NCBI GenBank assembly: GCA_024400785.1
Contig: JAKSME010000002.1
Coordinates: 9,598 to 73,597, forward strand
DNA: 64,000 bases
Direction of reading: 5' to 3'
Origin: Bacteroidales bacterium
GTDB taxonomy: Bacteria; Bacteroidota; Bacteroidia; Bacteroidales; WCHB1-69
Part shown: piece by piece, positions 1 to 64,000 of the stretch
How the letters are laid out: each line of letters starts with the position of its first letter
How positions within the stretch are numbered: the stretch's first letter is position 1
Position numbers and translations under genes: made by a program
Notes under the pieces: model-generated
Databases searched by the model: none
What the model saw: the letters and a program-made list of their open reading frames with translations, nothing else
Told to the model about the DNA's origin: nothing

Positions 1-39
1 ACGGATAAAAATCTTTTCATACTAGCATTTTTAGCTGTG

Positions 40-47
40 CAAAAATA
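40..47 (-). promoter_or_regulatory. Bacteroidota-type -7 promoter box (TAnnTTTG) for a gene that leaves the left edge
   Basis: Complement of 37-49 reads CGTATTTTTGCAC (box TATTTTTG). A minus-strand ATG at 20-18 (MKRFLS...) follows ~19 nt downstream and runs out of the window. Confidence 0.45.
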
Positions 48-89
48 CGAATTAGTTTCAAGAGCGAAACAAACTTTTCAAAGACTTGT

Positions 90-896
90 TCAGAGCATGT
101 CCACAATCTTCACACATTCAACGGCTTCACGCACATCGTGAACGCGAAGAATGCTGGCCCCTTTCAGTAATGCTATGGTATTCACAACTGTTGTACCATT
201 GAGCGCGCGGTCGGGATCTGTCTCCAATAATTTGTAAATCATTGATTTTCGCGATATTCCAACTAAAATGGGCAAATTGAAAATTTGGAAAGATGGTAAA
301 TTCTTCAACAAAAAATAATTTTGTTCCAATGTTTTTCCGAAGCCGAAACCAGGGTCCAAGATAATATCATGGCAACCAGCTTTTATAAACTTATCAATTT
401 GATAGCCAAAGAATTGCATCATCTCTGCCAAGATATTTTCGCCCAAAGTTTGTTGTTGCATTTTATCGGGCGTGGTGGTAGTGTGCATCAGCACGTATGG
501 CACATGCAAGCGGCCAATAACCTCCGCCATGCGCTCATCGAAAGTCCCCCCGGAAATATCGTTGATGATGGAGGCACCAGCATTTACCGACCGCTCGGCT
601 ATTTCACTCCGCCAGGTGTCAATTGAGATTATTGCTTCGGGAAATTCCTTGGTGATCAGTTGTAGCGGGCGTTGCAAACGGAGCCATTCCTCTTGCAACG
701 GGACCTCTGCCGCACCGGGTCGGGTAGACACAGCCCCTATATCGATGATGCCTGCCCCTTCCTTCAAAATCTGTTCCGCACGATGTAACACCGCTGCATC
801 ATTCACATATTTCCCTCCATCAAAAAAAGAATCCTCCGTGACATTCAAAATGCCCATCACCACGGGTCGATAAAATGATAAAATTCTGTGATTCAT
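90..896 (-). CDS. folP: dihydropteroate synthase
   Basis: 268-aa ORF with VMGILNVTEDSFFDGG, IIDIGAVSTRPG and LRVHDV motifs typical of pterin-binding DHPS. Confidence 0.9.
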   Translation of the reverse strand: MNHRILSFYRPVVMGILNVTEDSFFDGGKYVNDAAVLHRAEQILKEGAGIIDIGAVSTRPGAAEVPLQEEWLRLQRPLQLITKEFPEAIISIDTWRSEIAERSVNAGASIINDISGGTFDERMAEVIGRLHVPYVLMHTTTTPDKMQQQTLGENILAEMMQFFGYQIDKFIKAGCHDIILDPGFGFGKTLEQNYFLLKNLPSFQIFNLPILVGISRKSMIYKLLETDPDRALNGTTVVNTIALLKGASILRVHDVREAVECVKIVDML

Positions 897-916
897 ATTG
901 TTACAATAAAAAGTAT

Positions 917-952
917 AAGGTATAAAGTATTAAAAATTCTACTTTATACCTT
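917..952 (-). terminator. rho-independent terminator after the C69 peptidase gene
   Basis: Perfect 13-bp inverted repeat AAGGTATAAAGTA (917-929) / TACTTTATACCTT (940-952), 10-nt loop, followed on the minus strand by a T-run (ATACTTTTTATTG). Confidence 0.6.
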
Positions 953-979
953 GTACCAATTTTCGCGATGTGCGAGTGA

Positions 980-2728
980 TTATTTTGACACTTTGTTGAT
1001 GATATTGCTACCGCAGTCGTCAACAATCATCTTATACCATTTTTCAGGATATGCCGGGTGTTCGGGATCTTCGCACTGTGGAACAGCTGCGTTGGTTTTC
1101 AAGAACTTACCGTTTTGTTCCTTCTTCACATTGCCATCATTATATTTCACCAAAAGGTATTCATACAAATGGTCCCAAGCTTCGCAAACTTTTCGGCAAA
1201 CTTGATGAGAATATGCAGTCACTTCGCGTTGGGCTTGAGCGGGATCGTTTTTGTAAAGTTCCACCATTTTCGATTCCATATTCTTGATTTCGGTTACGAA
1301 CGATCCTTCCAAAGATTTCTGCAATTCCTGAACATGTTGAATCATATCGCTGTAGCGGCTGTAAACAAGCTGGCTGACTTTGGTAAAGCGCCAATAAGCG
1401 GCATTGGCAGAATAATCGACCATGGAGCCATTGCCCTCCATCAGTTCGTGGGGAGCGCTGAGGATGCCGCAGAACATCGGCATGTAGCAGGTGGAGGCAG
1501 CGTCATCGACACCGAACCAGAGGATGCCGCCGAATCCGTCGGGAAGGTCGGGACGACATTGGGCCACGAAAGAGAAACCGGTTTGTTGGGTGGCGGTAGC
1601 GCGCTCGTGGATATATTCTTTGCCGCCAGATTCCCAGTTCATGGGACGCCAACGGTAAGGACAGGCGTACGGACCTGCACCGAGGTCTTTCGTCATATCC
1701 ATGGAAGTGCCTTCATAATGGTCGCGCATCAGTTGCATCACATCTTGAACTTCCAGTTTTTGGTCGGGCTTAATCCAGAGGGGAAATCGATTTTTGAGGT
1801 TGTCACCGCGTGCATAATCCTCATACTTAGCCATTTGGCCAGGGCTGCAACGATAGAAAGCCATCCAAACGCGGGCATCGCAGAAACGAGCGCCTTCAAA
1901 ATCGATGGGGGCGTATGCATCGCAGAAGCTGAATTCAGCATCAGGAGCATCTTTCGGATAGTAACCTTTCAGCTTAGCGAAAGAGATGACATCGTGAGAA
2001 TAAACAGTTTGTACATCGGGAAGAAAAATCTTGTCGAGTTCTTTGTTGGTGATGGAAGTTTTGCCATCGCGCAACGGAAATGTGGTGATACGTGCCTGGT
2101 TGGCATGGCCGCAGATGTAACCATCGGGAATGCGACGAGCGACCCAAACAGCACCGTTGGACCAACCTTTTACAATTTTTCCCTTGGCATCCTTCATCTC
2201 GGCACCCTTGCCGATGAGTTCGAAAATCCATGCTTCGTTGGGGTCGGCAATGGAAAATGATTCACCTTCGCTGTGATAACCGTATGCGTCAAGCAACTCA
2301 CTGATCACCTTGATGGCTTCGCGGGCATTCTTGGCGCGTTGGAGGGTGATATAAATCAAAGAGCCATAGTCGATAAGACCGGGGGTTTTCCACAATTCAG
2401 AGCGACCGCCATAGGTGGTTTCACCGATGACGAGTTGATGTTCATTCATATTACCCACAACTGCGTATGTATGGGCGACTTCCGGAATCTGTCCGAGGCG
2501 TTCTCCCGTATCCCATTCGATTACTTCGCGCATCGAACCGGCGGCATGGTCGGCAGCGGCGTAGTAATAAAGTTCGCCATAGAGGGTATGCGAGTCGGCA
2601 GCATAGGTCACCATGCAACTGCCGGTGGTACTTGCACCTTTGGTAATGATAAAGTTAGTGCAAGCCGAAACACGAGAAAGAAGCATTGTACTGACCATCA
2701 GCACAATAACAAGAAATAGTCTTTTCAT
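980..2728 (-). CDS. secreted family C69 dipeptidase
   Basis: ORF track gives 980..2752. I prefer the internal ATG at 2728 (MKRLFLVIVLMV...SRVSA|CTNF), which gives a signal peptide ending directly before the N-terminal nucleophile Cys typical of C69. Size (~580 aa) also fits. Confidence 0.8.
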   Translation of the reverse strand: MKRLFLVIVLMVSTMLLSRVSACTNFIITKGASTTGSCMVTYAADSHTLYGELYYYAAADHAAGSMREVIEWDTGERLGQIPEVAHTYAVVGNMNEHQLVIGETTYGGRSELWKTPGLIDYGSLIYITLQRAKNAREAIKVISELLDAYGYHSEGESFSIADPNEAWIFELIGKGAEMKDAKGKIVKGWSNGAVWVARRIPDGYICGHANQARITTFPLRDGKTSITNKELDKIFLPDVQTVYSHDVISFAKLKGYYPKDAPDAEFSFCDAYAPIDFEGARFCDARVWMAFYRCSPGQMAKYEDYARGDNLKNRFPLWIKPDQKLEVQDVMQLMRDHYEGTSMDMTKDLGAGPYACPYRWRPMNWESGGKEYIHERATATQQTGFSFVAQCRPDLPDGFGGILWFGVDDAASTCYMPMFCGILSAPHELMEGNGSMVDYSANAAYWRFTKVSQLVYSRYSDMIQHVQELQKSLEGSFVTEIKNMESKMVELYKNDPAQAQREVTAYSHQVCRKVCEAWDHLYEYLLVKYNDGNVKKEQNGKFLKTNAAVPQCEDPEHPAYPEKWYKMIVDDCGSNIINKVSK

Positions 2729-2744
2729 CTTTTCAAAAATTAAA

Positions 2745-3590
2745 TTAAGCAATGGGTGAATGCATCACATTCGGGATGACCAGCAAAGGCATGGTGGCGA
2801 GGTTCATCAACTGGCGAGTGGTACTACCCAACCAGAACGCGGTCATGTCGTCTTCATCTTCACGCATGATGACAATGAGGTTGACATCTTCCTTCTGTCC
2901 CCATGAGATAACGGCATTCGGAATGTCGCCGGCCACTTCAAGCGTTGCCGCTTCTGCACGCACATTGGCCATTTCGCACATACCCATGGCATGATTCAAT
3001 TGGACATTGATGGTGTGTTTTTCATCCGGATAATTGGGATCCACCAGACCGAGAAGTGACAACTTAGCGGAAAAGACTTTGGCGATTTCGGCAGCGGGTT
3101 TGATTTTCTGGAGAGTCTCAAAACTCATGTCAATCGGAACGAGGATTTTGGTCAAATCGCGTTTCACATTGACTTGGTGGCCAATGATCAAAACGGGAGT
3201 TTTGGTCACACCGACAACCTTCATGGTGTTGCTACCGATAAACATTTCTTCAAAACCGGAAGCACCGTGTGAACCCATAACCAACAGTGAATCGGGAAGA
3301 TTAGCTGCGTATTGGGTAAGTTTGATATAGGCCTTGCCTTCCAAAATCACACCTTGAATTTCATTTTTTGGTGCTTCCTGACGGGCCAGAGCGACCATTT
3401 CATCCAATTTCACATGGGCTTTCGCCATCATTTGGTCTTCGTCATCAACATCCAATTTGGTAGCTGCGGTAGGAGTTTTCACCCAAACCACATGGATTTT
3501 GGCATTGGTTTTCAAGCCAACAGCAACTGCGTGACGTAAAGCATTTTCTGAATTTTGGGAAAAGTCAATTCCCACTACAATGTTTTTCAT
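2745..3590 (-). CDS. universal stress protein, tandem Usp domains
   Basis: 281 aa. Two Usp-like halves: IVVGIDFS...LLVMGSHGASGFEEMFIGSNT...PVLII, and a second ...LIVIMRED...GSTTRQLM...PLLVIP. Confidence 0.8.
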   Translation of the reverse strand: MKNIVVGIDFSQNSENALRHAVAVGLKTNAKIHVVWVKTPTAATKLDVDDEDQMMAKAHVKLDEMVALARQEAPKNEIQGVILEGKAYIKLTQYAANLPDSLLVMGSHGASGFEEMFIGSNTMKVVGVTKTPVLIIGHQVNVKRDLTKILVPIDMSFETLQKIKPAAEIAKVFSAKLSLLGLVDPNYPDEKHTINVQLNHAMGMCEMANVRAEAATLEVAGDIPNAVISWGQKEDVNLIVIMREDEDDMTAFWLGSTTRQLMNLATMPLLVIPNVMHSPIA

Positions 3591-3722
3591 AATATTTTGG
3601 TATTAAAATTCTTTTCAAAAAAAGGCAAACAAAGATTTGCAGCCGCAAAAATACTTAAAAAAAATGATACTTGTAAAAAGAATATAAATATATGGTAAAA
3701 AAACGATGGGATTGAAAAAACA

Positions 3723-4445
3723 CTAACGAACGGGAAAATCGAAATAGGTATCGGGAAAAGGTTCGTTTTCTAAAGTGAAATGCCACCATTCCGTTTCAAA
3801 CGGTTTGAAACCGGCTTTCATCATGGCATCGCGGAGAAGCTGGCGTTTGGCGATTTGGTCTTTGCTGAGATTGGGGTAATCGGGATAGGACTCCAAGCCA
3901 AACCAGTCGAAGGTGCCGCCCATGTCCACTTCGCGTTCGGTTTTCATGTCGAAAAGGGTAAGGTCGATGGTGCTTCCGCGACTATGGCCGGAGCGAGCGC
4001 AGATAAATCCCTCATCAAAAAGGCGACTTTTGTCAATATCAGGGTAAAAATATTGTTTGGTAAGAGTGTCATTCACATCCTTTGCCCATCTAATAAAGTG
4101 ATTTACAGCAGTTTGCGGACGATAGGCATCAAAAACCTTCAGTCGATAACCCTGTGCCAACAAATCATCGCTGGCTTTTTTGAGAGCGGCTGCGGCCTCT
4201 TTGGTAAGCATTGCGATGGGCGCTTCATAACCATCCACCCTGGCACCGACAAAATTGTAGGTTCCGTAGTAACGAATTTCGTAAATGACATCGGGAACGA
4301 CATCCGCAACATTCACAAAATCAGAAGCATCCATCTCTGGAGCTACTTTTTGAGTGGGAGTGTTCGTCTGTTCCAAAGTCTCATTTTTATGTTGGCAAGA
4401 AACAAAAATGAGCGCCAACGAAAGAAGTAAAAAGATTTTTTTCAT
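3723..4445 (-). CDS. D-alanyl-D-alanine dipeptidase (M15D, VanX/DdpX-like) lipoprotein
   Basis: Motifs AYRPQ, SGHSRGSTIDLTL and WWHFT match the VanX/DdpX zinc site. Start chosen at the ATG at 4445 (MKKIFLLLSLALIFVSC lipobox); the ORF track alternative is 4463. Confidence 0.8.
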   Translation of the reverse strand: MKKIFLLLSLALIFVSCQHKNETLEQTNTPTQKVAPEMDASDFVNVADVVPDVIYEIRYYGTYNFVGARVDGYEAPIAMLTKEAAAALKKASDDLLAQGYRLKVFDAYRPQTAVNHFIRWAKDVNDTLTKQYFYPDIDKSRLFDEGFICARSGHSRGSTIDLTLFDMKTEREVDMGGTFDWFGLESYPDYPNLSKDQIAKRQLLRDAMMKAGFKPFETEWWHFTLENEPFPDTYFDFPVR

Positions 4446-4647
4446 CACACCAAATTTAATCATAAAGAAAAAATTTTTTAGTTACAAAATTTTATAACAA
4501 ATTGATAATCAATGATTAGAATAATAAATTTTCAAATAAAAATGGGAAAGCAAAGGTACGATTTTATTCTGTTTTATTGAAAAATAAAATTTGGGGAAAG
4601 AATATTGCCTTTTTGGATTATGGCACTGATTTGTTAAAAATTATTCA

Positions 4648-4655
4648 TACCTTTG
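4648..4655 (+). promoter_or_regulatory. -7 promoter box TACCTTTG upstream of pepT
   Basis: TTCATACCTTTGCAGCC matches TAnnTTTG, ~70 nt upstream of the pepT ATG, in a 260-nt AT-rich intergenic region. Confidence 0.55.
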
Positions 4656-4723
4656 CAGCCGATTGCGTTTCTGCAATAAAGCACACCATTTTTTTGATTT
4701 ACAATATTTTAAAATAATAAACA

Positions 4724-5938
4724 ATGAAAGAAACTTTATTAAAAAGATTTTCAAGTTACATGGCGATTGCCACTACCTCTGATGAAAATTCAGAAACCTA
4801 TCCGAGCACTCCAAACCAACTCATCTTCGGTGATTTTCTGGTTGATGAATTGAAAAAAATCGGCTTAGAAGATGTGAAAAAAGACCAATACGGATATGTA
4901 ACCGCAACATTGCCAGCGAATTGCGACAAAGTCCTCCCCACTATCGGTTTCATTGCACACTTTGACACCGCTCCCGACATGCCAGGAGCCAAAGAACCCC
5001 GCATCATAGAAAACTACGACGGAAAAGACATCATGCTTGACGCAGAAAGCAACACCGCGCTCACACTCGTCGACTTTCCCGAGCTCGCTGGCTACGCTGG
5101 CCAGACCCTGCTCGTTACCGACGGCAAAACGCTGCTCGGTGCCGACGATAAGGCCGGTATTACCGAAATTGTGACCGCTATGGAATATCTGTTGGCCCAC
5201 CCGGAAATCAAACATGGTAAAATCCGCGTCGGCTTCACCCCCGACGAAGAAATCGGTCAAGGAGTTAAGTACTTTGATGTCAATGGTTTCGGTTGCGACT
5301 TTGCCTACACGATGGATGGTGGTGCCATTGGCGAATTGGAATATGAAAACTTTAACGCCGCAAGCGCAAACATCAAAATCCAAGGGCGCAACATTCACCC
5401 TGGTTATGCCAAAGGCAAAATGGTGAACGCCCAACTTATCGCCATGGAGTTCAACCAACTGCTTCCGGAATTCCAAAAACCGCAATACACTCAGGACTAT
5501 GAAGGTTTCTATCTGCTCGTTCACATGGAAGGCACTGTGGAAAATGCTTCCCTCACCTATATCATCCGTGACCACGACGCTGAAAAATTTGCGGAAAAGA
5601 AAGATTTCATGAAGAAAGTCACCGACTTCTTGAATGAAAAATACGGCGACCGCGTCACCTGCGAAATAAAAGACCAATATCGCAACATGCGTGAAAAGGT
5701 CGAGCCGGTCTTCCACATCGTCACCCTCGCCGAAGAAGCCATGAAGTCGGTGGGAGTGGAACCGCACGTTCAACCCATCCGTGGCGGCACCGACGGAGCC
5801 AACCTCTCTTTCAAAGGCCTCCCCTGCCCCAACATATTTGCCGGTGGGCATAACTTCCATGGCAAATATGAATATGTGCCGCTTGAATCGATGGTAAAAG
5901 CCACCGAAGTCATCGTTGCCATCGCCAAAGGATTGTAA
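4724..5938 (+). CDS. pepT: peptidase T (tripeptide aminopeptidase, M20B)
   Basis: 404 aa; HFDTAPD, GADDKAGI and FTPDEEIG metal-binding motifs and overall PepT length. Confidence 0.9.
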   Translation: MKETLLKRFSSYMAIATTSDENSETYPSTPNQLIFGDFLVDELKKIGLEDVKKDQYGYVTATLPANCDKVLPTIGFIAHFDTAPDMPGAKEPRIIENYDGKDIMLDAESNTALTLVDFPELAGYAGQTLLVTDGKTLLGADDKAGITEIVTAMEYLLAHPEIKHGKIRVGFTPDEEIGQGVKYFDVNGFGCDFAYTMDGGAIGELEYENFNAASANIKIQGRNIHPGYAKGKMVNAQLIAMEFNQLLPEFQKPQYTQDYEGFYLLVHMEGTVENASLTYIIRDHDAEKFAEKKDFMKKVTDFLNEKYGDRVTCEIKDQYRNMREKVEPVFHIVTLAEEAMKSVGVEPHVQPIRGGTDGANLSFKGLPCPNIFAGGHNFHGKYEYVPLESMVKATEVIVAIAKGL

Positions 5939-5986
5939 ACTTCAATCCTTCAATTCATTACTCGTTCAACTCATACTCACTTCCTC

Positions 5987-7075
5987 ATGTCGATACTTCA
6001 CCGTCTCGCTTTACAATTTCAGCCCAACATCGGGCCGACAACCATAAAAAAGCTGCTGCAGTATTATGGCAGCGAAACTGCAATTTTTGCAGAAAAAAGC
6101 AGAATTAGTCCCTTGGGGAAAAAGATTCCCCTACCCCGTCTCACCCGTGAATGTCTGACACTGGCAGAACAGGAACTTCGGCACATGGAACGCAACGGCA
6201 TCAAATTATGCTTTTGCACCGATGCGGATTTCCCCAAGCGGCTAACAGCCTGTCCTGACGCACCTTACATGTTTTATTACAAAGGAGAAAACGTCTTCAG
6301 CCACAGGAAGATGGTGGCGGTGGTGGGCACGCGCAACATTTCCTCCTACGGCAAAGACGTCACCCGCCGCATCATCGACGGTTTGGCGCAATATGACGTG
6401 TGTGTGGTGAGCGGACTGGCTCGCGGCGTAGATGCCGTGGCCCATGAGCAAGCCCTCGACAGCGGACTGAAAACAGCGGCTGTGTTGGGCTGCGGCCTCA
6501 GCACGATTTACCCTGACTGCAACGAGCGGCTCGCACATCGCATCCTCGACAGCGGAAGCGCGTTGGTTTCCGAATTTTCTTTTTTCACAAAACCCGACCG
6601 ACAGAATTTCCCGCAACGCAACCGCATCATCGCCGGAATGTCCGATGCCACCATCGTGATGGAAACCGCCAACAAGGGAGGCAGTGTCATCACCGCTTAT
6701 ATCGCGCAGTCTTACAACCGAGATGTCTTCGCCGTTCCAGGCAGCCTTTTTTCCCAAACTTCCGAAGGTTGCCACACACTGATACGGAAAAATGTCGCCG
6801 CACTTGTCACCTCCGGCAACGACATCGCCGAAATGATGGGCTGGGACCTCGAAGCCCCCTCTTCCATCCAACCCTCACTCTTCATCGAACTCTCTCCTGA
6901 CGAACAAGCCGTCACCGACCTCATCACGCAAACTCCTGATATAATGATTGACGACATCATGGTGGCCCTTCCACAATTCCCTCCTTCCAAATTAGCATCC
7001 CTCCTGCTACAGCTCGAATTGAAGGGCGTATTGCAATGCAATCCCGGTAAAAGTTACCGCTTGTCAAGACGATAA
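5987..7075 (+). CDS. dprA: DNA-processing protein DprA
   Basis: 362 aa; VAVVGTRNISSYG...VVSGLARGVDAVAHE Rossmann-like DprA core plus a C-terminal winged-helix-like tail. Confidence 0.9.
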   Translation: MSILHRLALQFQPNIGPTTIKKLLQYYGSETAIFAEKSRISPLGKKIPLPRLTRECLTLAEQELRHMERNGIKLCFCTDADFPKRLTACPDAPYMFYYKGENVFSHRKMVAVVGTRNISSYGKDVTRRIIDGLAQYDVCVVSGLARGVDAVAHEQALDSGLKTAAVLGCGLSTIYPDCNERLAHRILDSGSALVSEFSFFTKPDRQNFPQRNRIIAGMSDATIVMETANKGGSVITAYIAQSYNRDVFAVPGSLFSQTSEGCHTLIRKNVAALVTSGNDIAEMMGWDLEAPSSIQPSLFIELSPDEQAVTDLITQTPDIMIDDIMVALPQFPPSKLASLLLQLELKGVLQCNPGKSYRLSRR

Positions 7076-7129
7076 CGTGAAATTTCTTTTAATACATTAT
7101 TATTATTAAAGAGATAGCTGAAAAAATCG

Positions 7130-7137
7130 TATCTTTG
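7130..7137 (+). promoter_or_regulatory. -7 promoter box TATCTTTG
   Basis: CGTATCTTTGCAGCG. The TTG 'start' of the ORF-track entry at 7135 lies inside this box. Confidence 0.6.
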
Positions 7138-7164
7138 CAGCGCGAAAATCCAAAACCACACCAT

Positions 7165-8415
7165 ATGAACATCATTATGCAACAAAAAAAACTTCTCGGC
7201 ATCAACGGAGCCGGGCGAATTGGTAAATTGACCCTGTGGCATCACTTGCTTTCCCGCAAGTTTGATGGCATTGTTTTGAATGTCGGCCGTGAAGTGGGCA
7301 AAAGTCTGGAAGACCTCGTTCACTCCCTCACCACCGACTCCACTTACGGCAATCTGAGTTTCTTCCTTTACGGGCGCGCCGGGAAAAAATGCAAAATTGA
7401 AATCACCGACAGCGAAAATCACATTGTGGAGATTGACGGGCTGCCCGTAAAAATTCTCATGACAGAGCGTAATCCTCACAATATCAACTGGAAAGCAGAA
7501 GGCGTACGCGTTGTCGTTGACTGCACTGGTAAATTTTTGGATCCTTCTTTGGCCGACAATGACGGCAAAGGAAGCGTGGTAGGCCACCTCGCCGGCGGCG
7601 CCGAGCATGTCATTGCCAGTGCTCCTTTCAAAATCAAACAGAGCGACTTTGATGCCACCGATACACCGACTTTGATATACGGCATCAACCACACCGACTT
7701 CGATCCTTCGCGCCACAAAATCATTTCTGCCGCCAGTTGTACTACCACAGGTTTAGCCCACATGATCAAACCACTGCTGGAAGACCCTGAAACCTGCCAC
7801 GTGCTCACCGCGTCACTGACCACGGTTCACGCCGCCACCAACACCCAGAGCGTATTGGACGCAGTTCCGACTGCGGGTGCGAGCGACCTCCGCAAAAACC
7901 GTTCCGTATTCAACAACATAATATTGTCATCCACCGGAGCTGCCAAAACACTTGAGAAAGTGCTGCCGGAAATCTCCCATGTCGGTTTCATGGCTGACTC
8001 CATCCGCATCCCCACACCGTCAGTGTCACTGATTGCGTTGAACATCACTTTCAGCTCCCGCATGAACGAACAAAGCGTGCCCTACATTTCCGGCGACTAC
8101 CTCCGCGACATTTACCGCCGTGCTGCCGCTGGCGACCAAACAGGCCTGCTCAATTTCTCCATGCAGCAAAATGTACCGATGGACCTTCTCGGAATGCCCG
8201 CAGCCATCACCATCGAAGGAAAAGAAATCCACACCAGAACCGGATTCCTCAAAATTCCTACAGACATCCTTGAATCGATGCACCTCAACAACATCCCGGA
8301 CATCAACATCCCCGTAACCCATGCTAAGATTTTGGGGTGGTACGACAACGAATTTGGCAGTTATGTGACCTGTTTGGGAAAATTAACCGAGTATATTTCC
8401 AACAGTTTGGACTAA
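7165..8415 (+). CDS. glyceraldehyde-3-phosphate dehydrogenase family protein, long divergent form
   Basis: GINGAGRIGK (NAD-binding), ASCTTTG (catalytic Cys), TTVHAATNTQ and SSTGAAKTLEKVLPE motifs. Start moved to the ATG at 7165, downstream of the promoter box. About 416 aa, versus ~335 aa for canonical GapA. Confidence 0.75.
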   Translation: MNIIMQQKKLLGINGAGRIGKLTLWHHLLSRKFDGIVLNVGREVGKSLEDLVHSLTTDSTYGNLSFFLYGRAGKKCKIEITDSENHIVEIDGLPVKILMTERNPHNINWKAEGVRVVVDCTGKFLDPSLADNDGKGSVVGHLAGGAEHVIASAPFKIKQSDFDATDTPTLIYGINHTDFDPSRHKIISAASCTTTGLAHMIKPLLEDPETCHVLTASLTTVHAATNTQSVLDAVPTAGASDLRKNRSVFNNIILSSTGAAKTLEKVLPEISHVGFMADSIRIPTPSVSLIALNITFSSRMNEQSVPYISGDYLRDIYRRAAAGDQTGLLNFSMQQNVPMDLLGMPAAITIEGKEIHTRTGFLKIPTDILESMHLNNIPDINIPVTHAKILGWYDNEFGSYVTCLGKLTEYISNSLD

Positions 8416-8574
8416 AAACGATGTGAATAACGTAAGGATGGGTGTTGAATAAAAGTTATAAACATTTAATTCACAACAAATTAAAGCATAAAAAAAGAAA
8501 TAAATAAAAAAAAATCCAGCAAAGGTTGGAATATTTTATTTTTTTGTAATTTAGCGGCCGCAAAATTGCAGCCC

Positions 8575-8662
8575 GGAGAGATGGCCGAGTGGTCGAAGGC
8601 GCACGCCTGGAAAGTGTGTAAACGCCGAAAGCGTTTCTAGGGTTCGAATCCCTATCTCTCCG
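8575..8662 (+). tRNA. tRNA-Ser (anticodon GGA)
   Basis: Acceptor GGAGAGA/TCTCTCC, D arm GCC..GGC, anticodon stem CACGC/GTGTG with loop CTGGAAA, long variable arm (class II), T arm TAGGG-TTCGAAT-CCCTA. No encoded CCA. Confidence 0.95.
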
Positions 8663-8721
8663 CTTTTTTTATTGATAAAAAACGAACAAATAAGAATTAT
8701 TAATCAAATTAAAACAGTATT

Positions 8722-9564
8722 ATGAAAAAACTGATTGCAGTATTCACGGTTTTTAGCATCATGGCATTCGGCATGACGAGCATGTCTTGGGCTGCTAAAA
8801 CAGCAGACAAAGGCGCTAAAGAAGAAACCAAAGTAGAAGAACAAGCTCCTGAAGCACAGCCTGAAGCAACAGCAGCTCCTTCTGTAAAACAAGTTGAAAC
8901 TCCTAAAGTTGACGATAACAGCACTACTGCAGACAATGGTTTACATTCAACCCTGAAAAAGAAATTTGCTGAAGGTGGTCCTCTGTGGATGACCATGGTA
9001 TTGGCATGTTTGATTTTGGGTTTGGCTTTCGCTATTGAAAGAATTTTCTATCTCAACCTTTCAAGCGTAAACACCAACAAATTATTAGAAAAAATCGAAA
9101 AAGCACTCAAAGAAGGTGGCGTTGAAAAAGCAAAAGACGTTGCACGCGACGTCAAAGGCCCCCTCGCAACCATTTTCTATCAAGGCCTTTCTCATTATGA
9201 CGAAGGTATTGAAGGCGCTGAAAAGGCAATCGTTTCTTACAGCGGCGTTGAAATGGGCAAGCTTGAAAAGAACTTGAGCTGGATCGGCCTCTTCCTCGCT
9301 CTTGGTCCGTCATTGGGATTTATGGGTACTGTAGTCGGTATGGTTCAGGCATTTGACGATATCGAAAAACAAGGTGACATCAGCCCGACCGTTGTTGCTG
9401 GTGGTATGAAGGTTGCTCTTTTGACTACCATCTTCGGTTTGATTACTGCTATTATCCTTCAGATTTTCTATAACTATATCCTTTCTAAGATCGAAAGCCT
9501 TACCAATGAGATGGAAAGTGCAACCATCGAATTCATCGACATCTTAGCAAAAAACAACAAATAG
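8722..9564 (+). CDS. exbB: MotA/TolQ/ExbB proton-channel family protein
   Basis: 280 aa: signal peptide, an E/K/P-rich periplasmic extension, then three TM helices with the ExbB-type C-terminal core (LGPSLGFMGTVVGMVQAF...ALLTTIFGL). Confidence 0.85.
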   Translation: MKKLIAVFTVFSIMAFGMTSMSWAAKTADKGAKEETKVEEQAPEAQPEATAAPSVKQVETPKVDDNSTTADNGLHSTLKKKFAEGGPLWMTMVLACLILGLAFAIERIFYLNLSSVNTNKLLEKIEKALKEGGVEKAKDVARDVKGPLATIFYQGLSHYDEGIEGAEKAIVSYSGVEMGKLEKNLSWIGLFLALGPSLGFMGTVVGMVQAFDDIEKQGDISPTVVAGGMKVALLTTIFGLITAIILQIFYNYILSKIESLTNEMESATIEFIDILAKNNK

Positions 9565-9602
9565 CACAAAACTCATCAAACTTAATCCTAAAATAAGGAA
9601 TT

Positions 9603-10646
9603 ATGGTAAAGAAAATCATTAACATCGCGATTTTTGCCGTCGGTATCATCGCCATTGCTTTAGCCATCGTATTCGTTGGCAAATGGAACAGTACCGTGGC
9701 AAATGACGACTCCGCCAAGGAAAAAGCCAATGTCGATTTCTACAAAGCCATTGGCATCCTTCAAACTTTTGATGAAGGCCAACAACTCCTTGATGGTTTC
9801 TTGAACGCTGACACAAAAGCTATCGGTACGACCAAAAGCCCCGGTGCTTATACTACAAAAATCAGTGAATACGTCACCAAAAAGGACGCAGAATGCAAGG
9901 TAGCAGACGAAAATGCCAAGAAATTTTATGGCTACCTCAACGTCCTCAAAGCTGTAAAAGAAGCTGATTTCAAAACATTTTCAGCCGACTATCCGCAAAA
10001 TATTCTTAGCTTGACTGAAAACAACGAAGGAAAAACCTTCACCTTTGGCAAACAATATGTTCAAGAATTCAAAAACTTAAAAAGTTATGAAGAACTGAAC
10101 AATTACATCACCGGTAATTTGTCACAACAATATACCGAATACAAAACGAACCAACTGACTGAACAAGAACACTTAAACGCAATTAAGAAATTGCAGTTGG
10201 CAACAGATAGCGTGGCTAATGTCAGCGCATTTGACCAAGAAAAGAAACAAGAAATCTTGTCCATGTTCCAAAACAACTTCAAATCATACAAATCAATGGA
10301 TCACGGTATGATTAATCCGTCATTTATGATGATTTACATCATGTTTGGCATCGCAATGGTAGCTGTTGTTTTGTTCATCTTAGTCAACATTGTTTCAAAT
10401 TTCAAGACTTCGTATGTTGGATTGTTGGCATTCGTGGCTTTACTTTTGGTAATGCTGATTGCATATCTGTGCGCACAGCCAGACATCAACAACCTTACAT
10501 TCGCTAAGTTGTCGATTTCACCGACAGAAGGCCGCTTCATTGAAGCATGCTGCTACATCGTTTACATTTTGGGTGGCGCCGCAATCTTGGCTGCAATTCT
10601 TTGCCCCATTGCTTCCGCCGTGAAATCAAACATCAAACTTAAATAA
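9603..10646 (+). CDS. hypothetical polytopic membrane protein embedded in the ExbB/ExbD cluster
   Basis: 347 aa: N-terminal TM helix, ~200-aa hydrophilic helical region, then 3-4 C-terminal TM helices. No motif I recognise. The 38-nt and 6-nt gaps to its neighbours suggest co-transcription. Confidence 0.5.
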   Translation: MVKKIINIAIFAVGIIAIALAIVFVGKWNSTVANDDSAKEKANVDFYKAIGILQTFDEGQQLLDGFLNADTKAIGTTKSPGAYTTKISEYVTKKDAECKVADENAKKFYGYLNVLKAVKEADFKTFSADYPQNILSLTENNEGKTFTFGKQYVQEFKNLKSYEELNNYITGNLSQQYTEYKTNQLTEQEHLNAIKKLQLATDSVANVSAFDQEKKQEILSMFQNNFKSYKSMDHGMINPSFMMIYIMFGIAMVAVVLFILVNIVSNFKTSYVGLLAFVALLLVMLIAYLCAQPDINNLTFAKLSISPTEGRFIEACCYIVYILGGAAILAAILCPIASAVKSNIKLK

Positions 10647-10652
10647 TCTATC

Positions 10653-11312
10653 ATGGCACGCAAACCTCCAGCGATAAATACTAGTTCTTCAGCCGACATT
10701 TCGTTCTTGCTGTTGACCTTCTTCCTGTTGACATCAAATATTTCCAGTGACCAGGGTATTATGCGTCAGTTGCCGAAATATTCTAAGGATATGCAACAGG
10801 TGGACGTCGAAATCAACACACGTAATATTTTGAATGTCAAGGTAACGAATAAAAATATCGTGATGGTTGATGGCGCAAAGTGGCTCAATGACGAATGGTT
10901 GATGTTCACTGACAATAAAAGTGATGTGAACAGCACCAACTCAGCTAACTATGCTGGCGAAATTGGAAAAATACATGAAATTGCGTATGAATTTTTCAAA
11001 AATCGCTACAACGAGCCCAACTTGCCTGACAAAAAACTTACCAATATCGAAGAGGCAGGATTTGGCATGTATGAAGTCACCAATGGTGTAATTTCTTTGC
11101 AATGTCAAAACTATGCTACCTACGATACTTACATCAAAGTCCACAACGAACTCTCCAGAGCAATCAACGACCTTCGTGACGAACTTTCAAGAGAAAAGTA
11201 TGGTAAAAGTTTCTCCGTATTGGAAGAAAGCAACGACAAAAAAGATCAGGAAAGAGTCAAAGCTATCAAAGCTGCTATCCCAATGCGAGTTTCAGAATCT
11301 AGTTCGAATTAA
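10653..11312 (+). CDS. exbD: ExbD/TolR family biopolymer transport protein (long form)
   Basis: N-terminus INTSSSADISFLLLTFFLLTS matches the Bacteroidota ExbD signature (xINxxSMADIxFLLLxFFL). Confidence 0.75.
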   Translation: MARKPPAINTSSSADISFLLLTFFLLTSNISSDQGIMRQLPKYSKDMQQVDVEINTRNILNVKVTNKNIVMVDGAKWLNDEWLMFTDNKSDVNSTNSANYAGEIGKIHEIAYEFFKNRYNEPNLPDKKLTNIEEAGFGMYEVTNGVISLQCQNYATYDTYIKVHNELSRAINDLRDELSREKYGKSFSVLEESNDKKDQERVKAIKAAIPMRVSESSSN

Positions 11313-11325
11313 TAAATAAGACAAT

Positions 11326-11826
11326 ATGGCACGTTTCAAAAGAAGTGGGAAAAAGGAAACTCCAGAACTTAATACCGGCTCAATGTCCGATATTATCTTC
11401 ATGTTCCTCTTTTTCTTTATGGTTATTACCACAATACGTGAAGGTGAAGCAAAAGTAAAATTCACCCCGCCGACTGCCACTGAATACCAGAAATTGGACA
11501 AAAAGAACTCCTACACCATTTATATGGGTGAGCCTTTGATTGAAGGTTCTGCAATGTTGGATAATTCAGTATCCATCCAATTCAACGATAAATTGGCTCC
11601 CGAAACCACAGACGAAGGTTTGGAACGTTCAGTAGATGAATTCGTAAAATCTTCTCGTGAAGCCAGTAAGTCAAAAGATCAAGACCCAGATAAAATCACA
11701 TACTATCTGAAAATTGATAACAAAACTCGTATGACGGCTGTCAACCAACTTAAATTGGCTATGCGTAAAAGAAATGCTCTTAAAATTCAATACGCTACCA
11801 ACAAAGACGTAAAGAAAGGTAAGTAA
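11326..11826 (+). CDS. exbD: ExbD/TolR family biopolymer transport protein
   Basis: ELNTGSMSDIIFMFLFFFMVITT anchor plus a periplasmic domain; 166 aa. Confidence 0.8.
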   Translation: MARFKRSGKKETPELNTGSMSDIIFMFLFFFMVITTIREGEAKVKFTPPTATEYQKLDKKNSYTIYMGEPLIEGSAMLDNSVSIQFNDKLAPETTDEGLERSVDEFVKSSREASKSKDQDPDKITYYLKIDNKTRMTAVNQLKLAMRKRNALKIQYATNKDVKKGK

Positions 11827-11848
11827 ACCAAATAACCTTAAAAAAAAA

Positions 11849-11878
11849 AGAGACTGTTATTTCAGTCTCTTTTTTTTT
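11849..11878 (+). terminator. rho-independent terminator closing the exbB-exbD operon
   Basis: AGAGACTG (11849-11856) / CAGTCTCT (11863-11870), 6-nt loop, T8 tail, preceded by an A-run (could act in both directions). Confidence 0.75.
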
Positions 11879-11894
11879 GCGTTTATAAAAGTTG

Positions 11895-11902
11895 TATCTT
11901 TG
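11895..11902 (+). promoter_or_regulatory. -7 promoter box TATCTTTG
   Basis: GTTGTATCTTTGCCGC. The ORF-track TTG start at 11900 lies inside the box. Confidence 0.6.
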
Positions 11903-11917
11903 CCGCAAATTTTTAAA

Positions 11918-13201
11918 ATGGATAAATCTAACACAAAAATAGCCGTAATAGGACTGGGATACGTTGGACTCCCCCTCGCCCGCCTATTTTCCACACAATT
12001 TTCCACCATCGGTTTTGACATGAACACGCAAAGAGTTAAAGCTCTGATGCAAGGTCATGACTCAACCCGCGAAGTTCCAGACGAACTGCTGCAGAAAGCC
12101 ATCGCAAACGGCTTCAAATGTACCGATAATTTAGAAGAAATCCGCGAATGCAACGTTTACATAGTTGCCGTACCCACCCCGGTAGACCATAACAACCACC
12201 CGGACTTAACACCACTGGTTAATGCAAGTAGCACGGTGGGAAAAGTAATTTCCAAGGGTGACATCGTTATTTATGAATCAACAGTTTATCCAGGGGTGAC
12301 AGAAGAAGAATGCCTTCCAGTGGTTGAAAGTGTTTCGGGATTGAAATTCAACATCGACTTTTTTGCCGGATACTCCCCTGAAAGAATCAACCCCGGGGAT
12401 AAGGAACACACGGTAGAAAAAATCAAAAAAGTAACCTCGGGCTCGACACCGGAGGTGGCTGATTTTGTGGATGCGCTCTATAACAGTGTGCTGGTTAACG
12501 GAACACACAAAGCAAGTTCCATCCGCGTAGCAGAAGCTTCAAAGATCATTGAGAACTCGCAACGCGATGTGAACATCGCTTTCATGAACGAATTGGCAAA
12601 AATTTTCAACGCAATGGGCATCGACACCCATGACGTGATTGAAGCCGCAGCATCAAAATGGAATTTCATCAAACTGCAACCCGGTTTGGTGGGCGGTCAC
12701 TGTATCAGCGTCGACCCCTACTACCTGATACAAAAAGCACAGGTTTACGGCGTTCTACCGAGAGTCATGTCCGCCGCTCGCCGCCTTAATGATGGAATGG
12801 GCGACTATGTAGCCAATTGTGCCATCAAACTGATGAATAAAAAGGGTGTGATGGTGAAAGATGCCAAAATCCTCATTCTCGGTTTCACTTTCAAAGAAAA
12901 TTGCCCCGACATCAGAAACACGAGGGTAATCGATATCTACTCCACATTACACGAATATTCAGACCAAATCACGATATACGACCCGTGGGCAAATCCCGAA
13001 GCTGTAAAACATGAATACGGTGTTGAAGTAACTAACGGCGACATTACAAAGTTGGAAAATAATTTTGATGCCGTAATTCTGGCCGTCGCTCACAAAGAAT
13101 TCAAAACAGTCAATGTCAGAGATTTCCTGAGAATTGAGAACGGTGTCGTATACGATGTAAAAGGCATCCTTCCCAAAGAAATGATTGATGGAAGACTCTA
13201 A
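11918..13201 (+). CDS. nucleotide-sugar dehydrogenase (UDP-glucose/GDP-mannose dehydrogenase family, WbpO/TviB-like)
   Basis: IAVIGLGYVGLPLA Rossmann motif and catalytic LVGGHCISVDPYY. Start set to the ATG at 11918 (MDKSNTK...). Confidence 0.85.
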   Translation: MDKSNTKIAVIGLGYVGLPLARLFSTQFSTIGFDMNTQRVKALMQGHDSTREVPDELLQKAIANGFKCTDNLEEIRECNVYIVAVPTPVDHNNHPDLTPLVNASSTVGKVISKGDIVIYESTVYPGVTEEECLPVVESVSGLKFNIDFFAGYSPERINPGDKEHTVEKIKKVTSGSTPEVADFVDALYNSVLVNGTHKASSIRVAEASKIIENSQRDVNIAFMNELAKIFNAMGIDTHDVIEAAASKWNFIKLQPGLVGGHCISVDPYYLIQKAQVYGVLPRVMSAARRLNDGMGDYVANCAIKLMNKKGVMVKDAKILILGFTFKENCPDIRNTRVIDIYSTLHEYSDQITIYDPWANPEAVKHEYGVEVTNGDITKLENNFDAVILAVAHKEFKTVNVRDFLRIENGVVYDVKGILPKEMIDGRL

Positions 13202-13241
13202 CATTAAAAGAAAATAGTTTATTAAACATAACCATATCATT

Positions 13242-15308
13242 ATGAAAAGAATCCTCCTTGCCGTCACCATTTGCCTTATTTTTTGTGTTAACGCATTGGC
13301 AAGTACACACGTTGCGTGGAAATACTCAGTAAAAAGGACATCAGACACGACAGCTGAAATTCAATTCGTAGCAACGATTGATAAAGATTGGCATTTCTAT
13401 GCCATACAAAAAGACCCCAACGCCGAATTTGGTCCCACAGAACTCGAATTCACCTTCAAGCCATCATCCAATTATCAATTGGTGGGCAAGGTGAAAGAGC
13501 CGAAACCGAAAGCCGATTTCGACAAAATGTTTGATTGCAACACCTACTACTTCCTTAACAGTGCCACTTTCACCCAAAAGATCAAAATCAAACATCCTGA
13601 AAAGGCATTCAAGATTCATGTAGAAATTTCCGGACAAACATGTACCACGGGTGCTTGCACACAAGAATACGATGAGTTTGACATTCCGATAGACAAGGTG
13701 GAAGGATATGTTCCTACAGGAGGAGAATCTGAAGTTACTGAAGATGAAACAGATACAACCAGCACGTTGACAACCGGTAATACCGACAGCACCTCCGCCA
13801 AAACTGGAGAGGTTGCCACATTAAAAGCCCAAGTAGCTGACAAAGAAGAGGAGGAAGAATCATTATGGCTATTCTTCTTAATGTCCATTGGTGGTGGTTT
13901 TATCGGTTTGCTGATGCCGTGCGTTTTCCCCATGATTCCGATGACGGTATCATTTTTCACCAAACAGGGGGCCAAAGGTAAAGTCTACGCTCTCGTTTAT
14001 GGTTTGTCCATAGTATTGATTTTCGTGCTTTTCGGCATTGTTTTGTCGGTTGTTGCCGGGCCCGGCGTTGCAAACGAACTGAGTACCGGTTGGTTCCTCA
14101 ACATTTTGTTTGCCATCATTTTCATTCTGTTTGCCATTTCCATGTTTGGCTACTTTGAAATCACATTGCCGAGTTCATGGGTAAACAAATCTGCGAAAAG
14201 CGAGAACAAAGGTGGTTTGATCGGTGTGTTTTTCATGGCACTGACCTTGGTTTTGGTATCATTTTCCTGCACGCTGCCGATTGCCGGCGCGGTAGCCTTG
14301 AATGCTGCCGGCGGCTCTTTGTTGAAACCGATTATCGGTATGTTGGGATTCTCACTGGGTATTGCCGTTCCGTTCACCCTCTTCGCCCTGTTTCCGGGCT
14401 TGTTGAAGAAAACTCCGAAGTCAGGAAGCTGGATGAACTCCTTGAAAGTAATCTTGGCCTTCATTGAATTGGCCTTCGCACTGAAATTCATCAATGTTCC
14501 CGACCAAACCTACCACTGGGGTATTTTGGACCGCGAGGTTTACTTGGCCTTTTGGATTGTGATTTTCAGTATGTTAGGATTCTACCTCATTGGAAAATTG
14601 CGTTTCCCCGCCGACCCCGAAATGCCCATTCAAAAAAGTTGGGTACGCTTCACCACCTCCATCTTCGTATTTGCCTTTGTCATTTACATGATTCCCGGCA
14701 TGGTTGGCGCTCCGCTCAACGCTATTTCCGGCTGGTTGCCGCCCGTTGAAACCCATGACTTCGACTTACACAAAGTCATCCGCGAAGAAACCAAATTTGC
14801 CACATTAGAACTTCAAAATGAAGAATTGGAAGCTCCACACTACGCCGACAAATTAGAACTTCCCCACGGTATAAAAGGCTATTTCGACTACAACCAAGCC
14901 CTTCGTGTGGCACAGAAAGTTCACAAACCCATCTTCATTGATTTTACCGGCCACGGTTGCACCAACTGCCGTCAGGTAGAAGCCAAAGTTTGGCGCGATG
15001 AAACCGTTCGCAAAAAATTTGCTGAAGACTTCGTGGTTGTTGCCATGTACGTTGATGATAAAAACATCGAACTACTTCCCGAAGACCGAATCAAAGATGA
15101 AAACGGTAACGAATTCACCCTCCTCGGAAAGAAAAACATGTACATCAGTCAGAAAATCTACAAGGAAAATTCACAACCATGCTACTTCGTTTTGGATGAG
15201 GACGGTTCCGTTTTGGCCGGCCCCACATATTACGAATTGGATGTTACCGAATACAACAAATTCCTTGACAAAGGTTTGGCAGCATACAACAAGAAACACG
15301 CTAAATAA
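13242..15308 (+). CDS. dsbD: thiol:disulfide interchange protein DsbD-like
   Basis: 688 aa: signal peptide and N-terminal domain, central DsbD TM core with the Cys pair (LMPCVFPMIP, SFSCTLPI), and a C-terminal thioredoxin fold with GHGCTNC. Confidence 0.85.
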   Translation: MKRILLAVTICLIFCVNALASTHVAWKYSVKRTSDTTAEIQFVATIDKDWHFYAIQKDPNAEFGPTELEFTFKPSSNYQLVGKVKEPKPKADFDKMFDCNTYYFLNSATFTQKIKIKHPEKAFKIHVEISGQTCTTGACTQEYDEFDIPIDKVEGYVPTGGESEVTEDETDTTSTLTTGNTDSTSAKTGEVATLKAQVADKEEEEESLWLFFLMSIGGGFIGLLMPCVFPMIPMTVSFFTKQGAKGKVYALVYGLSIVLIFVLFGIVLSVVAGPGVANELSTGWFLNILFAIIFILFAISMFGYFEITLPSSWVNKSAKSENKGGLIGVFFMALTLVLVSFSCTLPIAGAVALNAAGGSLLKPIIGMLGFSLGIAVPFTLFALFPGLLKKTPKSGSWMNSLKVILAFIELAFALKFINVPDQTYHWGILDREVYLAFWIVIFSMLGFYLIGKLRFPADPEMPIQKSWVRFTTSIFVFAFVIYMIPGMVGAPLNAISGWLPPVETHDFDLHKVIREETKFATLELQNEELEAPHYADKLELPHGIKGYFDYNQALRVAQKVHKPIFIDFTGHGCTNCRQVEAKVWRDETVRKKFAEDFVVVAMYVDDKNIELLPEDRIKDENGNEFTLLGKKNMYISQKIYKENSQPCYFVLDEDGSVLAGPTYYELDVTEYNKFLDKGLAAYNKKHAK

Positions 15309-15313
15309 GCGAC

Positions 15314-15736
15314 ATGAAGAAAGTTTTTCCTCTATTTATAGCACTGCTTCTGCCCATTTTGCTTTATGGGCAGAATGTTCAGTATCATGTAGAAGAATCG
15401 GTACAGAATACCGAACAAAAATACAAAGATGCGTGCCGGTATGTAGGGAAGGTAGAGGTTTATGTCATCCAAGTATTGTCATTGTCGGGTGAAAACTCCG
15501 GCAGCAAGGCGCAGGAGAAGGTAACCAGTCTCAACAATTACTTTTCCGCCAATGGCATTCAGGCCGAAGCCTATTCTGTTTTTGCGGAACCGAATCACAA
15601 AGTAAAGGTCGGTTATTTCAACACAAGGCATGAAGCCTACAGCGTATTGATGAAAATTGACCACCAATACGCGGGTGCCTTTGTCACCAAAGATAAGGTA
15701 AGGGTTTCAGAAATACACGAAGAGAAAGTGGACTAA
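15314..15736 (+). CDS. SPOR-domain-like secreted protein
   Basis: 140 aa: signal peptide, then VYVIQVLSLS...KVKVGYFNTRHEAYSVLMKI. This resembles the SPOR repeat also seen at the C-terminus of the amidase at 16841-18025. Confidence 0.5.
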   Translation: MKKVFPLFIALLLPILLYGQNVQYHVEESVQNTEQKYKDACRYVGKVEVYVIQVLSLSGENSGSKAQEKVTSLNNYFSANGIQAEAYSVFAEPNHKVKVGYFNTRHEAYSVLMKIDHQYAGAFVTKDKVRVSEIHEEKVD

Positions 15737-16375
15737 CTACTGCTTATCTTCTTTAGAAACAGCCGGTGCGACAGCGTCGGCTGTTTTGTTATCTACGCAT
15801 TCTGTTGATTTCTTTTCATCTTTAAAGAAATGTTTGTAGAAGCAAAGCATCAGGACAATGCCGACGGTGACGCAAGAGTCGGCGAAATTGAAGATGGCGG
15901 GGAAGAAGTAGCTGCCGCCGAAGCCCGGAAACCAATCCGGGAGAACGAACAGGCGGACGTAAATCATATCAACCACACGGCCATACATAAACGGAGCGTA
16001 ACCGTAAATCAGTCCGTAAAAAGCGGAATCGACGATATTGCCGAAGGCGCCGGCGACTATTAACGAAAGGACGCAAACCGCGAGGGTGTCAATTTCATCT
16101 TTTCGAATGCGATTCCAGATAAAATAGACCAGATAACCCACGACGCCCAACCGGAGGAGCGACAGAGCCAATTTCCCCAGGTTGTCACCAAAACTGAGGC
16201 CGAAGGCCATTCCGGGATTTTCGACAAAATATAAGTTGAACCATTGGCCGATGAGAGGAATGGTTTCTCCGATTTCCATGTTCGACTTCACCCAAATTTT
16301 CAGGAGTTGGTCGAGCAAGACACATACAACTACAATCGCAATAGAGATAATTGCGAGTTTCTTACGCTTTTTCAA
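15737..16375 (-). CDS. lspA: lipoprotein signal peptidase (signal peptidase II)
   Basis: 212 aa, four TM segments; NPGMAFG, GAFGNIVD and IFNFADSCVTVG motifs. Confidence 0.9.
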   Translation of the reverse strand: MKKRKKLAIISIAIVVVCVLLDQLLKIWVKSNMEIGETIPLIGQWFNLYFVENPGMAFGLSFGDNLGKLALSLLRLGVVGYLVYFIWNRIRKDEIDTLAVCVLSLIVAGAFGNIVDSAFYGLIYGYAPFMYGRVVDMIYVRLFVLPDWFPGFGGSYFFPAIFNFADSCVTVGIVLMLCFYKHFFKDEKKSTECVDNKTADAVAPAVSKEDKQ

Positions 16376-16385
16376 AACAGAAAAG

Positions 16386-16769
16386 TTATTTTTTTGATTC
16401 TAATTTAGCTTCGATGCACATTGTAGCGTGAGGCACGCTAAGCAGACGTTCTTTCGGAATCAATTTACCAGTGACGCGGCAAATTCCGTATGTCTTGTTT
16501 TCAATACGCAACAGAGCGGATTCCAAATTCTTGATGTATTTGAAGAGGCGGGCGGCTTGTTGGGCATTTTCTTCCTTCGCCAACACTTCGCTGCCTTCTT
16601 CGAGCACCTTAAAGGTAGGTGATGTGTCCATCGTATTGTTGCCGGTGTTGTTGCAAGCATCCATATAGACTTCCAAGCCTTCGCGAGCTTCTTTTAACTT
16701 TTTTTCTATCAAAGTTTTAAATTCTGCCAATTCCTCATCGGAATATCTTACTGCGCTTTTTTCTTCCAT
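16386..16769 (-). CDS. DksA/TraR family zinc-finger protein
   Basis: Coiled-coil N-terminal part and C-terminal YGICRVTGKLIPKERLLSVPHATMCIEAK. Start moved to ATGGAAGAA (16769), downstream of the promoter box. Confidence 0.7.
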   Translation of the reverse strand: MEEKSAVRYSDEELAEFKTLIEKKLKEAREGLEVYMDACNNTGNNTMDTSPTFKVLEEGSEVLAKEENAQQAARLFKYIKNLESALLRIENKTYGICRVTGKLIPKERLLSVPHATMCIEAKLESKK

Positions 16770-16793
16770 AATTGTATGTTTTAAAACGGAGTG

Positions 16794-16801
16794 CAAAGAT
16801 A
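16794..16801 (-). promoter_or_regulatory. -7 promoter box TATCTTTG
   Basis: Complement of 16791-16803 reads GTATCTTTGCAC, 25 nt upstream of the ATG at 16769. Confidence 0.6.
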
Positions 16802-16840
16802 CGTTAATTTTGAAATATTTTCAATCTTTTTCAAAAAAAA

Positions 16841-18025
16841 CTATTGGCATAGCTGACGTGCTTCTGACACTGGGATTTTTACACCATTTTTGAAGGCCAC
16901 AATAAAGGCATCTGGGTATTTCGCCTTGACTTCTTTCAAAACATTTTGAGCTCCGGCATAAGTTATCTCATTTCCAGCGGTATATTTCCACATATTGTTT
17001 TCTTTGTACTTGCCTACATTTTTAAGTCCGGCGAAACGTTTGTCGGTAACAGCGATATTGTCGGGGAGGGCGCAGAATTGGACTTTGAAGCAGACGCCAG
17101 TTTCTTGGCTGGCGGGTTGGGGTTTAGTTTCCGGTTTGGCGGTTTGTTCGGCCACTTTTTCCGGCTTAGTTTCTGCGGGTTTGGGTTCTGGCTTAGTAGT
17201 GGCGGGTTTTTCCTCTTCTTTGTTTTCAATCTGAGGAGCAACTTTTCCTTCCACTTCGCTCTTGTATTGTGCGAAAGCGGTGCAGATGGTTTTAGCCATT
17301 TTTTTCTGGAAATCCTTATCTACCAATTTCTTTTCTTCTTCTGGATTAGAAATGAAACCCAACTCCACCAAGATACTGGGCATGGCGACAGCATGAAGTA
17401 CCCAAAAACCCGCCTGTTGTACTTTTCGGTCGGTAAAGCCGGTGGTGCTAACCAGATTTTTCTGCACTTTTGCGGCCAACTTGGTAGAATTGTCGAGGTA
17501 ATTGTTGGCATAAAGGGAGAAAATGACGTAAGATTCCGGGGAGTTCGGGTTAAAACCGCCGTATTTGGTTTTGTAGTCGTCTTCCAGAAGCATGGAGGCA
17601 TTTTCACGGCGGGCGACTTCCAAGTTGTGGTCAGACTTATCGAGACCCATCACGAAGGTTTCGGTGCCGTGGGCTGTTTTATTGGTGGAAGCATTGCAGT
17701 GGATGGAGATGAACAGGTCGGCATGCTGATTGTTGGCATAGTTGCAGCGGTCGTAGAGGGTGGGATACACATCGGTTTTACGGGTATAATAGACCTCGAC
17801 ATCGGGGCAATTTTCCTTGATTTGTTTGCCCAGTTCGAGAGCGACAGCCAAGTTTATATCCTTTTCCTTGCTCATACTTCCAGGCGCACCGATGTCGGAA
17901 CCGCCGTGACCTGCATCAATAACCACCTTCTTGATCGCATCTTTGGCCTGCGGGAAGGCAGTACTTACACATAAAGAGAGAACGGCAAATAATAAAAAGC
18001 AAATTTTTTTGTTCATATTGGTCAA
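16841..18025 (-). CDS. N-acetylmuramoyl-L-alanine amidase (Amidase_3) with C-terminal SPOR domain
   Basis: VVIDAGHGGSDIGAPG...SIHCNA...LVELGFISN amidase core, a K/P/E-rich linker, and a C-terminal VCFKVQF...AFIVAFKNG SPOR-like domain. Confidence 0.85.
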   Translation of the reverse strand: MTNMNKKICFLLFAVLSLCVSTAFPQAKDAIKKVVIDAGHGGSDIGAPGSMSKEKDINLAVALELGKQIKENCPDVEVYYTRKTDVYPTLYDRCNYANNQHADLFISIHCNASTNKTAHGTETFVMGLDKSDHNLEVARRENASMLLEDDYKTKYGGFNPNSPESYVIFSLYANNYLDNSTKLAAKVQKNLVSTTGFTDRKVQQAGFWVLHAVAMPSILVELGFISNPEEEKKLVDKDFQKKMAKTICTAFAQYKSEVEGKVAPQIENKEEEKPATTKPEPKPAETKPEKVAEQTAKPETKPQPASQETGVCFKVQFCALPDNIAVTDKRFAGLKNVGKYKENNMWKYTAGNEITYAGAQNVLKEVKAKYPDAFIVAFKNGVKIPVSEARQLCQ

Positions 18026-18093
18026 TTTTGTGTAATTTTGGACCTTTTTTAGGCTACAAAAATATTATAAAAAAACAACTGTAGAAACAACTG

Positions 18094-20808
18094 ATGCCAC
18101 TAATAATCAACGGTCGTTTGTTATTTATATTGCGATACTTCATCGCATTGGTTTTCAGTATGTTATGCTTTACTTTATCATCACAAAACATCATTTCTTC
18201 TTCAATTGATACGACAGGCCATGCGGATTCATTGAAAAATCCCGTCTTTTCTCTTGCGGAAAATGACACCAATTTTCTACAAGATTCTATCATACAAACA
18301 GATACCTTGTACAAAAAATTGTCGAAGGATGCCGTTGAGCAGCAGGTGAAATACGAGGCGGAAGACTCAATTGTGGTGCAATTGAAGAACCGCATCACGC
18401 ATCTTTATGGGAATGCCGTGGTATATTACGATGACCTTGAGTTGCACGCCGACTACATTCGCATCAACTTTGAGACACAGGAGTTGTTTGCGGAAGGCGT
18501 TGCCGATACATTGGGGAATGTTCACGGGCATCCCACCTTCAAACAGGGAGAAACTTTCTTCCGCGCGCACACCATCAAATATAACTTCAACACCACGAAA
18601 GGCATTATCAGTGATGTTATTACGGTGGAGGGAGAAGGTTACATTCATGGAGAGAAGGTTAAGAAATTGGATGACAATACCTCATTCATCAAGAAAGGGA
18701 AATATACCACTTGTGAGTTAGACCATCCGCACTTTGAAATAGCCTTCACGAAGGCGAAGGTCATGCCGAATGATAAAATTGTGACGGGGCCCGCGTATCT
18801 GAGTTTTGGCGGCATTCCCACCTTTTTGGCGATTCCGTTCGGTTATTTTCCCATTCAGAAGGGACGGCGTTCCGGGATTGTGATGCCCACCATCGGCGAA
18901 TCATCGAACCGAGGTTTTTACATGGAAAATTTCGGTTATTACTTCGGCATCAACGACAATGTCGACTTATTGTTGGCGGGAGACATTTACACCAACGGCA
19001 GCTGGGCCGTGAAATTGCGTTCCAATTACGTGGTTCGCTACAAATGCACCGGCAACGTCAACCTCAGTTTCGCGCAAAACTTCTTCGGTGAAAAATTCAC
19101 CCCCAGTCGCTACACCAGCAACGACTTCAAGATTCATTGGGAGCACAAGCAGGATGCCAAGTCGCACCCCACCACCCGCTTTTCAGCGCACGTAGACATC
19201 GTAAGCAGCAGCTTCAACAAATACAATCCGTCAAGTGTAAATGACTATCTTTCAAATCAATACACTTCAAAACTCAATCTTTCCACCAGTGCAAAAGGTA
19301 TATTTTTCGTAGACATGACCGCCTCGTACACCCAAAACACAAAAACGGGGCAGGTGGACATTTCGCTGCCCGACGTGAGCATGTCGGTCAGCCAATTTTA
19401 TCCTTTCAGAAAAAAGAATAAAACCAAGTTGAAATGGTATGACAACATCTCCATGAAATGGAATTCGCAGTTTGTCAACCGGCTCGCGACGCAAGACAGC
19501 ATGATTTTGAAACCGGAAACCTGGCAGAATCTGCAGTTGGGGATGAAGCACTCCATTCCCATCACCATACCCATCAAGATTGCGAAACTCATCAACTGGA
19601 ACACCAACATCAATCTGACGGAAAAATGGTACTTACAGCGAGAACTTCAAGAATTTCAGGCAGTTGAGAATGAAGGATACATGACTTCCAGCATCAACCG
19701 TGTGATGCAGCGCAATTTTTATGCCTTACATGACATCAGCGTTTCGACATCGCTCACCACAAAGATTTACTTCTTATATCAAGCCAAGAAGGAGAAAGGC
19801 GCGGCTTTGCGGCATGTAATGACACCGAATCTGAGTTTCACCTACTCCCCCAACCTAAGCGGGAAAACCTATGGTCAGTATTTCAATCCCCTGACGGGTG
19901 AGATGGTTGACTACTCCTTCTATGCCTACTCCATTTTCGGTGGGGTGAACACGCGCAGTTCGGCCATCGCGCGCATCAACATTGCGAACAATGTGGAAAT
20001 GAAGGTGCGTTCGAAGAAAGATACCATCACCGGAATGAAGAAGATTGTGTTGTTGGAAAATCTCACCGTGGGCTGTTACTATGATTTTGCGGCCGACTCA
20101 CTCAACTGGTCGCCGCTCACCATTTCAGGGCGAACGACGCTGTTCAAACAGCTCTACATCACCTTCAACATTGGTTTCGACCCCTACTGCTACAACGACC
20201 GGGGCATTCGCATCAACCGCACAGAATGGAAGGAAAACCACCGTTTGATGCGCTTTTCAAACTCCGACCTGGCCCTCAGTTTGAACTGGACCATCAACCA
20301 AGATTATTTCAAAGGGAGGAAGGAGAAAAAACAGCAACAGCAACAACAGCAAGAGGAACTGTTTACCGAAAACACCCTCGGCATGCCGACGAAACGTCCC
20401 GATTTCAACAATCCATGGTCATTAACTCTCAGCTACACATTTGCTTACACCGTGAAAGACAATCTCTACTTCTACATGAATCCAACTTATTACACATTGT
20501 ACGGGCTGGGGCGCGAGGATGTTGAAAAGGCCCATACCGGCAAAATCGTGCAGACATTGAACATTAGCGGTGATGTCAACATCACAAAAAAGTGGAAGAT
20601 TGGTTTCACAACGGGATACGACTTTGCACAGAAAGATTTTTCCTACACCTCCATCGATATCTACAGAGACCTGCATTGTTGGGAGATGCGTTTCAACTGG
20701 ATTCCGTTCGGGAACAGACGTGGTTGGAGCTTTACCATCAACGTGAAAGCATCTGTACTTCAAGACCTTAAGTACAATATGAAGAGAGACTTCCGAGAAA
20801 ACTTCTAA
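18094..20808 (+). CDS. lptD: LptD/OstA-like outer-membrane LPS-assembly protein
   Basis: 904 aa: N-terminal OstA-like segment (VVYYDDLELHADYIRINF...), then a long region rich in alternating aromatic beta-strand patterns. Size and context (LPS genes downstream) match the Bacteroidota putative LptD. Exact start uncertain. Confidence 0.7.
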   Translation: MPLIINGRLLFILRYFIALVFSMLCFTLSSQNIISSSIDTTGHADSLKNPVFSLAENDTNFLQDSIIQTDTLYKKLSKDAVEQQVKYEAEDSIVVQLKNRITHLYGNAVVYYDDLELHADYIRINFETQELFAEGVADTLGNVHGHPTFKQGETFFRAHTIKYNFNTTKGIISDVITVEGEGYIHGEKVKKLDDNTSFIKKGKYTTCELDHPHFEIAFTKAKVMPNDKIVTGPAYLSFGGIPTFLAIPFGYFPIQKGRRSGIVMPTIGESSNRGFYMENFGYYFGINDNVDLLLAGDIYTNGSWAVKLRSNYVVRYKCTGNVNLSFAQNFFGEKFTPSRYTSNDFKIHWEHKQDAKSHPTTRFSAHVDIVSSSFNKYNPSSVNDYLSNQYTSKLNLSTSAKGIFFVDMTASYTQNTKTGQVDISLPDVSMSVSQFYPFRKKNKTKLKWYDNISMKWNSQFVNRLATQDSMILKPETWQNLQLGMKHSIPITIPIKIAKLINWNTNINLTEKWYLQRELQEFQAVENEGYMTSSINRVMQRNFYALHDISVSTSLTTKIYFLYQAKKEKGAALRHVMTPNLSFTYSPNLSGKTYGQYFNPLTGEMVDYSFYAYSIFGGVNTRSSAIARINIANNVEMKVRSKKDTITGMKKIVLLENLTVGCYYDFAADSLNWSPLTISGRTTLFKQLYITFNIGFDPYCYNDRGIRINRTEWKENHRLMRFSNSDLALSLNWTINQDYFKGRKEKKQQQQQQQEELFTENTLGMPTKRPDFNNPWSLTLSYTFAYTVKDNLYFYMNPTYYTLYGLGREDVEKAHTGKIVQTLNISGDVNITKKWKIGFTTGYDFAQKDFSYTSIDIYRDLHCWEMRFNWIPFGNRRGWSFTINVKASVLQDLKYNMKRDFRENF

Positions 20809-20857
20809 AAAATTTTCAACTTACCCAAGATTTTGGGTGAAGATTACGTTTTATAAT

Positions 20858-21418
20858 ATGCTCAAACAGTTAACAGAAGAAGGGTTACAGCAATTGGTAG
20901 CTGAGTGCAAGGCCGAAAAGCGGCGGGCGCAGCACAAATTATTCCAGTTGTTTTACGGCAAGGTGATGGCTGTTTGCATGCGTTATGCGAAAGACGAGGA
21001 AGAAGCGCAGGATATGCTGAACGAAGGTTTTTTGAAAATTTTCACCCAAATTGACAAATACGAAAGCACAGGATCTTTTGAAGCCTGGCTGAAAAAAGTC
21101 ATCATCAATACTTGCATCGACTACCAGAGAAAATACAAAACGCTCACTCAAACCACCAACTTTGATGACATTCCGGAAACTGAAATGCGAACAACGGAAG
21201 AAAACATCGCAATTTCCAAAATGAGTACAGATGAACTTTTGCAACTCATTCAACAACTGCCACCCACTACACGAAACGTCTTCAACTTATACGTTTTTGA
21301 AGAATATCCTCATGCTGAAATTGCCAAGCTGCTGGACATGAAAGAGGGCACCTCCCATTGGCACCTCAATTTTGCCCGTACAAAATTAAAAGAAATGATT
21401 AACGCCCGAAACTGCTAA
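20858..21418 (+). CDS. RNA polymerase sigma-70 factor, ECF subfamily
   Basis: Region 2 (LFQLFYGKVMAVCMRYAKDEEEAQDMLNEGFLKIF) and region 4 (TRNVFNLYVFEEYPHAEIAKLLDMKEGTSHWHLNFARTKL). Start set to the ATG at 20858 rather than the GTG at 20837. Confidence 0.85.
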   Translation: MLKQLTEEGLQQLVAECKAEKRRAQHKLFQLFYGKVMAVCMRYAKDEEEAQDMLNEGFLKIFTQIDKYESTGSFEAWLKKVIINTCIDYQRKYKTLTQTTNFDDIPETEMRTTEENIAISKMSTDELLQLIQQLPPTTRNVFNLYVFEEYPHAEIAKLLDMKEGTSHWHLNFARTKLKEMINARNC

Positions 21419-21421
21419 TAT

Positions 21422-21931
21422 ATGTCTGAATTCGACCAACTCATCCGAGAAAAAATCAACAATAAAAAGTATGAATATTCTGCTAAAAGCTGGCAGAGTT
21501 TCACTAAAAAAGCCGGTTGGAAATCAAGACTAACTGCTTTACAAACAGCTACTATCATAATAGCAAGCGTGATTGTTGTTTCTTGTGGATGTTTATTAGG
21601 TTATAAGTTTTTACATTCTGAAAACAGTCTGCCTGTTCAGTCTGAGACAGAACAACCGTGCCAAAATTTGGTTGCTTCCGACACCGTTTCAGCAACAACA
21701 GTTGAAACTGACGATAAGATTGCTGACGGACAAAATAGCCAAGAAAAAAAGATAGAAGCGGCAACGGATAAAGCTTCCAAAGTAGCAGAAGACAATGAAA
21801 ACAGGAACCAAGTTTCCGTGGCCGACACCACAAGCACAAAACCCGCTAAAGAGAGAAAAATTGTCACCCGCGAACGTGTGAGAAAGATTTTTGTCATCGA
21901 TACCGACACCATTCCTTCCAACGATTTTTAA
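21422..21931 (+). CDS. single-pass membrane protein, possible anti-sigma factor
   Basis: Starts 3 nt after the sigma-factor stop. Short cytoplasmic N-terminus, one TM helix (TATIIIASVIVVSCGCLLGY), low-complexity exterior. The call rests on position only. Confidence 0.35.
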   Translation: MSEFDQLIREKINNKKYEYSAKSWQSFTKKAGWKSRLTALQTATIIIASVIVVSCGCLLGYKFLHSENSLPVQSETEQPCQNLVASDTVSATTVETDDKIADGQNSQEKKIEAATDKASKVAEDNENRNQVSVADTTSTKPAKERKIVTRERVRKIFVIDTDTIPSNDF

Positions 21932-21957
21932 TTTTATTTTTTTTCTTAAAAAAGTTG

Positions 21958-21965
21958 TATTTTTG
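21958..21965 (+). promoter_or_regulatory. -7 promoter box TATTTTTG
   Basis: GTTGTATTTTTGCAC, translated as 'MYFC' in the ORF-track entry at 21955. Confidence 0.6.
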
Positions 21966-21987
21966 CACTCACTATTTTGGTGCATAT

Positions 21988-23148
21988 ATGACTGATAAAT
22001 TTGAGTCCATCCGACATTTCAACAAACGGGAGGCCATTGTTGTGCGAAGAGAAATCTTTGCAGATCCGGCTTTTGCTCATGCCTTGGAAAAACTCAACAT
22101 GGGTGTTACCGTTGAAGATTTCAAGGAACAATGCAAAACCTTCCAAACACACTATGACTTTCAAAAAGCCGTACCCGGACGTTTTCTGAAGTTCTACTCC
22201 GACAAAACCACCACCCAAGTCACTTGCCAAGGACTTGAAAACCTTGATAGAAACAAAGCTTACCTTTTCATTGCCAACCACCGCGACATCATTATGGATT
22301 CTGCTTATTTGCAGATGTATTTCTTTGATAATGATGTAAATACGTCAAAAATTGCCATTGGCGACAATTTGGTTTCCACTCCCCTCTTGCTGAACATTGC
22401 GAAGTTGAACAAAATGTTTTTGGTCAAACGCAGTGCTTCTTTGCGTGAAAAGCTCATCAATTCCAAAGAACTTTCGGAATACATCCATTACAGCATGACG
22501 GAAGAGAACGAATCGGTGTGGATTGCGCAAAGAAATGGCAGAACAAAGGATGGCATCGATATGACGCAACAAGGTTTGGTGAAGATGCTCACCTATTACG
22601 ATGATTCTCGCGAGATTCTGGATGTTTTGAAAGAGATGCACATCGTTCCACTCACCATTTCTTACGAATATGAGCCGTGCGACAATTTGAAAGCGAGAGA
22701 GTTGGCACTTTCAGAACACGAAAAATATGTGAAGAAGCCGGGTGAGGACTTCAACAGCGTATGTCAGGGGATTTTTGGCTTCAAGGGAAAAGTAAATTTC
22801 GTGATCGGCAAAGCCATCGACGACGAAATTGCCAAAATTCCAGTCGATTTGCGAAAAAATGACAAATTGACAGCAGTTTGCAAAATTATTGACGAACAAA
22901 TTTATACCAATTACAAACTTTACGAAACCAACTACATCGCTTACGATTATGTAGAAAACAGTCATGAATTTGCACAGTTTTACACAGAAGAACAAAAAGA
23001 AAAGTTTTTACAATATATTGATAAACAATCAATTACGGAAGATGTTGACGCACAAAAGATGAAGAGTTATCTACTTCAAATTTATGCCAACCCCGTAAGG
23101 ACCCATTATGGTAAAAATTTAATTAATAAAGAAGGAAACGATTGGTAA
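21988..23148 (+). CDS. PlsC-family acyltransferase (1-acyl-sn-glycerol-3-phosphate acyltransferase-like) with extra C-terminal domain
   Basis: HX4D box in FIANHRDIIMDS. ~386 aa from the ATG at 21988 (MTDKFES...). Confidence 0.7.
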   Translation: MTDKFESIRHFNKREAIVVRREIFADPAFAHALEKLNMGVTVEDFKEQCKTFQTHYDFQKAVPGRFLKFYSDKTTTQVTCQGLENLDRNKAYLFIANHRDIIMDSAYLQMYFFDNDVNTSKIAIGDNLVSTPLLLNIAKLNKMFLVKRSASLREKLINSKELSEYIHYSMTEENESVWIAQRNGRTKDGIDMTQQGLVKMLTYYDDSREILDVLKEMHIVPLTISYEYEPCDNLKARELALSEHEKYVKKPGEDFNSVCQGIFGFKGKVNFVIGKAIDDEIAKIPVDLRKNDKLTAVCKIIDEQIYTNYKLYETNYIAYDYVENSHEFAQFYTEEQKEKFLQYIDKQSITEDVDAQKMKSYLLQIYANPVRTHYGKNLINKEGNDW

Positions 23149-23149
23149 A

Positions 23150-24157
23150 ATGAATGATGTTCAACCTCCATCGGGCCATAAAATTCTCATCATACGATTC
23201 AGTTCCATCGGGGACATCGTACTCACGACTCCTGTAGTACGCGCTGTAAAACAGCAACTTCCCAATGCTGAAGTGCATTTTTTGGTCAAAAGTTCCAATG
23301 CCACATTGATGCAAAACAACCCGTACATCAACAAAGTCCACCTATGGGGAAGCGACAATTCGGATGTGGTAAAAGATTTGAAGAAAGAGCAGTTTGATTT
23401 TATCGTGGATTTGCAAAAAAACCACAAGTCGCGGAAATTGATTAACAAGTTGGGCCGTCCCCACAAATCATTTCCAAAGTGCAACATCAAAAAGGCGGTG
23501 TTAGTGGGTACGAAAATGAACTTTCTACCACAAAAACACATTGTGGAGCGTTATTTTGAAGCCGTAAAACCGCTGAATGTCACCAACGACGGCCAAGGAT
23601 TGGATTTCTTTATTCCAGAAACGGAAAAGTTTGATACTCAGAATCTTCCGGCGAGCTTTGAAAATGGTTACATCGCGGTAGCAGTCGGTGCCAAACATGC
23701 CACCAAGCGCATTCCTCCCGAAAAAATCATCGAAATCGGCAACCTGTTGTTCAAGCCAATGATTCTTTTGGGCGACAAAAACGACCTGCCAGCCGCGGAA
23801 AAGATTGTGGCCGCATTAAACGGGAAAGCGTTGAACGCCTGCGGACAATACTCCATCAACACCACTGCTTCTATAGTGGAGCAGAGCGACTGTGTGCTGA
23901 CAGCCGACACCGGTATCATGCACATAGCTGCAGCGTTGCGCAAACCGATTACTTCGTTGTGGGGAAACACGGTGCCAGAGTTGGGAATGTATCCTTACAC
24001 CGCACCGGAGGCTCCCACCGCAAGAATCTTCGAAATTCCCTATTTAAAATGCCGTCCCTGCTCCAAACTTGGCTTCGACAAATGCCCGCACCGCCATTTT
24101 AAATGCATGAACCTCATCTCCTCCTACGAAGTCGCAGATTGGATTAATCAATTCTAA
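23150..24157 (+). CDS. glycosyltransferase family 9 (heptosyltransferase-like, LPS core)
   Basis: KILIIRFSSIGDIVLTTPVVRAVK N-terminus and DTGIMHIAAAL C-terminal motif, typical of GT9. Confidence 0.8.
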   Translation: MNDVQPPSGHKILIIRFSSIGDIVLTTPVVRAVKQQLPNAEVHFLVKSSNATLMQNNPYINKVHLWGSDNSDVVKDLKKEQFDFIVDLQKNHKSRKLINKLGRPHKSFPKCNIKKAVLVGTKMNFLPQKHIVERYFEAVKPLNVTNDGQGLDFFIPETEKFDTQNLPASFENGYIAVAVGAKHATKRIPPEKIIEIGNLLFKPMILLGDKNDLPAAEKIVAALNGKALNACGQYSINTTASIVEQSDCVLTADTGIMHIAAALRKPITSLWGNTVPELGMYPYTAPEAPTARIFEIPYLKCRPCSKLGFDKCPHRHFKCMNLISSYEVADWINQF

Positions 24158-24158
24158 A

Positions 24159-25208
24159 TTGAAAAAAATACGATTAATTCTGTTATATCCACTCGGCGCC
24201 ATTTATGGTGCTATTTCATTGTTGCGCAGAATGTTATATAAAAAAAAGGTGAAAAGATTTTCACCCACTACTGTGCCAACAATTTGCATAGGAAACCTCG
24301 CAGTGGGAGGCACCGGCAAAACCCCACACACAGAATATCTTTTACGTTGGTTGAGTTCCAACCACAAAATTGCGACTTTGAGCCGCGGCTACGGAAGGAA
24401 AACACACGGCTATATAGAAGCCCACACGGAATCAACGGCTGAACAGGTGGGAGACGAACCTCTGCAAATGAAACAGAAATTTCCAGAGGTAACAGTGGCG
24501 GTTTGTGAAAAGCGAGTCATCGGATTACAGCGACTCATGAGCGGAACAAATCCTCCTGAAGTGGTTTTATTGGATGATGCCTATCAGCATTTGGCAGTTA
24601 AATGCGGTTTGCAAATTTTATTAACTGATTATGCGTCAATGTATTGTGATGATTTTCCGATGCCAGCGGGAAATTTGAGGGAATTTCGTTGCGCCGCCAG
24701 CGAAGCTGAAATCATCATCGTTACCAAATGCCCGGAAGAGCTTGGGAAGAAAGAAGCGGAAAAGATTCGCAGAAGATTGAAGGTCACTGCGGAGCAAGCG
24801 TGCTTTTTTACCACATTGCAATACGGAGAACCGAAGCCGCTCAATGCAGCCGCAGAGGGAAACACTCTATCTTCAAAAAACGACATTGTTTTTGTTTCTG
24901 GCATTGCGCATCCAGAGCACGCATATCGCTATTTAGCATCGCAATTCTCTGATGTTAAATCAGTTGAATTTAGAGACCATCACAATTTCAGTAAGTATGA
25001 AATTGAATTACTGCGCAAAAAAGTTGCAGAGAGCAAGGGTAAAAAAGTCCTCTTTTTTACAGAAAAAGATGCTGCCCGACTCAACGGGACGAAGGAGTGG
25101 GGAAAGTTGTCGGAAATTCCCGCATACAGTCTGCCGATTCAAGTGAGATTTTTGTGGGAAGAGGAGAAATTCCAAGAAATCATTGCGGGACTGTGGTCGG
25201 CGAAATAG
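24159..25208 (+). CDS. lpxK: tetraacyldisaccharide 4'-kinase
   Basis: P-loop GNLAVGGTGKTP and LSRGYGRK. TTG start 1 nt after the GT9 stop codon (coupled); no nearby ATG preserves the conserved N-terminus. Confidence 0.9.
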   Translation: MKKIRLILLYPLGAIYGAISLLRRMLYKKKVKRFSPTTVPTICIGNLAVGGTGKTPHTEYLLRWLSSNHKIATLSRGYGRKTHGYIEAHTESTAEQVGDEPLQMKQKFPEVTVAVCEKRVIGLQRLMSGTNPPEVVLLDDAYQHLAVKCGLQILLTDYASMYCDDFPMPAGNLREFRCAASEAEIIIVTKCPEELGKKEAEKIRRRLKVTAEQACFFTTLQYGEPKPLNAAAEGNTLSSKNDIVFVSGIAHPEHAYRYLASQFSDVKSVEFRDHHNFSKYEIELLRKKVAESKGKKVLFFTEKDAARLNGTKEWGKLSEIPAYSLPIQVRFLWEEEKFQEIIAGLWSAK

Positions 25209-25218
25209 CGAACAAGCT

Positions 25219-26019
25219 CTATTTCATCGTTTCGCGGCGAACGATACGGGTAAGAATGGGTGTTTTAATATTCAGCGGGGTAATTTTTGAGAAGAAGTGC
25301 CCGACTGGGTTGACTAAGATTTCGCGTTTTCCGAGCAGCGTTTCCAACACGCATTTTTTAGCGACATGCTGCGTAGATACCAAGGTCAGTTTGCCCAAAT
25401 GCCCTTGTTTTTGGATTCGCGCAATGATGTCGGGGCTTGTTGCCATGGCGCCGGGGCATACCACGCTGACTGACAATCCTTTCTTACGGTATTCGGCTCG
25501 CAAGCTCATAGAGAAATTGTAGATGAAAGCCTTGCTGGCGGGGTAAACCATTTTGTAACCGATGGGGGTGAGGGCGGCCATACTGGCAACATTCAGCACA
25601 TAACTCTTATCTTGACGTAATAAATTATCAATCAATAATTTAGTTAGTAATGTTGTAGCTTTGACGTTCAAGTCCAAAATTTTTTCCACATACTCAACCC
25701 CTACCTCTTCAAAACAGCGAGATCCGCCGATACCGGCATTGTTAATCAGAAGAAAAACCTCATACTTGCTATTGATTTCTTGTGCGGCATCGAAGAGGCT
25801 TTGTCGGTTCGTTAAATCCGCAACAATATATTGAGAATCAACATGATAAGTATTTCTCAATTCAGTACAAAATGCCGAAATTTGGTCATTTGAGCTAACT
25901 AGAATCGGGTTGATTCCGCATCGGGCGAGTTCAATGGAAAAAGACTTGCCCAGTCCGCGGCTGGCTCCGGTAACCACGGCATATTTTCCGTTAATTTTTT
26001 CCTTCAGCGATTTCAGCAT
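25219..26019 (-). CDS. SDR family oxidoreductase
   Basis: AVVTGASRGLG cofactor motif, NNAG, and catalytic YPASK. Confidence 0.85.
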   Translation of the reverse strand: MLKSLKEKINGKYAVVTGASRGLGKSFSIELARCGINPILVSSNDQISAFCTELRNTYHVDSQYIVADLTNRQSLFDAAQEINSKYEVFLLINNAGIGGSRCFEEVGVEYVEKILDLNVKATTLLTKLLIDNLLRQDKSYVLNVASMAALTPIGYKMVYPASKAFIYNFSMSLRAEYRKKGLSVSVVCPGAMATSPDIIARIQKQGHLGKLTLVSTQHVAKKCVLETLLGKREILVNPVGHFFSKITPLNIKTPILTRIVRRETMK

Positions 26020-27133
26020 GGTTTTCTATCGACTTTTTATAGCATCTTCTTCTACAGAAAGGTTCGCAGTCATAATATTTGGGCCAAATACGGTTGGCTG
26101 GGTTATCTTCCAATTGCTGGGAGGTAAAAGCGAACTCATAACCATTTTCTAAGAAGGTCTCGTTCAATTGTTTATGATAGAGGAGATGGACACCGGAGTT
26201 GGCGTATTCTGGGAGGATACCGGTGAGATACATATCCACTTTGTCGTTTTTGTGGAGGGCGCGAAGGATGGGAAGCCAACCGAACGGAAAGAGTTTTCCA
26301 TTGGCTTTTTGGAAAGCCTCGCTGAGAGAGGGCAGGCAGAAAGAAATCCCCACCAGTTTTCCATTTTCGTCTTCCAAAACAGAAATCAGATTCAGCACCG
26401 CCACCCCGAAATTACCTTTTACAACCCAGTCTATTTCCTTATCAGTCAAAGGAATAAAGTTAAAAATTTGATGGTAGCTTTTATTCAAAACTTTAAAGAA
26501 CTCTATGCCAATTTTTTTCAGTTCCTTCTTACTTTTATATTGTCTGATACTGACTTTACTTCGCTGTTCCACATGTTTTGCCATCCTTTCAATGGGTTCG
26601 GGAACGGCGAGCACTTTTACCTTATACTGGATATAATCCACTTCTTTTTCAAAGCCCCAATTTTCAACCAACTGGGGATAATAGGAAAAGTTGTAATCGG
26701 CTTCAATAGAGGAAGTTTTGTCGAAGCCATCGACGAGCATGGCCTGTTTTTGCATGTTGGAGAAGCGTGAAGGGCCGGCAATGGTATCCATGCCATTTTC
26801 TCTCCCCCATTGTTCGACCGTTTGCAGGAGCAATTTAGCAACTTCTTGATTATCAATAGTATCGAACCATCCAAAACGGATTCGTTTTTGGTTTTTCAGT
26901 TCATTGCAACGATGATTGATGATGCCCGCGATACGGCCGACGATTTCACCCTCTTGATAAGCGAGCCACATGCGCAACGAACAAAAATCCAAAGCGGGAT
27001 GACGGGTAAGGTCTTTCATCTCAGCATGATCCAACGGAGGAACAAAATGCGGAGAATCTTTGTACAATATTTTAGGGAAACGGACAAAATCCTTTAATTC
27101 TTTTTTGCTTAAAACTTCTTTAATAACAATCAT
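25991..27133 (-). CDS. putative GNAT-fold N-acyltransferase-like protein
   Basis: 380 aa. Central EIVGRIAGII...RFGWFD...GP segment resembles an acyl-CoA N-acyltransferase fold. Overlaps the downstream SDR gene by 29 nt. Assignment tentative. Confidence 0.45.
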   Translation of the reverse strand: MIVIKEVLSKKELKDFVRFPKILYKDSPHFVPPLDHAEMKDLTRHPALDFCSLRMWLAYQEGEIVGRIAGIINHRCNELKNQKRIRFGWFDTIDNQEVAKLLLQTVEQWGRENGMDTIAGPSRFSNMQKQAMLVDGFDKTSSIEADYNFSYYPQLVENWGFEKEVDYIQYKVKVLAVPEPIERMAKHVEQRSKVSIRQYKSKKELKKIGIEFFKVLNKSYHQIFNFIPLTDKEIDWVVKGNFGVAVLNLISVLEDENGKLVGISFCLPSLSEAFQKANGKLFPFGWLPILRALHKNDKVDMYLTGILPEYANSGVHLLYHKQLNETFLENGYEFAFTSQQLEDNPANRIWPKYYDCEPFCRRRCYKKSIENHAEIAEGKN

Positions 27134-27253
27134 AATGCTGCTAAAATGGCAAATTTGGGAGCAATATCTATGCCAAAAAGATGCAAAATTTTAGATAATG
27201 GCAAAAATAAGAAAAAAAAGCGAATGTCATGATTTAGTTATCACAAAAAAATG

Positions 27254-27261
27254 TATTTTTG
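27254..27261 (+). promoter_or_regulatory. -7 promoter box TATTTTTG of tRNA-Gly
   Basis: GTATTTTTGCAACCTCAA (27253-27270), 11 nt upstream of the tRNA. An identical 18-mer precedes tRNA-Glu at 45378-45395. Confidence 0.7.
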
Positions 27262-27272
27262 CAACCTCAAAA

Positions 27273-27345
27273 GCGGTAATAGCTCAGTTGGTAGAGCGGC
27301 AGCTTCCCAAGCTGCAGGTCGCGGGTTCGAGACCCGTTTACCGCT
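27273..27345 (+). tRNA. tRNA-Gly (anticodon CCC)
   Basis: Acceptor GCGGTAA/TTACCGC, D arm GCTC-AGTTGGTA-GAGC, anticodon stem GCAGC/GCTGC with loop TTCCCAA, T arm GCGGG-TTCGAGA-CCCGT, discriminator T. Confidence 0.95.
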
Positions 27346-27354
27346 CACAAAAAA

Positions 27355-27375
27355 GCCCGGGGCGTTGCCTCGGGC
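27355..27375 (+). terminator. hairpin terminator after tRNA-Gly
   Basis: GCCCGGGG-CGTTG-CCTCGGGC (8-bp stem with one G-U pair), followed by TTTACTTTT. Confidence 0.7.
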
Positions 27376-27396
27376 TTTACTTTTATCCATGCTTAA

Positions 27397-27440
27397 TTAC
27401 TTTCTCACACACTGCATGATGCTGTGCCCCAGTCCCAAAC
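27397..27440 (-). pseudogene. orphan 3' fragment (stop codon + last 13-14 codons) of an O-methyltransferase gene
   Basis: The minus strand reads ...LGLGHSIMQCVRK*, identical in protein to the C-terminus of the intact gene at 28789-29871 but with 4 synonymous differences. Homology ends at 27440 and no upstream coding sequence is attached. Confidence 0.6.
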
Positions 27441-27534
27441 TATAAATTTATATGTATCTGACTTATAAATAATTATAATAAAATCAAGTCTCAAAGTCAG
27501 GAAAAGATTTTTAGAAAACCACAATATTATTCTG

Positions 27535-27575
27535 AAAATATGAAGTGAATAATTATTCTATTCACTTCATATTTT
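27535..27575. promoter_or_regulatory. perfect 17-bp inverted repeat (candidate operator) upstream of fic
   Basis: AAAATATGAAGTGAATA (27535-27551) / TATTCACTTCATATTTT (27559-27575), 7-nt spacer. A third half-site, GTGAATAATT, recurs at 27579-27588, abutting the -7 box. Confidence 0.55.
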
Positions 27576-27590
27576 GATGTGAATAATTTG

Positions 27591-27598
27591 TATTTTTG
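27591..27598 (+). promoter_or_regulatory. -7 promoter box TATTTTTG of fic
   Basis: TTGTATTTTTGCAC, 20 nt upstream of the ATG at 27618. Confidence 0.6.
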
Positions 27599-27617
27599 CA
27601 CTTTCAAAAAAAGGACT

Positions 27618-28733
27618 ATGAGAAATATATACATTTGGCAATCTCCCGAATGGCCAAACTTCACTTGGGATGAAACTGCCATAATAGAGCCGCTAATGAA
27701 AGTCAAACATTTTCAAGGGCAACTGATTGGAATGATGACAGCCCTTGGATTAGAGGTGCAGGCAGCGACTTCATTGGATATGGTAACAGACGACATCATC
27801 AAGTCGTGTGAAATCGAGGGTATGATTCTCAACTCACAAAGTGTGCATTCTTCTGTTGCGCGACATTTGGGAATTCCAACCGAAGGTTTGCCGGAAAGTG
27901 ATCATTACACCGAAGATCTTGTGCAAATTATGATTGATGCTGTTCAGCAGAGCCAAAAGCCCATGGATGCCGAGCGTTTGTTTGTTTGGCATTCAGCCAT
28001 GTTTCCAACCGGTAGAAGCGGATTGTATAGAATAACCGTTGGTAATTGGAGGCAAGGGGGAGAACCCATGCAAGTAGTGTCTGGGGCAATGGGACATGAA
28101 GTGGTACACTACGAAGCACCTGGTTCTGAAGCTGTTCCGCAAATGATGAATGATTTTCTAAGTTGGGTGGAGAATAAAGAAATAACTATCGATCCCATAT
28201 TAAAGGCAGGGATAGCACATTTATGGTTCGTCGCCATACATCCGTTTGATGATGGCAACGGACGTCTAACCCGCATCATTACCGATATGTTGATGGCTCG
28301 TGCGGATGGCTGGTCGCACAGATTTTACAGTATGTCGAAAACCATCTGCAAAAACAAAAAAGAGTATTACGCCATATTAGAAAAGACAACAGTAGGAAAT
28401 ACCGATATTACAGAATGGTTATTATGGTTTCTTGAAACATTACTCATTTCCATAAAAGACTCCATTAAAACTTCAGAAAAAACCATTCAGAAAATGCAAT
28501 TTTGGCAAAGACATCGGAATGTGCCGATGAATGAACGACAAGTGAAAATGGTCAATATCCTTTGGGATGGTTTTGAAGGCAACCTCACCAATGCGAAATG
28601 GGCAAAAATCACCAAAACCTCTTCATCAACGGCGCTGCGTGACATCCAGGAATTGGTTTCCCTTGGTGTTCTTGATGTAGCAGAAAGTGGTGGAAGAAGC
28701 ACACATTACATTCTTTCCATCGAAGACAAATAA
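27618..28733 (+). CDS. Fic family protein (class II, with N-terminal inhibitory motif and C-terminal wHTH-like domain)
   Basis: Core motif HPFDDGNGRLTR = HxFx(D/E)GNGRxxR. Upstream SCEIEG fits (S/T)xxxE(G/N). Start moved to the ATG at 27618 (MRNIYIWQ...), downstream of the promoter box. Confidence 0.9.
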   Translation: MRNIYIWQSPEWPNFTWDETAIIEPLMKVKHFQGQLIGMMTALGLEVQAATSLDMVTDDIIKSCEIEGMILNSQSVHSSVARHLGIPTEGLPESDHYTEDLVQIMIDAVQQSQKPMDAERLFVWHSAMFPTGRSGLYRITVGNWRQGGEPMQVVSGAMGHEVVHYEAPGSEAVPQMMNDFLSWVENKEITIDPILKAGIAHLWFVAIHPFDDGNGRLTRIITDMLMARADGWSHRFYSMSKTICKNKKEYYAILEKTTVGNTDITEWLLWFLETLLISIKDSIKTSEKTIQKMQFWQRHRNVPMNERQVKMVNILWDGFEGNLTNAKWAKITKTSSSTALRDIQELVSLGVLDVAESGGRSTHYILSIEDK

Positions 28734-28734
28734 T

Positions 28735-28832
28735 CTCACAAAAAAAGCCCGAGGTGCTGCCTCGGGCTTTACTTTTATCCATGCTTAATTACTTTCTCAC
28801 ACACTGCATAATGCTGTGGCCCAAGCCCAAAC
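28735..28832. repeat. right copy of the ~97-bp direct repeat
   Basis: Begins 1 nt after the fic stop codon. Contains the hairpin and the true 3' end of the methyltransferase gene. Confidence 0.9.
28747..28767. terminator. bidirectional hairpin terminator between convergent fic and methyltransferase genes
   Basis: GCCCGAGG-TGCTG-CCTCGGGC, a perfect 8-bp stem, flanked by A7 on the left and TTTACTTTT on the right. Confidence 0.7.
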
Positions 28833-29871
28833 CGTCGTGGACGGTTTCGATTTTCAGTCCGACGCTCTCGACACAGCGGGCCATGTCATCATAATAGTAC
28901 ATTTTGCTGTTTCCGTTGGCGAGTGCGGTGAAATAGAGACTGATTTGCGCCAAGCAATAGGAAGCCGTTTCGAAACGTTGGCGGTCCCAGAAGGTTTCCA
29001 TGATGTAGAGCTTGCTGTCGACACCCATGGATTGTGCGGCGCGGCGCAGGATGCTACATACCTGTTCCTCTGAAAAACAGTCCAAAAACTGGCTCATCCA
29101 GATGGCATCGAAGCCTGTCGGGAAAGCGGTGGCTTCGTCCAACAGATTGCCACCGTAGCCGTGAATGCGGTCGGCTCCTTCCAAACCGGCGGTGGATTTG
29201 CGCATCATTTCCAACTGCTGCGGAAGGTCCATAATGGTGACATTCACCATTTTATCAAATTTTACACATTGACTGGCCCAACGACCGGTATTACCGCCCA
29301 CATCCAACAGTGTGCGCGGTTGGTTGGCAAAGACAATCTGCAGCGCCTGCTCGAAGGAATTGTCGGAATAAAAATGGTCGAAACCGAACCAACTTTTCTG
29401 CACCTGTGGCGGCAACTGCGACAAACCTTCATAAATGGTCGGCCAAGTGCCAAACACCTTCAAACCTTCCGGCTTGCCGTTCAAAATGGCCTCTTCCAAG
29501 TTAAAAAGTCCCAAATAGTTGACATCGTGGTTAAAGTCCATGTTGACGCGAGCCATGTCGTCGTGCAACAAGAACCAACCCGGCTTTGCCAGATAGAACT
29601 TATTATTTTTCAATAAAACAGTTCCGATGGTAAGTGACGATTCCAGCAGAACTTGCGTTCCGTAATGCGACAAATTGGCCTTTTGGGCCACTTCGTCCAA
29701 GGTCAAACCCTCTTTGCAATCATCCAACATTTGGAAGATGCCGAATTTAACCATCAGGCGGGAGACTTGAAAAACGACAGGGCCGAAGGCGATTTCTTGA
29801 GCCAGGCGCTGTGCCTGCAAAGCTGTAAAGCGTTCTTTAGCGTAAATTTCTTTTTGTGGAGATGATAACAT
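28789..29871 (-). CDS. class I SAM-dependent O-methyltransferase (Methyltransf_2-like with N-terminal dimerisation/wHTH domain)
   Basis: 360 aa; SAM motif LLDVGGNTGRWA; N-terminal helix-rich domain (LTLDEVAQKANLSHYGTQVLLE). Confidence 0.75.
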   Translation of the reverse strand: MLSSPQKEIYAKERFTALQAQRLAQEIAFGPVVFQVSRLMVKFGIFQMLDDCKEGLTLDEVAQKANLSHYGTQVLLESSLTIGTVLLKNNKFYLAKPGWFLLHDDMARVNMDFNHDVNYLGLFNLEEAILNGKPEGLKVFGTWPTIYEGLSQLPPQVQKSWFGFDHFYSDNSFEQALQIVFANQPRTLLDVGGNTGRWASQCVKFDKMVNVTIMDLPQQLEMMRKSTAGLEGADRIHGYGGNLLDEATAFPTGFDAIWMSQFLDCFSEEQVCSILRRAAQSMGVDSKLYIMETFWDRQRFETASYCLAQISLYFTALANGNSKMYYYDDMARCVESVGLKIETVHDGLGLGHSIMQCVRK

Positions 29872-29943
29872 AGGCTAATAAAGGAAAAGGGGGAAACGAC
29901 ACTTATGAGTTTCGTTCCCTCCTTTTGTCATAATAATCTGATT

Positions 29944-31104
29944 TTAATTTTTCATTGCGGCGATGTCGCGGATGGCATCGATAGCGGTTTCAACATCTTT
30001 TTCGGTAGTGAAAGCTCCGATGCTGAAACGGACGGTACCATGAATGTCGATGGTGCCAAGGCCGACATGAACTTTGGGGGCGCAGTGCAGACCGATACGG
30101 CAGGCGATGTCGTAGTCAACATCGAGCATGGTGCCCACGTCGCTGGAATCCCAACCGTTAACATTGAAAGAGAGCACCGGGTTTTGATTTTCGGTGGAGG
30201 TTGCGCAGTAAATTTTCACGCCGTTGATGGTTTTGAGTCCGTCACGCAATTTTTCCCAAAGGGCCATTTCGCGGTTATGGATGTTCATGATTCCCTCTTT
30301 GGTGATCCATTTCACGCCGGCGTAGAGGCGAGCGACACCGAGAAGGTTGAGTGTGCCGGCTTCGAGGCGATAGGGGTATTCTTCGAGGTGGCCGGGAACG
30401 GCTGAACGAACGCCTGTGCCGCCGAAGCGGGTTTGACCGATGGTGATGCCTTCACGCACGTAAGAACCGCCAATACCGGTGGGTCCCATGAGACATTTAT
30501 GGCCAGTAAAGCAGTATACGTCAATATTTTGCGCTTGCATATCCAAATCAACAGCGCCTGCGCCCTGGCTACCGTCGACCACAAAAATGATGCCGTGGTC
30601 GTGGCAAATCTTACCGATTTCTGCCAGAGGTTGAATGGTACCGATGACATTGGAGCAGTGAGTACAAACCATGAATTTAGTGTTGGAGCGGATGGCATTT
30701 TTTACATCCTCCGGTCTAACATAGCCGCGTTCGTCGAACGGGAGGTATGTAACCTCGATTTGGCCGCGCTGTTCGAGGGTATAAAGCGGACGAAGCACGG
30801 AGTTGTGTTCCAACATGGTGGTGATTACGTGAGCGCCGGGGTTGGCGAGGGCAAGCCCCTGAATAATCATGTTAAGGGAGTCGGTTGCGTTATAGCTGAA
30901 AGTCAGACGGTTGAAATCGCCGCCACCGTTGAACAGGTTGGTAAGCATCTTACGGGTGTCTGAAACGAGCTCACCGGTTTCAATCGCAGCGTCAAAGCCG
31001 GAACGACCGGGGTTGACACCATGGGTGCGATAAAAATTGTTCATAAAATCATACACTTCCGTGGGTTTTGGGAAGGAGGTTGCGGAATTGTCTAAATAAA
31101 TCAT
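29944..31104 (-). CDS. aminotransferase class V / cysteine desulfurase family protein
   Basis: MIYLDNSATSFPKP N-terminus, PLP-lysine region FTGHKCLMGPTGIGG, and C-terminal RIGLHCAP resembling the SufS/CsdA-type active-site Cys loop. Confidence 0.85.
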   Translation of the reverse strand: MIYLDNSATSFPKPTEVYDFMNNFYRTHGVNPGRSGFDAAIETGELVSDTRKMLTNLFNGGGDFNRLTFSYNATDSLNMIIQGLALANPGAHVITTMLEHNSVLRPLYTLEQRGQIEVTYLPFDERGYVRPEDVKNAIRSNTKFMVCTHCSNVIGTIQPLAEIGKICHDHGIIFVVDGSQGAGAVDLDMQAQNIDVYCFTGHKCLMGPTGIGGSYVREGITIGQTRFGGTGVRSAVPGHLEEYPYRLEAGTLNLLGVARLYAGVKWITKEGIMNIHNREMALWEKLRDGLKTINGVKIYCATSTENQNPVLSFNVNGWDSSDVGTMLDVDYDIACRIGLHCAPKVHVGLGTIDIHGTVRFSIGAFTTEKDVETAIDAIRDIAAMKN

Positions 31105-31139
31105 ATCAGTGGATTTTGGTTGATTTCAAAATGGAGGCG

Positions 31140-31147
31140 CAAAAATA
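31140..31147 (-). promoter_or_regulatory. -7 promoter box TATTTTTG
   Basis: Complement of 31137-31150 reads TTGTATTTTTGCGC, ~35 nt upstream of the ATG at 31104. Confidence 0.6.
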
Positions 31148-31197
31148 CAAAATTGACGCCAAATTATGATTTTTTATGAATGAATAATGAAAGTTTT

Positions 31198-32064
31198 TTA
31201 GTTATCGGCAATTAATTTGAGCAGGTATTCTCCGTAGCCGCTTTTGCGCAAGGGTTCGGCGATTTCGCGCAATTTCTCTGCATTGATGAACCCCTGGCGA
31301 TAGGCGATTTCTTCGATACAGCCGACCATCAGGCCCTGGCGTTCTTCCACCACCTGTACAAACTGGGTGGCTTCGATGAGAGAGCGGAAAGTCCCGGTGT
31401 CGAGCCATGCGGTACCGCGGTCGATTTTGCAGACTTTCAATTTCTTGTGTTCCAAGTAGTAACGATTAACGTCTGTAATTTCATACTCGCCACGCGCACT
31501 GGGTTTGATGTTGGCGGCCACCTCCACGACAGAGTTGTCATAGAAATAGAGTCCGGGAACAGCGTAATTAGACTTGGGCTGTTTGGGTTTTTCTTCAATG
31601 GAAACGGCATTCATGTTGTTGTCGAACTCCACCACGCCATAGCGTTCGGGGTCGGAAACGTGGTAGGCGAAAACGATACCGCCGTCGGGGTCGTTGTTTT
31701 TATATAAGTTGTGTTCGAACTCGCTTCCGTAAAAGATATTGTCGCCGAGGACGAGGGCGACTTTGTCGTTTCCGATAAACTCGCGGCCGAGGACAAAGGC
31801 CTGGGCGAGACCATTGGGAACTTCTTGCACTTTGTACTCGAAACGGCAACCGATACGGCTTCCGTCTCCCAAAAGTCGTTCAAAATGAGGAAGGTCGGTT
31901 GGAGTGGAAATGATAAGGATTTCACGAATGCCCGCTGACAACAAAGTCGAAAGCGGATAATATATCATCGGTTTGTTATAAATGGGCATCAACTGTTTAC
32001 TCATTGCCAATGTGATGGGGTGTAAACGAGTACCTGCACCGCCCGCCAAAATGATTCCTTTCAT
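31198..32064 (-). CDS. rfbA: glucose-1-phosphate thymidylyltransferase
   Basis: [18 protein letters not shown]...LGDNIFYG...; ~288 aa from the ATG at 32064. The ORF-track extension to 32103 runs through the promoter box. Confidence 0.95.
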
Positions 32065-32092
32065 ACAATTACTAATTTGAAATTTCGAGGTG

Positions 32093-32100
32093 CAAACGTA
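32093..32100 (-). promoter_or_regulatory. -7 promoter box TACGTTTG of rfbA
   Basis: Complement reads TGTACGTTTGCAC, 28 nt upstream of the ATG at 32064. Confidence 0.6.
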
Positions 32101-32136
32101 CAAATATTTTCACTTTTTTACAAGCTAAAAATGTTG

Positions 32137-32144
32137 TACTTTTG
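32137..32144 (+). promoter_or_regulatory. -7 promoter box TACTTTTG of the Hdr-like operon
   Basis: GTTGTACTTTTGCAC, 25 nt upstream of the ATG at 32170; divergent from the rfbA promoter. Confidence 0.6.
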
Positions 32145-32169
32145 CACTTGATTTTTCTAATAAAAAATC

Positions 32170-32772
32170 ATGGGAAATCTTTACAATTTACTCTCACAGG
32201 ACAGCCGTTTCAACGGAGCTTTAAAGGCCTGTATGAATTGCGGGATTTGCACTGCGATTTGTCCGGCAGCTGAATTTTTTGATTACGACCCGCGCCGCAT
32301 CTGCGACACGGTACAACGCAAAGACGAGAACGCCATCGAGGAATTGATGCGCTCGGAGGTCATTTGGGCGTGCGGCCAATGTTTGTCATGCAAAGCGCGC
32401 TGTCCCCGTGGAAACGCTCCTGGAGAAATCATCCTGATTCTCCGCAAATACGCGCAACAACTCGGTTATTTCAACGAGCATATCAAAGAACAACAACGCC
32501 GCATGGCCGCTGTTCAAGGCAACAACATTCTGCAAACGGGTTACTGCGTCCATCCCGACTTGGTGACCCCGGAAATGCACCCCGAACAAGGTCCGATTTG
32601 GGAATGGTATGTGGAAAACATCATCGACATAGCGCCCAAACTCGGTGCCAACTACCACGGAGAGGGCCCTGGCGCACTCCGCGAAATCCATCAGAAAAAT
32701 CTTGAAGAAATCCGCAAAATTTACGAAGTCACCGGAGGCATGGACCTCCACCACCTCTTGCTTGAAGACTGA
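32170..32772 (+). CDS. HdrC-like 4Fe-4S dicluster protein
   Basis: CMNCGICTAICP ... CGQCLSCKARCP, two ferredoxin-type cluster motifs with the long spacer typical of HdrC/SdhB-C-terminal-like proteins; 200 aa. Confidence 0.7.
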   Translation: MGNLYNLLSQDSRFNGALKACMNCGICTAICPAAEFFDYDPRRICDTVQRKDENAIEELMRSEVIWACGQCLSCKARCPRGNAPGEIILILRKYAQQLGYFNEHIKEQQRRMAAVQGNNILQTGYCVHPDLVTPEMHPEQGPIWEWYVENIIDIAPKLGANYHGEGPGALREIHQKNLEEIRKIYEVTGGMDLHHLLLED

Positions 32773-32802
32773 TATCTTTTTCTAACCCAAACTATTTATA
32801 AT

Positions 32803-33132
32803 ATGATAAATTTCGGTTATAGTATCGCGCCGACGCGAGTTGTAAACCTCGACAACTGCGATTTTGACAAATTGCAACAGTTGGAACGAATCGTTCCTTC
32901 TTTTAAAAGATGTATCAACTGTGGTGCCTGCACCGCCACTTGCAGCGCGCAACAGTTCACCCATTTCAATATCAGAAAAATCAAATCCTTATTTCAAGAA
33001 GCACAATATGAAAAGTTGGCCAAAGAGCTCGACAAGTGCATGTTGTGCGGCAAATGCACGCTGGTTTGTCCGCGCGGACTGAACCTGCGTCCCATCATTA
33101 TGAATATGAGGAAAATTCTCAATACAAAATAA
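32803..33132 (+). CDS. small HdrC-like 4Fe-4S dicluster protein
   Basis: CINCGACTATCS ... CMLCGKCTLVCP; 109 aa. Confidence 0.6.
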   Translation: MINFGYSIAPTRVVNLDNCDFDKLQQLERIVPSFKRCINCGACTATCSAQQFTHFNIRKIKSLFQEAQYEKLAKELDKCMLCGKCTLVCPRGLNLRPIIMNMRKILNTK

Positions 33133-33137
33133 TCGCC

Positions 33138-34919
33138 ATGGACAACTACTTTCATCCTTTTGTCATTCCGTTTGTATTGGGAGCCATATTTCTTTTTGGG
33201 ATCTGTATATGGAAATATGTACGTTGGTTCAAACATTTCGACCGCTTGCAACGGGCTGTCATCCGGAAAAACATTTTCTCCTGGAAATTCATTCCAGCGG
33301 TATGGGAAGTGATTCGCGAAGGACTTTTGCACATCCGCATTTCGCGTAAAAATCTGATACTTGGCTACATGCACCGGAGCATCGCTTTCGGTTGGGCTTT
33401 GCTCATCATCGTGGGTTTTGTAGAAAGTCGCCTAACGCCCACCATCGATGGCTCGCATCCGTTCTGGATGGCCATCTTCTACCGGTTCTTCTTCCATTCG
33501 CACGGCACCTTTGCTGGTGCCCATGTGCTGACCGCCATCATGGATTTTCTCTTGCTGTATGTGTTGTCGGGCATTCTGTTGGCAGTCATCAAGAAATGTT
33601 ATTCCAAGGCCTTAGGAATGAAAAAGGCCACCAAGCATGTTGTTTTCGACCGCTTTGCCAAGGCTTCCTTGTGGTGCATTTTCCCATTCCGACTGCTAAG
33701 TGAATCTCTCACTGCCTGCATTTATCACAACGGCGGATTTTTCACCCAATTCATCGGAAACCTCATCCCGACCGAATTTGCACTCACCTTTGAAATGACG
33801 TCATGGACGCTCTATTCTTTTGCGTTAGGCACCTTCTTCGTCTCGCTTCCATTCTCGCGCTACATGCATATTTTTACAGAAATGGTACTCATTTTCTTCC
33901 GGGAATGGGGCGTGCGCGAAAAACACGAACGCACCGGTTACACCATGTACGAACTGAGTGCCTGTTCGCGCTGCGGTATGTGCATCGACAACTGTCCGTT
34001 AAATAAAGAGCTGGGTATCAACAATGTACAGTCTGTTTATTTTCTAAGGGATTTGCGTTACAAAAAGAACAAACCAGAAATTGCCGACAACTGTTTGATG
34101 TGTGCACGCTGTGCCTCCGACTGTCCGGTGAATATTGACTTGATGGCCATCCGCCAACAGGAACGCAACAAACGGAATTTCGACACCGAGGGCAATTACC
34201 ACTATCTCGACAATGTTCAACCCTTCAATGCAATTGGACGTATCGGCTACTTCGGCGGGTGTATGTCGCACCTCACTCCCGGCATTACGGAATCAATGAA
34301 AACCATCTTCGAAGTCGCCGGACAGCGTTACTGGTTCATGGACGAAGACCGCTCCATCTGCTGCGGCCGTCCGCTGCTGCAACAAGGCTACAACCAACAA
34401 GCTGCCGAGTTGCGCCGCAAACTTACCGAACTGATAAAGAAGTCGAAAGTCACCATGCTGGTCACCTCCTGCCCCATCTGCTATCAAACTTTCAAAAAGG
34501 ATTACAAACTCAACATCCCGGTCATCCATCACACCGAATACCTCAACATGCTCATCAAGAGCGGCCTTATCAAAGTCCGCATGGACGATCTGAAAACCGT
34601 TTACCACGATCCGTGTGAGCTGGGAAGGGGTTGCGGCATTTACAAAGAGCCGCGTCAGGTATTGCAAGCCACCACGCATCTTGTCAAAGCCAAACAGGAA
34701 GGCGAAGACAGTTTGTGCTGCGGCATCAACCTGGGCGACACACTTATTGACATCAACCAGCAGAAAAAAATCCGCGATGCGGCAGTGGAAAACCTCATGC
34801 ACAGAAAACCCGACTTGATTGCCACCGCCTGTCCGATGTGCAAGAAAGCTTTTGTTCATTCCACTACGTTGCCGGTGAAAGATATTGCGGAGATTGTGAG
34901 GGAGAATCTGAGAAGTTAG
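33138..34919 (+). CDS. membrane-anchored (Fe-S)-binding protein: NarI/DsrM-like TM domain fused to an HdrD/DsrK-like domain
   Basis: Start at the ATG at 33138 (MDNYFHPF...). About 6 TM helices with conserved His (YMHRS, FHSHG, SRYMHIF). Then CSRCGMCIDNCP and CLMCARCASDCP, then two complete CCG domains (GGCMSH...ICCGRP...SCPICY; HDPCELGRGCG...LCCGIN...ACPMCK). Confidence 0.7.
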   Translation: MDNYFHPFVIPFVLGAIFLFGICIWKYVRWFKHFDRLQRAVIRKNIFSWKFIPAVWEVIREGLLHIRISRKNLILGYMHRSIAFGWALLIIVGFVESRLTPTIDGSHPFWMAIFYRFFFHSHGTFAGAHVLTAIMDFLLLYVLSGILLAVIKKCYSKALGMKKATKHVVFDRFAKASLWCIFPFRLLSESLTACIYHNGGFFTQFIGNLIPTEFALTFEMTSWTLYSFALGTFFVSLPFSRYMHIFTEMVLIFFREWGVREKHERTGYTMYELSACSRCGMCIDNCPLNKELGINNVQSVYFLRDLRYKKNKPEIADNCLMCARCASDCPVNIDLMAIRQQERNKRNFDTEGNYHYLDNVQPFNAIGRIGYFGGCMSHLTPGITESMKTIFEVAGQRYWFMDEDRSICCGRPLLQQGYNQQAAELRRKLTELIKKSKVTMLVTSCPICYQTFKKDYKLNIPVIHHTEYLNMLIKSGLIKVRMDDLKTVYHDPCELGRGCGIYKEPRQVLQATTHLVKAKQEGEDSLCCGINLGDTLIDINQQKKIRDAAVENLMHRKPDLIATACPMCKKAFVHSTTLPVKDIAEIVRENLRS

Positions 34920-34961
34920 TGGAAGGTTAGTGGAAGTTCGTGGAAAGGTGAAAGAGTGGAA
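34919..34961 (+). repeat. GTGGAA/GTGAAA hexamer array 1
   Basis: GTGGAA at 34919, 34930, 34940 and 34956; GTGAAA at 34948. Starts on the last base of the upstream stop codon and ends 27 nt before the next ATG. Confidence 0.85.
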
Positions 34962-34987
34962 ACGAGAAAAAATTAGAATAAAAAAAT

Positions 34988-36043
34988 ATGACAAAGAGAT
35001 TTTGGAACGAGTATCAGAAGGAGATTGCAGACGACCATTTTTTCTATGAAAGGAGCTGCATCCGGCAGACTTTTTTCCCAGGGTCGGAGACGGCGTTTTT
35101 GCGCATCATGCGTGAGGAATTGCACAAAGACATCCGTGATGAGGCGAACCAGCACACCTGCACCGGCATCGGTTATCACAGCGACTTTGTGCCGTTGGAA
35201 ACCACGATGACGGTGGTGGCCCGCCTGTTTTCTCTGATGACAGAAGCGGGTTATACCAACTACGTTCCCTCTTGTGTCACCTCCTTCGGCATTTTTTCAG
35301 AAATGTTAGAAATGTGGAAAGAAGACCCCGCACTGTTGGAACAGACCCGCCAATATCTGCGCAAGGCCACCGGCCGCGAGTTCGAGGTCCCCACCAATCT
35401 GGTACATCCTTCCGACATCATCTACAAATTCCGCGAGGAGTTGAAGCAGAACATGAAATACCAACTGGTGAACCGTTTTACGGGCAAACCGTTAAAGGTG
35501 GTGGAACATGTGGGCTGTCACTATGCCAAAATATTTCCAGAGCAAGGCATTGGCAAATCGGAATTTCCGCACGTTCTGGCCGGCATGATTGAATCGTGGG
35601 GCGGCGAAGTGGTCGACTACCCGGAACGCCGCCACTGCTGCGGCTTCGGCTTCCGACACTACTTGTTGCAAGAAAACCGCGGCTACTCTGTCGCCAACTC
35701 CAAAAAGAAGTTCGAATCCATGGAACCCTACGAACCCGACTTCATCGTTTGCAACTGCCCCGGATGTACCATGTTCATGGACAAATGGCAGTACACCATC
35801 GCGGAAATGGAAAATAAAACCTACGACCGCGACGGCTACGGAATCCCCGTGCTTACATACGAAGAAATGGCCGGTCTGCTCCTCGGCTACAACCCGTGGG
35901 AACTCGGTCTGCAAATTCACCAAGTACAGTCAGAAAAACTAATGGACAAGATTGGCATCAAGTACGACCCTGATGAGAAATATCGTGGAGTGAATGGAAA
36001 AATCCTTCCCAAACCGCACAAACCAAGTTTCTTGAAACAGTGA
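34988..36043 (+). CDS. HdrB-like CCG-domain protein
   Basis: 351 aa. Degenerate first CCG domain (CIRQ...HTCTGIG...SCVTSF) and a complete second one (GCHYAK...HCCGFGF...CNCPGC). Confidence 0.7.
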   Translation: MTKRFWNEYQKEIADDHFFYERSCIRQTFFPGSETAFLRIMREELHKDIRDEANQHTCTGIGYHSDFVPLETTMTVVARLFSLMTEAGYTNYVPSCVTSFGIFSEMLEMWKEDPALLEQTRQYLRKATGREFEVPTNLVHPSDIIYKFREELKQNMKYQLVNRFTGKPLKVVEHVGCHYAKIFPEQGIGKSEFPHVLAGMIESWGGEVVDYPERRHCCGFGFRHYLLQENRGYSVANSKKKFESMEPYEPDFIVCNCPGCTMFMDKWQYTIAEMENKTYDRDGYGIPVLTYEEMAGLLLGYNPWELGLQIHQVQSEKLMDKIGIKYDPDEKYRGVNGKILPKPHKPSFLKQ

Positions 36044-36046
36044 TTG

Positions 36047-36098
36047 GTGAAAACGTGGAAACGTGGAAACGTGGAATATTCCATCAACACAATTCCAC
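36047..36098 (+). repeat. GTGGAA/GTGAAA hexamer array 2 with terminal hairpin
   Basis: GTGAAA at 36047; GTGGAA at 36055, 36063 and 36071 (exact 8-nt period, ACGTGGAA x3). GTGGAAT (36071-77) pairs with ATTCCAC (36092-98), and TGGAATATTCCA is a palindrome. Lies between convergent genes. Confidence 0.85.
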
Positions 36099-36108
36099 CG
36101 CTGAATTA

Positions 36109-36600
36109 TTAGTCTTCAGGAAGATAATCACCTGAGAATGAGAGGGGAAGAAGGTCGGCAACGGATTCTACCTGCCAGATTTCTCCCTCTTCGCCAGCCA
36201 TCATAACAATCATCGGCATTCCGCCTTTTTGCTCGTATTCCGACAGAACCTGGCGACATGCGCCACACGGCGGCACCGGTGAGGTGAGTTTCTTCGACGG
36301 ATTGATGGCCGTAACCACCAACTTTTTGAAAGGAACATTCGGATAACGGGATGACGCATAAAAGGCAGTCGTGCGCTCAGCACACAACCCTGACGGATAA
36401 GCGCAATTCTCTTGGTTGCTTCCTGTTACAATTTCACCATTATCCAACAACAAGGCCGCGCCAACCTGAAAACGTGAATATGAAGCGTACGCCCTGGTAG
36501 CGGCTTCACGTGCCATCTTCAATAATTTCTTATCTTCAACCGACAATTCACCTTCATTTTCATATACAGTAAAGGTGGTCTTGATTTCAAATTTCTTCAT
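36109..36600 (-). CDS. cdd: cytidine deaminase
   Basis: CAERTTAF (HAE/CAE zinc motif) and PCGACRQVLSEY; 163 aa. Confidence 0.9.
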   Translation of the reverse strand: MKKFEIKTTFTVYENEGELSVEDKKLLKMAREAATRAYASYSRFQVGAALLLDNGEIVTGSNQENCAYPSGLCAERTTAFYASSRYPNVPFKKLVVTAINPSKKLTSPVPPCGACRQVLSEYEQKGGMPMIVMMAGEEGEIWQVESVADLLPLSFSGDYLPED

Positions 36601-36649
36601 ATATGAATATTCTGATCTTCGCTACATTTTCATGTAACTCTTATTCTTT

Positions 36650-39607
36650 TTAATATTTGATGATTTTTTGAGTAAACTGAAGTTCGTTCTGGATAAGTTG
36701 GATGTAGTAAATTCCTGACTTTATACTTTCAAAATTGATTTTTGTTTCATTTTCCAAACAATTTTCGCTCCAAACCAGCTGACCATAGGCATTATATATG
36801 CGGATTTCTGTTTCAACCCCGGGAGCGAGCCCGCTGATGACACATTCGTTTTGCACCGGATTCGGATAAATGGAAATTTGTGAGGAAGCGGTTTCTTCAA
36901 CACCCACATTGCCCACGGTAATAATGTAATGAATGACGCTGTCGCAGCCATAAACGGTTTGATATTCCTTCTCCAGTGTGAAAATCCCTGCTTGGTCTGA
37001 ATAGAAATCGTAGTCACCCAATTGAACGTGTTCGCCGAGAGCAAGCGACAGATTGACAGTGTTTTCGTAACTCGGGTGGAGCGTAAGGTGAATGATGAGC
37101 GTGCTGTCTACACCACCGATGCCGGCCCCCGGATAATAGAAAGTATAATCACCGTCCATGGTCAACACTTCGCCTTCATAAACAAACGGAGAGCATTCTT
37201 CAAGCGTAAGGTCTCCAAATGCTTCATTGCCAGAAGTTACATAAAAGATATAATGTATAATGCTGTCGCAACCATTCACAGTAGTATAGATGCGGTCGTA
37301 GGCAAAAGTACCAACGGCAACGGCAATGTGCGGTTCGTCTTCTACATAATAAATATCACCCAAATTCACCGTATTGGCAACATTCAGGGAATATGACGGA
37401 TAAATGGTGAGGTGAAGGGTGAGAATGCTGTCGGCGTAGTTGGTGCCTTGCGCGGGATATTCGAAACTATAGTCTCCAGAAGCTGTAAAAGTCTCTCCTT
37501 CGTAGGTATAACTAACGCAGGATGCAGCATACAGGTCTGAATAAACGGGGGCGGCTGCCCTTACCACAACAATGTAATGAATGATGCTGTCGCAGCCATG
37601 AACCGACTGAAGGTTCACATCATACGTGAAAATTCCCGGAACGGAAGCCGTGTGAGAATCAGTGCCGATTTGGTAGGTGTCGCCAACAACGTAGGAATTG
37701 GAGTCGGTGACATAATAGGTTGGATGGATGGTAAGACTGAGCATGAGGATGCTGTCGTTGTAATTTTGAGCGGCATAGGGAAAGAAGAAGGAGTAACAGC
37801 CGGAGACAGTGAAGGTTTGTCCGTTGATGGTATACGAACCGCACGCCTCTACGCTCATGTTTTCAGTAACGGTGTCATGGTCCGCCAGAATCACGTAAAC
37901 GGTGACAGGAACGCGCTCGCTCACACAAGTTGCCTCGCCGCTGATGGCTTGTTCTTCCACGTAATAAGTGGTGGTTTGGGTGAGGACAGGCGTGGTGAAA
38001 GTGTTTCCCGTTGCCAGCGGTGTGGCGGCAGTGACAGAGGCATACCACTTGATGGTGCGAGTGGAGGTTGCCGTCAGTGTGGCGGTTGCGCCCATAGGAA
38101 TATGTTGGTCGGCTACCTGCGGAGCGGAAACGAGCGGCTGGAGTTGCACATCATGGCGCACACACGCTCCGTCGGTGGTGGTGACGGTGAAAGTCTGCGG
38201 CTCGTAGCAGTCGGCGGAAACTGTAACCGAGTATGTGCCGGCCTTGATGGGGCGATGGTAGTTGCCCACCGGCTGGTGCGAATAAACCTCGGAATTGAAA
38301 GTGTCGTGGTTGTTAACGAAAATTTTGGCTTCGACGGGTTCGCCGGTCACAGCATCGGTAACAATGCCGCGGAAACCGTACAAACACTCCTCAATGTAAC
38401 TGAGCAGCGCGACTTTGCTGTTGGTCCAATACGTAGGAAGTTCTGAAGTTGAAGTCACCACTTTGTCGAAATGCGCTTCGATGGTAACTTCGCGGCAATG
38501 TTGGTAGTAATTCATGTAGTCTTGGCGCGAACCGTCGATAACGTACCAATCGCCGCCCTCGGTTACTGCGCCGCAACCGGGCTGATAGGCAGTTTCACCC
38601 ACCATATAGCTGGCGTCAACTTCGTGACAGTGGTCCACGTAACCATGACAAATGTATTGGAACCAGTCGGCATCGGGATGGGCACGGTCGTCGGTTTCCC
38701 ACGAATCCCACGGATAGTTGGTCAATTCAGCCCCGCCGTGAAAATTGACAGACATCACAAAGTGTTTGTCAGCCACCCAGTTGATGACGGCCTGTGTTTC
38801 GGGTTGCACGTTGGCACTTCCGGAAATACCAGGAACGAAGGGATAGTTACGGTTCAAATCGACATTGTTGTAGTTGTAACGCTGGGAAGCCGAAGAACTG
38901 ATTTGCGTGTTGCTGCTTTTGTAAGTTCCGTCGGGATTTTCGAGCGGGCAGATGTAAAGGTCGACATTCTGGAGAATATTCTGTACCTGCGGGTCGGTAG
39001 TGGCGTTATTCAGGATGTAATTAATAAGTTGGAGCATCATGTAATAACCCACAACTTCGTCGCCGTGCATGGTAGAAGAATAGAAGAAAGCGGGTTTGTC
39101 GGCCGGCTGACCGAGGGTGGAACTGATATGGGCGGCAAGAAGCATGTGCGGACGAGTGGGGTTGGGCGTGGCCGCGAGGATGGTGTCGATTTTACAGATG
39201 TTCGGGAAATTGGTTTCAAAGGTATGCATCAACTGCACGTAAACATCGTATGCGGGATATTTGTTCCAATTGGCAGTGAAGTCGGAAAGGGTGGTTGACA
39301 CCATGCTGCTGCCGGGAGGGCGTTCGGGAGTGATAATTTCAAACGGCAGGTTTTGGGCGAGGAAGCTTTCATACTCGTGGCGGGCGAGGTAGACTTTTAC
39401 CTGATATTGGCCGCTACGGGCGTCGAAATGACAATTGTCGACTGAGAAATTTTTCGACAGCTGATTCACCTCTGCTTTGGTGTTGACCTGAGTATTCACA
39501 TATAGGAAATCCCTATCAGTATTTCGCAAATCGTCAGGCGTACTTTGGGCAAAAGTTGTCAGCAACACACCGAAACAAAAGAGAATGGAAAGGATGAGTT
39601 TTTTCAT
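36650..39607 (-). CDS. secreted M14 zinc carboxypeptidase with three tandem repeat domains and a T9SS C-terminal sorting domain
   Basis: Signal peptide; M14 motifs (SSTMHGDEVVG, DLNRNYP, NFHGGAE). Three ~107-aa repeats, each ending in (V/Y)(H/N)GCDS(I/V)IHYI. C-terminal ISIYPNPVQNE...GIYYIQL...QKIIKY matches the type A T9SS CTD. Confidence 0.8.
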   Translation of the reverse strand: MKKLILSILFCFGVLLTTFAQSTPDDLRNTDRDFLYVNTQVNTKAEVNQLSKNFSVDNCHFDARSGQYQVKVYLARHEYESFLAQNLPFEIITPERPPGSSMVSTTLSDFTANWNKYPAYDVYVQLMHTFETNFPNICKIDTILAATPNPTRPHMLLAAHISSTLGQPADKPAFFYSSTMHGDEVVGYYMMLQLINYILNNATTDPQVQNILQNVDLYICPLENPDGTYKSSNTQISSSASQRYNYNNVDLNRNYPFVPGISGSANVQPETQAVINWVADKHFVMSVNFHGGAELTNYPWDSWETDDRAHPDADWFQYICHGYVDHCHEVDASYMVGETAYQPGCGAVTEGGDWYVIDGSRQDYMNYYQHCREVTIEAHFDKVVTSTSELPTYWTNSKVALLSYIEECLYGFRGIVTDAVTGEPVEAKIFVNNHDTFNSEVYSHQPVGNYHRPIKAGTYSVTVSADCYEPQTFTVTTTDGACVRHDVQLQPLVSAPQVADQHIPMGATATLTATSTRTIKWYASVTAATPLATGNTFTTPVLTQTTTYYVEEQAISGEATCVSERVPVTVYVILADHDTVTENMSVEACGSYTINGQTFTVSGCYSFFFPYAAQNYNDSILMLSLTIHPTYYVTDSNSYVVGDTYQIGTDSHTASVPGIFTYDVNLQSVHGCDSIIHYIVVVRAAAPVYSDLYAASCVSYTYEGETFTASGDYSFEYPAQGTNYADSILTLHLTIYPSYSLNVANTVNLGDIYYVEDEPHIAVAVGTFAYDRIYTTVNGCDSIIHYIFYVTSGNEAFGDLTLEECSPFVYEGEVLTMDGDYTFYYPGAGIGGVDSTLIIHLTLHPSYENTVNLSLALGEHVQLGDYDFYSDQAGIFTLEKEYQTVYGCDSVIHYIITVGNVGVEETASSQISIYPNPVQNECVISGLAPGVETEIRIYNAYGQLVWSENCLENETKINFESIKSGIYYIQLIQNELQFTQKIIKY

Positions 39608-39639
39608 TTTGTTTGAAATTATTGATGATGGGCAAAGGA

Positions 39640-40515
39640 TTATTCACCGAGAAGTTTACGAAATGTTTCCATAAGTTTTTCAGAAACAGGAACTTGCGGG
39701 AGTCTGAGTTGGTTTTGAATTTTTCCTTGAAGAGAAAGAAGTGCTTTGATTCCACCGGGATTTCCTTCGCGGAAGCAGGCCTGGTCGAAGTCGAGGAGGC
39801 GGAGGTGGATTTGGCGGGCTTGGTCGAACTGGTTGTTACGGGCAAGTCGCACCATCGTGCTGACTTCGGCGGGGAAGGCATTGGCAACGACAGAGATCAC
39901 GCCGTCGGCACCGGCGGCGAGCAAGGGAAGGGTGATGGCATCATCGCCCGAAAGCACAGAAAACTCAGCGGGTTTGTGGGCAATAACGCGCATAATCTGG
40001 TTCATCATGCCGGAGGCCTCTTTGATGGCTACGATGTTGGGAAAGTCATTGGCGAGGCGGATGGTGGTGTCGGCATCGATATTGCAGCCTGTGCGGCCGG
40101 GAACATTATAGAGGATGATGGGCAGCGGTGAGTTTTCAGCCAACATCTTGTAATGTTGGTAAACACCTTCCTGCGTGGGTTTGTTGTAGAATGGGGTGAC
40201 GGAAAGGATGGCATCGACTCCGGAGAAGTCGCAGGTGCGGAGTTGGCGAACCAGTTCAAGCGTGTTCGGGCCGCCCAAACCGCGAACGATAGCCACACGG
40301 CCGGCGGCAACTTTCACCACACAACGGACAATTTCATCCTTTTCGGCTTCCGAGAGCGTGGGCACTTCGCTGGTGGTACACACCGTGACGATATAATCCA
40401 CCCCGTTTTGAATCAAATTCTCAACCAAATTTTCCAAACTTGGAAAATCGATACTTCCGTCTGCGAGGAAGGGAGTGACAAGGGCGACTCCAGTGCCTTT
40501 CAACCGATTGTTCAT
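39640..40515 (-). CDS. dapA: 4-hydroxy-tetrahydrodipicolinate synthase
   Basis: 291 aa; GTGVALVTPF, TTSEVPTLS and the IVAIKEASG (Schiff-base Lys) motifs. Confidence 0.95.
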   Translation of the reverse strand: MNNRLKGTGVALVTPFLADGSIDFPSLENLVENLIQNGVDYIVTVCTTSEVPTLSEAEKDEIVRCVVKVAAGRVAIVRGLGGPNTLELVRQLRTCDFSGVDAILSVTPFYNKPTQEGVYQHYKMLAENSPLPIILYNVPGRTGCNIDADTTIRLANDFPNIVAIKEASGMMNQIMRVIAHKPAEFSVLSGDDAITLPLLAAGADGVISVVANAFPAEVSTMVRLARNNQFDQARQIHLRLLDFDQACFREGNPGGIKALLSLQGKIQNQLRLPQVPVSEKLMETFRKLLGE

Positions 40516-41048
40516 AATTGGGTTCCTGAAAGTTGATTCGTATAATGAGAAATATTCTTCAATAGTTCCATGTTGGAAATATCTTCCTCCGTTTGAATCA
40601 AAAGGTCGTAATATTTCAAATTACGCTTTTCCGAACCAATGATCAACTTGGCCCGACTGAGTTCCATAATCAGGCGAATGGGTTCGAAAACATCGTGGGA
40701 AAAGTCAAGAAGAACATCAAATTCCATGTTGTAAAAGTCCTTGATTTGGACTTTTTCCGGACGGCCGTACCAGTTGAGGTCTTTATTGCAAAAATAGTCG
40801 GCTGAAAGCTGCTGGATGCAATAGAAGGGAACGGCTTTATCATCGATGTAACCCATCAACCAGACGTTGCGACTGGTGCCTTGCAACCGAGAAAAAACCG
40901 CGTAAATGTCTTTGTAAGTATCTTCGGTTGTAATATTACACAAGATTCCGATGTTTTTAGCATCTCGCAAAGAAGATACTTCCGGATTTCTAACTTGCTG
41001 ATTTTCTTTTATATATCTTTTGAGGAAATGTCTTTGGATAAAATTCAT
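40512..41048 (-). CDS. hypothetical protein upstream of and coupled to dapA
   Basis: ATGA overlap with the dapA start. Start set to the ATG at 41048, downstream of the promoter box. No motif recognised. Confidence 0.5.
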   Translation of the reverse strand: MNFIQRHFLKRYIKENQQVRNPEVSSLRDAKNIGILCNITTEDTYKDIYAVFSRLQGTSRNVWLMGYIDDKAVPFYCIQQLSADYFCNKDLNWYGRPEKVQIKDFYNMEFDVLLDFSHDVFEPIRLIMELSRAKLIIGSEKRNLKYYDLLIQTEEDISNMELLKNISHYTNQLSGTQL

Positions 41049-41078
41049 TTCGATAGTTTTTGCCAATTTTTGAAACTG

Positions 41079-41086
41079 CAAAAGTA
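41079..41086 (-). promoter_or_regulatory. -7 promoter box TACTTTTG
   Basis: Complement reads TTACTTTTGCAG. The ORF-track TTG start at 41081 lies inside it. Confidence 0.6.
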
Positions 41087-41226
41087 ATCAAAAAACAATT
41101 AAAAGTCTTATTTTGTAAATAAATAAATATTATCTGGTGTTTGTGCATAAATCGGGGAAGAAATTTCATTAGAAAAGTATCTTATTTTTAGTTTTTTAAG
41201 AGTGAATAATGGAGTGAAAATAATTG

Positions 41227-41234
41227 TACTTTTG
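41227..41234 (+). promoter_or_regulatory. -7 promoter box TACTTTTG
   Basis: ATTGTACTTTTGCCGC, 23 nt upstream of the ATG at 41258. Confidence 0.6.
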
Positions 41235-41257
41235 CCGCGTTTTTTTTCATATCAATA

Positions 41258-42412
41258 ATGGAACAAGAAGAGCCTAACAAACCTGAGAAAAAGTCATTTC
41301 TCAAGTCATGGAAAACGCTGAAATGGCATTCCAAAATTTACCAAATTTTCATTCACGGTTTTGCTTTGTGCGGGATGGCTGCCATCGGTGCATGGGCCAT
41401 CTATACGATGGGACTCACAAACGACAAGGGTTATGAAGACCCCTACAATCGTTATTTGGCCAATTACAAGCAGGGCGGTGTGACAGATTCAGCCAAGATT
41501 TACAGCAATAATTTACAGAATTACATCAAGTTAGTAAGTCTCGACAAAGTTTATTCCACCAATGCGCACTTAATTTACGAAGCCACCCAGGGCACCAACG
41601 ACCCGGATTTGGTAAACAGGATGCTGTATGCGTGCGACATGTATGTTCAAGAAAGCGAGCGAGGAAAGAATTATCAGAAGATGTTGGATGACATCAACCA
41701 GGTTTTTTCCCGCTACAAACTCACGGCAACCACGGAGAATGCGATCCCGTGGATGAACGACGCAGGTTGGACTGTGTTGAAGCGGGCGTTGGCACGTGAT
41801 GCCAAGAACATCCAAAAAGCGGCCGAAATCACCGGTGTGGATGCCCGTTTGATTGCCGCCTGCACCGTGGGTGAGCAAATCCGACTCTTCAACTCCAAGC
41901 GAGAGGATGCCAAACGCCGCCTCGGTTTCATGACCATGAGCGTTCAGTCGCAATTCTCTTTGGGGGTGAACGGCATCAAGGACTTTACCGCCGCCGCCGT
42001 TGAAAGAAACTTAAAAGATTCCACATCCGTGTATTACATGGGTAAAAAATACGAACACATCTTGGATTTTCCGGAGGGCGACTCCGTGGACATCGCCACC
42101 GCCCGTTTCAACCGACTGGTAGACTATCACAACAACCTTTACTCTTTCATCTATACCGGTTGCATTCTGCACCAAACCATGTTGCAATGGAAACGCGCCG
42201 GCTACGACATCTCCCACCGGCCCGACATCCTCTGTACGCTCTTCAACCTCGGTTTCCAGGCCTCCAAACCCAATGCCGAACCGCGTTGCGGCGGCTCTCG
42301 CGTCTCCGTCGGCGGAAGAAACTACACCTTCGGCGTCCTCGGCAACGACTTCTTCTACTCCGGCGAACTTTCCAAGGAATTTCCAATGTCGGCAACTTTA
42401 TTCCAAGATTAA
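41258..42412 (+). CDS. hypothetical membrane-anchored protein
   Basis: 384 aa; one N-terminal TM helix (IFIHGFALCGMAAIGAWAIY) and a large extracytoplasmic domain. No motif recognised. Codon usage is consistent with its neighbours. Confidence 0.5.
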   Translation: MEQEEPNKPEKKSFLKSWKTLKWHSKIYQIFIHGFALCGMAAIGAWAIYTMGLTNDKGYEDPYNRYLANYKQGGVTDSAKIYSNNLQNYIKLVSLDKVYSTNAHLIYEATQGTNDPDLVNRMLYACDMYVQESERGKNYQKMLDDINQVFSRYKLTATTENAIPWMNDAGWTVLKRALARDAKNIQKAAEITGVDARLIAACTVGEQIRLFNSKREDAKRRLGFMTMSVQSQFSLGVNGIKDFTAAAVERNLKDSTSVYYMGKKYEHILDFPEGDSVDIATARFNRLVDYHNNLYSFIYTGCILHQTMLQWKRAGYDISHRPDILCTLFNLGFQASKPNAEPRCGGSRVSVGGRNYTFGVLGNDFFYSGELSKEFPMSATLFQD

Positions 42413-42436
42413 CTCCCCTATCCCATTTAAAAATCG

Positions 42437-42444
42437 TATCTTTG
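42437..42444 (+). promoter_or_regulatory. -7 promoter box TATCTTTG
   Basis: CGTATCTTTGCCGCC, 46 nt upstream of the ATG at 42491. Confidence 0.6.
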
Positions 42445-42490
42445 CCGCCTCGAAATTAATCAACAAAATATAAATCAAAACCTTACAATT

Positions 42491-43723
42491 ATGGCACTTA
42501 TTTCGAACAGAGTAAGCAGCATGGCTCAATCAGAAACTTTGGCGATGACACAAATCGCCCGTGAACTTAAAGAAGCTGGCAAAGACGTCATCAGTCTCAG
42601 CATCGGCGAACCCGACTTCAACACCCCGGAAGAGGTGAAAGAAGCCGCAAAACAGGCCATCGATGAAAACTGGACCCATTATCCGCCAGTACCCGGCTAC
42701 CCGGAACTCAAAAAAGCCATCTGCGCTAAGTTCAAAAGAGATAACAACCTCGATTACACTCCCGACCAAATCATCGTTTCCACCGGTGCTAAACAGTCTA
42801 TCTACCAAGTAATCATGGCACTTGTGGACCCAGGTGAAGAGGTCATCATTCCCGCTCCTTTCTGGGTTACTTACAAAGCTATCGTTCAGTTGGCAGAAGG
42901 CAAATCCGTTTACATTCAAACCCAAATCGAAAACGATTTCAAGGTTACGCCCGAACAACTCCGCGCGGCCATCACCCCCAAGACCAAAATGATGATCTTC
43001 AGCAGCCCGTCGAACCCGACCGGCATGCTCTATTCTCGTGAGGAACTCAAGGCCCTCGCCGAAGTACTCCGCGAATATCCCGACATCATCGTTGTCGCCG
43101 ACGAAATTTACGAACACATCAACTTCGAAGGCAAACACGAAAGCATGGCCCAGTTCGACTGGATGAAAGACCGCACCGTTACCGTTAACGGCGTTGCCAA
43201 AGGTTTCGCCATGACCGGCTGGCGTATCGGCTTCATCGCAGCTCCAGTCGCCATCGCAAAAGCCTGCAACAAACTGCAGGGCCAGGTGACTTCCGCTACA
43301 TGCTCCATCGCACAGCGCGCCACCATCAAAGCCATGGAAATGGACCCCACGACTTCAGAAGACATCATTAATATGCGCAACGTCTTCATGAAACGCCGCG
43401 ACATGGTTTACGAACTCCTCCAACAAATCCCCGGCTTCAAGGTCCGTTTGCCCAAAGGCGCTTTCTATTTCTTCCCGGAAATCAGCTCCCTCTATGGCAA
43501 ACACGTTCCCGCCGACTCCATCTTCGCCAGCAAATACAACAAAACCGTCATCGAAAATTCAACCGACTTCTGTATGTACATCCTTTATGATGCCAATGTG
43601 GCATTGGTGATGGGCATTGCCTTCGGCGATGACAAGTGTGTCCGCCTCTCCTACGCCACCTCCGAAGAAAAACTGCGCGAGGCCTGCCGTAGAATCAAAG
43701 AAGCCGTCGAAAAAATGAAATAA
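42491..43723 (+). CDS. pyridoxal-phosphate-dependent aminotransferase (aspartate aminotransferase class I)
   Basis: 410 aa; SLSIGEPDF, SSPSNPTG and VAKGFAMTGWRIG (PLP lysine) motifs. Confidence 0.9.
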   Translation: MALISNRVSSMAQSETLAMTQIARELKEAGKDVISLSIGEPDFNTPEEVKEAAKQAIDENWTHYPPVPGYPELKKAICAKFKRDNNLDYTPDQIIVSTGAKQSIYQVIMALVDPGEEVIIPAPFWVTYKAIVQLAEGKSVYIQTQIENDFKVTPEQLRAAITPKTKMMIFSSPSNPTGMLYSREELKALAEVLREYPDIIVVADEIYEHINFEGKHESMAQFDWMKDRTVTVNGVAKGFAMTGWRIGFIAAPVAIAKACNKLQGQVTSATCSIAQRATIKAMEMDPTTSEDIINMRNVFMKRRDMVYELLQQIPGFKVRLPKGAFYFFPEISSLYGKHVPADSIFASKYNKTVIENSTDFCMYILYDANVALVMGIAFGDDKCVRLSYATSEEKLREACRRIKEAVEKMK

Positions 43724-44634
43724 TGCGGAAACGAATCGGTAACTGGCATAATTTCTGGCAGCGAGTACGTCGCAACTGGTCTGTCAAGCACAGACTGATT
43801 ATCCGGAACGAGACCACGCAGAACGAGAGTTTTTCCTTTCTGCTGAGCCCGCGCAATATCTTTGTGGGTGTCACGGTTTCGGCTGTGTTGTTGATTGCGC
43901 TCACCGCCATCATCATCGCCTTTACCCCGTTGCGCTACTACATTCCCGGCTATACAACGCCCACCGAGCACAAAAAGTTTGTGACGGCGGAAGCAAAAAT
44001 GACGGAGCTTCAGGGAAAATACGACAAAAACGAACAATATCTCAACCATATCCGCAAGGTTTTGGAAGAGAGTTACGTTGACACGCTCGGTAAGGCGCCG
44101 GAGGACAAGATAGCCGACAACGATGGCACCGATCTGGCCAATGCCGCCGAACCGAGCGAAAGCGAAATGACATTGCGCGAAGACGCCGGTGACTTGCTTC
44201 AGGCCGTCTCCGCGCGACAGTCTAACGACGCCGTTTCCGTCAGCTCCCGCGCCGACATACAGAACCTGTTCCTCCAGCCGCCAACCACCGGCACCATCAT
44301 CACCGCCTACAGCCTGCCGCAAAACCAATACGGCATCGACGTGACCAACCAACAGGGAACCCTCGTTACCAGTGCGGCGGACGGAATGGTCATCTTCTCC
44401 GGTTATGACGTCACAGACGGAAATGTCATCATCATCCAACATCACGACAACATCCTCACCGTTTACAAAAACAACCAACAACTTCTGAAATCAAAAGGCA
44501 CAAAAGTCTCCGCCGGCGAACCCATCGCCACCATGGGGCATTCCGGAATCACCGACAAAGGCAATCACCTCCACTTTGAACTTTGGCACAACGGATTCCC
44601 TCTTAACCCATTGGATTACATTACGTTAAAATAA
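43723..44634 (+). CDS. M23 family metallopeptidase
   Basis: TAATG overlap with the upstream stop. N-terminal TM anchor; C-terminal LytM core (DGNVIIIQH...GHSG...HLHFELWHNG). Confidence 0.85.
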   Translation: MRKRIGNWHNFWQRVRRNWSVKHRLIIRNETTQNESFSFLLSPRNIFVGVTVSAVLLIALTAIIIAFTPLRYYIPGYTTPTEHKKFVTAEAKMTELQGKYDKNEQYLNHIRKVLEESYVDTLGKAPEDKIADNDGTDLANAAEPSESEMTLREDAGDLLQAVSARQSNDAVSVSSRADIQNLFLQPPTTGTIITAYSLPQNQYGIDVTNQQGTLVTSAADGMVIFSGYDVTDGNVIIIQHHDNILTVYKNNQQLLKSKGTKVSAGEPIATMGHSGITDKGNHLHFELWHNGFPLNPLDYITLK

Positions 44635-44649
44635 TTTTTAAAGATTTAT

Positions 44650-45339
44650 ATGGAAACCGACCATTCTAAAATTTGTCAATTATTAATCGAAAAAGGCGAA
44701 CTTAAACAGCAAATTTATTCCAGCACATTGGAATCTATGGAACTGTTCAAAGAATGCGCCAAGGAATTTAAAGACTTTTACGAAGATCATTTCGAAGAGG
44801 AACATCCCAGAGTCGGAGTGGAATTCAACGGGAAAAACCTCCACGAGTTCAAACTCCGTTTCGCTGGCGACGTGCTCATCTTCTTGATGCACACCAACAT
44901 TTTTGAATTTCCTCGCGACCACGAAGTGATGAAGACCCCTTACATCAAGGAAGACAAAAGCCGTTCCTACTGCGGTGTAATCCACATCTTCAACTTCCTC
45001 GCCGACTCTTTCCGCTATAACCGCATCAACGACTCCGGTTACATGATTGGCCGTATTTTCATCAATAAGGACAAACACTTCTATGTGGAAGGAAAACGCG
45101 AACTCGCCAGCGTGCTGAACAACTTCAATAACCGAGAATTGGACAAAGCGGCGGTGACAGAAATCCTTCAATCTGCCATCCAATATACCATCAATTTTGA
45201 CCTTTTGGTTCCAGAATATTCCAAGTTAGTGGAAATCTCTGTGGATGACATCCTTCAAATTGAAGACCAAAATATGATTCTGAAAACTGGTAAACGCCTG
45301 GGTTTCAGGTTTGAACCAGATAAAAATGAAGAAAAATAA
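44650..45339 (+). CDS. hypothetical cytoplasmic protein
   Basis: 229-aa ORF with neighbour-like codon usage, 15 nt after the M23 gene. No motif recognised. Confidence 0.5.
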   Translation: METDHSKICQLLIEKGELKQQIYSSTLESMELFKECAKEFKDFYEDHFEEEHPRVGVEFNGKNLHEFKLRFAGDVLIFLMHTNIFEFPRDHEVMKTPYIKEDKSRSYCGVIHIFNFLADSFRYNRINDSGYMIGRIFINKDKHFYVEGKRELASVLNNFNNRELDKAAVTEILQSAIQYTINFDLLVPEYSKLVEISVDDILQIEDQNMILKTGKRLGFRFEPDKNEEK

Positions 45340-45378
45340 AAAATTTTCTCAAAAGTGATTTTGTATTAAAAAAAAGTG

Positions 45379-45386
45379 TATTTTTG
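45379..45386 (+). promoter_or_regulatory. -7 promoter box TATTTTTG of tRNA-Glu
   Basis: GTATTTTTGCAACCTCAA (45378-45395), identical to the tRNA-Gly promoter 18-mer. Confidence 0.7.
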
Positions 45387-45406
45387 CAACCTCAATTTGA
45401 GAGAAC

Positions 45407-45481
45407 GCTGGATTCGTCTAGTTGGCCCAGGACGTCAGGTTTTCATCCTGAAAATCGGGGGTTCGAATCCCCCATCCAGTA
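45407..45481 (+). tRNA. tRNA-Glu (anticodon TTC)
   Basis: Acceptor GCTGGAT/ATCCAGT (G1-U72), D region TTCGTCTAGTTGGCCCAGGAC as in bacterial tRNA-Glu, anticodon stem TCAGG/CCTGA with loop TTTTCAT, T arm GGGGG-TTCGAAT-CCCCC. Confidence 0.9.
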
Positions 45482-45482
45482 C

Positions 45483-45512
45483 AAAGGTTTCCCATCGGAA
45501 ACCTTTTTTTTT
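45483..45512 (+). terminator. rho-independent terminator after tRNA-Glu
   Basis: AAAGGTTTCC-CATC-GGAAACCTTT followed by a T-run. Confidence 0.8.
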
Positions 45513-45615
45513 GCTCATGCAATTTCCAAACACGTCTCTGGCGCCTATTAAAAACAGGCATTGACGTGAGGAAATTTGCAACAAAGAACAACAATGGCAC
45601 ATCCTGCTTTATAAA

Positions 45616-46563
45616 ATGGTTGAAATAATAAAAGAGTCGCTTTTACGTGCAGCCAAAACGGTTTGGATGCTGATGAAGGTGATGTTTCCGGTGGCGTTGG
45701 TCTTTCGCGGGCTGCAACTGTTAGGGTGGCTTCCCTACGTGGGCGACGCTCTCGCACCGCTCATGCACATCATGGGGCTTCCCGGGGAAATGGGGCTCGT
45801 GTGGGCCACCACTATGCTGGTGAACATTTACGGCGGACTGTTTGCCTACCTCTCGTTGCTGCCGACGCTGGCAGAGCCGCTCAGCGTGGCGCAAGTTACG
45901 GTGTTGGCGACCGTGTTGCTCATCGCACACACCTTTCCCGCCGAACTCACCGTAGCCACCAAGTGCGGCGTGCGCCTCTGGTTCGCTTTCGCCATCCGCT
46001 TCTTTATGGCCATTTTGTCGGGTTTCATCCTCAATTTGATATACAGCCACGGCGGATGGCTCGCCGAAGCATCCCACCCGCTGATTCACCTCAATTTGCA
46101 CGACTCCACGTGGGGACTCTGGCTGCTGAGCCAGCTCAAAAGTTTCGCACTCATCTTTGTGGTCGTCTTTTCCATGATTCTGTTGATTAAGGTGTTAGAG
46201 AAAATCAAAGTGCTGGACGGAATCAACAGAGTGCTGCATCCGTTGGTGAAATTCATGGGCATCGGTCGCGATGCCGTACCCGCGGTTGTGGTGGGCCTCA
46301 CGATGGGACTGGCCTACGGAGGCGGCATCATCATCGCGGAGGCCGAAGACAAGCACCTCACACCGCAGGATTTGCTCTACTCCATCGTCTTCTTGAGCTT
46401 GTGCCACAGTATCATCGAAGACTCGCTGCTGATGATTTCGTGTGGCGCGCACTACACGGGAGTTTTCCTCTTCCGCATTCTCTTCGCTCTGTTCTTCTGC
46501 TGGCTTTTCACCCCCATCACCCGGAAAACGGGGGTGAAATGGCTGGGGCGAGAAATAGGGTAA
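45616..46563 (+). CDS. polytopic membrane protein, nucleoside-recognition (Gate) domain-like
   Basis: 315 aa, ~8 TM helices. N-terminal VWMLMKVMFPVALVF...MGLPGEMGLVWATTMLVNIYGG resembles Gate-domain proteins (FeoB-C/SpmA-like). GC-rich, hence many shadow ORFs. Confidence 0.5.
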   Translation: MVEIIKESLLRAAKTVWMLMKVMFPVALVFRGLQLLGWLPYVGDALAPLMHIMGLPGEMGLVWATTMLVNIYGGLFAYLSLLPTLAEPLSVAQVTVLATVLLIAHTFPAELTVATKCGVRLWFAFAIRFFMAILSGFILNLIYSHGGWLAEASHPLIHLNLHDSTWGLWLLSQLKSFALIFVVVFSMILLIKVLEKIKVLDGINRVLHPLVKFMGIGRDAVPAVVVGLTMGLAYGGGIIIAEAEDKHLTPQDLLYSIVFLSLCHSIIEDSLLMISCGAHYTGVFLFRILFALFFCWLFTPITRKTGVKWLGREIG

Positions 46564-46613
46564 TGGTGGAATGGGTTAATGGTGGAATGGTGGAATGGGT
46601 GAAAGGGGGGGGG
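46563..46613 (+). repeat. GTGGAA/GTGAAA hexamer array 3 ending in a G9 tract
   Basis: ATGGTGGAATGG units. GTGGAA at 46566, 46582 and 46590; GTGAAA at 46599; G9 at 46605-46613. Starts at the upstream stop codon. Confidence 0.85.
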
Positions 46614-46813
46614 AATAGTAACATCATGAGTATTAAGAAATTGTTGATTTTTGCAGCCACGATTTTTATTCCAAAAGAAAGAATGCAGAATTTTCCATCA
46701 CCCCTAAATTACTGAATATCAATCATTTTTCTAATAAATAAAAAATTATTAAAGTTTACAGGTAAATATCTGTATAGCAATAAATTAGACGAAATTTTTA
46801 ATTTATATTCAAC

Positions 46814-47551
46814 ATGGAACAGAAAAAAAGCAAAAAAGCATTCACTATTGCAGCGATTATTTTGATTTTATTGGTAATCGCAGTAGTTGTCTACTTATTG
46901 ATCAAATCAGAGAATAAGAAATCGGAAAATTCCGACTGCATTGCCACCGCCGCCGCAAACGATTCCACCAAAAATGTAAACGAAGATTCCATCAAATTCG
47001 TCACCTTCACCAGTTCCGATTTGATGATGCACGGTCTTCACGGGAAAGTGAAACGCGTGGTTTATACAGAAGGAGCAGGGGTTGCAACAGAAATCACCGA
47101 AGCCGTTTTCGACACTTTAGGGATTGGAAGCTCCATGAAAATTAATAGAGGAGAACCCATTGTTACGAGAAATGAATCATCACAAATAATACGCCTGAAG
47201 AATCAAAAAAAGTTTGACAATACGGATGAATTTTTCAACTATGAGTACAAATATAACCCACAGGGACAAATCTGCAATGAGAATGCCTACGGCTGGGAGT
47301 GGAATTTTGAAGACAAATGTGAATGGGATGAAAATGGTTTTCTGCAAAAAAGAAGCGGAAACGATGGCAATGAAATGGGAAGTGCAGAATTCACACAGAC
47401 CTATCAATACCTTTCATTCGATCAATATCACAACTGGACCGAAGCAGAATGTACGGTCAAAAGTCGTTGGAAAGAACATTTCGGAGATTACGAAGAATGG
47501 GAGACAAAGACGATTAAAATCAAACGTGAAATTGAATACTTCCCCAGATAA
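46814..47551 (+). CDS. hypothetical membrane-anchored protein
   Basis: 245 aa; N-terminal TM helix (FTIAAIILILLVIAVVVYLLI) and a W/E/N-rich extracytoplasmic domain. AT-rich gene. Confidence 0.45.
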   Translation: MEQKKSKKAFTIAAIILILLVIAVVVYLLIKSENKKSENSDCIATAAANDSTKNVNEDSIKFVTFTSSDLMMHGLHGKVKRVVYTEGAGVATEITEAVFDTLGIGSSMKINRGEPIVTRNESSQIIRLKNQKKFDNTDEFFNYEYKYNPQGQICNENAYGWEWNFEDKCEWDENGFLQKRSGNDGNEMGSAEFTQTYQYLSFDQYHNWTEAECTVKSRWKEHFGDYEEWETKTIKIKREIEYFPR

Positions 47552-47650
47552 GGCATCATGAGCCGCCGTGTCGCTATTCCCGCTTAACCTAAACGACATT
47601 AAGAGGGATTCAGCCTTTTTCATTTTTTGTCATGTACTAAGCGTTCTATT

Positions 47651-49222
47651 ATGAAAAAGACCACCTTATTTCCTATCGTGATTTTTGTCATCATTTTAGT
47701 TTCCGTCACTTTAACGGGATGCAACAGACAGGATCCGAAAACATCCTCATTGAAAGTGGAGCGACAACATGTTTGTATCAATAATTATGAAGGTACTTAC
47801 AGTTTCGATGTTTCGGTCGATGTGCCTGTTTCCGGGCCGCAACAACTACGGGATTCCATTATGATCTTTCTGAACCACGAACTCTACCATGCGTTTGAAA
47901 ATGTCATTGACACTTCTTGTAATGAATCCAAATTGTTTCAATCCAAAGAAGTTTATGTTAAAGAACCGTACCTCACTTTGGATTCATATTCTAAAAAATA
48001 TGGAAACAGCGTCAAAAAACTGCTGAGCAACCACTACAATTTGAACATCTTCTTGGTAGCACAAACCAATTCTTTTATCACCTACGCTCTTGAATGGTAT
48101 CATTGTGGCGGTAGCTGCGGTTCAGAACTCCTTTGCTACACTTTCGACAAAAAGAACGGACATGTTCTCGATTCTATCGTAAAAGAAAAAATGCTTAGAC
48201 AATACCTCAAAAACTTACCAGAAAAAGAACAACCGTTTAAAGATAATCTCGTTTACTACGATAGTCCTAAACAGATTTTTGATTTTGCACTGATGGAGAA
48301 AGGGCTCCTTATTACCACCAATTTGGTCAACCACTATCAGGTTTTCCTTTTGGACTACAAAGATGTTTGGTCATACCTTACTCCAAAAGCCCAAGAACTG
48401 GTAGAGACAATGGGAGACAGCACTCAGAACAAATGGAGTGAAAACTTCGTCGGGGACCGGTTAGGAAGCGTCAAAACCATTGATGGGAATACCATCATCC
48501 TTACTCAAACACCAAGTCAACAAGATTTTATCGGCGATTTCTTCATGGATGATAGTAAGGACAAATATACATGGACCCATAAGGGAAATTTTTCCAGCTT
48601 GAGGGCATTTAACGCTAATAATGGTCAAGGATTCAATATTATTGATGATAGAACCATATTGTATGCAAATGACGATGAAATATGTACTTCCGCCCCTGAT
48701 AAAAGGGTATTCTCTTTCTCCCAGAAAAACAACACATTGTATATTCCAGTAAATTTAAGGGAAGCGATGGGATTTTCTACTTACTATGATAAATATGACA
48801 TTTACCAATTTAATGGGACTAATTTTGTTCATAAGGGTGAGGGCTGTGGGTATTGGCTGCACCCGAGTTTGCAAGATTTTACGAAAATGGTATTATATGG
48901 TGAATCAAGCCAATACATAGTAAGGGTAGACATGGTGGAAACTTCTAACGAAAATTATAACAGCATAGATGAAACAGAATCTAACAACACAAATTGTTAC
49001 CGTTATGCTGCTTGGAAGAAGAACAAAAGCACACTTGATGCTCCCGACCTGGTTATAAACAATGGTTATTATGATAAACAGAATAAATGTTTTGCATTTC
49101 GAAATAATGGATACGAGTATTTGGTCAACCCAGACAGTGAATACTTAACCATATTGCAAAACGGGAAACAACAAGAACAGATTCTCCTCAATAATATGGT
49201 CTACTGTTGGCGATCGGAATAA
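47651..49222 (+). CDS. hypothetical lipoprotein (DUF3298-like segment)
   Basis: Start at the ATG at 47651 gives MKKTTLFPIVIFVIILVSVTLTGC (lipobox). The internal ...ITYALEWYHCGGSCGSELLCYTFDKKNGHVL resembles the DUF3298/RsiV-type pattern (Y.GGAHG...fD..tG). AT-rich. Confidence 0.5.
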   Translation: MKKTTLFPIVIFVIILVSVTLTGCNRQDPKTSSLKVERQHVCINNYEGTYSFDVSVDVPVSGPQQLRDSIMIFLNHELYHAFENVIDTSCNESKLFQSKEVYVKEPYLTLDSYSKKYGNSVKKLLSNHYNLNIFLVAQTNSFITYALEWYHCGGSCGSELLCYTFDKKNGHVLDSIVKEKMLRQYLKNLPEKEQPFKDNLVYYDSPKQIFDFALMEKGLLITTNLVNHYQVFLLDYKDVWSYLTPKAQELVETMGDSTQNKWSENFVGDRLGSVKTIDGNTIILTQTPSQQDFIGDFFMDDSKDKYTWTHKGNFSSLRAFNANNGQGFNIIDDRTILYANDDEICTSAPDKRVFSFSQKNNTLYIPVNLREAMGFSTYYDKYDIYQFNGTNFVHKGEGCGYWLHPSLQDFTKMVLYGESSQYIVRVDMVETSNENYNSIDETESNNTNCYRYAAWKKNKSTLDAPDLVINNGYYDKQNKCFAFRNNGYEYLVNPDSEYLTILQNGKQQEQILLNNMVYCWRSE

Positions 49223-49356
49223 ACTTTCAAACATTAAAACACCGATTCCAAGAAAGATATTAATAATTTCTTTTTCCTTTATGGCATCCTCTTTTTAACC
49301 TAATTCACATAGCCATTCAACCTTTTTCATTTTTTCAAAGAAGGCGTTCTGCGAGC

Positions 49357-49376
49357 GGATAATTGCCATAAAAATC
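49357..49376. repeat. 20-bp direct repeat, copy 1 (GGATAATTGCCATAAAAATC)
   Basis: Identical to 49503-49522. Confidence 0.9.
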
Positions 49377-49417
49377 CGGAATCATCCCTTTTCGTCTTGT
49401 AAAAACTTTTGGACTTC

Positions 49418-49489
49418 GTGGAAAGGGTGAAAGGTGGAAGGGTAAAATAAATAATTAACCCTTAATCCTTTCAACTCTTCACCTTTTTT
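49418..49489 (+). repeat. GTGGAA/GTGAAA hexamer array 4 forming the 5' arm of a long imperfect hairpin with a T-tail
   Basis: GTGGAA at 49418 and 49434; GTGAAA at 49427. AAGGGT (49438-43) pairs with ACCCTT (49458-63), and outer GGTGAAAGG pairs imperfectly with CCTTTCAACTCTTCACC. Followed by T6 (49483-88). Confidence 0.7.
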
Positions 49490-49502
49490 GCAAGATTAAA
49501 GG

Positions 49503-49522
49503 GGATAATTGCCATAAAAATC
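49503..49522. repeat. 20-bp direct repeat, copy 2
   Basis: GGATAATTGCCATAAAAATC, immediately upstream of the -7 box at 49525. Confidence 0.9.
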
Positions 49523-49524
49523 AG

Positions 49525-49532
49525 TATCTTTG
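49525..49532 (+). promoter_or_regulatory. -7 promoter box TATCTTTG
   Basis: CAGTATCTTTGCGCC, 20 nt upstream of the ATG at 49553. Confidence 0.6.
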
Positions 49533-49552
49533 CGCCTTCAAATTTTAGCAAC

Positions 49553-50953
49553 ATGAAAATAGACTTTTTAGGCGCTACCACCGAAGTTACTGGCAGTAAA
49601 TTTCTCCTGACCACAGTAAAGGGAGTGAAAATTTTATTGGATTGCGGAATGTATCAAGGCAAAGGTCTTGAAACCGACAGTATGAACCGCGATTTGGGCT
49701 TTGACCCGAAAGAGATAGACTTCATCATTCTTTCCCACGCACACATCGACCACTCCGGGCTAATTCCATATATTGTCAAATTGGGTTTCAAGGGCACTGT
49801 GTTTTGCACACCCGGCACGCGTGACCTTTGCGCCATCATGCTGCCCGACTCCGGCCGCATCCAAGAAACCGATACCGCGCAATTCAACAAAAAACGCGCT
49901 TTCCAAAAACTGCCTCCGGTAGAGCCCCTCTACACGATGAAAGATGCCGTCACCTGCATGCGCCGTTTCGTATCCGTACCTTACAACCATCCCTACGAAA
50001 TCACCAAAGGCTTCCAGGTGGAATTCATCAATACCGGACACATGCTCGGGAGCAGCGCCGTATACATCCATTATGCGGAAGGAAGAAAGAAGAGAACTCT
50101 CTGCTACACCGGCGACATCGGCCGTTACAACAAAACCATCCTACCCGACCCCGAAGCATTTCCTCAAGCCGACTACATCATCACCGAGTCGACGTATGGC
50201 GACCGCCTCCACACCACCATCGAAGAAGCGGAACACGACCTGATGATGGTAATCAAAGAGGCCTGTGCCCAGCGGAAAGGCAAACTAATCATCCCCTCCT
50301 TCGCCATCGGCCGCACACAAGAAATTGTATACGCTTTGCAAAATCTTGAAAACCAACATAATCTTCCCGATGTCGATATCTTCATCGACAGCCCGCTCGC
50401 AGTAGCCGCTACCGACGTTTTCCGTCTCCACACCGACTGTTTCAATGAAGAGCTGCAGGAATACATCAAAACCGACCCAGATCCGTTTGGATTCCAAAAG
50501 GTCCACTATATCCGCAGCATTTCCGATTCAAAGAAGCTGAACAGTTACAACAGACCGTGCATCATTATTTCCGCATCAGGGATGATGGAGGCCGGGCGCG
50601 TTAAGCACCACTTGGCCAACAATATCGAAAATCCGAAAACCACCATCTTGTGCGTCGGATACTGCTCTCCAACCACACTGGGGGCCAAAATCATGCGCGG
50701 CGACAGCGAAGTTTCCATCTTCGGAAGCAAATACAAAGTTCGCGCAACGCTGGCCAGAATAGAAGCATTTTCCGGCCATGCCGACTACAAAGAATTAATT
50801 CAATATCTTTCTTGTCAAAACAAGAAGAAAGTGAAAAATATTTTCATAGTTCATGGGGAAGATTCTTCACGCATTGCCTACTCACAGCACCTGAAAGATG
50901 CTGGTTTCAAGAACAATAGCGTGCCTAAGTTCCGTGAATCTGTGGAAATCTAA
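49553..50953 (+). CDS. MBL-fold metallo-hydrolase of the beta-CASP (RNA-metabolising) type
   Basis: 466 aa; HAHIDHSG zinc motif, ESTYGDR, and a C-terminal FSGHAD...VHGE pattern typical of beta-CASP nucleases. Confidence 0.85.
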   Translation: MKIDFLGATTEVTGSKFLLTTVKGVKILLDCGMYQGKGLETDSMNRDLGFDPKEIDFIILSHAHIDHSGLIPYIVKLGFKGTVFCTPGTRDLCAIMLPDSGRIQETDTAQFNKKRAFQKLPPVEPLYTMKDAVTCMRRFVSVPYNHPYEITKGFQVEFINTGHMLGSSAVYIHYAEGRKKRTLCYTGDIGRYNKTILPDPEAFPQADYIITESTYGDRLHTTIEEAEHDLMMVIKEACAQRKGKLIIPSFAIGRTQEIVYALQNLENQHNLPDVDIFIDSPLAVAATDVFRLHTDCFNEELQEYIKTDPDPFGFQKVHYIRSISDSKKLNSYNRPCIIISASGMMEAGRVKHHLANNIENPKTTILCVGYCSPTTLGAKIMRGDSEVSIFGSKYKVRATLARIEAFSGHADYKELIQYLSCQNKKKVKNIFIVHGEDSSRIAYSQHLKDAGFKNNSVPKFRESVEI

Positions 50954-50955
50954 AG

Positions 50956-53241
50956 CTAACGAACAATTACTTCGTCACAAAAAATCCAACAAGGCTGCCC
51001 CACTCCGCGGTGCCATTCCGGATTTTTCAACAACGACTCCGCGCGCACGCGCACGTAACGCCCGCGCTGCGATTTTACCTCAAAACTGAAATTTACCAAC
51101 TTACACTCGGCCAACGATTTCTCATTCTCGTATGACCGAGTGGCTATTTCTGTCCAATCTTCTTGATTATCAGAAATATAACAAGTCACCTTCTTCGGCG
51201 CAAATATCCACGAAAGCGGGTAAAACAGGAAATCGGCACTGATTCTATGAACCTCTTGCACCGAATCCAAATCAATCACTACATCCATGTCCTGCCCCCA
51301 AAATCCCAGCCAATTGAAGTTGTAGTTCATAATTCCAAAATTACCGTCCGTCAATGCCTTCGCCCCTCCCACATCATAGAGCGGGCTCCACTCCGTTGAA
51401 CAGGTTACACGCTTTCCAACCGAGATGTTTCGTTCCAACGACTTTTTAATGTAATTAACAACATTCTGCCGTAACTGCTGCGGGTTGTATTTAATCTCAT
51501 CCAAATACTTAACTCCCAATCTGTCACAATCTTGTATAAACTTATCGAGTTTTTCCAACATTTTCGGTTGTGCCTTTTTTTGGCCAAGTGAGTCATAAAA
51601 AAAGTATGACAACTCGGGAGAAATATCACTCATGGAAAGCTCCAAAACAGCAAAGTCGAGTGAGAGTTCCAACAGACGGAGCCGGTCATTATAACGGGAA
51701 ATTTCGGCGGCGCTACAGCCCTCGAAAGGCGCAACGCTGTACGCTTTTTCAAAAAGCGACTGATAAAAAGCCACTTTGTCGGGGGCAAGGTAACCGTCTT
51801 TAGCATTGATGGGATAACCATAAATATTGAGAAATTGCCCCGAAGCCAAAAGGGCGTCGCGCATGGTGTCATAGTACTGCTCTATGAAACGGGCTCGATT
51901 GGATCCGTAATGTGCATTTAGAAATTGCGAGCGGAGACTGTCCACATCTATGTCGGCATTCCACAGCAAATGAGCAATCAGGTAGGTTCTCCACTCATAA
52001 TTCTCTGTCACATTTTGGCCGGATCCCTGTTCAAACATCATGGGAACGCCGTGGTCGCGGAAATTTTGCAAATTGGGTTGGATGACGTGCAAATTGGGAA
52101 AAGGGTCCATGTAATTGCGAAATTGCACCACGTAGTCCCACAATAAGATATTGTGTGTCAACTGTGTCCATTCCTCCAAGTCGCGTTGGAAGGAATTTGG
52201 CCCATGGTCGGCGGCAATGGGTTTTTGGCGGCCACACTCGATGGAACAGAGCATGATGTTGACATTTTTAGCCGGCAGAATGTTCTTGGGAGTGTGGCGC
52301 GTCTGCTGGTATGCCAACGTGGAAATGGTTTTGTCGGGAAAACGAGCAGCCACTTGATTCACAAACCAAATCATGGTACCGGTAGGGCCGCCGTAAAGCG
52401 AGTCGAGGTGACGGCAATGCGGACAGGTACACGAACTCTCGTTATCATTTTGCGAGACCGACCAAATCTGCTTTTCCGGCTCGGCTTTCATCCTGATTTC
52501 CAAGTTTTTACAAAGTTCTTCCAACACTTCGGGGTTGCTCAGGCAGAGTTGGCCATCGCGCACGCGCTGCCCGTGCATTTCTGAAAACCACTCCGGATGT
52601 GCGTCAAAATATGTACTCACGGGAATCAGGTGCTGAAAAGTGTGGACAAAGAGTCCCCAATCGTGATAGAAGTCGTTGCGGTTGTGGAGTTTGTGCCAAA
52701 CGGCATACATCGTATCCTGATTGGGAATCAGGTGCAAGGTTTCGCGGTACAGGAAGGAAGGATTTTGCAAATCTTGAATATTAATCGTCAGTTTGTCAGG
52801 AAGTTGCGAGTAATGGATAGAGAAAGCTGAGGTGTAACTGCAGCCCAAATAATTTTCTAAGAAGTGGCAAACGGCATAGCGAGGGGCGCGTGTGTTTTCA
52901 TTTCCCAAAAAATATAAATTTTTTCCGTCTGTATGGATGAGAAAACCGTCGTCTCTGATTTGGTTTCCGTACTGTTGGAAGATGTTTTCCGACAGTTTGT
53001 TTTTGCCAATAATGATAGCTTGTTTGCCGTGATAGTTGGAATAAGGGACAATTTTGTAGGAGCGTGAGAAAATTGTATCTAATTGACTTTTAAGAAATTG
53101 AGCGGCAGACACTACTTCTGGAGAAGCGTTGTCATCCATCACAATCACGAAATTATCTTTGGGGTGGAAGGTGATGGGTTGCTGAGAAAAGGCATTAAAA
53201 AAAGTTAAGATGAAAGCGAAAAGGGGAAGAAATCTTTTCAT
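50956..53241 (-). CDS. secreted DUF4838-like protein (GH20-like fold with C-terminal F5/8-type-C-like domain)
   Basis: 761 aa with signal peptide. Overall resemblance to the Bacteroidales DUF4838 family, from memory. C-terminal ~150 aa resembles a discoidin domain. Tentative. Confidence 0.45.
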   Translation of the reverse strand: MKRFLPLFAFILTFFNAFSQQPITFHPKDNFVIVMDDNASPEVVSAAQFLKSQLDTIFSRSYKIVPYSNYHGKQAIIIGKNKLSENIFQQYGNQIRDDGFLIHTDGKNLYFLGNENTRAPRYAVCHFLENYLGCSYTSAFSIHYSQLPDKLTINIQDLQNPSFLYRETLHLIPNQDTMYAVWHKLHNRNDFYHDWGLFVHTFQHLIPVSTYFDAHPEWFSEMHGQRVRDGQLCLSNPEVLEELCKNLEIRMKAEPEKQIWSVSQNDNESSCTCPHCRHLDSLYGGPTGTMIWFVNQVAARFPDKTISTLAYQQTRHTPKNILPAKNVNIMLCSIECGRQKPIAADHGPNSFQRDLEEWTQLTHNILLWDYVVQFRNYMDPFPNLHVIQPNLQNFRDHGVPMMFEQGSGQNVTENYEWRTYLIAHLLWNADIDVDSLRSQFLNAHYGSNRARFIEQYYDTMRDALLASGQFLNIYGYPINAKDGYLAPDKVAFYQSLFEKAYSVAPFEGCSAAEISRYNDRLRLLELSLDFAVLELSMSDISPELSYFFYDSLGQKKAQPKMLEKLDKFIQDCDRLGVKYLDEIKYNPQQLRQNVVNYIKKSLERNISVGKRVTCSTEWSPLYDVGGAKALTDGNFGIMNYNFNWLGFWGQDMDVVIDLDSVQEVHRISADFLFYPLSWIFAPKKVTCYISDNQEDWTEIATRSYENEKSLAECKLVNFSFEVKSQRGRYVRVRAESLLKNPEWHRGVGQPCWIFCDEVIVR

Positions 53242-53249
53242 AAAAAATG

Positions 53250-54392
53250 TTATTTATGTTTCAAATTGAAAACGACGATTTCGGGAGTAGCGCCAAAACG
53301 GAAGGGCATCGCACCTCCCACACCAATGGAGACAAACAGCTTCTGTCCGGCTTCTTCATACAGCCCACCCCACTCGTCGTACATCCAAATCACGGGAGAA
53401 AAATTTCCCAGTTTTACCTGCATGGCATGGGTATGTCCGGAAAGCATCAACTCTATGTCAGTTTTTGGCAGAACCTCGAGTCTCCAATGATTGGGATCGT
53501 GGCTTAATAAAATCTGGAAAACTTTGTCCGACAAACCATTACGCGCTTTAGAAAGATTCCCACGGTGAGGGAACGGCGGCTTTCCAATGTCACCAACACC
53601 CACAATGGCCAAACTGTCGCTACCTCGGTAAATCAGCTGGTGGGCATCATTCAGCACGGTCCACCCCATCGCTTGCTCCACATCGATAATTTTCTGTTTT
53701 TCCTTTTCGGCTCCATCGGCCTCAGTGTAACGGGCATAATGCCCGTAATCATGGTTTCCGAGAACTGAGAAAACACCATCTTTGGCGCTCAGTTGCGAAA
53801 GAATTCCCTTGAAATTGTCCACTTCCGAGGCCTTCATATTCACCAAATCGCCCGTAAAAACAACCATGTCGGGATGCAAATCGTTCACCCGTTTCACCAA
53901 CCTTTCAATATAACGCGTGTTGCTATAAGCTCCGAGATGAAGGTCGGAAATCTGTACCACCCGATAGCCATCAAAAGTTTCTGGCAAATCGGAAAATGTC
54001 AATTCTTGTTCATTCGTATTTAATTTCAACCTTCCCAAAGTACAAGCGTAAATAGCTATTATAAAAGATATTATAGAAATAATGACAGCTACTCTATGAA
54101 ATCTCACTCTGCCATTTTTTGACCAATGTTCAACGATTTTAGAAATGAAATCGAGCCCTAAAAAAACGGCTTTCGGTGCCGAAAGACAAATCATGATATA
54201 GAAAAGCCATCGGGTGAGTGCGGGTGAACAAACATAGAAAAGACGGAGTGTTTCTACCATTGCCACATAGAGCAAAGGAAGAAAGAACACAAGTGAGTAC
54301 CAGATTCTCTTTTTACGAAGATAAAAGAACCAAATATAGAGATCTGGGACGATTAAAAGCGAAGCGAAAATAAGGAACAGCGAAAGTCTCAT
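53250..54392 (-). CDS. membrane-anchored metallophosphoesterase
   Basis: Four N-terminal TM helices, then the calcineurin-like motifs ISDLHLG, FTGDLVN, GNHD and SGHTH. Confidence 0.8.
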   Translation of the reverse strand: MRLSLFLIFASLLIVPDLYIWFFYLRKKRIWYSLVFFLPLLYVAMVETLRLFYVCSPALTRWLFYIMICLSAPKAVFLGLDFISKIVEHWSKNGRVRFHRVAVIISIISFIIAIYACTLGRLKLNTNEQELTFSDLPETFDGYRVVQISDLHLGAYSNTRYIERLVKRVNDLHPDMVVFTGDLVNMKASEVDNFKGILSQLSAKDGVFSVLGNHDYGHYARYTEADGAEKEKQKIIDVEQAMGWTVLNDAHQLIYRGSDSLAIVGVGDIGKPPFPHRGNLSKARNGLSDKVFQILLSHDPNHWRLEVLPKTDIELMLSGHTHAMQVKLGNFSPVIWMYDEWGGLYEEAGQKLFVSIGVGGAMPFRFGATPEIVVFNLKHK

Positions 54393-54410
54393 TGTTTATA
54401 TTTAAAAGAA

Positions 54411-54434
54411 AAGCACCTTTGTCGCAAGGTGCTT
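54411..54434 (-). terminator. rho-independent terminator ending the sppA operon
   Basis: AAGCACCTT / AAGGTGCTT, a 9-bp stem with a 6-nt loop, followed on the minus strand by TTCTTTTAAA. Confidence 0.7.
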
Positions 54435-54459
54435 CCTTCTGCTAAAAATTGGCATTAAG

Positions 54460-55689
54460 TTATTTCGTTTTTTCAAAGAATTCGACTTCCTTTTGAAGTT
54501 TCGTAGGCAAGTTTTCGACACAGTGGTGGCATTTCATTTCCAAGGTATACATACGGCCGATGCAATAATTGGAGTGCTTGCAACCGCTTCTTTCCTCGCC
54601 CGCAGCGAGTTTGTTGATAAATTCGGTATCATGGACGAGCGCACGCGCCATCTGCAAACCATCGAATCCGGCATCCAAAACTTCTTCCATTTTGCCCTTG
54701 GAGACCAAACCACCCACGTAAACCAAAGGCAGTTTAAGCTCTGCGCGGAACTTCTTGGCGTCTTCCAAAAAATAGGCCTCTTGGAAAGGAACTTCCGGAA
54801 TCATCAGCTTCCCGAACATTCTAACACCCATCTTGAGCCACCAGAATTTCCAAGGATTCATGTAGTGGGTGAGGGTTTTGTAGGGCATACAGCCACGCAT
54901 CACCGCCATCGGGGCCTTGCTCACGAAACCGGCCGTAAGTACCAGCGCATGTACGCCTAAACTTTCCAACTCCTTGGCCACGACGAGACATTCATCGATG
55001 CCCAAACCGCCCTTAAAACCATCATACATGTTGGTTTTTACAAAAACAGCCATGTCGTTTCCAGCCGCCTGCATCACTTCTTTGATAACCAAACGCATGA
55101 AATTCATACGTTTATCCATGTTTCCTCCAAAGAAATCCTTACGATGATTGGTATAAGGGGACAAAAACTGGCTGATAAGATAACCGTGACCGGCATGAAT
55201 TTCAACGGCATCAAATCCAGCTTGGCGGGCCAGATTAACGGCTTTGCCAAAATCTTTCACTAAGTCGTAAATTTCCTGTTCCTTCAGTTTGCGAACAAAA
55301 GTGGGAGAATAGAGGTTGAAACCTCCGGAAGCGCCCACGGGCATCTGGCCGCAAGTTGCGCGGTGCGTCATGTTTCCACAATGCCCCAGCTGAATGGACG
55401 CTTTGGCGCCTTCCGCGTGGATGGCATCGGTGAGCTTTTTCAAATCGGGAATGATTTCCTCGCGCATCCACAGCTGACCGTCGAAGGATACGCCGCTTCG
55501 GTTGACTGATGCGTAGGCAATGGTGGTCATACCAATGCCGCCTTTGGCAACCGCCGTGTGGTAATTGAAAAGATCTTGAGAGGGTTTGTTGCCATAGCAC
55601 ATATTTTCAAAGGCAGCAGAACGAATCGTACGGTTGCGCAATGTGAGCGGACCGAAAGTTACGGGGGTGAAAATTTTAGATTCTGACAT
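54460..55689 (-). CDS. NADH:flavin oxidoreductase, Old Yellow Enzyme family, with C-terminal Cys cluster
   Basis: 409 aa; TIM-barrel OYE motifs (LRNRTIRSA, GFDAVEIHAGHGYLISQFLSP) and C-terminal CKHSNYC...CHHC. Lacks the FAD/NAD(P) C-terminal domain of BaiCD or 2,4-dienoyl-CoA reductases. Confidence 0.8.
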   Translation of the reverse strand: MSESKIFTPVTFGPLTLRNRTIRSAAFENMCYGNKPSQDLFNYHTAVAKGGIGMTTIAYASVNRSGVSFDGQLWMREEIIPDLKKLTDAIHAEGAKASIQLGHCGNMTHRATCGQMPVGASGGFNLYSPTFVRKLKEQEIYDLVKDFGKAVNLARQAGFDAVEIHAGHGYLISQFLSPYTNHRKDFFGGNMDKRMNFMRLVIKEVMQAAGNDMAVFVKTNMYDGFKGGLGIDECLVVAKELESLGVHALVLTAGFVSKAPMAVMRGCMPYKTLTHYMNPWKFWWLKMGVRMFGKLMIPEVPFQEAYFLEDAKKFRAELKLPLVYVGGLVSKGKMEEVLDAGFDGLQMARALVHDTEFINKLAAGEERSGCKHSNYCIGRMYTLEMKCHHCVENLPTKLQKEVEFFEKTK

Positions 55690-55718
55690 AATTATTGTGA
55701 TATTAATTTCTCTTTCTA

Positions 55719-56507
55719 TTAATAGATGAAGGGAATCACTCTTTTCAGCTTTTTGCCCTTCATTTCATCAGCAAATTCCTTTTGATATTTATGATAAAGC
55801 GTGTTGGAACGGGGAACCAAATTAGCAAAAGTCCAAATGAAAAAAACCAAACCGGCAAGCGACCATGTCATAACGGCAAAGCCCAGCCATTCCATCAATT
55901 CGCCACAATAGTTGGCGGAAGTCACATGATTGAACATGCCACCTTTTGGCAGATAGTGCTTCGTGTCTGTCGGATCTTTTCTGAGATGGCGGATGATGTA
56001 GTCGGAATGCAAATTTGTGGCAAAGCCAGCAAAGAAAATCAGAACTCCGATAACGAACATCGGAGAGTAAAGCCATTCAATATCAGTATAATGCAAACCG
56101 AAAGCACTATAATTGACATAAAAAGATTCATAGAAAATCCAATATCCTTGCATCACGGCGTTGAGGCAGTTGAAGCACACTCCCATCAACATGATTCCGA
56201 TGGGCATTTTGCTTTTCCCTTTCATTAAAAAGGGAAAAATGAAAACTCGCTGAAAGTAATGCAATTCGAAAATCAAAAAGAAAATTAATGGCACAGTCAC
56301 GAACTTATGAGGTGAGCAGGCCCACAGCACAACCATAGCAACAAACACAGGAACTTCCATGATGAACCAAGCCACTTTGTTGTTGATGAGTTTGCCCCAG
56401 CGTGGGGAAACGAGCATGCCGTAACCAGCTTCTACGAAATAGAGAGAGATGAAAACGATGAGGGCAACACCCATCATCACACAGAGAAAAATATTGAATA
56501 CAGACAT
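55719..56507 (-). CDS. 3-oxo-5-alpha-steroid 4-dehydrogenase (steroid 5-alpha-reductase) family membrane protein
   Basis: 262 aa, ~6 TM helices. C-terminal signature NLHSDYIIRHLRK...LPKGGMFNHVTSANYCGELMEWLGFA is typical of the SRD5A/DUF1295 superfamily. Confidence 0.75.
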   Translation of the reverse strand: MSVFNIFLCVMMGVALIVFISLYFVEAGYGMLVSPRWGKLINNKVAWFIMEVPVFVAMVVLWACSPHKFVTVPLIFFLIFELHYFQRVFIFPFLMKGKSKMPIGIMLMGVCFNCLNAVMQGYWIFYESFYVNYSAFGLHYTDIEWLYSPMFVIGVLIFFAGFATNLHSDYIIRHLRKDPTDTKHYLPKGGMFNHVTSANYCGELMEWLGFAVMTWSLAGLVFFIWTFANLVPRSNTLYHKYQKEFADEMKGKKLKRVIPFIY

Positions 56508-56508
56508 A

Positions 56509-58419
56509 CTACTTAATCATTATTTCCATGGGTAAACGGGCCTGAACGCCATCCAAGTGACGAAGTTGGCGCATGGCCACAAAGGCGGGATAAAGTTCGC
56601 CAAGTTCGGCACGGTAGGCAGCTTCAATTTCGCGGCTATGGTCTTTTTCTTCCGTCAGCACTTCCAAAAAGGTCTTTTTGGCCGGATAGCAAACCAGTTC
56701 ATAATCACTGACATGGGCTTTGTTAGCAGCCAGTACGATGGCATCATGAAGGTTTCCCAGTTGATTCACCAGACCGATTTTCATTGCATCGGCGCCAGTC
56801 CAAACGCGGCCCATACCCACGCTGTCAACTTCCTCCATGGTCATGCCACGGCCTTTAGCCACACGCCCCAGAAAAGTTCTATAAGTTTCATCCACACTGT
56901 TTTGCATGTATTCACTTTCCTTTTCGTCCATCGGGCGGAACCCGTTCAGTGCATCGGAGTGAGCATTGGTGGCCACACCGTCGATAGTGACTCCCAATTT
57001 TTCGGAAAGGAATCTGCCAAAGCTCGGAATCATGCCGAAAACACCGATTGAGCCAGTAATGGTAGTGGGTTGAGCCACAATGGCATCTGCTCCGCAAGAG
57101 ATGTAATAACCGCCGGAAGCTGCATAATCGCCCATAGAAACAATGACGACCTTTCCAGCGGCTTTGGCTTGTTCAATCTCGCTTGCAATCACTTCAGAAG
57201 CAAGGGCGCTGCCGCCGGGGGAATTGACTCTCAGTACGATAGCCTTCACGGTTTTATCTTTGTACGCCTTGCGAATGTCCGCACTCAACGTATTGGAACC
57301 TATCACGGTAGCACTTCCATTGCCATCGATAATTTCGCCTACCGCATACACAATCGCGATTTTGTCGGCACGAGAGCTCGGACTTTTGATTTTCCAAGAT
57401 TGTTTGTATTCGTCCAAGCCCACCAACGTGATGACATCATTAGCACTTTTGTTGGTTTTCAGGCGGAGTGCCTTGTTGTATTCGGTACGCGAAGCGAGAG
57501 CGTCAACCATGTGAAAGTCCAAGGCGTCGACACCGCGGCTAAGCATCATGCTGTCGGCAATTTCATTGAGTCTTTCCACAGAAATTTTGCGAGATGATGA
57601 AATATCTTGGCAGAATTTACCCCAGATGGAGGCAACCAAAGCTTCCGACTGTTCGCGACTGGCCTCACTCATATCTTCACGAAAATAAGGTTCCACAGCG
57701 CTTTTGTAGCGACCATGTTTCACAATCTGCACGTCCACATCCAATTTGTCAATCAATCCTTTGTAGAACATCGTTTGCATGCACATGCCGCGGAAATCAA
57801 TGCTGCCTTGTGGGTTAAGGTAAACTTTGTCGGCGACGGAAGCGATATAGTAAGCACTTTGGGAATAGGTATCGCCATAAGCGTAAACAAACTTGCCCGA
57901 CTTTTTGAAATCGGCCAGGGCCTGGCGAATTTCTTCCAAAGTAGCGGGGCTGGCCGAAACGGAGGTGAGATTCAGCGAAATACCCAAAATTTTCTCGTCC
58001 TGCTGGGCATTTCTCACCGCGCTAAGAATATCGTCCAAACCGATGGTTTTGGTTTGTCCATAGATGCTGGGGGTGAAATTCATATCGTTGGAGCGTTCCA
58101 CCACGGGGGCATCCAGCGTCAGTTCCAAAATAGAATCCTTGGGAATGGAAACGGTAACCGAACCGATGAGGGAAATGAGCATAAAGATTCCCAGGAAAGA
58201 GAGGACGATATTGGCGAAAACGAAACCGAGAAGGGAGCCGAAAACAACACGCCAGAATTTTCTTGCGCGGGATTCCTGACGGAAAGGCTTCGTTGGTTTT
58301 TCTCTTTTTCTTCCTTTTTTCGGAGTGGGGATTTCTTCTTTTACAGAAGTTTTTTCTGAAGGATTTTCAGAATTTTGTGAGGTTTCCTCGTGAATTGGGT
58401 TTTCAAAATTTTCTTCCAT
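56509..58419 (-). CDS. sppA: signal peptide peptidase SppA, 67K type
   Basis: Two ClpP/crotonase-like halves (second: RVNSPGGSALASE...SMGDYAASGGYY). N-terminal TM anchor after an acidic/basic tail. Start at ATGGAAGAA (58419), downstream of the promoter box. Confidence 0.9.
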   Translation of the reverse strand: MEENFENPIHEETSQNSENPSEKTSVKEEIPTPKKGRKREKPTKPFRQESRARKFWRVVFGSLLGFVFANIVLSFLGIFMLISLIGSVTVSIPKDSILELTLDAPVVERSNDMNFTPSIYGQTKTIGLDDILSAVRNAQQDEKILGISLNLTSVSASPATLEEIRQALADFKKSGKFVYAYGDTYSQSAYYIASVADKVYLNPQGSIDFRGMCMQTMFYKGLIDKLDVDVQIVKHGRYKSAVEPYFREDMSEASREQSEALVASIWGKFCQDISSSRKISVERLNEIADSMMLSRGVDALDFHMVDALASRTEYNKALRLKTNKSANDVITLVGLDEYKQSWKIKSPSSRADKIAIVYAVGEIIDGNGSATVIGSNTLSADIRKAYKDKTVKAIVLRVNSPGGSALASEVIASEIEQAKAAGKVVIVSMGDYAASGGYYISCGADAIVAQPTTITGSIGVFGMIPSFGRFLSEKLGVTIDGVATNAHSDALNGFRPMDEKESEYMQNSVDETYRTFLGRVAKGRGMTMEEVDSVGMGRVWTGADAMKIGLVNQLGNLHDAIVLAANKAHVSDYELVCYPAKKTFLEVLTEEKDHSREIEAAYRAELGELYPAFVAMRQLRHLDGVQARLPMEIMIK

Positions 58420-58438
58420 AATATTTAAAAAATTTTTG

Positions 58439-58446
58439 CAAAAATA
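58439..58446 (-). promoter_or_regulatory. -7 promoter box TATTTTTG of sppA
   Basis: Complement reads TTGTATTTTTGCAAAAA, 20 nt upstream of the ATG at 58419. Confidence 0.6.
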
Positions 58447-58515
58447 CAAATTATTACGGAATTAGGATTTGGAAGAAATGAAGGATTTTTGGTCACCTTT
58501 TTGGAGAAAAAACAG

Positions 58516-58523
58516 TACTTTTG
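58516..58523 (+). promoter_or_regulatory. -7 promoter box TACTTTTG
   Basis: CAGTACTTTTGCACTCC. The ORF-track TTG start at 58521 lies inside it. Confidence 0.6.
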
Positions 58524-58559
58524 CACTCCTTTTTCGAAAAAGGGTTAATCCCATTTTTT

Positions 58560-59987
58560 ATGATAAAAGATTATTTGAAAGAACTTAAAAATCCTGTATA
58601 CCAAACAGTTGGAGAAGCAGCTGAAGAAATCGGCCTCGTTGCTTACGCTGTTGGCGGCGTTGTGAGAGATATTTTTTTGAACAGAAGTTCCAAAGATATC
58701 GACATTGTGGTAGTCGGTTCGGGCATTGAGTTGGCCAAAGCCACTGCCAAAAAGATTTCCCCGCATCTCAGCGTCAATGTCTATAAGAACTTCGGAACCG
58801 CGCAATTTACGTACGACGGTACGATGGTGGAATTTGTCGGCGCCCGCCGCGAATCTTATTCCCACAACTCTCGCAAACCCATTGTCGAAGATGGAACCCT
58901 CGAGGATGACCAAAACCGCCGCGACTTCACCATCAACGCCCTCGCCATCGCACTCAACGGACCGCAAAAAGGTTCTATCATTGACTCGTTTCATGGCATC
59001 GATGACATTCACAACAAACTGATACGCACACCGTTAGACCCAGACATCACCTTCTCCGACGATCCACTGCGCATGCTCCGCGCCATCCGATTCGCTTCCC
59101 AACTCAATTTCACCATCGTCCCTGAAACTTACGAAGCCATCGTCCGCAACGCCTACCGCCTCGAAATCATCTCCAAAGAACGCATTACCGAAGAGCTCAA
59201 CAAAATCCTCCTCTCCCCGAAACCGTCCATCGGACTGAAACTCCTCGACGAAACCGGGCTCCTCGTGCAGTTCCTCCCCGAACTCGTGGCCCTGAAGGGC
59301 GTGGAAAATATCAACGGACAAAAACACAAAGACAACTTCCTACACACTTTGGAAGTGGTGGACAAAATCGCTCTCGTGAGCAACAACCTCTTTTTAGTTT
59401 GGGCCGCCCTTCTTCACGACATTGCCAAGCCCAAAACCAAGCGTTTTGATGAAAAAGTCGGATGGACTTTCCACGGGCACGAGGTCGTCGGTGCCAGAAT
59501 GGTTCCTCAGATTTTCAAGCGGATGAAGCTGCCCTGCAACGAAAAAATGAAATATGTGGAGAAGTTGGTCGGTTTGCACCTCCGCCCGCAAGCTCTTGTA
59601 GATGACGGAGTTACAGATTCCGCTGTGCGCCGTCTCCTTTTTGAAGCCAGCGATGACATCGATGACTTGATGTTGCTGTGTGAAGCAGACATCACTTCCA
59701 AAAATGCCGCCAAGGTCAAACGCTATCTGGACAATTTCGCGCTCGTGCGCCAAAAGTTCATTGAAATCGAGGAAAAGGACAAAATCCGCAATTGGCGGCC
59801 GCCCATTGATGGAGAACTGATTATGAGAACCTTCAACCTCCGCCCCTCGCGTGAGGTGGGCACGATAAAAGATGCCGTTTGCGACGCAATTTTGGATGGT
59901 GTCATCGAAAATACGTACGAAGCCGCTTACAAAAAAATGGTGGAGGTGGGTATCGAATTGGGTTTCAAGGTGGTTACGGAAGAATAA
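58560..59987 (+). CDS. tRNA nucleotidyltransferase / poly(A) polymerase family protein with HD domain (CCA-adding enzyme-like)
   Basis: AVGGVVRDIFLNRSSKDIDIVV, RRDFTINALA, and a C-terminal HD domain (LLHDIAKP). Start at the ATG at 58560. Confidence 0.8.
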   Translation: MIKDYLKELKNPVYQTVGEAAEEIGLVAYAVGGVVRDIFLNRSSKDIDIVVVGSGIELAKATAKKISPHLSVNVYKNFGTAQFTYDGTMVEFVGARRESYSHNSRKPIVEDGTLEDDQNRRDFTINALAIALNGPQKGSIIDSFHGIDDIHNKLIRTPLDPDITFSDDPLRMLRAIRFASQLNFTIVPETYEAIVRNAYRLEIISKERITEELNKILLSPKPSIGLKLLDETGLLVQFLPELVALKGVENINGQKHKDNFLHTLEVVDKIALVSNNLFLVWAALLHDIAKPKTKRFDEKVGWTFHGHEVVGARMVPQIFKRMKLPCNEKMKYVEKLVGLHLRPQALVDDGVTDSAVRRLLFEASDDIDDLMLLCEADITSKNAAKVKRYLDNFALVRQKFIEIEEKDKIRNWRPPIDGELIMRTFNLRPSREVGTIKDAVCDAILDGVIENTYEAAYKKMVEVGIELGFKVVTEE

Positions 59988-60144
59988 ATTCCGTAACAAT
60001 GATGTAAACCATGGCGACAAGGAGCAGAATGCCAAAGGCCATCAGCCCGATTTGCTGCCATTTGCTCTTGGTATTTTTTTTGCTGCGACGGCGCTGCATC
60101 GCATTGTGATAGCGACGGCCAAATGCCTGCGCTTCCTCACTCAT
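59974..60144 (-). CDS. small hypothetical membrane protein
   Basis: 56 aa from the ATG at 60144, which overlaps the upstream stop (CATGAGTGA). Basic N-terminus and one TM helix (IGLMAFGILLLVAMVYIIV). Weak evidence. Confidence 0.35.
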   Translation of the reverse strand: MSEEAQAFGRRYHNAMQRRRSKKNTKSKWQQIGLMAFGILLLVAMVYIIVTEFILP

Positions 60145-60682
60145 GGGTTCCGAATTCTCGCTCATATTCTTCATTCATTTGGTCCATTCTCATTTTAACT
60201 ATCTCATATTCATCACCCAAAGCTTTTTTCATAGCCTCGGAGCTTCCCCAATAATTGGTAAAGCCCATGAGGGCCAAAGAGTCTATGCGATGGGAGAACA
60301 TGCCACCGATACCTTCGTTGTAAATAGTATCGCGCGTGCCGGTTGAGTCGACTTTCACAAAATAATCGGCTTTTTCCGGAGAAACCGTTTCCGTGGGGGT
60401 GGCCGGTTGGCCGAAGATTTCAAAAAGCCGGACAAAAGCTTTGGAGTTGATAAACACGACAAGCATCACCACGCCGACGCAAACAAGGGCGATAGAGAGT
60501 TGTGGTGCGCGACGAGGGCGATGAGAACGCCGGGCATCCCAAGCGTTCTCCAATCTTTTTGCTCGTTTTTCTTCTTCGCTGCGTTCATTTCCGTTCTCAT
60601 CCTTCTCATCTTCAGGATTATAGTAACGCGGGATGTAAGTAAACTTGCGTGGCTTCTGTTGATGGAAAAATGAGAATGCCAT
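60137..60682 (-). CDS. hypothetical single-pass membrane protein downstream of infB
   Basis: 181 aa. Starts 2 nt after the infB stop codon. Charged N-terminus and TM helix (LSIALVCVGVVMLVVFI). Confidence 0.5.
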   Translation of the reverse strand: MAFSFFHQQKPRKFTYIPRYYNPEDEKDENGNERSEEEKRAKRLENAWDARRSHRPRRAPQLSIALVCVGVVMLVVFINSKAFVRLFEIFGQPATPTETVSPEKADYFVKVDSTGTRDTIYNEGIGGMFSHRIDSLALMGFTNYWGSSEAMKKALGDEYEIVKMRMDQMNEEYEREFGTHE

Positions 60683-60684
60683 GG

Positions 60685-63528
60685 TTACAACGTAGCTTTT
60701 TCTTCGTATTCTTCGTAACCTTCAATGATGTCTCCAACCTTGATATCATTGAAGTTTTCAATGTTCAAACCGCAGTCCTGACCAGAAACCACTTCCTTCA
60801 CATCATCCTTGAAACGACGCAAAGAACCCAGTTTTCCGGTGTAAATTACGATACCGTCGCGGATCAGGCGGACTTTGCTGCTACGCTGCAACTTGCCATC
60901 CAGCACAATACAACCTGCGACGTTGCCCACTTTCGAAATTCTGAAAACCTCCTTGACTTCGATGTTACAAATAACCTTTTCGCGGATTTGCGGTGCCAAC
61001 ATGCTTTCCATTGCGGACTTGATTTCTTCGATGGCATCGTAAATAATGGAGTAGGTACGAATATCAATTTGCTCTTTTTCAGCCAGTTTGCGTGCTCCGA
61101 TGGAAGGACGAACCTGGAAGGCAACGATAACGGCGTCGGAAGCTGATGCCAACATAACATCGCTTTCTGTTACCTGGCCGACCGACTTGTGAATTACATT
61201 CACCTGGATCTTTTCGGTAGAGAGTTTCATCAAAGAATCCGACAAAGCTTCTACAGAGCCGTCCACGTCGCCCTTAACGATGACATTAAGTTCTTTAAAG
61301 TCACCGATGGCGATACGGCGGCCGATTTCATCAAGGGTAATATGTTTCTGGGTACGCAAGCCCTGTTCACGCAGCAAACGTGCGCGCTTGGTGGCCGTGG
61401 TTCTGGCTTCCTGTTCAGAGTCACAAACCTTGAAGGTGTCGCCGGCCTGCGGGGCTCCGTCCAAACCGAGAAGCAGTACCGGAGATGCCGGTCCGACAGA
61501 CTTCACCGGTTGATTACGTTCATTGAACAGAGCTTTCACCTTGCCGTAACAACTTCCGGCCAAAATCGGGTCGCCAATTTTCAATGTACCGTTCTGTACC
61601 AACAATTTAGCCACATAGCCCTTACCTTTGTCGAGGGAAGACTCAATCACCGTGCCCACGCCGGGACGGTTCGGGTTGGCTTTCAGTTCAAGAAGTTCAG
61701 CTTCCAGCAACACTTTCTCCAACAGTTCGTTTACGTTGGTACCGTGTTTGGCGTCAATTTCTTGGCACTGATATTTTCCACCCCAGTCTTCCACCAGAAT
61801 ATTCATGTTTGCCAGGCCCTCGCGGATTTTTTCCGGGTTGGCGTGCGGTTTGTCAATCTTCGTGATGGCGAAAATCATCGGAACACCTGCTGCCTGAGCG
61901 TGGTTAATGGCTTCAACGGTTTGCGGCATGATGGAGTCGTCGGCAGCAATTACGATGATACACAAGTCGGTGATTTTGGCACCACGGGCACGCATAGCGG
62001 TAAATGCCTCGTGGCCGGGAGTATCCAAGAAAGTGATTTTACGGCCATCGGCGAGAGTTACCTCGTATGCGCCGATGTGCTGCGTAATACCGCCGGCCTC
62101 ACCGGCGATAACATTTGATTTGCGGATGTAGTCGAGGAGTGAAGTTTTACCGTGGTCAACGTGGCCCATAACGGTAATAATGGGGTGACGCGGTTGGAGA
62201 TTTTCGGGGGAATCCTCCTGGGAATCTTCTTTGTTTTCACCGTCATCAACGCTGACGAACTCGACTTCATAGTCAAATTCCTCTGCCAAAAGCGAGATTG
62301 TTTCTGCGCTCAAACGCTGGTTGATGGAGACGAACAAACCGACGGTCATACAGGTAGAGATAATCTTGGTAACCGGGATGTTCATAAGGGTGGCGAGTTC
62401 GTTTGCAGTAATGAACTCCGTCACTTTCAGCACTTTCTGTTGTGCCAATTCTGCCAATTCTGCCTGCATCATCTCTTCATGGATGTGCTGACGTTTTTCT
62501 CTTCTTCTCTTAGAAGATTTCGTTTTGCCCTGGGGTTCCAAACGCTGTTTGGTTTCCTTGATTTGGCGTTGGATATCTTCTTTGGAAATTTCGATTTTCG
62601 GTTCTACCTTTTTGGCAGGTCTGTGAGATTCGTTATTGGTTCCTGCGGCGGGAGCAGACTGGATTCTCTTTCTTTTTTTCTTACGGGTGGCATTGGCGTC
62701 AGCGGCTGTTTTTTCCTTATTTTCCTTAGCATCTTTATTACCGCTGCGTTTGCCTGTTTCTTTGAAGGCGGAAAGGTCGATTTTTCCAACGATGTTGGGA
62801 GCTTTCAGCTTTTCAACGACCAAGTCGACGTGTTCGGGTGCGTGTTCGGTGGTGGGTTCAGGTGCTGAAGTGGGTGTTTCAACCGCCGGTTCCGGGGTTT
62901 CGACCACGGGTTCGGGGAGTTTTTCTTCGGGCTTCGGCTCCGGTTTTTTCGGTTCGAGATCGATTTTGCCAACCACCTTGGGGGTATAGTTCTCCACATT
63001 GATTTCGATATGCTCGGGTTCGGGCTTGACCTCTTTCACGGGTTCGGGTTCGGCGACTGGTTCGGGGGCCGTTTCTTCCTTCACGGGTTCGGGTTCAACC
63101 ACGGGTTCCGGAACCGGTTCTTCCACCTTCGGAGCGGGTTTCTTCTTGGGTTCAAGGTCGATTTTACCGATGATTTTCGGCTTGCTGACTTCTACTTTGA
63201 TGGTTTCCTTTTCGATGGTATTCACCTTGATTTGAACCACTTCTGGCTCTTCTTCAACGGGTTGTTCCACCTTTTCAGGTTCGGTTTTGTTGGCCCCGGG
63301 CTTGTTGTATGAAAAGTCCATGTCCAACTTCTGAGATTCCTCTTTCACCTTTTTTTCACCACTCAGATGTTTGACCAACGTCTCATACATTTCAGCCGTC
63401 AGTTTCGCGTTGCGGTTATCTTCAATTTCCAGTCCCTTCTTTTTCAGAAGTTCCACAATGGTTCCGGTAGCAACGTTAAACTCTTTGGCGGCTGCGCCTA
63501 ATCTCGGTAATTTCTTTTCTTCACCCAT
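60685..63528 (-). CDS. infB: translation initiation factor IF-2
   Basis: 947 aa; G domain [24 protein letters not shown]; a P/E/K-rich N-terminal region with three (I/V)(I/V)GKIDL repeats. Confidence 0.97.
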
Positions 63529-63589
63529 ATATTATTCTTTCTTGTTTTAAATTGATTTTCCCACAAATCCACAGCACAAAAGGTTGGTA

Positions 63590-64000
63590 TTATTCTTCGG
63601 CGGCGGGAGTTTCTTCTTCCGTGGCGGCCTGTTCTTCAACAGACGGAGCGTCATCGTCGATTTCCAACTCTTCCTTAACGGCGGCGATAACTTCGTCAAC
63701 GGTTTCTTCCTCCAAGTCAGTACGTTGCACCAATTCTTCGCGCGTAAGTTTCAGCACGCTTTTGGCGGTATCGCAACCGATTTTCTTGAATGCATCAATT
63801 ACCCACTGGTCGAATACGTCGTTGAACTCTTGCAAATCCACGTCATCTTCTTCGATGATATCATCACGGAACACATCGATTTCGTAGCCGGAAAGCTTGC
63901 CGGCCAACTTGATGTTGTAACCGCCTTTGCCGATAGCGAGAGAAACCTGATCGGGTTTCATATACACATTGGCCATCTTATTTTCTTCATCCAAATCGAT
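63590..64000 (-). CDS. nusA: transcription termination/antitermination factor NusA (3' part; the gene continues beyond the right edge)
   Basis: KH-domain signature LAIGKGGYNIKLAGKLSGYEIDV and an acidic C-terminal tail. The reading frame is open to position 64000, and infB lies immediately downstream. Confidence 0.85.
   Translation of the reverse strand: MDLDEENKMANVYMKPDQVSLAIGKGGYNIKLAGKLSGYEIDVFRDDIIEEDDVDLQEFNDVFDQWVIDAFKKIGCDTAKSVLKLTREELVQRTDLEEETVDEVIAAVKEELEIDDDAPSVEEQAATEEETPAAEE

What the first reader, a model, noticed from the sequence alone, without database searches (positions are those of the whole stretch)
27344..28832. Fic cassette bracketed by ~97-bp diverged direct repeats that duplicate a terminator and the last 14 codons of the neighbouring methyltransferase
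Seen in the sequence:
- 27344-27440 and 28735-28832 align end to end, with one extra A in an A-run plus 7 substitutions.
- Each copy consists of CTCAC + A6/A7, an 8-bp-stem hairpin (GCCCGrGG...CCTCGGGC), then on the minus strand the stop codon and the last codons ...LGLGHSIMQCVRK* of the O-methyltransferase.
- Only the right copy is joined to the intact gene (28789-29871). The left copy is an orphan fragment that begins in the last bases of tRNA-Gly.
- Of the 7 substitutions, 4 lie in the codons and all 4 are synonymous third-position changes (ATT/ATC, GGC/GGG, TTG/CTG, GGC/GGA). One converts an A-U stem pair into G-U, and 2 are in the hairpin loop.

Inference:
- Only roughly a quarter of random substitutions are synonymous, so this pattern suggests both copies diverged while under purifying selection, meaning in different genomes.
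- The 1,294-bp unique segment (AT-rich leader + fic) was therefore probably imported together with a foreign copy of the target site.
- This resembles att-flanked, recombinase-less cis-mobilisable elements (CIMEs) or the remnant of a larger tRNA-adjacent island.
- No integrase or transposase is present in the window.
Basis: partly seen in the sequence, partly recalled or inferred. Interest (0 to 1): 0.62.

Follow-up and report, generated by a model that had tools for sequence, protein, structure and literature searches.

The report
Strain-specific fic insertion carrying foreign target copy
A 1.4-kb piece of DNA carrying a fic gene was inserted into the tail of a methyltransferase gene in this gut Bacteroidales strain, bringing a related lineage's copy of that tail and its terminator; the event is real and has a matching empty site, but it looks like a one-off recombination accident, not a new kind of mobile element.

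Summary
27344-27440 and 28735-28832 are the only two copies of a 97/98-nt repeat in the window. They differ by 7 substitutions and 1 A-run indel, and all 4 coding differences are synonymous.

The decisive evidence is an empty site. A conspecific strain (L091, 99.75% identical in the left flank) runs tRNA-Gly / single repeat / methyltransferase with no fic. Its single copy is 100% identical to the left repeat. The left copy is therefore the resident sequence. Window 27441-28832 (1,392 bp) is an insertion that brought a roughly 8%-diverged copy of the terminator and the last 14 codons.

Two points argue against an att-flanked mobile element:
- A sister lineage (4 samples) has fic at the same place without the left repeat, so fic is an old, patchy tenant of this locus.
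- No recombinase, conserved ends or recurrence was found, and the exchange point lies at or beyond the repeat's right edge, not in its 51-nt identical block.

The best reading is a single homology-assisted illegitimate recombination (HFIR-like) with DNA from an unsampled related lineage. The CIME and tRNA-island readings are not. Interest is modest.

The parts
27273..27346 (+). tRNA-Gly(CCC). It is 100% conserved in all related lineages. Its last 3 bases are the first bases of the left repeat.
   Evidence: ARAGORN; BLAST.
27344..27440 (.). Left repeat. This is the resident, now orphaned, copy of CTCAC-A6, the bidirectional terminator hairpin (27352-27378), and the stop codon plus last 13 codons and 2 nt of the methyltransferase (minus strand, 27397-27440).
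   Evidence: 100% identical to the single copy in the conspecific empty site L091; translation; hairpin.
27441..27539 (+). Left end of the insert: 99 nt of AT-rich DNA that starts with the palindrome TATAAATTTATA. It has no counterpart in the sister lineage and no other copy anywhere searched. The junction 27440/27441 is the non-homologous joint.
27540..27617 (+). fic leader, shared with the sister lineage at about 90% identity. It holds an inverted repeat GAAGTGAATA-N7-TATTCACTTC (27542-27568), a candidate operator, and a Bacteroidetes-type promoter motif TTTG...TAttTTTG (about 27578-27598).
   Evidence: (I1, I7, D3, D13). The promoter consensus is from general knowledge.
27618..28733 (+). 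fic gene: a class II Fic AMP-transferase of 371 aa. It has DUF4172 with the inhibitory motif SCEIEG, the active-site motif HPFDDGNGRLTR, and a C-terminal winged helix.
   Evidence: Pfam; full-length match to PDB 8CIL CbFic2, E = 3e-87; PMC10628234.
28735..28832 (.). Right repeat. This is the imported copy of CTCAC-A7, the terminator hairpin (28744-28770), and the stop codon plus last 14 codons. It now serves as the working 3' end and terminator of the methyltransferase.
   Evidence: 8 differences from the resident allele; 7 and 10 from lineages T and S; terminator scan on both strands.
28833..28849 (-). Probable extension of the donor tract past the repeat. The single strain difference at 28849 (window G, empty-site strain A) is synonymous. 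The stretch overlaps the palindrome AAACCGTC-GTG-GACGGTTT (28829-28847).
   Evidence: From 28850 to 29248 the two strains are identical.
28789..29871 (-). O-methyltransferase of 360 aa, the target gene. It stays intact because the insert supplies a synonymous replacement 3' end.

Best explanation
The window strain descends from a fic-less ancestor with the layout p380 <- tRNA-Gly -> shared bidirectional terminator <- methyltransferase. A conspecific strain still has that layout.

A 1,392-bp stretch (27441-28832, probably with donor sequence to 28849) from an unsampled related lineage was inserted 14 codons before the end of the methyltransferase gene. In that donor lineage fic lies directly downstream of, and convergent with, the same methyltransferase. 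The insert comprises 99 nt of AT-rich DNA, the fic promoter leader, fic, and the donor's terminator plus last 14 codons.

Because the insert carries its own synonymous copy of the gene's tail and terminator, the methyltransferase stays intact. The resident tail and terminator remain as an orphan that still sits behind tRNA-Gly.

Inferred mechanism, not shown: a single homology-assisted illegitimate recombination, or break repair. The right end was resolved by homologous pairing in the methyltransferase 3' end, and the left end was joined non-homologously at 27440/27441. No dedicated recombinase was involved. This is HFIR-like displacement, as proposed for Rhs and T6SS effector arrays.

The 97-bp repeats are therefore a by-product of co-imported donor flank, not att sites.
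For: Shown directly:
- Empty site. L091 is 99.75% identical to 22981-27440, then continues straight into 28833 and beyond. Its single copy equals the left repeat at 97 of 97 positions.
- The occupied arrangement was found independently. Logan unitigs L081 (27388-28787) and L092 (24855-27395) from SRR17543909 are 100% identical to the window and include the orphan/AT-rich junction.
- The right repeat is a distinct functional allele. All 4 coding differences are synonymous, p = 0.002-0.006. The four lineage alleles are about equidistant, at 7-11 differences.
- The donor configuration (fic-TAAT-CTCAC-A7-hairpin-methyltransferase) exists in the sister lineage in 4 samples.
- fic is as diverged from the sister lineage's fic as the core genes are.
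- Divergence between the window and the empty-site strain drops from 8% to 0% within about 25 nt of the repeat's right end.

Supporting the one-off reading:
- No integrase or transposase in the 64-kb window.
- No orphan fragment in 91 other methyltransferase loci.
- No second copy of the insert's left end in the window, the fetched loci or the viral contigs, and no closely similar DNA in plasmid or phage records beyond the short conserved Fic-motif stretch in unrelated plasmids.
- The sister lineage's cassette has different sequences at both ends.
- The difference at 28849 lies 17 nt beyond the repeat. It falls within a 17-nt stretch where about 0.04 SNPs are expected at the background rate of 0.25%. 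This suggests the donor tract overshoots the orphan's end, which a conservative site-specific exchange would not produce.
- An 8%-diverged 63-nt patch at 29249-29311, unique to the window strain, could be a second donor patch of a mosaic homologous exchange.

Precedents: HFIR-type displacement that leaves orphans (PMC5361080), and duplications of 109-950 bp flanking inserts after conjugation (PMC3240628).
Against: - The donor itself was not found, so the sequence to the left of TATAAAT in the donor, and any microhomology at the joint, are unknown.
- Under simple HFIR the illegitimate joint (recipient position 97) and the homologous exchange point (position 91 to about 115) need not coincide, yet they do. 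That fits a single-site insertion, which could be a double-strand break or a site-specific event.
- A second fic+/fic- pair (lineages S and T) shows its high-divergence tract ending at the same place, 28849. This hints at a preferred exchange site.
- The 28849 difference and the 29249-29311 patch could be unrelated polymorphisms.
- Only the 64-kb window was screened for recombinases, not the whole genome.
- The window is from a MAG. Linkage across the 51-nt identical block rests on the original assembly.
Confidence: 0.55

Rival explanations
1. The insert is a recombinase-less integrative cassette (CIME-like or satellite). In its circular form it is 1,392 bp long and carries an attP that includes a replacement 3' end of its target gene. 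A tyrosine or serine recombinase encoded elsewhere integrates and excises it at a core near CCCAAAC, or at the adjacent palindrome at 28829-28847.
For: - The direct repeats bracket a single-gene unit, and an exact empty site exists.
- Exchange is confined to the last 7 nt of the repeat, as expected for a fixed crossover point.
- The insert restores the target ORF, which is the usual logic of elements that integrate into 3' ends.
- In the S/T lineage pair the divergent tract ends at the same position, 28849.
- A prophage with a tyrosine integrase sits at the same tRNA-Gly in lineage L098, so recombinases do act at this locus.
Against: - There is no recombinase in the window.
- There is no symmetry or similarity between the sequences flanking the putative core in attB (CGTCGTGG) and attP (TATAAATT), as read from the sequence.
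- The site does not recur in 91 other loci.
- The sister lineage's fic has no left methyltransferase fragment and has different end sequences, so there is no conserved element boundary.
- The 28849 difference lies outside the orphan's extent.
- The homology runs past the stop codon through the whole intergenic region up to the tRNA end. That looks like donor chromosomal flank and not a minimal attP.
Confidence: 0.18
2. Campbell-type single crossover. A small circular DNA derived from the donor chromosome (fic plus about 97-115 bp of methyltransferase tail) integrated by RecA-dependent recombination within the short homology, which duplicated that homology.
For: - The structure, with the homology duplicated on both sides of the insert, is exactly the single-crossover product.
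- Such events with duplications of 109-950 bp dominated over true HFIR in E. coli conjugation experiments (PMC3240628).
- A Holliday junction could migrate to the heterology border and be resolved there.
Against: - A crossover inside the 97 bp, most likely in the 51-nt identical block, would give hybrid repeats. Instead the left copy is purely resident type and the right copy purely donor type at all 8 diagnostic sites.
- That leaves at most 7 nt of homology on one side of the exchange.
- There is no evidence for a vehicle. No closely similar DNA was found in plasmid or phage records.
Confidence: 0.15
3. The fic-bearing arrangement is the older state in this species, and the empty site in L091 arose from it by deletion or excision. 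On this reading the cassette was lost, not gained.
For: - fic is present at this locus in the sister lineage and is as diverged as the core genes, so fic is old at the locus in this group.
- Direct repeats promote deletion.
Against: - Homologous deletion between the repeats should usually cross over in the 51-nt identical block and leave a hybrid copy. L091's copy is purely left-type.
- Even under this reading, the 8%-diverged right repeat next to a 99-100% conspecific methyltransferase body still requires an earlier import into an L-type background. This rival therefore changes only the order of events, not the origin.
Confidence: 0.07
4. The repeat arrangement is an artefact: a chimeric metagenome assembly that joins an empty-site strain to a fic-bearing strain, or an in-situ tandem duplication that later diverged.
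For: - The window comes from a MAG (GCA_024500545.1).
- A 51-nt identical block is ambiguous for short k-mers.
Against: - The orphan fragment joined to the AT-rich DNA lies inside a single 100%-identical unitig from an independent Logan assembly (L081).
- The left copy matches a real empty-site allele over both of its halves.
- In-situ divergence would need 8 changes in the functional copy and none in the orphan, while the strains differ by only 0.25%.
Confidence: 0.03

Closest known systems
Homology-facilitated illegitimate recombination and 'displacement' arrays (Rhs C-terminal displacement, T6SS effector-immunity arrays, orphan CDI modules)
   Same: - Incoming DNA carries a conserved stretch that pairs with the resident gene, plus new non-homologous cargo.
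- The incoming copy takes over as the working gene end, and the resident end is pushed aside as an orphan.
- No dedicated recombinase is involved (PMC5361080).
   Different: - Here the anchor is the last roughly 14-20 codons plus the terminator of a housekeeping-type methyltransferase.
- The cargo is a convergent stand-alone fic gene, not a toxin tip fused to the anchor gene.
- Only one displacement is seen, not an array.
- The illegitimate joint and the exchange point almost coincide.
CIMEs (cis-mobilizable elements) and other integrase-less att-flanked islands
   Same: [quoted passage not shown] The definition is in PMC5704250.
   Different: - There are no decayed ICE or IME genes.
- No integrase-bearing relative uses this site.
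- The repeats are 8% diverged over 97 nt, and exchange is at or beyond their edge.
- The relatives' fic cassettes lack the left repeat.
Campbell-type single-crossover integration of small circles with short homology
   Same: The short homologous segment (about 100 bp) is duplicated on both sides of the insert. This was seen experimentally with duplications of 109-950 bp (PMC3240628).
   Different: The repeats are not hybrids, and no circular vehicle is known.
Class II Fic AMP-transferases with DUF4172 and a C-terminal wHTH (CbFic2, SoFic, CccR)
   Same: - The architecture and motifs match over the full length, with E = 3e-87 to PDB 8CIL.
- An inverted repeat sits over the promoter, which fits the autorepression reported for CccR (PMC10628234).
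   Different: The target and role in this Bacteroidales organism are unknown, and DNA binding and autoregulation were not tested. This comparison concerns the cargo, not the insertion mechanism.

Membership tests
CIME / att-flanked integrase-less integrative element | [quoted passage not shown] | tested here: met
   The 97/98-nt repeats bracket the unit, and the right one is the working 3' end of the methyltransferase. Whether they function as att sites is a separate feature, tested in the next rows.
CIME / att-flanked integrase-less integrative element | Derived from an ICE or IME: decayed integration or transfer genes, or an intact relative with an integrase using the same att site | tested here: not met
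   - The insert holds only fic.
- None of 91 other methyltransferase loci has an element or an orphan at this site.
- The prophage integrase in L098 joins at the tRNA end (CTCAC), not at the methyltransferase site.
CIME / att-flanked integrase-less integrative element | Conserved element ends across independent insertions | tested here: not met
   The sister lineage's fic unit has a different left end (its own terminator plus a 77-nt spacer) and only a 14-nt repeat. The AT-rich left end is unique.
CIME / att-flanked integrase-less integrative element | Site-specific excision to a circle, with restoration of attB, by a recombinase acting in trans | not testable with these tools
   This needs reads or PCR. 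The exact empty site in L091 is compatible with excision but equally compatible with never having been occupied.
Homology-facilitated illegitimate recombination (HFIR-type import) | One end lies in a homologous anchor, with donor-type polymorphisms giving way to recipient-type sequence | tested here: met
   There are 8 donor-type sites in 28740-28825 and possibly one more at 28849. The sequence is then identical to the conspecific strain up to 29248.
Homology-facilitated illegitimate recombination (HFIR-type import) | The other end is joined at a non-homologous point, with 0-10 nt of microhomology | tested here: inconclusive
   The abrupt joint at 27440/27441 is seen. Microhomology cannot be scored because the donor sequence to the left of 27441 was not found.
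Homology-facilitated illegitimate recombination (HFIR-type import) | A donor lineage in which cargo and anchor are contiguous | tested here: met
   The fic-TAAT-CTCAC-A7-hairpin-methyltransferase layout is contiguous in the sister lineage in 4 samples. The actual donor is a further, unsampled lineage.
Campbell single crossover | Hybrid repeats, with the crossover inside the shared homology | tested here: not met
   The left copy is 8/8 resident type and the right copy 8/8 donor type.
Fic/DOC family, class II (cargo gene) | Fic motif HxFx(D/E)GNGRxxR, and the inhibitory helix motif (S/T)xxxE(G/N) N-terminal to it | tested here: met
   HPFDDGNGRLTR and SCEIEG are both in the translation. Pfam finds DUF4172 and Fic above their cut-offs. 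PDB 8CIL matches at E = 3e-87 over residues 5-365.

The most novel reading that the evidence does not exclude
The fic unit is a minimal, recombinase-less integrative cassette that carries a spare 3' end and terminator of its target gene. A chromosomal or phage recombinase moves it in trans, with a preferred exchange site at the palindromic stretch 28826-28849 of the methyltransferase gene. The hint is that two independent fic+/fic- lineage pairs (window against L091, and S against T) both switch from high to low divergence at position 28849.
Probability: 0.12. Interest if true: 0.6.

Novelty: new member of a known kind. Interest (0 to 1): 0.3.

Why it matters
This is a clean natural example, with the empty site in hand, of how a single accessory gene can be re-acquired across a species-level boundary without any mobile-element machinery. 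The incoming DNA brings its own copy of the neighbour's gene end and terminator. Neither the methyltransferase nor the tRNA loses its terminator, and the old copy is left behind as a dated scar.

Such scars can be used to recognise homology-assisted illegitimate recombination in uncultured gut Bacteroidales, where experimental data on this process are lacking. The case also warns against reading every pair of direct repeats next to a tRNA as att sites. It does not open a new mechanism unless the site-specific reading turns out to be true.

Tried and rejected
- **GTDB species representatives.** 80 methyltransferase loci, best 91% aa identity, none with fic or tRNA-Gly directly downstream. They were too distant to serve as an empty site.
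- **Exact look-up of the window methyltransferase.** Not on record.
- **Other methyltransferase clusters at 86-92% identity.** They have different downstream genes.
- **The 1,400-nt unitig L081.** I considered it as evidence for a circle and rejected this. Its ends are exactly where 31-mers become shared between the repeats.
- **Searches for the AT-rich left end.** Nothing in the window or the fetched loci at low stringency, nothing in viral contigs, and in plasmid and phage records only the Fic motif region matched in unrelated plasmids.
- **Flanking repeats around a 69% Fic homologue in another context (L083).** None found.
- **The 14-nt CTCACAAAAAAAGC repeat in the sister lineage as an att core.** I weakened this reading because a similar A7GCGT string also occurs in the tRNA promoter region.
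- **The last look-up (SDR protein).** It returned contigs that stop before the tRNA.
- **In-situ duplication followed by divergence.** Rejected, because the orphan is identical to the conspecific allele.
Full report
**1. The observation**

The region reads, left to right:
- an uncharacterised 380-aa gene (p380; minus strand, 25991-27133);
- tRNA-Gly(CCC), 27273-27346;
- the left repeat, 27344-27440;
- 177 nt of AT-rich leader;
- a fic gene, 27618-28733;
- the right repeat, 28735-28832;
- a 360-aa O-methyltransferase on the minus strand, 28789-29871.

This layout rests.

The two repeats align end to end with 7 substitutions and one extra A. They are the only copies in the window, against 0 expected in shuffles. 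Each holds a strong hairpin that scores as a terminator. The right copy scores on both strands. On the minus strand each copy holds the stop codon and ...LGLGHSIMQCVRK. The four coding differences are all synonymous, with p = 0.002-0.006 for random changes.

TTG/CTG is a first-position change. On the methyltransferase's own strand the stem difference is a C.A mismatch in the left copy.

**2. The empty site**

The p380 protein is encoded, residue for residue, on a Logan contig from another sample (L091, SRR21151006).
- In window orientation L091 is 99.75% identical to 22981-27440 (11 mismatches in 4,460 nt). It then runs without interruption from ...CCCAAAC into CGTCGTGG..., which is window 28833 onward.
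- It therefore has tRNA-Gly, one repeat copy and the methyltransferase, with no fic.
- Its single copy is identical to the left repeat at all 97 positions and differs from the right repeat at all 8 diagnostic positions.
- To the right of the repeat the two strains differ only at 28849, and then not again until 29249.

The left repeat is therefore the resident sequence of this species. Window 27441-28832 (1,392 bp) is an insertion whose last 98 nt are a foreign, roughly 8%-diverged version of the resident terminator and gene tail.

The occupied arrangement is not peculiar to one assembly. Two Logan unitigs from SRR17543909 match the window at 100%. One of them (L081, 27388-28787) contains the joint between the orphan fragment and the AT-rich DNA. 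The ends of these unitigs fall exactly where 31-mers become shared between the repeats, so they say nothing about circles.

The window's genome is a MAG, GCA_024500545.1, labelled 'Bacteroidales bacterium'.

**3. Where the insert came from**

A sister lineage S is about 91% identical to the window. It was seen in four samples (L082, L093, L094, L095) and has fic at the same place.
- To the right of fic the layout is the same as in the window: TAAT, CTCAC-A7, hairpin, methyltransferase.
- To the left there is no methyltransferase fragment. The tRNA is followed by CTCAC-A7-GC, a different hairpin terminator and a 77-nt spacer. Homology to the window's leader starts only at 27540.
- The window's fic is 92.7-93.3% identical to the fic of lineage S. 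That matches the methyltransferase (92.1%), the aminotransferase (92%) and rfbA (91%).

A third lineage T (L097) is another empty site.

The four alleles of the 97-bp segment are the resident one, the imported one, S and T. They are roughly equidistant at 7-11 differences, and every variable coding site is synonymous.

The donor was therefore a fourth, unsampled lineage of the same group, one that has fic next to the methyltransferase. fic is an old but patchily distributed occupant of this intergenic region, not a recent arrival from far away.

**4. Mechanism**

The resident copy is untouched and the imported copy is donor-type throughout. The exchange therefore lies in the last 7 nt of the repeat (CCCAAAC) or to its right, not in the 51-nt identical block. 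This argues against an ordinary RecA crossover within the repeat, whether as Campbell integration or as deletion. Either would usually give hybrid copies.

It is compatible with two readings:
- a single-site insertion in which the right end is resolved by homology and the left end is joined illegitimately at 27440/27441 (HFIR-like, or break repair templated by foreign DNA);
- a site-specific exchange at a fixed core.

- The 50 ORFs of at least 150 aa in the window include no integrase or transposase.
- The sequences on the far side of the putative core in the reconstructed attB and attP are unrelated.
- None of 91 other methyltransferase loci carries an orphan 3' fragment.
- The insert's AT-rich left end has no other copy in the window, in about 100 fetched loci or in viral contigs. 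Plasmid and phage records hold no closely similar DNA; only the short conserved Fic-motif stretch matches in unrelated plasmids.
- The fic unit of lineage S has different sequences at both ends, so there is no conserved element boundary.
- The only strain difference near the joint, 28849, lies 17 nt beyond the end of the orphan. At the background rate of 0.25% a SNP there is unlikely (about 4%). If it is donor-derived, the donor tract overshoots the orphan, which a conservative reciprocal exchange cannot do.
- A 63-nt patch with 5 differences (8%) at 29249-29311 is unique to the window strain. It may be a second donor patch, as in mosaic homologous exchange.

Precedents exist. HFIR-type displacement that leaves orphaned gene ends has been proposed for T6SS effector arrays and Rhs loci (PMC5361080). 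Short duplications flanking inserts were the commonest outcome in E. coli conjugation experiments (PMC3240628).

**5. What keeps the site-specific reading alive**

- The near coincidence of the illegitimate joint and the homologous exchange point is not predicted by simple HFIR. A double-strand break at that point would explain it.
- In the S/T pair the methyltransferase body is 98% identical. Even so, there are 14 differences between 28756 and 28849 and none for the next 99 nt. That is the same right boundary as in the window strain.
- The stretch contains a palindrome, AAACCGTC-GTG-GACGGTTT (28829-28847).
- A prophage with a tyrosine integrase abuts the same tRNA-Gly in a more distant lineage (L098). 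Its junction is at the tRNA end, however, not in the methyltransferase.

I put this reading at about 0.18 and list the tests that would decide it.

**6. Consequences of the insertion**

- The methyltransferase keeps an intact ORF and a perfect terminator from the donor.
- tRNA-Gly keeps the resident hairpin behind it.
- fic brings its own Bacteroidetes-type promoter and an inverted repeat over it (27542-27568).
- No gene is damaged, which is probably why this rare product survived.

The cargo is a class II Fic AMP-transferase with the CbFic2/SoFic/CccR architecture.

**7. Verdict**

The inference that the fic segment was imported with a foreign copy of the target is supported by a real empty site. 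The CIME and tRNA-island interpretations are not supported.

This is a new instance of a known kind of event. It is tidy and well documented, but it is not a new system.

Noticed in passing
L098:4546-5890 (Logan SRR9184936): In a more distant lineage (p380 82% aa identity) a prophage abuts the same tRNA-Gly(CCC). It has a tyrosine integrase (PF00589) and phage lysis and structural genes. Homology to the window stops right after CTCAC, so this tRNA is a genuine integration site in the group.
   Followed up: partly
L082:701-714 and 1976-1989 (the same in L093, L094, L095): In the sister lineage the fic unit (spacing 1,275 bp) is bracketed by a 14-nt direct repeat, CTCACAAAAAAAGC. One copy sits at the tRNA end and one right after the fic stop. 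It could mark the original insertion, or a deletion that made the empty sites. Similar A7GC strings occur nearby, so chance is not excluded.
   Followed up: partly
window 28756-28849, in the alignment of L097 (T) against L093/L095 (S): Lineages T (no fic) and S (with fic) are 98% identical in the methyltransferase body. They nevertheless differ at 14 sites in the last 20 codons plus the terminator, and all of the coding differences are synonymous. The divergent tract ends at 28849, the same boundary as in the window strain.
   Followed up: partly
window 29249-29311: A cluster of 5 differences in 63 nt (8%, two amino-acid changes) separates the window strain from the empty-site strain. The window's states are also absent from lineages S and T. 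This is a small recombination patch of unknown origin.
   Followed up: partly
window 27542-27568: A perfect 10-nt inverted repeat, GAAGTGAATA-N7-TATTCACTTC, overlaps the -33 region of the fic promoter. It is kept, with 2 changes, in the sister lineage. It is a candidate operator for the Fic protein's own C-terminal wHTH, as reported for CccR.
   Followed up: no
window 27441-27452 and 28829-28847: Palindromes sit at both edges of the event. TATAAATTTATA forms the first 12 nt of the insert. AAACCGTC-GTG-GACGGTTT straddles the right repeat's end. In lineages S and T the G:C pair of that stem is A:T on both sides.
   Followed up: no
window 27245-27272, 27582-27609 and 45356-45395: Shared promoter-like strings (GTATTTTTGCA..CTCAAAA, of the Bacteroidetes TAnnTTTG type) lie upstream of tRNA-Gly, fic and tRNA-Glu.
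   Followed up: no
window 25991-27133 (minus strand): The 380-aa neighbour gene has no Pfam hit, but it is conserved across Bacteroidales. Some homologues carry a GNAT domain hit (PF00583) or the name N-acetyltransferase. Its start overlaps the end of the SDR gene by 29 nt.
   Followed up: no
L097 against L093/L095, either side of the tRNA-Gly: Lineages S and T are 87-88% identical to the left of the tRNA but 95-98% identical to the right. The tRNA-Gly/methyltransferase junction is therefore a boundary between segments with different histories.
   Followed up: no
window 5987-7075: A DprA (DNA-processing protein A) gene is present. It is compatible with uptake and recombination of foreign single-stranded DNA, but the gene is widespread and is not evidence of competence.
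   Followed up: no

What the first reader, a model, noticed from the sequence alone, without database searches (positions are those of the whole stretch)
32137..36043. Four-gene heterodisulfide-reductase-like module (HdrC-like x2, membrane DsrMK/HdrED-like fusion, HdrB-like) without any flavoprotein partner
Seen: one promoter (32137) drives four genes.
- A 200-aa and a 109-aa protein, each with two CxxCxxCxxxCP motifs spaced as in HdrC.
- A 593-aa protein. It fuses ~6 TM helices with conserved His residues (NarI/DsrM/HdrE-like heme-b candidate) to two ferredoxin motifs and two complete CCG domains (Cx~35CCGx~38CxxC, twice), like HdrD/DsrK.
- A 351-aa HdrB-like protein with one degenerate and one complete CCG domain.
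- No HdrA/FAD protein, hydrogenase, Dsr/Qmo/Apr or Lut gene is adjacent. The neighbours are rfbA and cdd.

Established: CCG domains bind the non-cubane [4Fe-4S] clusters that reduce disulfides in Hdr/DsrK, and membrane HdrE/DsrM subunits connect them to the quinone pool.

Inference: this is a menaquinol-linked thiol/disulfide (or related) oxidoreductase of unknown substrate in an anaerobic Bacteroidales. I do not know of a characterised equivalent.
Basis: partly seen in the sequence, partly recalled or inferred. Interest (0 to 1): 0.6.

Follow-up and report, generated by a model that had tools for sequence, protein, structure and literature searches.

The report
Menaquinone-linked Hdr-like iron-sulfur complex operon
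Four co-transcribed genes in an uncultured gut or rumen Bacteroidales bacterium encode a membrane-anchored chain of iron-sulfur proteins, related to heterodisulfide reductase and to the mycobacterial ETF:menaquinone oxidoreductase, that most likely passes electrons from a sulfur or thiol compound to the quinone pool; the family is abundant in anaerobic Bacteroidia and nobody has studied it.

Summary
The four ORFs and their Fe-S motifs are real: A 32170-32772, B 32803-33132, C 33138-34919, D 34988-36043. They follow the only Bacteroidota -7 box in the region. None reaches a curated family cutoff.

- **C has a characterised structural relative.** Its AlphaFold model matches mycobacterial EtfD (ETF:menaquinone oxidoreductase, EMO) over the full length. 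It has five TM helices, N-out/C-in. EtfD's two haem-b ligands have counterparts (His79, His244). Unlike EMO, both CCG motifs are complete, as in HdrD.
- **D is an HdrB homologue.** Its N-terminal cluster site is degenerate across the whole family.
- **"No flavoprotein partner" is lineage-specific.** It holds for this window and its eight nearest relatives. Elsewhere in Bacteroidia (Alistipes, Rikenellaceae, Marinilabiliaceae, most rumen Bacteroidales) the Fd-C core sits beside a short sHdrA-type HdrA. The orders are hdrC-hdrB-hdrA-fd-C or VOC-hdrC-fd-C-hdrB-hdrA. This cluster often directly follows a sulfonolipid operon.
- **The genes are functional.** All four are under strong purifying selection.

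Best reading: a menaquinone-coupled Hdr-type complex that carries electrons from a cytoplasmic thiol or sulfane-sulfur substrate to menaquinone. The substrate is unknown. It is a new variant of a known kind, uncharacterised and so far seen only in Bacteroidia.

The parts
32137..32144 (+). Candidate Bacteroidota sigma-A -7 box (TACTTTTG), 33 nt upstream of the ATG of A
   Evidence: It is the only TAnnTTTG on the + strand in 31900-36100. No TTTG -33 element was seen. Function was not tested.
32170..32772 (+). Gene A: HdrC-like subunit (200 aa), two cubane [4Fe-4S] motifs plus an HdrC-type C-terminal extension
   Evidence: NCBIfam HdrC 89.6 bits (cutoff 350), aligned over residues 18-162. PDB HdrC 5odc_C E 2.7e-12. 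The 8 motif Cys are conserved in 56-59 of 59 homologues. C45, C126 and H137 are also invariant.
32803..33132 (+). Gene B: small 2x[4Fe-4S] ferredoxin-like connector (109 aa)
   Evidence: Pfam Fer4_8/Fer4_7. The 8 Cys are invariant in 63/63. It lies immediately upstream of C in every locus examined.
33138..33932 (+). Gene C, residues 1-265: 5-TM membrane domain (N-out/C-in) with candidate haem-b ligands His79 and His244; His65 is also invariant
   Evidence: AF2 helices 7-32, 73-99, 128-154, 169-196, 212-239. Positive-inside rule. Invariant His. H79 and H244 align to EtfD H78 and H241 (weak alignment). No Pfam model matches, even at E<=10.
33933..34187 (+). [quoted passage not shown]
   Evidence: Pfam Fer4_8 over 272-333. 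Cys invariant.
34230..34919 (+). Gene C, residues 365-593: two complete CCG (non-cubane cluster) domains, HdrD/HdrB-like
   Evidence: Pfam CCG twice, 78 bits. PDB EtfD 9ojn_A E 6e-23 by profile. All 10 CCG Cys invariant.
34988..36043 (+). Gene D: HdrB-like subunit (351 aa); C-terminal CCG complete, N-terminal CCG reduced to three Cys (C24, C58, C96) plus conserved H56/H64
   Evidence: NCBIfam HdrB 136.6 bits (cutoff 450). PDB HdrB 9sfi_C E 9e-27 over 22-323. The degenerate site is shared by all Bacteroidia D-type proteins, unlike a canonical HdrB. It is the most conserved subunit, 77-93% identity.
34912..34969 (+). Tandem GTGGAA-type repeats in the C-D intergenic gap (role unknown)
   Evidence: The sequence is not conserved in relatives, which carry other short tandem repeats at the same place.
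36044..36076 (+). Tandem GTGAAAAC/GTGGAAAC repeats (8-nt period) right after the stop codon of D, followed by the palindrome GTGGAATATTCCA

Best explanation
The operon encodes a membrane-anchored, menaquinone-coupled Hdr-type iron-sulfur complex.

- C is the quinone-facing subunit. It has a 5-TM cytochrome-b domain, with one haem b held by His79/His244 near the cytoplasmic face. This is fused to a cytoplasmic HdrC-like domain (two cubane clusters) and an HdrD-like domain (two non-cubane clusters). EtfD/EMO and HdrDE are built the same way.
- A and D form an HdrC/HdrB-like pair. D has a single intact non-cubane cluster site.
- B is a small two-cluster ferredoxin that links the pair to C.

Proposed mechanism (inferred): electrons taken from a cytoplasmic thiol or sulfane-sulfur substrate at D, and possibly also at C's own CCG domain, pass through the cubane clusters of A and B into C. 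They then go through haem b to menaquinone. Fumarate reductase reoxidises the menaquinol.

In most of the family a short HdrA-type FAD/[4Fe-4S] protein is part of this chain. In this lineage it is not encoded at the locus.

Shown: the domain composition, the fold, ligand conservation, topology, operon conservation and purifying selection.
Inferred: that the four proteins assemble, that haem and menaquinone bind, the direction of electron flow and the substrate.
For: - Domain composition and motifs.
- C's model is confident (pLDDT 87, pTM 0.77). It matches M. smegmatis EtfD over the full length (Foldseek E 7e-21, TMq 0.63, 739 columns). EtfD carries electrons from ETF to menaquinone through CCG clusters, cubane clusters and one haem b (PMC13083937).
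- C's H79 and H244 fall on EtfD's haem ligands H78 and H241. Both are invariant across 25 representatives at 35-58% identity.
- Topology is N-out/C-in, and all conserved His are on the cytoplasmic half.
- A-B-C-D synteny holds in about 59 of 80 species-level loci. B-C adjacency holds in every locus examined.
- Purifying selection is strong on all four genes: pN 0.04-0.15 against saturated pS 0.67-0.97.
- A matches HdrC, including its HdrB-binding C-terminal part. D matches HdrB end to end.
- Direction: the single proximal haem matches EtfD (the 'MsEMO' of the EMO preprint). [quoted passage not shown] Menaquinone (-74 mV) is more positive than common thiol/disulfide couples (established values).
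- In an Alistipes MAG the cluster lies about 4 kb from the frdCAB-type operon.
Against: - No cofactor, complex or activity has been observed.
- The alignment of the membrane domain to EtfD is below significance by sequence. It rests on the fold match and on matching positions.
- No coordinates were available to check His-His geometry or cluster distances.
- Invariant His65 is unexplained.
- C keeps both catalytic-type CCG motifs, so C alone could be the catalyst and D something else.
- No thiol-cofactor, sulfurtransferase or lipoate-binding gene is linked.
- The usual flavoprotein partner is missing here. The chain proposed for this window (D-A-B-C) may therefore be incomplete, or the partner may be encoded elsewhere in the genome.
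Confidence: 0.5

Rival explanations
1. One reading: a menaquinol-oxidising heterodisulfide (or DsrC-type) reductase, like HdrDE or DsrMK. Menaquinol reduces a cytoplasmic disulfide at the CCG clusters of C and/or D.
For: C has both complete CCG motifs, as catalytic HdrD does, and unlike EMO/EtfD where the distal site is degenerate. Among NCBIfam models the best matches to the soluble part are TfrB, LdhH, GlpC and DsrK.
Against: Menaquinol (-74 mV) is a poor reductant for ordinary disulfides. The family has no conserved His pair on the periplasmic half of the membrane domain, so it has no di-haem path to harness the proton-motive force. No DsrC, thiol-cofactor or acceptor gene is linked. All scores are far below curated cutoffs.
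Confidence: 0.2
2. A pure electron-entry module in the EMO style. The non-cubane clusters of C and D act only as wires. The complex feeds electrons from a soluble redox protein (an HdrA-type flavoprotein encoded elsewhere, or reduced ferredoxin) into the menaquinone pool, with no thiol chemistry.
For: In EMO and EtfD the CCG clusters are electron-transfer sites, not catalytic ones. The minimal family form is flavoprotein-Fd-C with no HdrB or HdrC. D's distal site is degenerate, as in EMO.
Against: C's CCG sites keep every catalytic-type cysteine, including the bridging CxxC cysteines that EtfD has replaced. D is the most conserved subunit, which is unusual for a mere wire. No ETF genes are linked.
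Confidence: 0.2
3. A specific case of the best explanation: an sHdr-like enzyme that oxidises protein-bound or low-molecular-weight sulfane sulfur to sulfite anaerobically, with menaquinone as acceptor. The sulfite supplies cysteate synthase for sulfonolipid (capnine) synthesis.
For: - Composition and order in relatives (hdrC-hdrB-short hdrA-small protein-CCG/membrane protein) parallel shdrC1B1AH plus B3/emo of type II sHdr, which is proposed to pass electrons to menaquinone.
- The HdrA partner has the short sHdrA architecture (6tjr matched over 3-331).
- In 19 of the 81 loci analysed (80 fetched plus the window; species-level genomes) a sulfonolipid operon accompanies the cluster. It directly precedes it in most and lies nearby in other orientations in the rest.
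- The operon includes a SulA orthologue (640 bits to 7u7h, with the diagnostic Lys), a cysteate-synthase-like PLP enzyme and an SDR. SDR-to-next-gene gaps are as small as 9-21 bp.
- Cysteate synthase consumes sulfite (established).
Against: - LbpA, TusA, DsrE and rhodanese genes, which always accompany sHdr (PMC11094781), are absent from all loci.
- D has only one intact non-cubane site.
- The sulfonolipid linkage is missing from this window and from the divergent members, including the Alistipes MAG.
- The linked loci come from a few related lineages, so shared ancestry could explain the synteny.
Confidence: 0.12
4. It is the membrane or Fe-S part of a known substrate dehydrogenase (GlpABC, LutABC/LldEFG, GlcDEF, type E succinate:quinone reductase, TfrAB) whose catalytic flavoprotein lies elsewhere.
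For: Weak profile similarity of C and D to GlpC, LdhH, GlcF, SdhE and TfrB. LutA is the second Foldseek hit, for the CCG half only.
Against: All scores are 3- to 20-fold below curated cutoffs. No GlpA/B, LutB/C, GlcD/E or SdhA/B partner lies adjacent to the cluster in any locus examined. An Alistipes MAG has a separate frd operon about 4 kb downstream. The conserved partners are HdrA-, HdrB- and HdrC-like instead.
Confidence: 0.03

Closest known systems
EtfD / EMO (ETF:(methyl)menaquinone oxidoreductase; M. smegmatis EtfD PDB 9ojn, Syntrophus aciditrophicus EMO)
   Same: C has the same single-chain, three-domain design: a 5-TM b-type cytochrome domain, two cubane clusters and two CCG domains, N-out/C-in. 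The fold matches over the full length. Both proximal haem ligands have counterparts. As in mycobacterial EtfD, there is probably only a cytoplasm-side haem.
   Different: - Only 17% identity.
- C keeps both complete CCG cysteine sets, whereas EMO and EtfD have a degenerate distal site.
- The third His conserved in EMO-type domains (Sa H233 / Ms H223) is absent. C has an invariant His65 instead.
- No etfAB is nearby. The partners are HdrC-, HdrB- and HdrA-like proteins and a small ferredoxin.
- C lacks EtfD's roughly 265-residue disordered C-terminal tail.
sHdr, the sulfur-oxidising heterodisulfide-reductase-like complex (type I shdrC1B1AHC2B2; type II shdrC1B1AHB3-etfAB-emo)
   Same: Relatives share the gene order hdrC-hdrB-hdrA followed by a small protein and a second CCG protein. 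HdrA is short (about 340 aa), as sHdrA is. Type II sHdr is also proposed to deliver electrons to menaquinone through an EMO.
   Different: - No LbpA, lipoate ligase, TusA, DsrE or rhodanese genes.
- No etfAB.
- The EMO-like and second CCG functions are fused in one protein.
- D has one intact non-cubane site, whereas sHdrB1 is described with two.
- The hosts are strictly anaerobic fermenters, not sulfur oxidisers.
- HdrA is missing from this window.
HdrDE, the membrane-bound heterodisulfide reductase of Methanosarcina
   Same: HdrD equals an HdrC-like domain plus two complete CCG domains, as in the soluble part of C. HdrE is a 5-TM b-type cytochrome. The overall shape is reported to resemble EMO.
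   Different: HdrD and HdrE are two separate polypeptides with methanophenazine as partner and CoM-S-S-CoB as substrate. Bacteroidia are not known to make CoM/CoB (general knowledge; not tested here). The extra subunits A, B and D have no HdrDE counterpart.
HdrABC, the soluble heterodisulfide reductase of methanogens
   Same: A matches HdrC and D matches HdrB by sequence over nearly their full length. The HdrA-like partner in relatives has the HdrA signature CxGSRD...CSxxCC.
   Different: Scores are below the equivalog cutoffs. D's N-terminal non-cubane site is degenerate. The HdrA partner lacks the ferredoxin and N-terminal domains needed for bifurcation to ferredoxin. The complex is tied to the membrane.
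QmoABC and DsrMK(JOP) of sulfate reducers
   Same: Both are HdrA-like flavoproteins and/or HdrD-like CCG proteins wired to a NarI-type membrane cytochrome b that exchanges electrons with menaquinone.
   Different: QmoC has no CCG domains, and DsrM and DsrK are separate proteins. The NCBIfam QmoC and DsrK models score 45 and 54 bits against cutoffs of 300 and 400. No apr, dsrAB or dsrC genes are linked.

Membership tests
EMO / EtfD (ETF:menaquinone oxidoreductase) | Single chain: 5-TM cytochrome-b domain + two-cubane domain + CCG (NCB) domain, with a matching fold | tested here: met
   AF2 model. Foldseek full-length hit to 9ojn, E 7e-21, TMq 0.63. Profile hit 84 bits over the soluble part.
EMO / EtfD (ETF:menaquinone oxidoreductase) | Proximal haem-b His pair (Ms H78/H241; Sa H87/H251) | tested here: met
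   H79 and H244 align to H78 and H241 (sub-significant alignment). Both are invariant in 25 divergent representatives.
EMO / EtfD (ETF:menaquinone oxidoreductase) | Third conserved His of EMO-type membrane domains (Sa H233 / Ms H223, 18 residues before the TM-V ligand) | tested here: not met
   No His at or near position 226. W223 and Y226 are invariant there instead.
EMO / EtfD (ETF:menaquinone oxidoreductase) | Variable or degenerate distal non-cubane site (non-catalytic) | tested here: not met
   Both CCG cysteine sets of C are complete and invariant.
EMO / EtfD (ETF:menaquinone oxidoreductase) | Works with EtfAB (genomic or functional association) | tested here: not met
   No ETF genes in the window, nor in the 93 related loci by Pfam or cluster inspection. 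Functional coupling is not testable here.
sHdr (sulfur-oxidising Hdr-like complex) | Syntenic core shdrC1-B1-A-H plus C2B2 or B3 | tested here: inconclusive
   Relatives have hdrC-hdrB-hdrA-fd-C. The window has hdrC-fd-C-hdrB with no hdrA. Orthology to the sHdr subunits could not be tested because no reference sequences or models were available.
sHdr (sulfur-oxidising Hdr-like complex) | Always accompanied by LbpA and sulfurtransferases (TusA, DsrE, rhodanese) | tested here: not met
   None among the recurrent flanking clusters or the Pfam-annotated contexts. The requirement is stated in PMC11094781.
HdrABC (CoB-CoM heterodisulfide reductase) | NCBIfam equivalog scores for HdrB and HdrC | tested here: not met
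   D 136.6 against cutoff 450. A 89.6 against cutoff 350.
HdrABC (CoB-CoM heterodisulfide reductase) | HdrB with two complete CCG motifs (two catalytic non-cubane clusters) | tested here: not met
   D's N-terminal site is C...TC...CxxS.
HdrABC (CoB-CoM heterodisulfide reductase) | Long bifurcating HdrA encoded with HdrBC | tested here: not met
   There is no HdrA in the 64 kb. Relatives have only a short HdrA of about 316-346 aa.
HdrDE (membrane heterodisulfide reductase) | HdrD-type soluble part: two cubane motifs plus two complete CCG motifs | tested here: met
HdrDE (membrane heterodisulfide reductase) | Reduces CoM-S-S-CoB with methanophenazine; the host makes CoM/CoB | not testable with these tools
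   The host is a Bacteroidales bacterium. No cofactor data are available.
DsrMK / HmcEF / TmcBC | NCBIfam equivalog scores for DsrK, HmcF and TmcB | tested here: not met
   53.9 against 400, 24.5 against 750 and 37.6 against 735.
QmoABC | QmoC equivalog score, and linkage to aprAB | tested here: not met
   A scores 44.8 against cutoff 300. No apr genes in any locus.
GlpC / LutA-LdhH / GlcF / SdhE / TfrB | Curated equivalog scores and the cognate flavoprotein partner genes | tested here: not met
   C scores TfrB 104.7/385, LdhH 90/800, GlpC 61/278 and GlcF 43.5/333. D scores SdhE 46/500. No partner genes lie adjacent to the cluster.
NarI-type cytochrome b (Pfam Nitrate_red_gam and relatives) | Sequence-profile match of the membrane domain | tested here: not met

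The most novel reading that the evidence does not exclude
Anaerobic Bacteroidia may possess a previously unrecognised, menaquinone-dependent sHdr-like enzyme that oxidises sulfane sulfur to sulfite without oxygen. That would provide the missing sulfite source for cysteate synthase, and therefore for sulfonolipids, which are host-active lipids of gut Alistipes and Bacteroidales. The window would carry a stripped-down four-subunit version that works without the HdrA flavoprotein.
Probability: 0.12. Interest if true: 0.8.

Novelty: new variant of a known kind. Interest (0 to 1): 0.55.

Why it matters
- **Size and neglect.** The family is large: more than 7,000 sequences share words with C, and one variant is listed in 511 blocks of the collection. 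Full-length members were seen only in anaerobic Bacteroidia. Every source name seen is generic, such as "(Fe-S)-binding protein" or "Fe-S oxidoreductase". No paper found in the searched library describes it.
- **Physiology.** It would add an unrecognised entry or exit point to the menaquinone pool of dominant gut and rumen fermenters, whose respiratory chains are usually described with Nqr, Nuo-like complexes and fumarate reductase.
- **Enzymology.** It is a natural hybrid between the two known uses of non-cubane clusters. It has the catalytic HdrD-type cysteine set in an EMO/EtfD-type scaffold. That bears on the open question of how EMO evolved from Hdr.
- **Sulfonolipids.** If the link to the sulfonolipid operon is functional, it would bear on where anaerobes get the sulfite for cysteate.
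- **Tractability.** Members in Alistipes MAGs suggest that cultured Alistipes may carry it, which would make it testable by experiment.

Tried and rejected
- The sigma-70 promoter and terminator scan gave chance-level hits and is the wrong model for Bacteroidota. I replaced it with a TAnnTTTG scan.
- An exact look-up of C found no identical protein on record.
- I considered membership in GlpC, LutA/LdhH, GlcF, SdhE, TfrB, DsrK, HmcF, TmcB, QmoC, HdrB and HdrC. I rejected all of them on curated cutoffs.
- A di-haem NarI-like arrangement using H65/H167 as distal ligands was rejected. H167 is not conserved in divergent members (14/25), and both residues lie on the cytoplasmic side.
- I looked for ETF, DsrC, TusA/DsrE, LbpA and hydrogenase genes in B-C-only loci and in the recurrent flanking clusters. 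Only housekeeping genes were found: Dxr, RseP, LptF/G, RecA, RelA, MazG, PdxJ and dihydroorotase, recognised from their sequences.
- TatA/TatC sit next to the cluster in the Bacteroidaceae-type loci. I judged this coincidental, because A-D have no twin-arginine signal.
- A decaying remnant that lost HdrA was rejected because purifying selection is strong.
- Searches for cultured-organism names among close homologues of C and of the Prevotellaceae-type variant returned only MAGs. Alistipes MAGs appeared only when querying with a Rikenellaceae member.
- Literature searches for Hdr in Bacteroidales, Prevotella or Alistipes returned only methanogen, sulfate-reducer or metagenome-survey papers.
- The supplementary sequences for verified cysteate synthases are not held. 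Cluster 8 therefore stays "cysteate/threonine-synthase-like".

Full report
**1. The observation**

The + strand between 32137 and 36043 carries four ORFs:

| Gene | Coordinates | Length |
|---|---|---|
| A | 32170-32772 | 200 aa |
| B | 32803-33132 | 109 aa |
| C | 33138-34919 | 593 aa |
| D | 34988-36043 | 351 aa |

- C's length is counted from the ATG. The mechanical ORF begins at a GTG at 33036, but homologues begin at the ATG.
The first motif of B ends in CS rather than CP.
- The intergenic gaps are 30, 5 and 68 bp.
- TACTTTTG at 32137 is the only Bacteroidota-type -7 box (TAnnTTTG) on this strand in the whole 4.2 kb. One promoter for four genes is therefore plausible but untested.
- The flanking genes are on the opposite strand and are ordinary. 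RfbA, Cdd, a cysteine-desulfurase-family protein and a FlxJ-family methyltransferase all score above their NCBIfam cutoffs. Further out lie LptD, an ECF sigma factor, LpxK, a heptosyltransferase, a Fic protein and DapA.
- tblastn with the partner proteins found in relatives shows no HdrA-like, VOC, SulA or cysteate-synthase-like gene anywhere in the 64 kb.

**2. What the four proteins are**

Pfam sees only Fer4-type and CCG domains. Every NCBIfam hit is far below its curated cutoff:

| Protein | Model | Score / cutoff |
|---|---|---|
| A | HdrC | 89.6 / 350 |
| D | HdrB | 136.6 / 450 |
| C | TfrB | 104.7 / 385 |
| C | LdhH | 90 / 800 |
| C | GlpC | 61 / 278 |
| C | DsrK | 54 / 400 |

- These are Hdr-like proteins that belong to no named equivalog.
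- Against solved structures, D aligns end to end with methanogen HdrB (9sfi_C, E 9e-27). A aligns with HdrC (5odc_C, E 2.7e-12).
- In D the C-terminal CCG set is complete (C177, C217-C218, C257, C260).
- D's N-terminal set is reduced to C24, C58 and C96: "TC" in place of "CC" and "CxxS" in place of "CxxC".
- All Bacteroidia D-type proteins that I aligned share this degeneracy. A canonical HdrB from locus L091 keeps all the cysteines.

**3. The large subunit**

- The best solved relative of C is 9ojn, M. smegmatis EtfD, by sequence and by profile (E 5e-17 and 6e-23).
- EtfD (the Rv0338c family) is the membrane oxidoreductase that carries electrons from ETF to menaquinone. It has five TM helices, one haem b on His78/His241, two cubane clusters, one non-cubane cluster and one linear [3Fe-4S] cluster (PMC13083937).
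- The Syntrophus homologue EMO has the same three domains, with three haems (bioRxiv 10.64898/2026.08.18.745454).
- An AlphaFold2 model of C, built from 49 homologues, is confident (pLDDT 87.3, pTM 0.77). It shows five long helices: 7-32, 73-99, 128-154, 169-196 and 212-239.
- Foldseek matches the model to EtfD over the full length (E 7e-21, TMq 0.63, 739 columns). Every other hit covers only the CCG half.
- The positive-inside rule gives N-out/C-in:

| Side | Segment | Mean K+R, family-wide |
|---|---|---|
| Cytoplasmic | loop 1 | 8.2 |
| Cytoplasmic | loop 3 | 4.0 |
| Cytoplasmic | after TM5 | 3.9 |
| Periplasmic | N-terminus | 0.4 |
| Periplasmic | loop 2 | 1.7 |
| Periplasmic | loop 4 | 0.1 |

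- Among 25 family representatives at 35-58% identity, the invariant membrane-domain histidines are H65, H79 and H244. H167 is kept in only 14 of 25.
- In the profile alignment H79 and H244 fall exactly on EtfD's haem ligands H78 and H241. That part of the alignment is below significance.
- All three invariant His lie on the cytoplasmic half, and no conserved pair exists on the periplasmic half. The likely cofactor set is therefore one proximal haem, as in mycobacterial EtfD.
- The third His conserved in EMO-type domains has no counterpart in C.
- Unlike EtfD and EMO, whose distal non-cubane site is degenerate, C keeps all ten CCG cysteines. These include the bridging CxxC cysteines that are catalytic in HdrB.
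- No Pfam model recognises the membrane domain, even at E<=10.

**4. The family and its usual partners**

- Word-indexed and exhaustive searches show a compact family. About 27 clusters at 50% identity align over the full length. Beyond them only the CCG region matches, at about 30% identity, in proteins that include archaeal ones.
- Named members are Bacteroidales, Bacteroidaceae, Lentimicrobiaceae, Rikenellaceae, Alistipes and Breznakibacter. All are MAGs with generic names such as "(Fe-S)-binding protein".
- In 80 species-level loci, A-B-C-D is kept in about 59. B-C are adjacent in every locus.
- Most loci are larger than the window's module. A two-domain VOC/glyoxalase-fold protein precedes A in 52 loci. 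A roughly 337-aa flavoprotein follows D in 49 loci.
- That flavoprotein is HdrA-like:
  - It has an N-terminal GxGxxG motif and the HdrA motif CVGSRD...CSKVCC.
  - It scores 243 bits to the NCBIfam HdrA2 model.
  - It scores 215 bits to methanogen HdrA.
  - It matches the short sHdrA of Hyphomicrobium end to end (6tjr, residues 3-331).
- Divergent members show other orders:
  - hdrC-hdrB-hdrA-fd-C in Breznakibacter, in an Alistipes MAG and in two other lineages.
  - Only hdrA-fd-C in a Rikenellaceae MAG and one other MAG.
- The Fd-C pair is therefore the core, and an HdrA-type flavoprotein is its regular companion.
- The window and its eight closest relatives (L001-L008) lack hdrA at the locus. 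The window and L001-L006 also lack VOC.
- The four genes are nevertheless under strong purifying selection: pN 0.04-0.15 against saturated pS 0.67-0.97, and dN/dS below 0.07 wherever it could be computed. The module is functional here.
- I could not test whether hdrA lies elsewhere in this genome.

**5. Neighbourhood clue**

- Of the 81 loci analysed (the 80 fetched plus the window), 19 carry three further genes:
  - an AONS-family enzyme;
  - a threonine/cysteate-synthase-like PLP enzyme with a zinc ribbon;
  - an SDR.
  In most of these 19 loci the trio directly precedes the cluster. In the rest it lies nearby in other orientations. It also occurs in the very prevalent Bacteroidaceae variant P0149.
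- The first of the three is a SulA/CapB orthologue. It scores 640 bits to A. finegoldii SulA (7u7h) and 578 bits to cysteate-C-fatty acyltransferase, against 253 bits to Spt. It keeps the Lys that distinguishes SulA from Spt (PMC9304779).
- Together with the SDR this is the sulfonolipid (capnine) pathway.
- The SDR directly precedes VOC or A on the same strand in 20 loci. The gaps are 9-213 bp, and 21 bp or less in five of them.
- The linkage is absent from the window, which has only an SDR copy at 25219-26019 on the opposite strand inside an LPS gene block. It is also absent from the divergent members, including the Alistipes MAG.
- It is a lead, not proof. Cysteate synthase needs sulfite, and sHdr complexes of sulfur oxidisers make sulfite from sulfane sulfur.
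- The sulfurtransferase and lipoate-binding proteins that always accompany sHdr are missing here.

**6. Mechanism**

Shown:
- domain composition, fold and topology;
- conserved ligands;
- conserved operon;
- purifying selection.

Inferred:
- A and D pair like HdrC and HdrB.
- B bridges them to C. In relatives the path runs via HdrA, as the gene order hdrC-hdrB-hdrA-fd-C suggests.
- C hands electrons through two non-cubane clusters, two cubane clusters and one haem b to menaquinone at a cytoplasm-side site.

Direction:
- Menaquinone (-74 mV) lies above common thiol/disulfide and sulfide/sulfite couples.
- Rough confidences: architecture about 0.85, direction about 0.55, a sulfur or thiol substrate about 0.5.

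Main rivals:
- the reverse direction (0.2);
- a pure EMO-style electron-entry role with no thiol chemistry (0.2);
- the specific sulfite-for-sulfonolipid function (0.12).

**7. Comparison and novelty**

- C works like EtfD/EMO and HdrDE and passes their architecture tests. It fails EMO's tests for the degenerate distal site, the third His and the ETF partner.
- The whole set resembles type II sHdr in composition and order but lacks its defining accessory genes. It reaches no curated cutoff for HdrABC, DsrMK, Qmo, GlpC, Lut, GlcF, SdhE or TfrB.
- I found no paper describing this Bacteroidia cluster.
- It is best filed as a new variant of a known kind: an uncharacterised Hdr/EMO hybrid seen so far only in Bacteroidia. 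The window carries a reduced, flavoprotein-less form.
- Interest is moderate to high for anaerobe bioenergetics and gut sulfur and lipid metabolism. The general logic is familiar and the function is still inferred, which limits the score.

Noticed in passing
window 34912-34969 and 36044-36100: Gene D is bracketed by short tandem repeats. About five GTGGAA-type units at roughly 10-nt spacing lie in the C-D gap. Three GTG(G/A)AAAC units at 8-nt spacing follow D's stop, and after them comes the palindrome GTGGAATATTCCA. GTGGAAAC occurs 8 times in the window against 3.1 expected. Relatives do not share the sequence, but L010, L013 and L014 have their own, different tandem repeats at the same intergenic positions.
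   Followed up: partly
window 28789-31104 (- strand): Upstream on the opposite strand lie a FlxJ-family methyltransferase (616 bits, above cutoff) and an EF2568-type cysteine-desulfurase-family protein (423 bits, above cutoff). A persulfide-forming enzyme about 1 kb from an Hdr-like operon is suggestive, but the pairing is not conserved in related loci.
   Followed up: partly
window 36650-39607 (- strand): A 985-aa ORF has a signal-peptide-like N-terminus. Several internal repeats of about 100 aa each end in a '...GCDS(I/V)IHYI...' motif. The C-terminal tail resembles a T9SS sorting domain. This was seen only in the translation.
   Followed up: no
window 25219-26019 (- strand): This SDR gene is 67% identical to the SDR that, in relatives, directly precedes the VOC-hdrC... 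cluster and belongs to the sulfonolipid trio. Here it sits on the opposite strand, between LpxK and an unannotated 380-aa ORF.
   Followed up: partly
L091:1-12000: A distant CCG/membrane relative of C (676 aa, about 29% identity in the CCG region) lies between OsmC and a GcvH-like (lipoate-binding-type) gene plus an LplA-type ligase. It is divergent from a canonical hdrC-hdrB-hdrA-mvhD-mvhG-mvhA cluster. The association with lipoate-protein genes recalls sHdr-LbpA.
   Followed up: no
L092:6854-19192 and L093 (Alistipes MAG contexts): In an Alistipes MAG the five-gene hdrC-hdrB-hdrA-fd-C unit lies about 4 kb upstream of a fumarate reductase/succinate dehydrogenase operon (membrane subunit, FrdA, FrdB). 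That operon is the main menaquinol sink of these bacteria.
   Followed up: no
L090:9863-11047: A Cys/Met-metabolism PLP enzyme (methionine gamma-lyase / cystathionine lyase type) starts at the last base of C's gene, which suggests translational coupling. A similar gene lies about 8 kb upstream in L084.
   Followed up: no
L081:6674-7813 and equivalent loci L069-L083: TatC and TatA genes sit immediately upstream of the VOC-hdrC-fd-C-hdrB-hdrA cluster, transcribed divergently, in the Bacteroidaceae-type loci. None of the four window proteins (A-D) has a twin-arginine signal.
   Followed up: partly
window 32170-32772 (protein A): Besides the eight cluster-binding cysteines, A has three more invariant residues (C45, C126, H137; 59 of 59 homologues). 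I could not assign them to anything in HdrC.
   Followed up: no

Follow-up and report, generated by a model that had tools for sequence, protein, structure and literature searches.

Intergenic GTGGAA arrays around an Hdr-like operon of a Bacteroidales bacterium are probably short octanucleotide simple-sequence repeats

Introduction

In a 64-kb stretch of a Bacteroidales genome (the window), the hexamers GTGGAA and GTGAAA are packed into the spacers on both sides of an HdrB-like gene and into two further spacers downstream. What kind of repeat are these arrays, and do they have the properties of a conserved regulatory element? An earlier note on this DNA described a repeat family lying on one strand and starting at stop codons, which might be a protein-binding platform, a processing or stability element, or the footprint of a small mobile repeat.

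Dispersed, lineage-specific intergenic arrays of 7-nt tandem units are known from Cyanobacteria as STRR; phylum, unit and period differ from those of the arrays treated here. Long simple-sequence repeats (SSRs) with hepta- or octanucleotide units have been described in Cyanobacteria, Beggiatoaceae/Bacteroidetes, Xanthomonas and Geobacter (PMC4679880; PMC4692102; PMC2700814). As summarised in PMC4679880, Mrazek, Guo and Shah (2007) described prokaryotic long SSRs with units of 5-11 nt, among which heptamers are the commonest, and proposed that they originate by slippage. TAACTGA heptamers occur in marine Beggiatoaceae, Cyanobacteria and some Bacteroidetes (MacGregor, 2015; PMC4679880).

Results

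A recount reproduced all array coordinates and hexamer numbers given before: four intergenic clusters on the plus strand contain 12 GTGGAA and 4 GTGAAA. With a cluster defined as at least three GTGRAA hexamers separated by gaps of at most 20 nt, the window holds four clusters compared to none in 100 shuffles, confirming that they exceed chance. The background expectation had been set too low, since dinucleotide shuffles of the window give about 43 GTGGAA on both strands and not about 32 (16 per strand); 72 are observed. Intergenic DNA makes up 5.9% of the window and holds all four arrays. They have a 6-nt core in common, comprise about 4-5 units each (given as 3-5 in a comparison below) with unit spacings from 7 to 16 nt, and contain four or more GG tracts apiece. 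Tandem Repeats Finder (TRF) reported periods of 10 (34912-34945), 8 (36047-36076, 95% matches), 8/16 (46554-46609) and 15 (49418-49447), the last corresponding to two units of 7-8 nt. This tandem simple-sequence nature, with a period of about 8, had been overlooked in the earlier note. A search of Rfam 15 returned only tRNAs at the gathering score, and at E ≤ 1 no match overlapped the arrays.

Array 1 (34912-34961, plus strand) lies in the 68-nt spacer between a 594-aa-type CCG/4Fe-4S gene and the HdrB-like gene. It consists of five units, GTGGAAGGTTA, GTGGAAGTTC, GTGGAAAG, GTGAAAGA and GTGGAAAC, with GTGGAA at 34919, 34930, 34940 and 34956 and GTGAAA at 34948. The first unit takes in the upstream stop codon: the G at 34919 is the final base of the TAG of ORF 33036..34919. 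Outside the repeat follows the A-rich leader of the HdrB-like gene, cgagaaaaaattagaataaaaaaat (34962-34987, plus strand), which is identical in a sister strain; Bacteroidota typically have A-rich leaders without a Shine-Dalgarno sequence. Array 3 (46554-46612, plus strand) is built from AATGGTGG and AATGGGTT units followed by GTGAAAGG and a G9 run, with GTGGAA at 46566, 46582 and 46590 and GTGAAA at 46599. Its period of 8 is overlaid by a higher-order period of 16 (TRF matches 46554-46609 and 46562-46598), and its first unit spans the last codons and the TAA of a Gate-domain gene. The RNAs of arrays 1 and 3 are both predicted to be unstructured (fold z = +0.4 and -1.5, respectively).

Array 2 is located between convergent genes. 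Its forward arm (36047-36076, plus strand; 3.8 copies, 95% matches) reads GTGAAAAC, twice GTGGAAAC and GTGGAA; it starts with GTGAAA at 36047, 3 nt past the TGA of the HdrB-like gene (36041-36043), and contains ACGTGGAA three times with a period of 8 (GTGGAA at 36055, 36063 and 36071). An inverted partner, ATTCCAT ... ATTCCAC, follows on the same strand at 36077-36098 and forms a hairpin with the forward arm, in which GTGGAAT at 36071 faces ATTCCAC at 36092-36098; the two arms meet in a 12-bp palindrome, TGGAATATTCCA (36072-36083). The predicted fold has -19.9 kcal/mol (z = -2.2), a value reached by 3 of 200 shuffles, and no U-tract follows the hairpin. Array 2 also marks a synteny breakpoint, the downstream gene being Pyr_redox_2, transketolase or a convergent deaminase depending on the lineage. 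Two contigs of the same species (L520 and L525) both terminate within array 2; short-read contigs of the species break there because the DNA is variable simple sequence.

The forward arm of array 4 (49418-49447, plus strand) is composed of GTGGAAAGG, GTGAAAG, GTGGAAGG and GTAAAA, with GTGGAA at 49418 and 49434 and GTGAAA at 49427. It forms a long hairpin with a degenerate inverted partner, CCCTTAATCCTTTCAACTCTTCACC, which is followed by TTTTTT (49459-49490, plus strand). The predicted fold is more stable than that of array 2 (-27.7 kcal/mol, z = -3.3; 2 of 200 shuffles as good), and with the U6 directly 3' of it array 4 has the stable stem-loop and U-tract of an intrinsic (Rho-independent) terminator. 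The hairpin was absent from the list of a simple terminator scan because its loop is long (21 nt). About 35 nt downstream of the hairpin lies a promoter-like TTG...TATCTTTG (49510-49534; families D2/D5). Hairpin, U6 and the position just upstream of the next promoter suggest that array 4 is probably the intrinsic terminator of gene 47627..49222; the array appears to have been co-opted for this predicted role. None of the three roles put forward in the earlier note gained support, and that of a processing or stability element is plausible only for the two arrays predicted to form hairpins, 2 and 4. Array 4 has an insertion-like appearance: the copies of a perfect 20-nt direct repeat, GGATAATTGCCATAAAAATC, flank it, the left one at 49357-49376 and the right one at 49503-49522 (both plus strand; 2 matches, 0.02 expected). 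The right copy overlaps the -33 region of the promoter of gene 49553..50953.

The regularities of strand and position inside the window are statistically weak. All four arrays are sense to the upstream gene, as claimed, but the orientation has a p value of only about 0.125, since co-directional spacers contain only three of them, and GTGGAA arrays in co-directional spacers of other genomes are sense in 25 and antisense in 23 cases (10 and 6 in Bacteroidota). A start at stop codons is borne out by the coordinates of arrays 1, 2 and 3 but is weak in relatives, where 18 of 39 arrays have a stop no more than 10 nt away compared to 14.1 expected from uniform placement in the spacer. That arrays begin at stop codons is largely explained by the very short spacers, most of which the array itself makes up.

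To follow the arrays between strains, we compared contigs of the same species, which covered arrays 1, 2 and 4; one array varied, in one contig. Array 1 has 7 units in contig L520 instead of the 5 in the window, with flanks that are 100% identical; the net gain of 14 nt corresponds to two extra GTGGAAAG units, a difference of whole units between close strains. Array 2 is identical in two contigs and array 4 in one (L527). At greater distance, 11 loci from relatives (L001-L005 and L514-L519), whose HdrB-like proteins are 82-91% identical, have spacers of 3-50 nt without an array before or after the gene. The arrays are missing from an operon that is otherwise conserved. The earlier note was right to see in them an intergenic repeat family that is non-random and specific to a lineage. 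Copy number also varies at an orthologous site: in four contigs, the spacer that precedes the Gate gene has AAGACCGT-type units in 4.6, 7.5, 8.6 or 11.6 copies, and four other contigs have none there. Where the window has array 3, other relatives carry six copies of ATGATTAG, six of AATGATT or 3.4 of TTAATGA.

The occurrence of such repeats was analyzed in 522 kb of DNA from Bacteroidales relatives, picked via a protein and not via repeats. Tandem repeats with at least three copies have a sharp peak at periods 7 (33 repeats) and 8 (18), compared to 1 and 3 repeats with periods 6 and 9. Many of these arrays reach from a stop codon to 0-10 nt before the next start, and in most related contigs the repeat unit changes between spacers. 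Among the additional 7-8-nt arrays of genomes that had been ascertained by a GTGGAA array, only about 17% belong to the GTGGAA type. Three tandem copies of GTGGAANN were found at 62 loci in viral contigs, where permuted controls gave at least 120 and 32; the GTGGAA core is not universally special. Where arrays form inverted pairs, the arrangement 5'-GTGGAA...TTCCAC-3' is strongly preferred (17 vs 2). Two Prevotella MAGs contain a unit of about 230 nt with inverted, outward-facing ends, AAATGTCTAAA(GTGGAAAA)3, and in some phage contigs (GTGGAACN)3 follows an AT-rich stretch at a conserved location. Intergenic repeats of 7-8 nt are common in Bacteroidales, Cloacimonadota, Poribacteria, Gemmatimonadota, Acidobacteriota, the PVC group and Cyanobacteria.

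Discussion

The four clusters are probably short, partly decayed octanucleotide SSRs with the core GTGGAANN, of the hepta-/octanucleotide long SSR class. Like members of this class they consist of head-to-tail units of 5-11 nt, cluster beyond chance, lie in non-coding DNA and are not conserved at orthologous sites. On this reading the arrays belong to an already described bacterial repeat class and are not a conserved regulatory element. They would gain and lose units by tandem duplication and deletion, through replication slippage or unequal recombination in tiny spacers. An array would extend from the upstream stop codon as far as the A-rich leader that precedes the following gene, and in arrays 1 and 3 the first unit even includes the stop codon. 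Transcription of arrays 1 and 3 would give a purine-rich, unstructured spacer RNA with little or no sequence-specific function, and arrays 2 and 4 may have become hairpins by gaining an inverted partial copy.

Independent slippage is insufficient to account for one core in four arrays. The likeliest source of the shared core is copying of array sequence between spacers, with weak selection on the unit as the alternative. Copying is favored, and arrays 1 and 4 have about 25 nt in common with the order kept, TTCGTGGAAAGG(G)TGAAAG(A)GTGGAA.

Comparison with known systems places the arrays close to several described repeats. With the long SSRs of Mrazek et al. (2007), as far as these are summarised in PMC4679880, they share tandem units of 7-8 nt, a mostly intergenic location and a patchy taxonomy, and the Bacteroidales relatives show the same 7/8 peak; the window arrays differ in being short (3-5 units) and partly decayed, in their period of 8 instead of 7, and in the dominance of one core over 64 kb. 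The TAACTGA repeats (PMC4679880) are likewise a genome-specific unit spread over many spacers, in sets of 2-6 copies that adjoin start or stop codons; there too, close relatives keep the neighborhood with shorter, repeat-free spacers, other heptamer arrays occur nearby in Bacteroidetes, and RNA-binding proteins have been proposed. The window arrays differ from them in their 8-nt unit, GTGGAANN, and in that they abut stop codons and two form hairpins, whereas most of the BOGUAY sets closely precede start codons. The GGGNATC arrays of Xanthomonas and Nostoc (Rehm et al., 2015; PMC4692102) resemble them in having G-rich sense-strand units less than 50 bp from stops, a preference for co-directional spacers and a copy number that varies, four units being the most frequent. 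Unit length and taxon differ, and the window unit has just a GG tract, making a putative G-quadruplex (G4) weak. The GTTGCTYN sites of Geobacter metallireducens (Aklujkar et al., 2009; PMC2700814), of another sequence, also consist of about four tandem octamers with degenerate outer units and often form inverted pairs on opposite strands, as in arrays 2 and 4; they keep a fixed distance to ISGme8/9, whereas no IS element was seen here. The size of about 4-5 units recalls the four-unit preference of the GGGNATC arrays (PMC4692102) and the Geobacter octamers (PMC2700814), and could indicate a size-constrained functional element.

A second explanation is that the arrays are a platform for an RNA-binding protein, of the RRM-1 type (RbpA/B/C), ribosomal protein S1 or a cold-shock protein, whose binding would modulate the flanking genes at the level of stability or translation. 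We consider this unlikely. It would fit the sense orientation of all four arrays, the predicted single-stranded state of arrays 1 and 3, and the presence of one core in all arrays beyond what slippage alone would give. An RNA with GUAGGAUA, a G/U/A-rich octamer, in three tandem copies was a ligand of B. thetaiotaomicron RbpB (KD of 5.1 uM), which a C/U-rich octamer was not (bioRxiv 10.1101/2021.04.27.441718), and for the TAACTGA repeats MacGregor suggested S1, Csp or CsrA (PMC4679880). The motif of RbpB only resembles the array unit, however (GUGGAAAN/GUGGAAAC as RNA), and binding of GUGGAA is putative. Against a platform also stand the absence of arrays from all relatives examined at 82-91% protein identity, in an operon that is otherwise conserved, the change in copy number from strain to strain, and the orientation data, which are weak within the window (p about 0.125) and without preference in other genomes (25 vs 23; Bacteroidota 10 vs 6). 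GGA motifs in series on one RNA are reminiscent of CsrB/RsmZ-type decoy RNAs; there, however, a dedicated small RNA presents the motifs in its hairpin loops. The window arrays have no Rfam match, and for Bacteroides a lack of CsrA is reported (PMC13370968).

It is quite unlikely that arrays of about four GTGGAA units, instead of being neutral slippage products, are a lineage-specific functional element, either a multivalent platform for an RRM-1-type protein that binds single-stranded RNA or the product of a dedicated, sequence-specific copying process bringing one octamer into many spacers. If true, such a process might explain the sharp 7-8-nt period peak and the inverted-pair preference of 17 vs 2.

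Also improbable is an origin as remnants or ends of a small non-autonomous MITE-like or REP-like element that inserts into spacers and has GTGGAA units as its termini or as the element itself. In line with such an element, array 4 and its inverted partner lie inside the perfect 20-nt direct repeat, arrays 2 and 4 are inverted-repeat hairpins, arrays 1 and 4 have about 25 nt in common with their order kept, and array 2 sits at a synteny breakpoint; the 230-nt unit of the Prevotella MAGs and the fixed distances between Geobacter octamer-repeat pairs and ISGme8/9 (PMC2700814) point in the same direction. But beyond the repeats the four sites share nothing with each other or in their flanks with the loci compared, so a conserved body with defined ends is missing, and a Pfam scan of 19 window proteins (27.6-53.2 kb) found no transposase, RAYT or other mobile gene. 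Arrays 1 and 3 have neither an inverted partner nor a flanking duplication, a target duplication of 20 nt is atypical, and what separates array 1 of L520 from that of the window is cleanly a matter of extra repeat units, not of an element present or absent. The mobile-repeat footprint suggested in the earlier note is not supported here, the direct repeat being its sole hint.

An action as DNA, either as direct-repeat sites for a regulator, nucleoid or replication protein or as non-B structures (G-quadruplex, GA-sheared) affecting transcription or replication, is very improbable. In its favor, G-rich heptamer arrays of GGGNATC adopt G4 in vitro, with a preference for four units (PMC4692102), Geobacter octamer arrays were annotated as putative global-regulator sites (PMC2700814), each window array has four or more GG tracts and some phage contigs keep (GTGGAACN)3 at a conserved spot. 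Against it, neighboring sites with an 8-bp period would face different sides of the helix, the spacing of units is uneven (7 to 16 nt), any G4 would by our estimate be weak and two-layered, built mostly from GG tracts with loops of 6 nt, and relatives lack the arrays.

For annotation, reading the arrays as octanucleotide SSRs calls for no new category: variable simple-sequence DNA forms the spacers of a conserved Hdr-like operon and its neighbors. To the few and scattered publications on 7-8-nt intergenic repeats, this case contributes array 1 as a clean polymorphic example within an operon. A stretch at 5939-5986, in a spacer flanked by two plus-strand genes, may be a decayed array whose related units are oriented the other way; read on the minus strand, it contains GATTGAAG, AATTGAAG, GAGTTGAAC and GAGGAAGT, a weak assignment made by eye.

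Tandem octanucleotide arrays between genes

Re-checking confirmed all coordinates of the four clusters described in the earlier note. A cluster was defined as at least three GTGRAA hexamers (GTGGAA or GTGAAA) with gaps of no more than 20 nt. Array 1 (34919-34961) lies upstream of the HdrB-like gene, in a conserved operon that encodes four Fe-S/CCG proteins, and array 2 (36047-36076, with inverted units on to 36098) is found just 3' of this operon. Arrays 3 (46566-46604) and 4 (49418-49439) flank two lineage-specific proteins, between the Gate-domain transporter and beta-CASP RNase genes. All four are on the plus strand, where they hold 12 GTGGAA and four GTGAAA hexamers. The claim that this clustering is beyond chance held, with four clusters in the window versus none in 100 shuffles, and so did the intergenic location: all four arrays lie in intergenic DNA, which makes up only 5.9% of the window. 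Across the window GTGGAA is in excess (72 observed on the two strands together versus 42.8 +/- 5.8 expected). The minus strand hexamer pairs at 11989/12001 and 61776/61789 sit within coding sequence and look like chance.

Tandem Repeats Finder reported all four clusters as tandem arrays. It gave a period of 8 for array 2 (36047-36076; 3.8 copies, 95% matches), periods of 8 and 16 for array 3 (46562-46598 and 46554-46609), a period of 10 narrowing to 8 in the 3' half for array 1 (34912-34945), and a period of 15, that is two units of 7-8 nt, for array 4 (49418-49447). Thus, what had been described as hexamers at a spacing of 7-11 nt is the octanucleotide unit GTGGAANN with degenerate copies at the array edges. 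The one GTGAAA found in each array differs from the unit by a G-to-A change; in other genomes, GTGAAA-type units often adjoin GTGGAA arrays (among the matches listed). A possible fifth, decayed array in opposite orientation is present at 5939-5986. Directly 3' of array 3 lies a G9 homopolymer (46604-46612), a tract type prone to slippage, which is outside the coverage of all same-species contigs fetched.

Position relative to stop codons and coding strand

The last 7-9 nt of the upstream gene are already in register with the repeat in arrays 1 and 3, and the stop codon thus falls within the first unit. At array 2, the ancestral gene end GAAACAGTGA was already similar to the unit, and relatives have AAAACAATAA there. 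Stop-codon anchoring was rejected as a special feature of the arrays: among arrays in relatives, 18 of 39 have a stop codon no more than 10 nt away, versus 14.1 expected for random placement within spacers. Arrays appear to begin at stop codons mostly because they themselves constitute the short spacers.

A restriction to the coding strand was rejected as a general rule, since GTGGAA arrays of other genomes occur in 25 sense/sense versus 23 antisense/antisense spacers, the remaining spacers being 12 convergent and 10 divergent, and Bacteroidota alone give 10 sense versus 6 antisense (all among the matches listed, with orientations resting on crude ORF calls that are least reliable in high-GC genomes). 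A purine-rich-on-sense-strand rule was unsupported for the 7-8-nt arrays of relatives (19 versus 12, p = 0.28).

Absence from relatives and variation between strains

The earlier view of a lineage-specific repeat family was right. The arrays flanking the HdrB-like gene are absent on both sides in 11 loci of relatives (L001-L005, L514-L519). The spacers in these loci are 3-50 nt long and repeat-free, and their HdrB-like proteins are 82-91% identical to that of the window, for which the top matches are 'Bacteroidales bacterium' MAGs with at most 91% identity. Taken with the promoter-like elements and the T9SS sorting-domain protein described below, these matches assign the window to an uncultured member of the Bacteroidales. 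When window 36044-36108 was compared with L001-L004 and L514-L519, the gene 3' of the HdrB-like gene proved to vary: most relatives have Pyr_redox_2 there, those of the 91% group have a transketolase (C-terminal subunit), and the window has a cytidine deaminase in convergent orientation. Since the downstream gene varies by lineage, array 2 sits exactly on a synteny breakpoint, and the operon end after the HdrB-like gene is a rearrangement hot spot.

No database record was found for the exact HdrB-like and Gate proteins of the window. Same-species contigs were reached via the deaminase, a 245-aa protein and the 109-aa ferredoxin next to the HdrB-like gene; this ferredoxin is present on five Logan contigs. 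Array 1 has seven units in the same-species contig L520 versus five in the window, with flanks identical base for base: the window reads ...GTGGAAGTTC GTGGAAAG GTGAAAGA... and L520 reads ...GTGGAAGG GTGGAAAG GTGGAAAG GTGGAAAG GTGAAAGA..., which adds 14 nt net. This strain difference is variable-number tandem repeat behaviour. Array 2 is unchanged in two same-species contigs and array 4 in one, which is identical over 435 nt; array 3 has zero coverage among the contigs fetched. Contigs L520 and L525 both terminate within array 2; assemblies frequently break at repeats.

Arrays of 7-8-nt units in Bacteroidales

Scanning metagenome contigs with the Gate-domain protein gave 62 loci with at most 66% identity, picked regardless of repeats, many of which come from long runs of related JGI sample numbers. 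Among tandem repeats with three or more copies in the 522 kb of these loci and five HdrB loci, there is a sharp peak at periods 7 (n=33) and 8 (n=18), and the neighbouring periods 6 (n=1) and 9 (n=3) are rare. The units are varied (AAAGGTA, TAAACAT, AAGACCGT, TTCTGCTT and ATGATTAG among others) and mostly differ between spacers of one contig. Many arrays occupy the entire spacer, from the stop codon to 0-10 nt before the next start. In the spacer upstream of the Gate gene, AAGACCGT-type units number 4.6, 7.5, 8.6 and 11.6 in four contigs, and no array was found in the orthologous spacer of four other contigs. Three relatives have arrays of other units, ATGATTAG x6, AATGATT x6 and TTAATGA x3.4, exactly where the window has array 3. 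The hepta-/octanucleotide array class is thus common in Bacteroidales. In L488:7867-10532 and L496:5240-6608, a AAGACCGT-type array is followed 50-80 nt on by a TTCTGCTT/TTCTCCTT array; this composite was found three times in about 3 kb, where the crude ORF caller gives one long ORF. It may represent an intergenic module present in several copies, or else a region that was misread.

Among described repeats, the arrays come closest to the 'long simple sequence repeat' class, whose units measure 5-11 nt (Mrazek et al., 2007, as presented in PMC4679880). The nearest cases within this class are TAACTGA heptamers, which occur in Beggiatoaceae, Cyanobacteria and Bacteroidetes (PMC4679880), the GGGNATC arrays of Xanthomonas and Nostoc (PMC4692102) and the Geobacter octamer and heptamer sites (PMC2700814). 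Every class property that could be tested was found in the window: tandem units, an excess above chance, non-coding location, copy-number variation (array 1) and no conservation in relatives. The arrays therefore belong to an already known, poorly understood kind of repeat.

The shared GTGGAA core

One genome per species was scanned with GTGGAANNGTGGAANNGTGGAA (GTGGAANN x3), which yielded at least 119 loci (L126-L244) from many phyla. Among the matches listed, most come from Bacteroidota, Cloacimonadota, Poribacteria, Gemmatimonadota, Acidobacteriota, PVC phyla and Cyanobacteria, and Pseudomonadota, Bacillota and Actinomycetota contribute very few; the matches are long arrays, often beside other 7-8-nt arrays. 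Permuted-octamer controls cover viral contigs, where GTGGAANN x3 occurs in 62 loci, GAGTGANN x3 in at least 120 and GGATAGNN x3 in 32. Octamer arrays are thus frequent there whatever their sequence, and GTGGAA was rejected as a universally special motif.

Within the window, one core is common to all four arrays, and arrays 1 and 4 have TTCGTGGAAAGG(G)TGAAAG(A)GTGGAA in common, in the same order. In genomes ascertained for a GTGGAA array, only about 17% of additional 7-8-nt arrays are of the same type (among the matches listed). Slippage does not explain the shared core. Core and order suggest that array sequence is copied between spacers or that the unit is under some selection. The literature describes the same puzzle for TAACTGA, which forms 169 sets in a single genome (PMC4679880), for GGGAATC (PMC4692102) and for GTTGCTYN (PMC2700814).

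GTGGAA arrays with an inverted partner no more than 300 nt away have the order 5'-GTGGAA...TTCCAC-3' in 17 cases versus two for the reverse (among the matches listed, L126-L244). An inverted repeat is identical on both strands, and the asymmetry is therefore not a strand effect. Both reverse-order pairs belong to a conserved unit of about 230 nt in two Prevotella MAGs (L220:124-349, L237:7075-7296). The centre of the unit, TATAATATTAATATA, is AT-rich, its inverted ends, AAATGTCTAAA(GTGGAAAA)3, face outward, and the outer flanks differ. A MITE-like element would fit, as would an origin-like region or a divergent regulatory region. In two groups of phage contigs, (GTGGAACN)3 or (GTGGAAAY)3-5 occupies a conserved position: after an AT-rich stretch in the first (L260, L269, L284, L288, L295, L298), and with a GT-rich tract on one side and a terminator-like hairpin on the other in the second (L245, L268, L271, L274, L276, L287, L290). 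These arrays may be iterons or regulator sites.

RNA-level, mobile and DNA-level readings

The functional readings of the arrays in the earlier note are unsupported. If the arrays were an RNA-binding platform, they would have a possible analogue in Bacteroides thetaiotaomicron, where RbpB binds three tandem GUAGGAUA octamers (bioRxiv 10.1101/2021.04.27.441718), a target resembling the array unit. At the RNA level, no structure is predicted for arrays 1 and 3 (z = +0.4 and -1.5); A-rich sequence follows both. For array 2 together with its pair of inverted units, the predicted fold has -19.9 kcal/mol (z = -2.2) and no U-tract. Array 4 and a degenerate inverted partner are predicted to form a long hairpin (-27.7 kcal/mol, z = -3.3) followed by UUUUUU; the promoter-like TTG...TATCTTTG belonging to gene 49553 lies about 35 nt further downstream. 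From this we infer that array 4 probably works as the terminator of gene 47627..49222. No known RNA family was recognised: Rfam gave no match on the arrays at gathering score or E <= 1. A scan for sigma-70-type promoters and terminators was uninformative on this Bacteroidota sequence, in which promoter-like TAnnTTTG elements recur upstream of genes (families D1, D2, D5).

An origin from a mobile element would agree with the perfect 20-nt direct repeat that brackets array 4, which is the sole insertion-like feature and is unchanged in the sister contig. No mobile-element genes were found among 19 proteins scanned around the arrays, and none of the fetched loci showed homology to the flanks of the arrays. 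Among DNA-level readings, ECF-sigma, sigma-54 and Chi-like sites were dropped by eye, spacing and partner elements being missing, and a G-quadruplex was judged weak from the sequence, with only GG tracts and long loops present.

Other repeats and proteins of the window

For the 531-aa neighbour protein, no relative was found in JGI metagenomes. A 92-nt direct repeat (27349-27440 and 28741-28832, 92% identical) that includes a terminator-like hairpin lies directly after tRNA-Gly (27273-27346) and brackets a single Fic/DOC-DUF4172 gene (27579..28733); this looks like a small cassette that was inserted beside the tRNA and whose attachment region was duplicated. Within a 947-aa gene on the minus strand (60685..63528), a 45-nt tandem repeat (two copies, 82%) and 21-22-nt repeats (63035-63124 and 62872-62922) probably encode a repetitive low-complexity protein segment. 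The window also encodes a protein with a T9SS sorting domain. In the M14 carboxypeptidase/T9SS-tail gene (36650..39607, minus strand), a 43-nt segment occurs three times between 36920 and 37610, and its 324-nt spacing suggests internally repeated domains of 108 aa.
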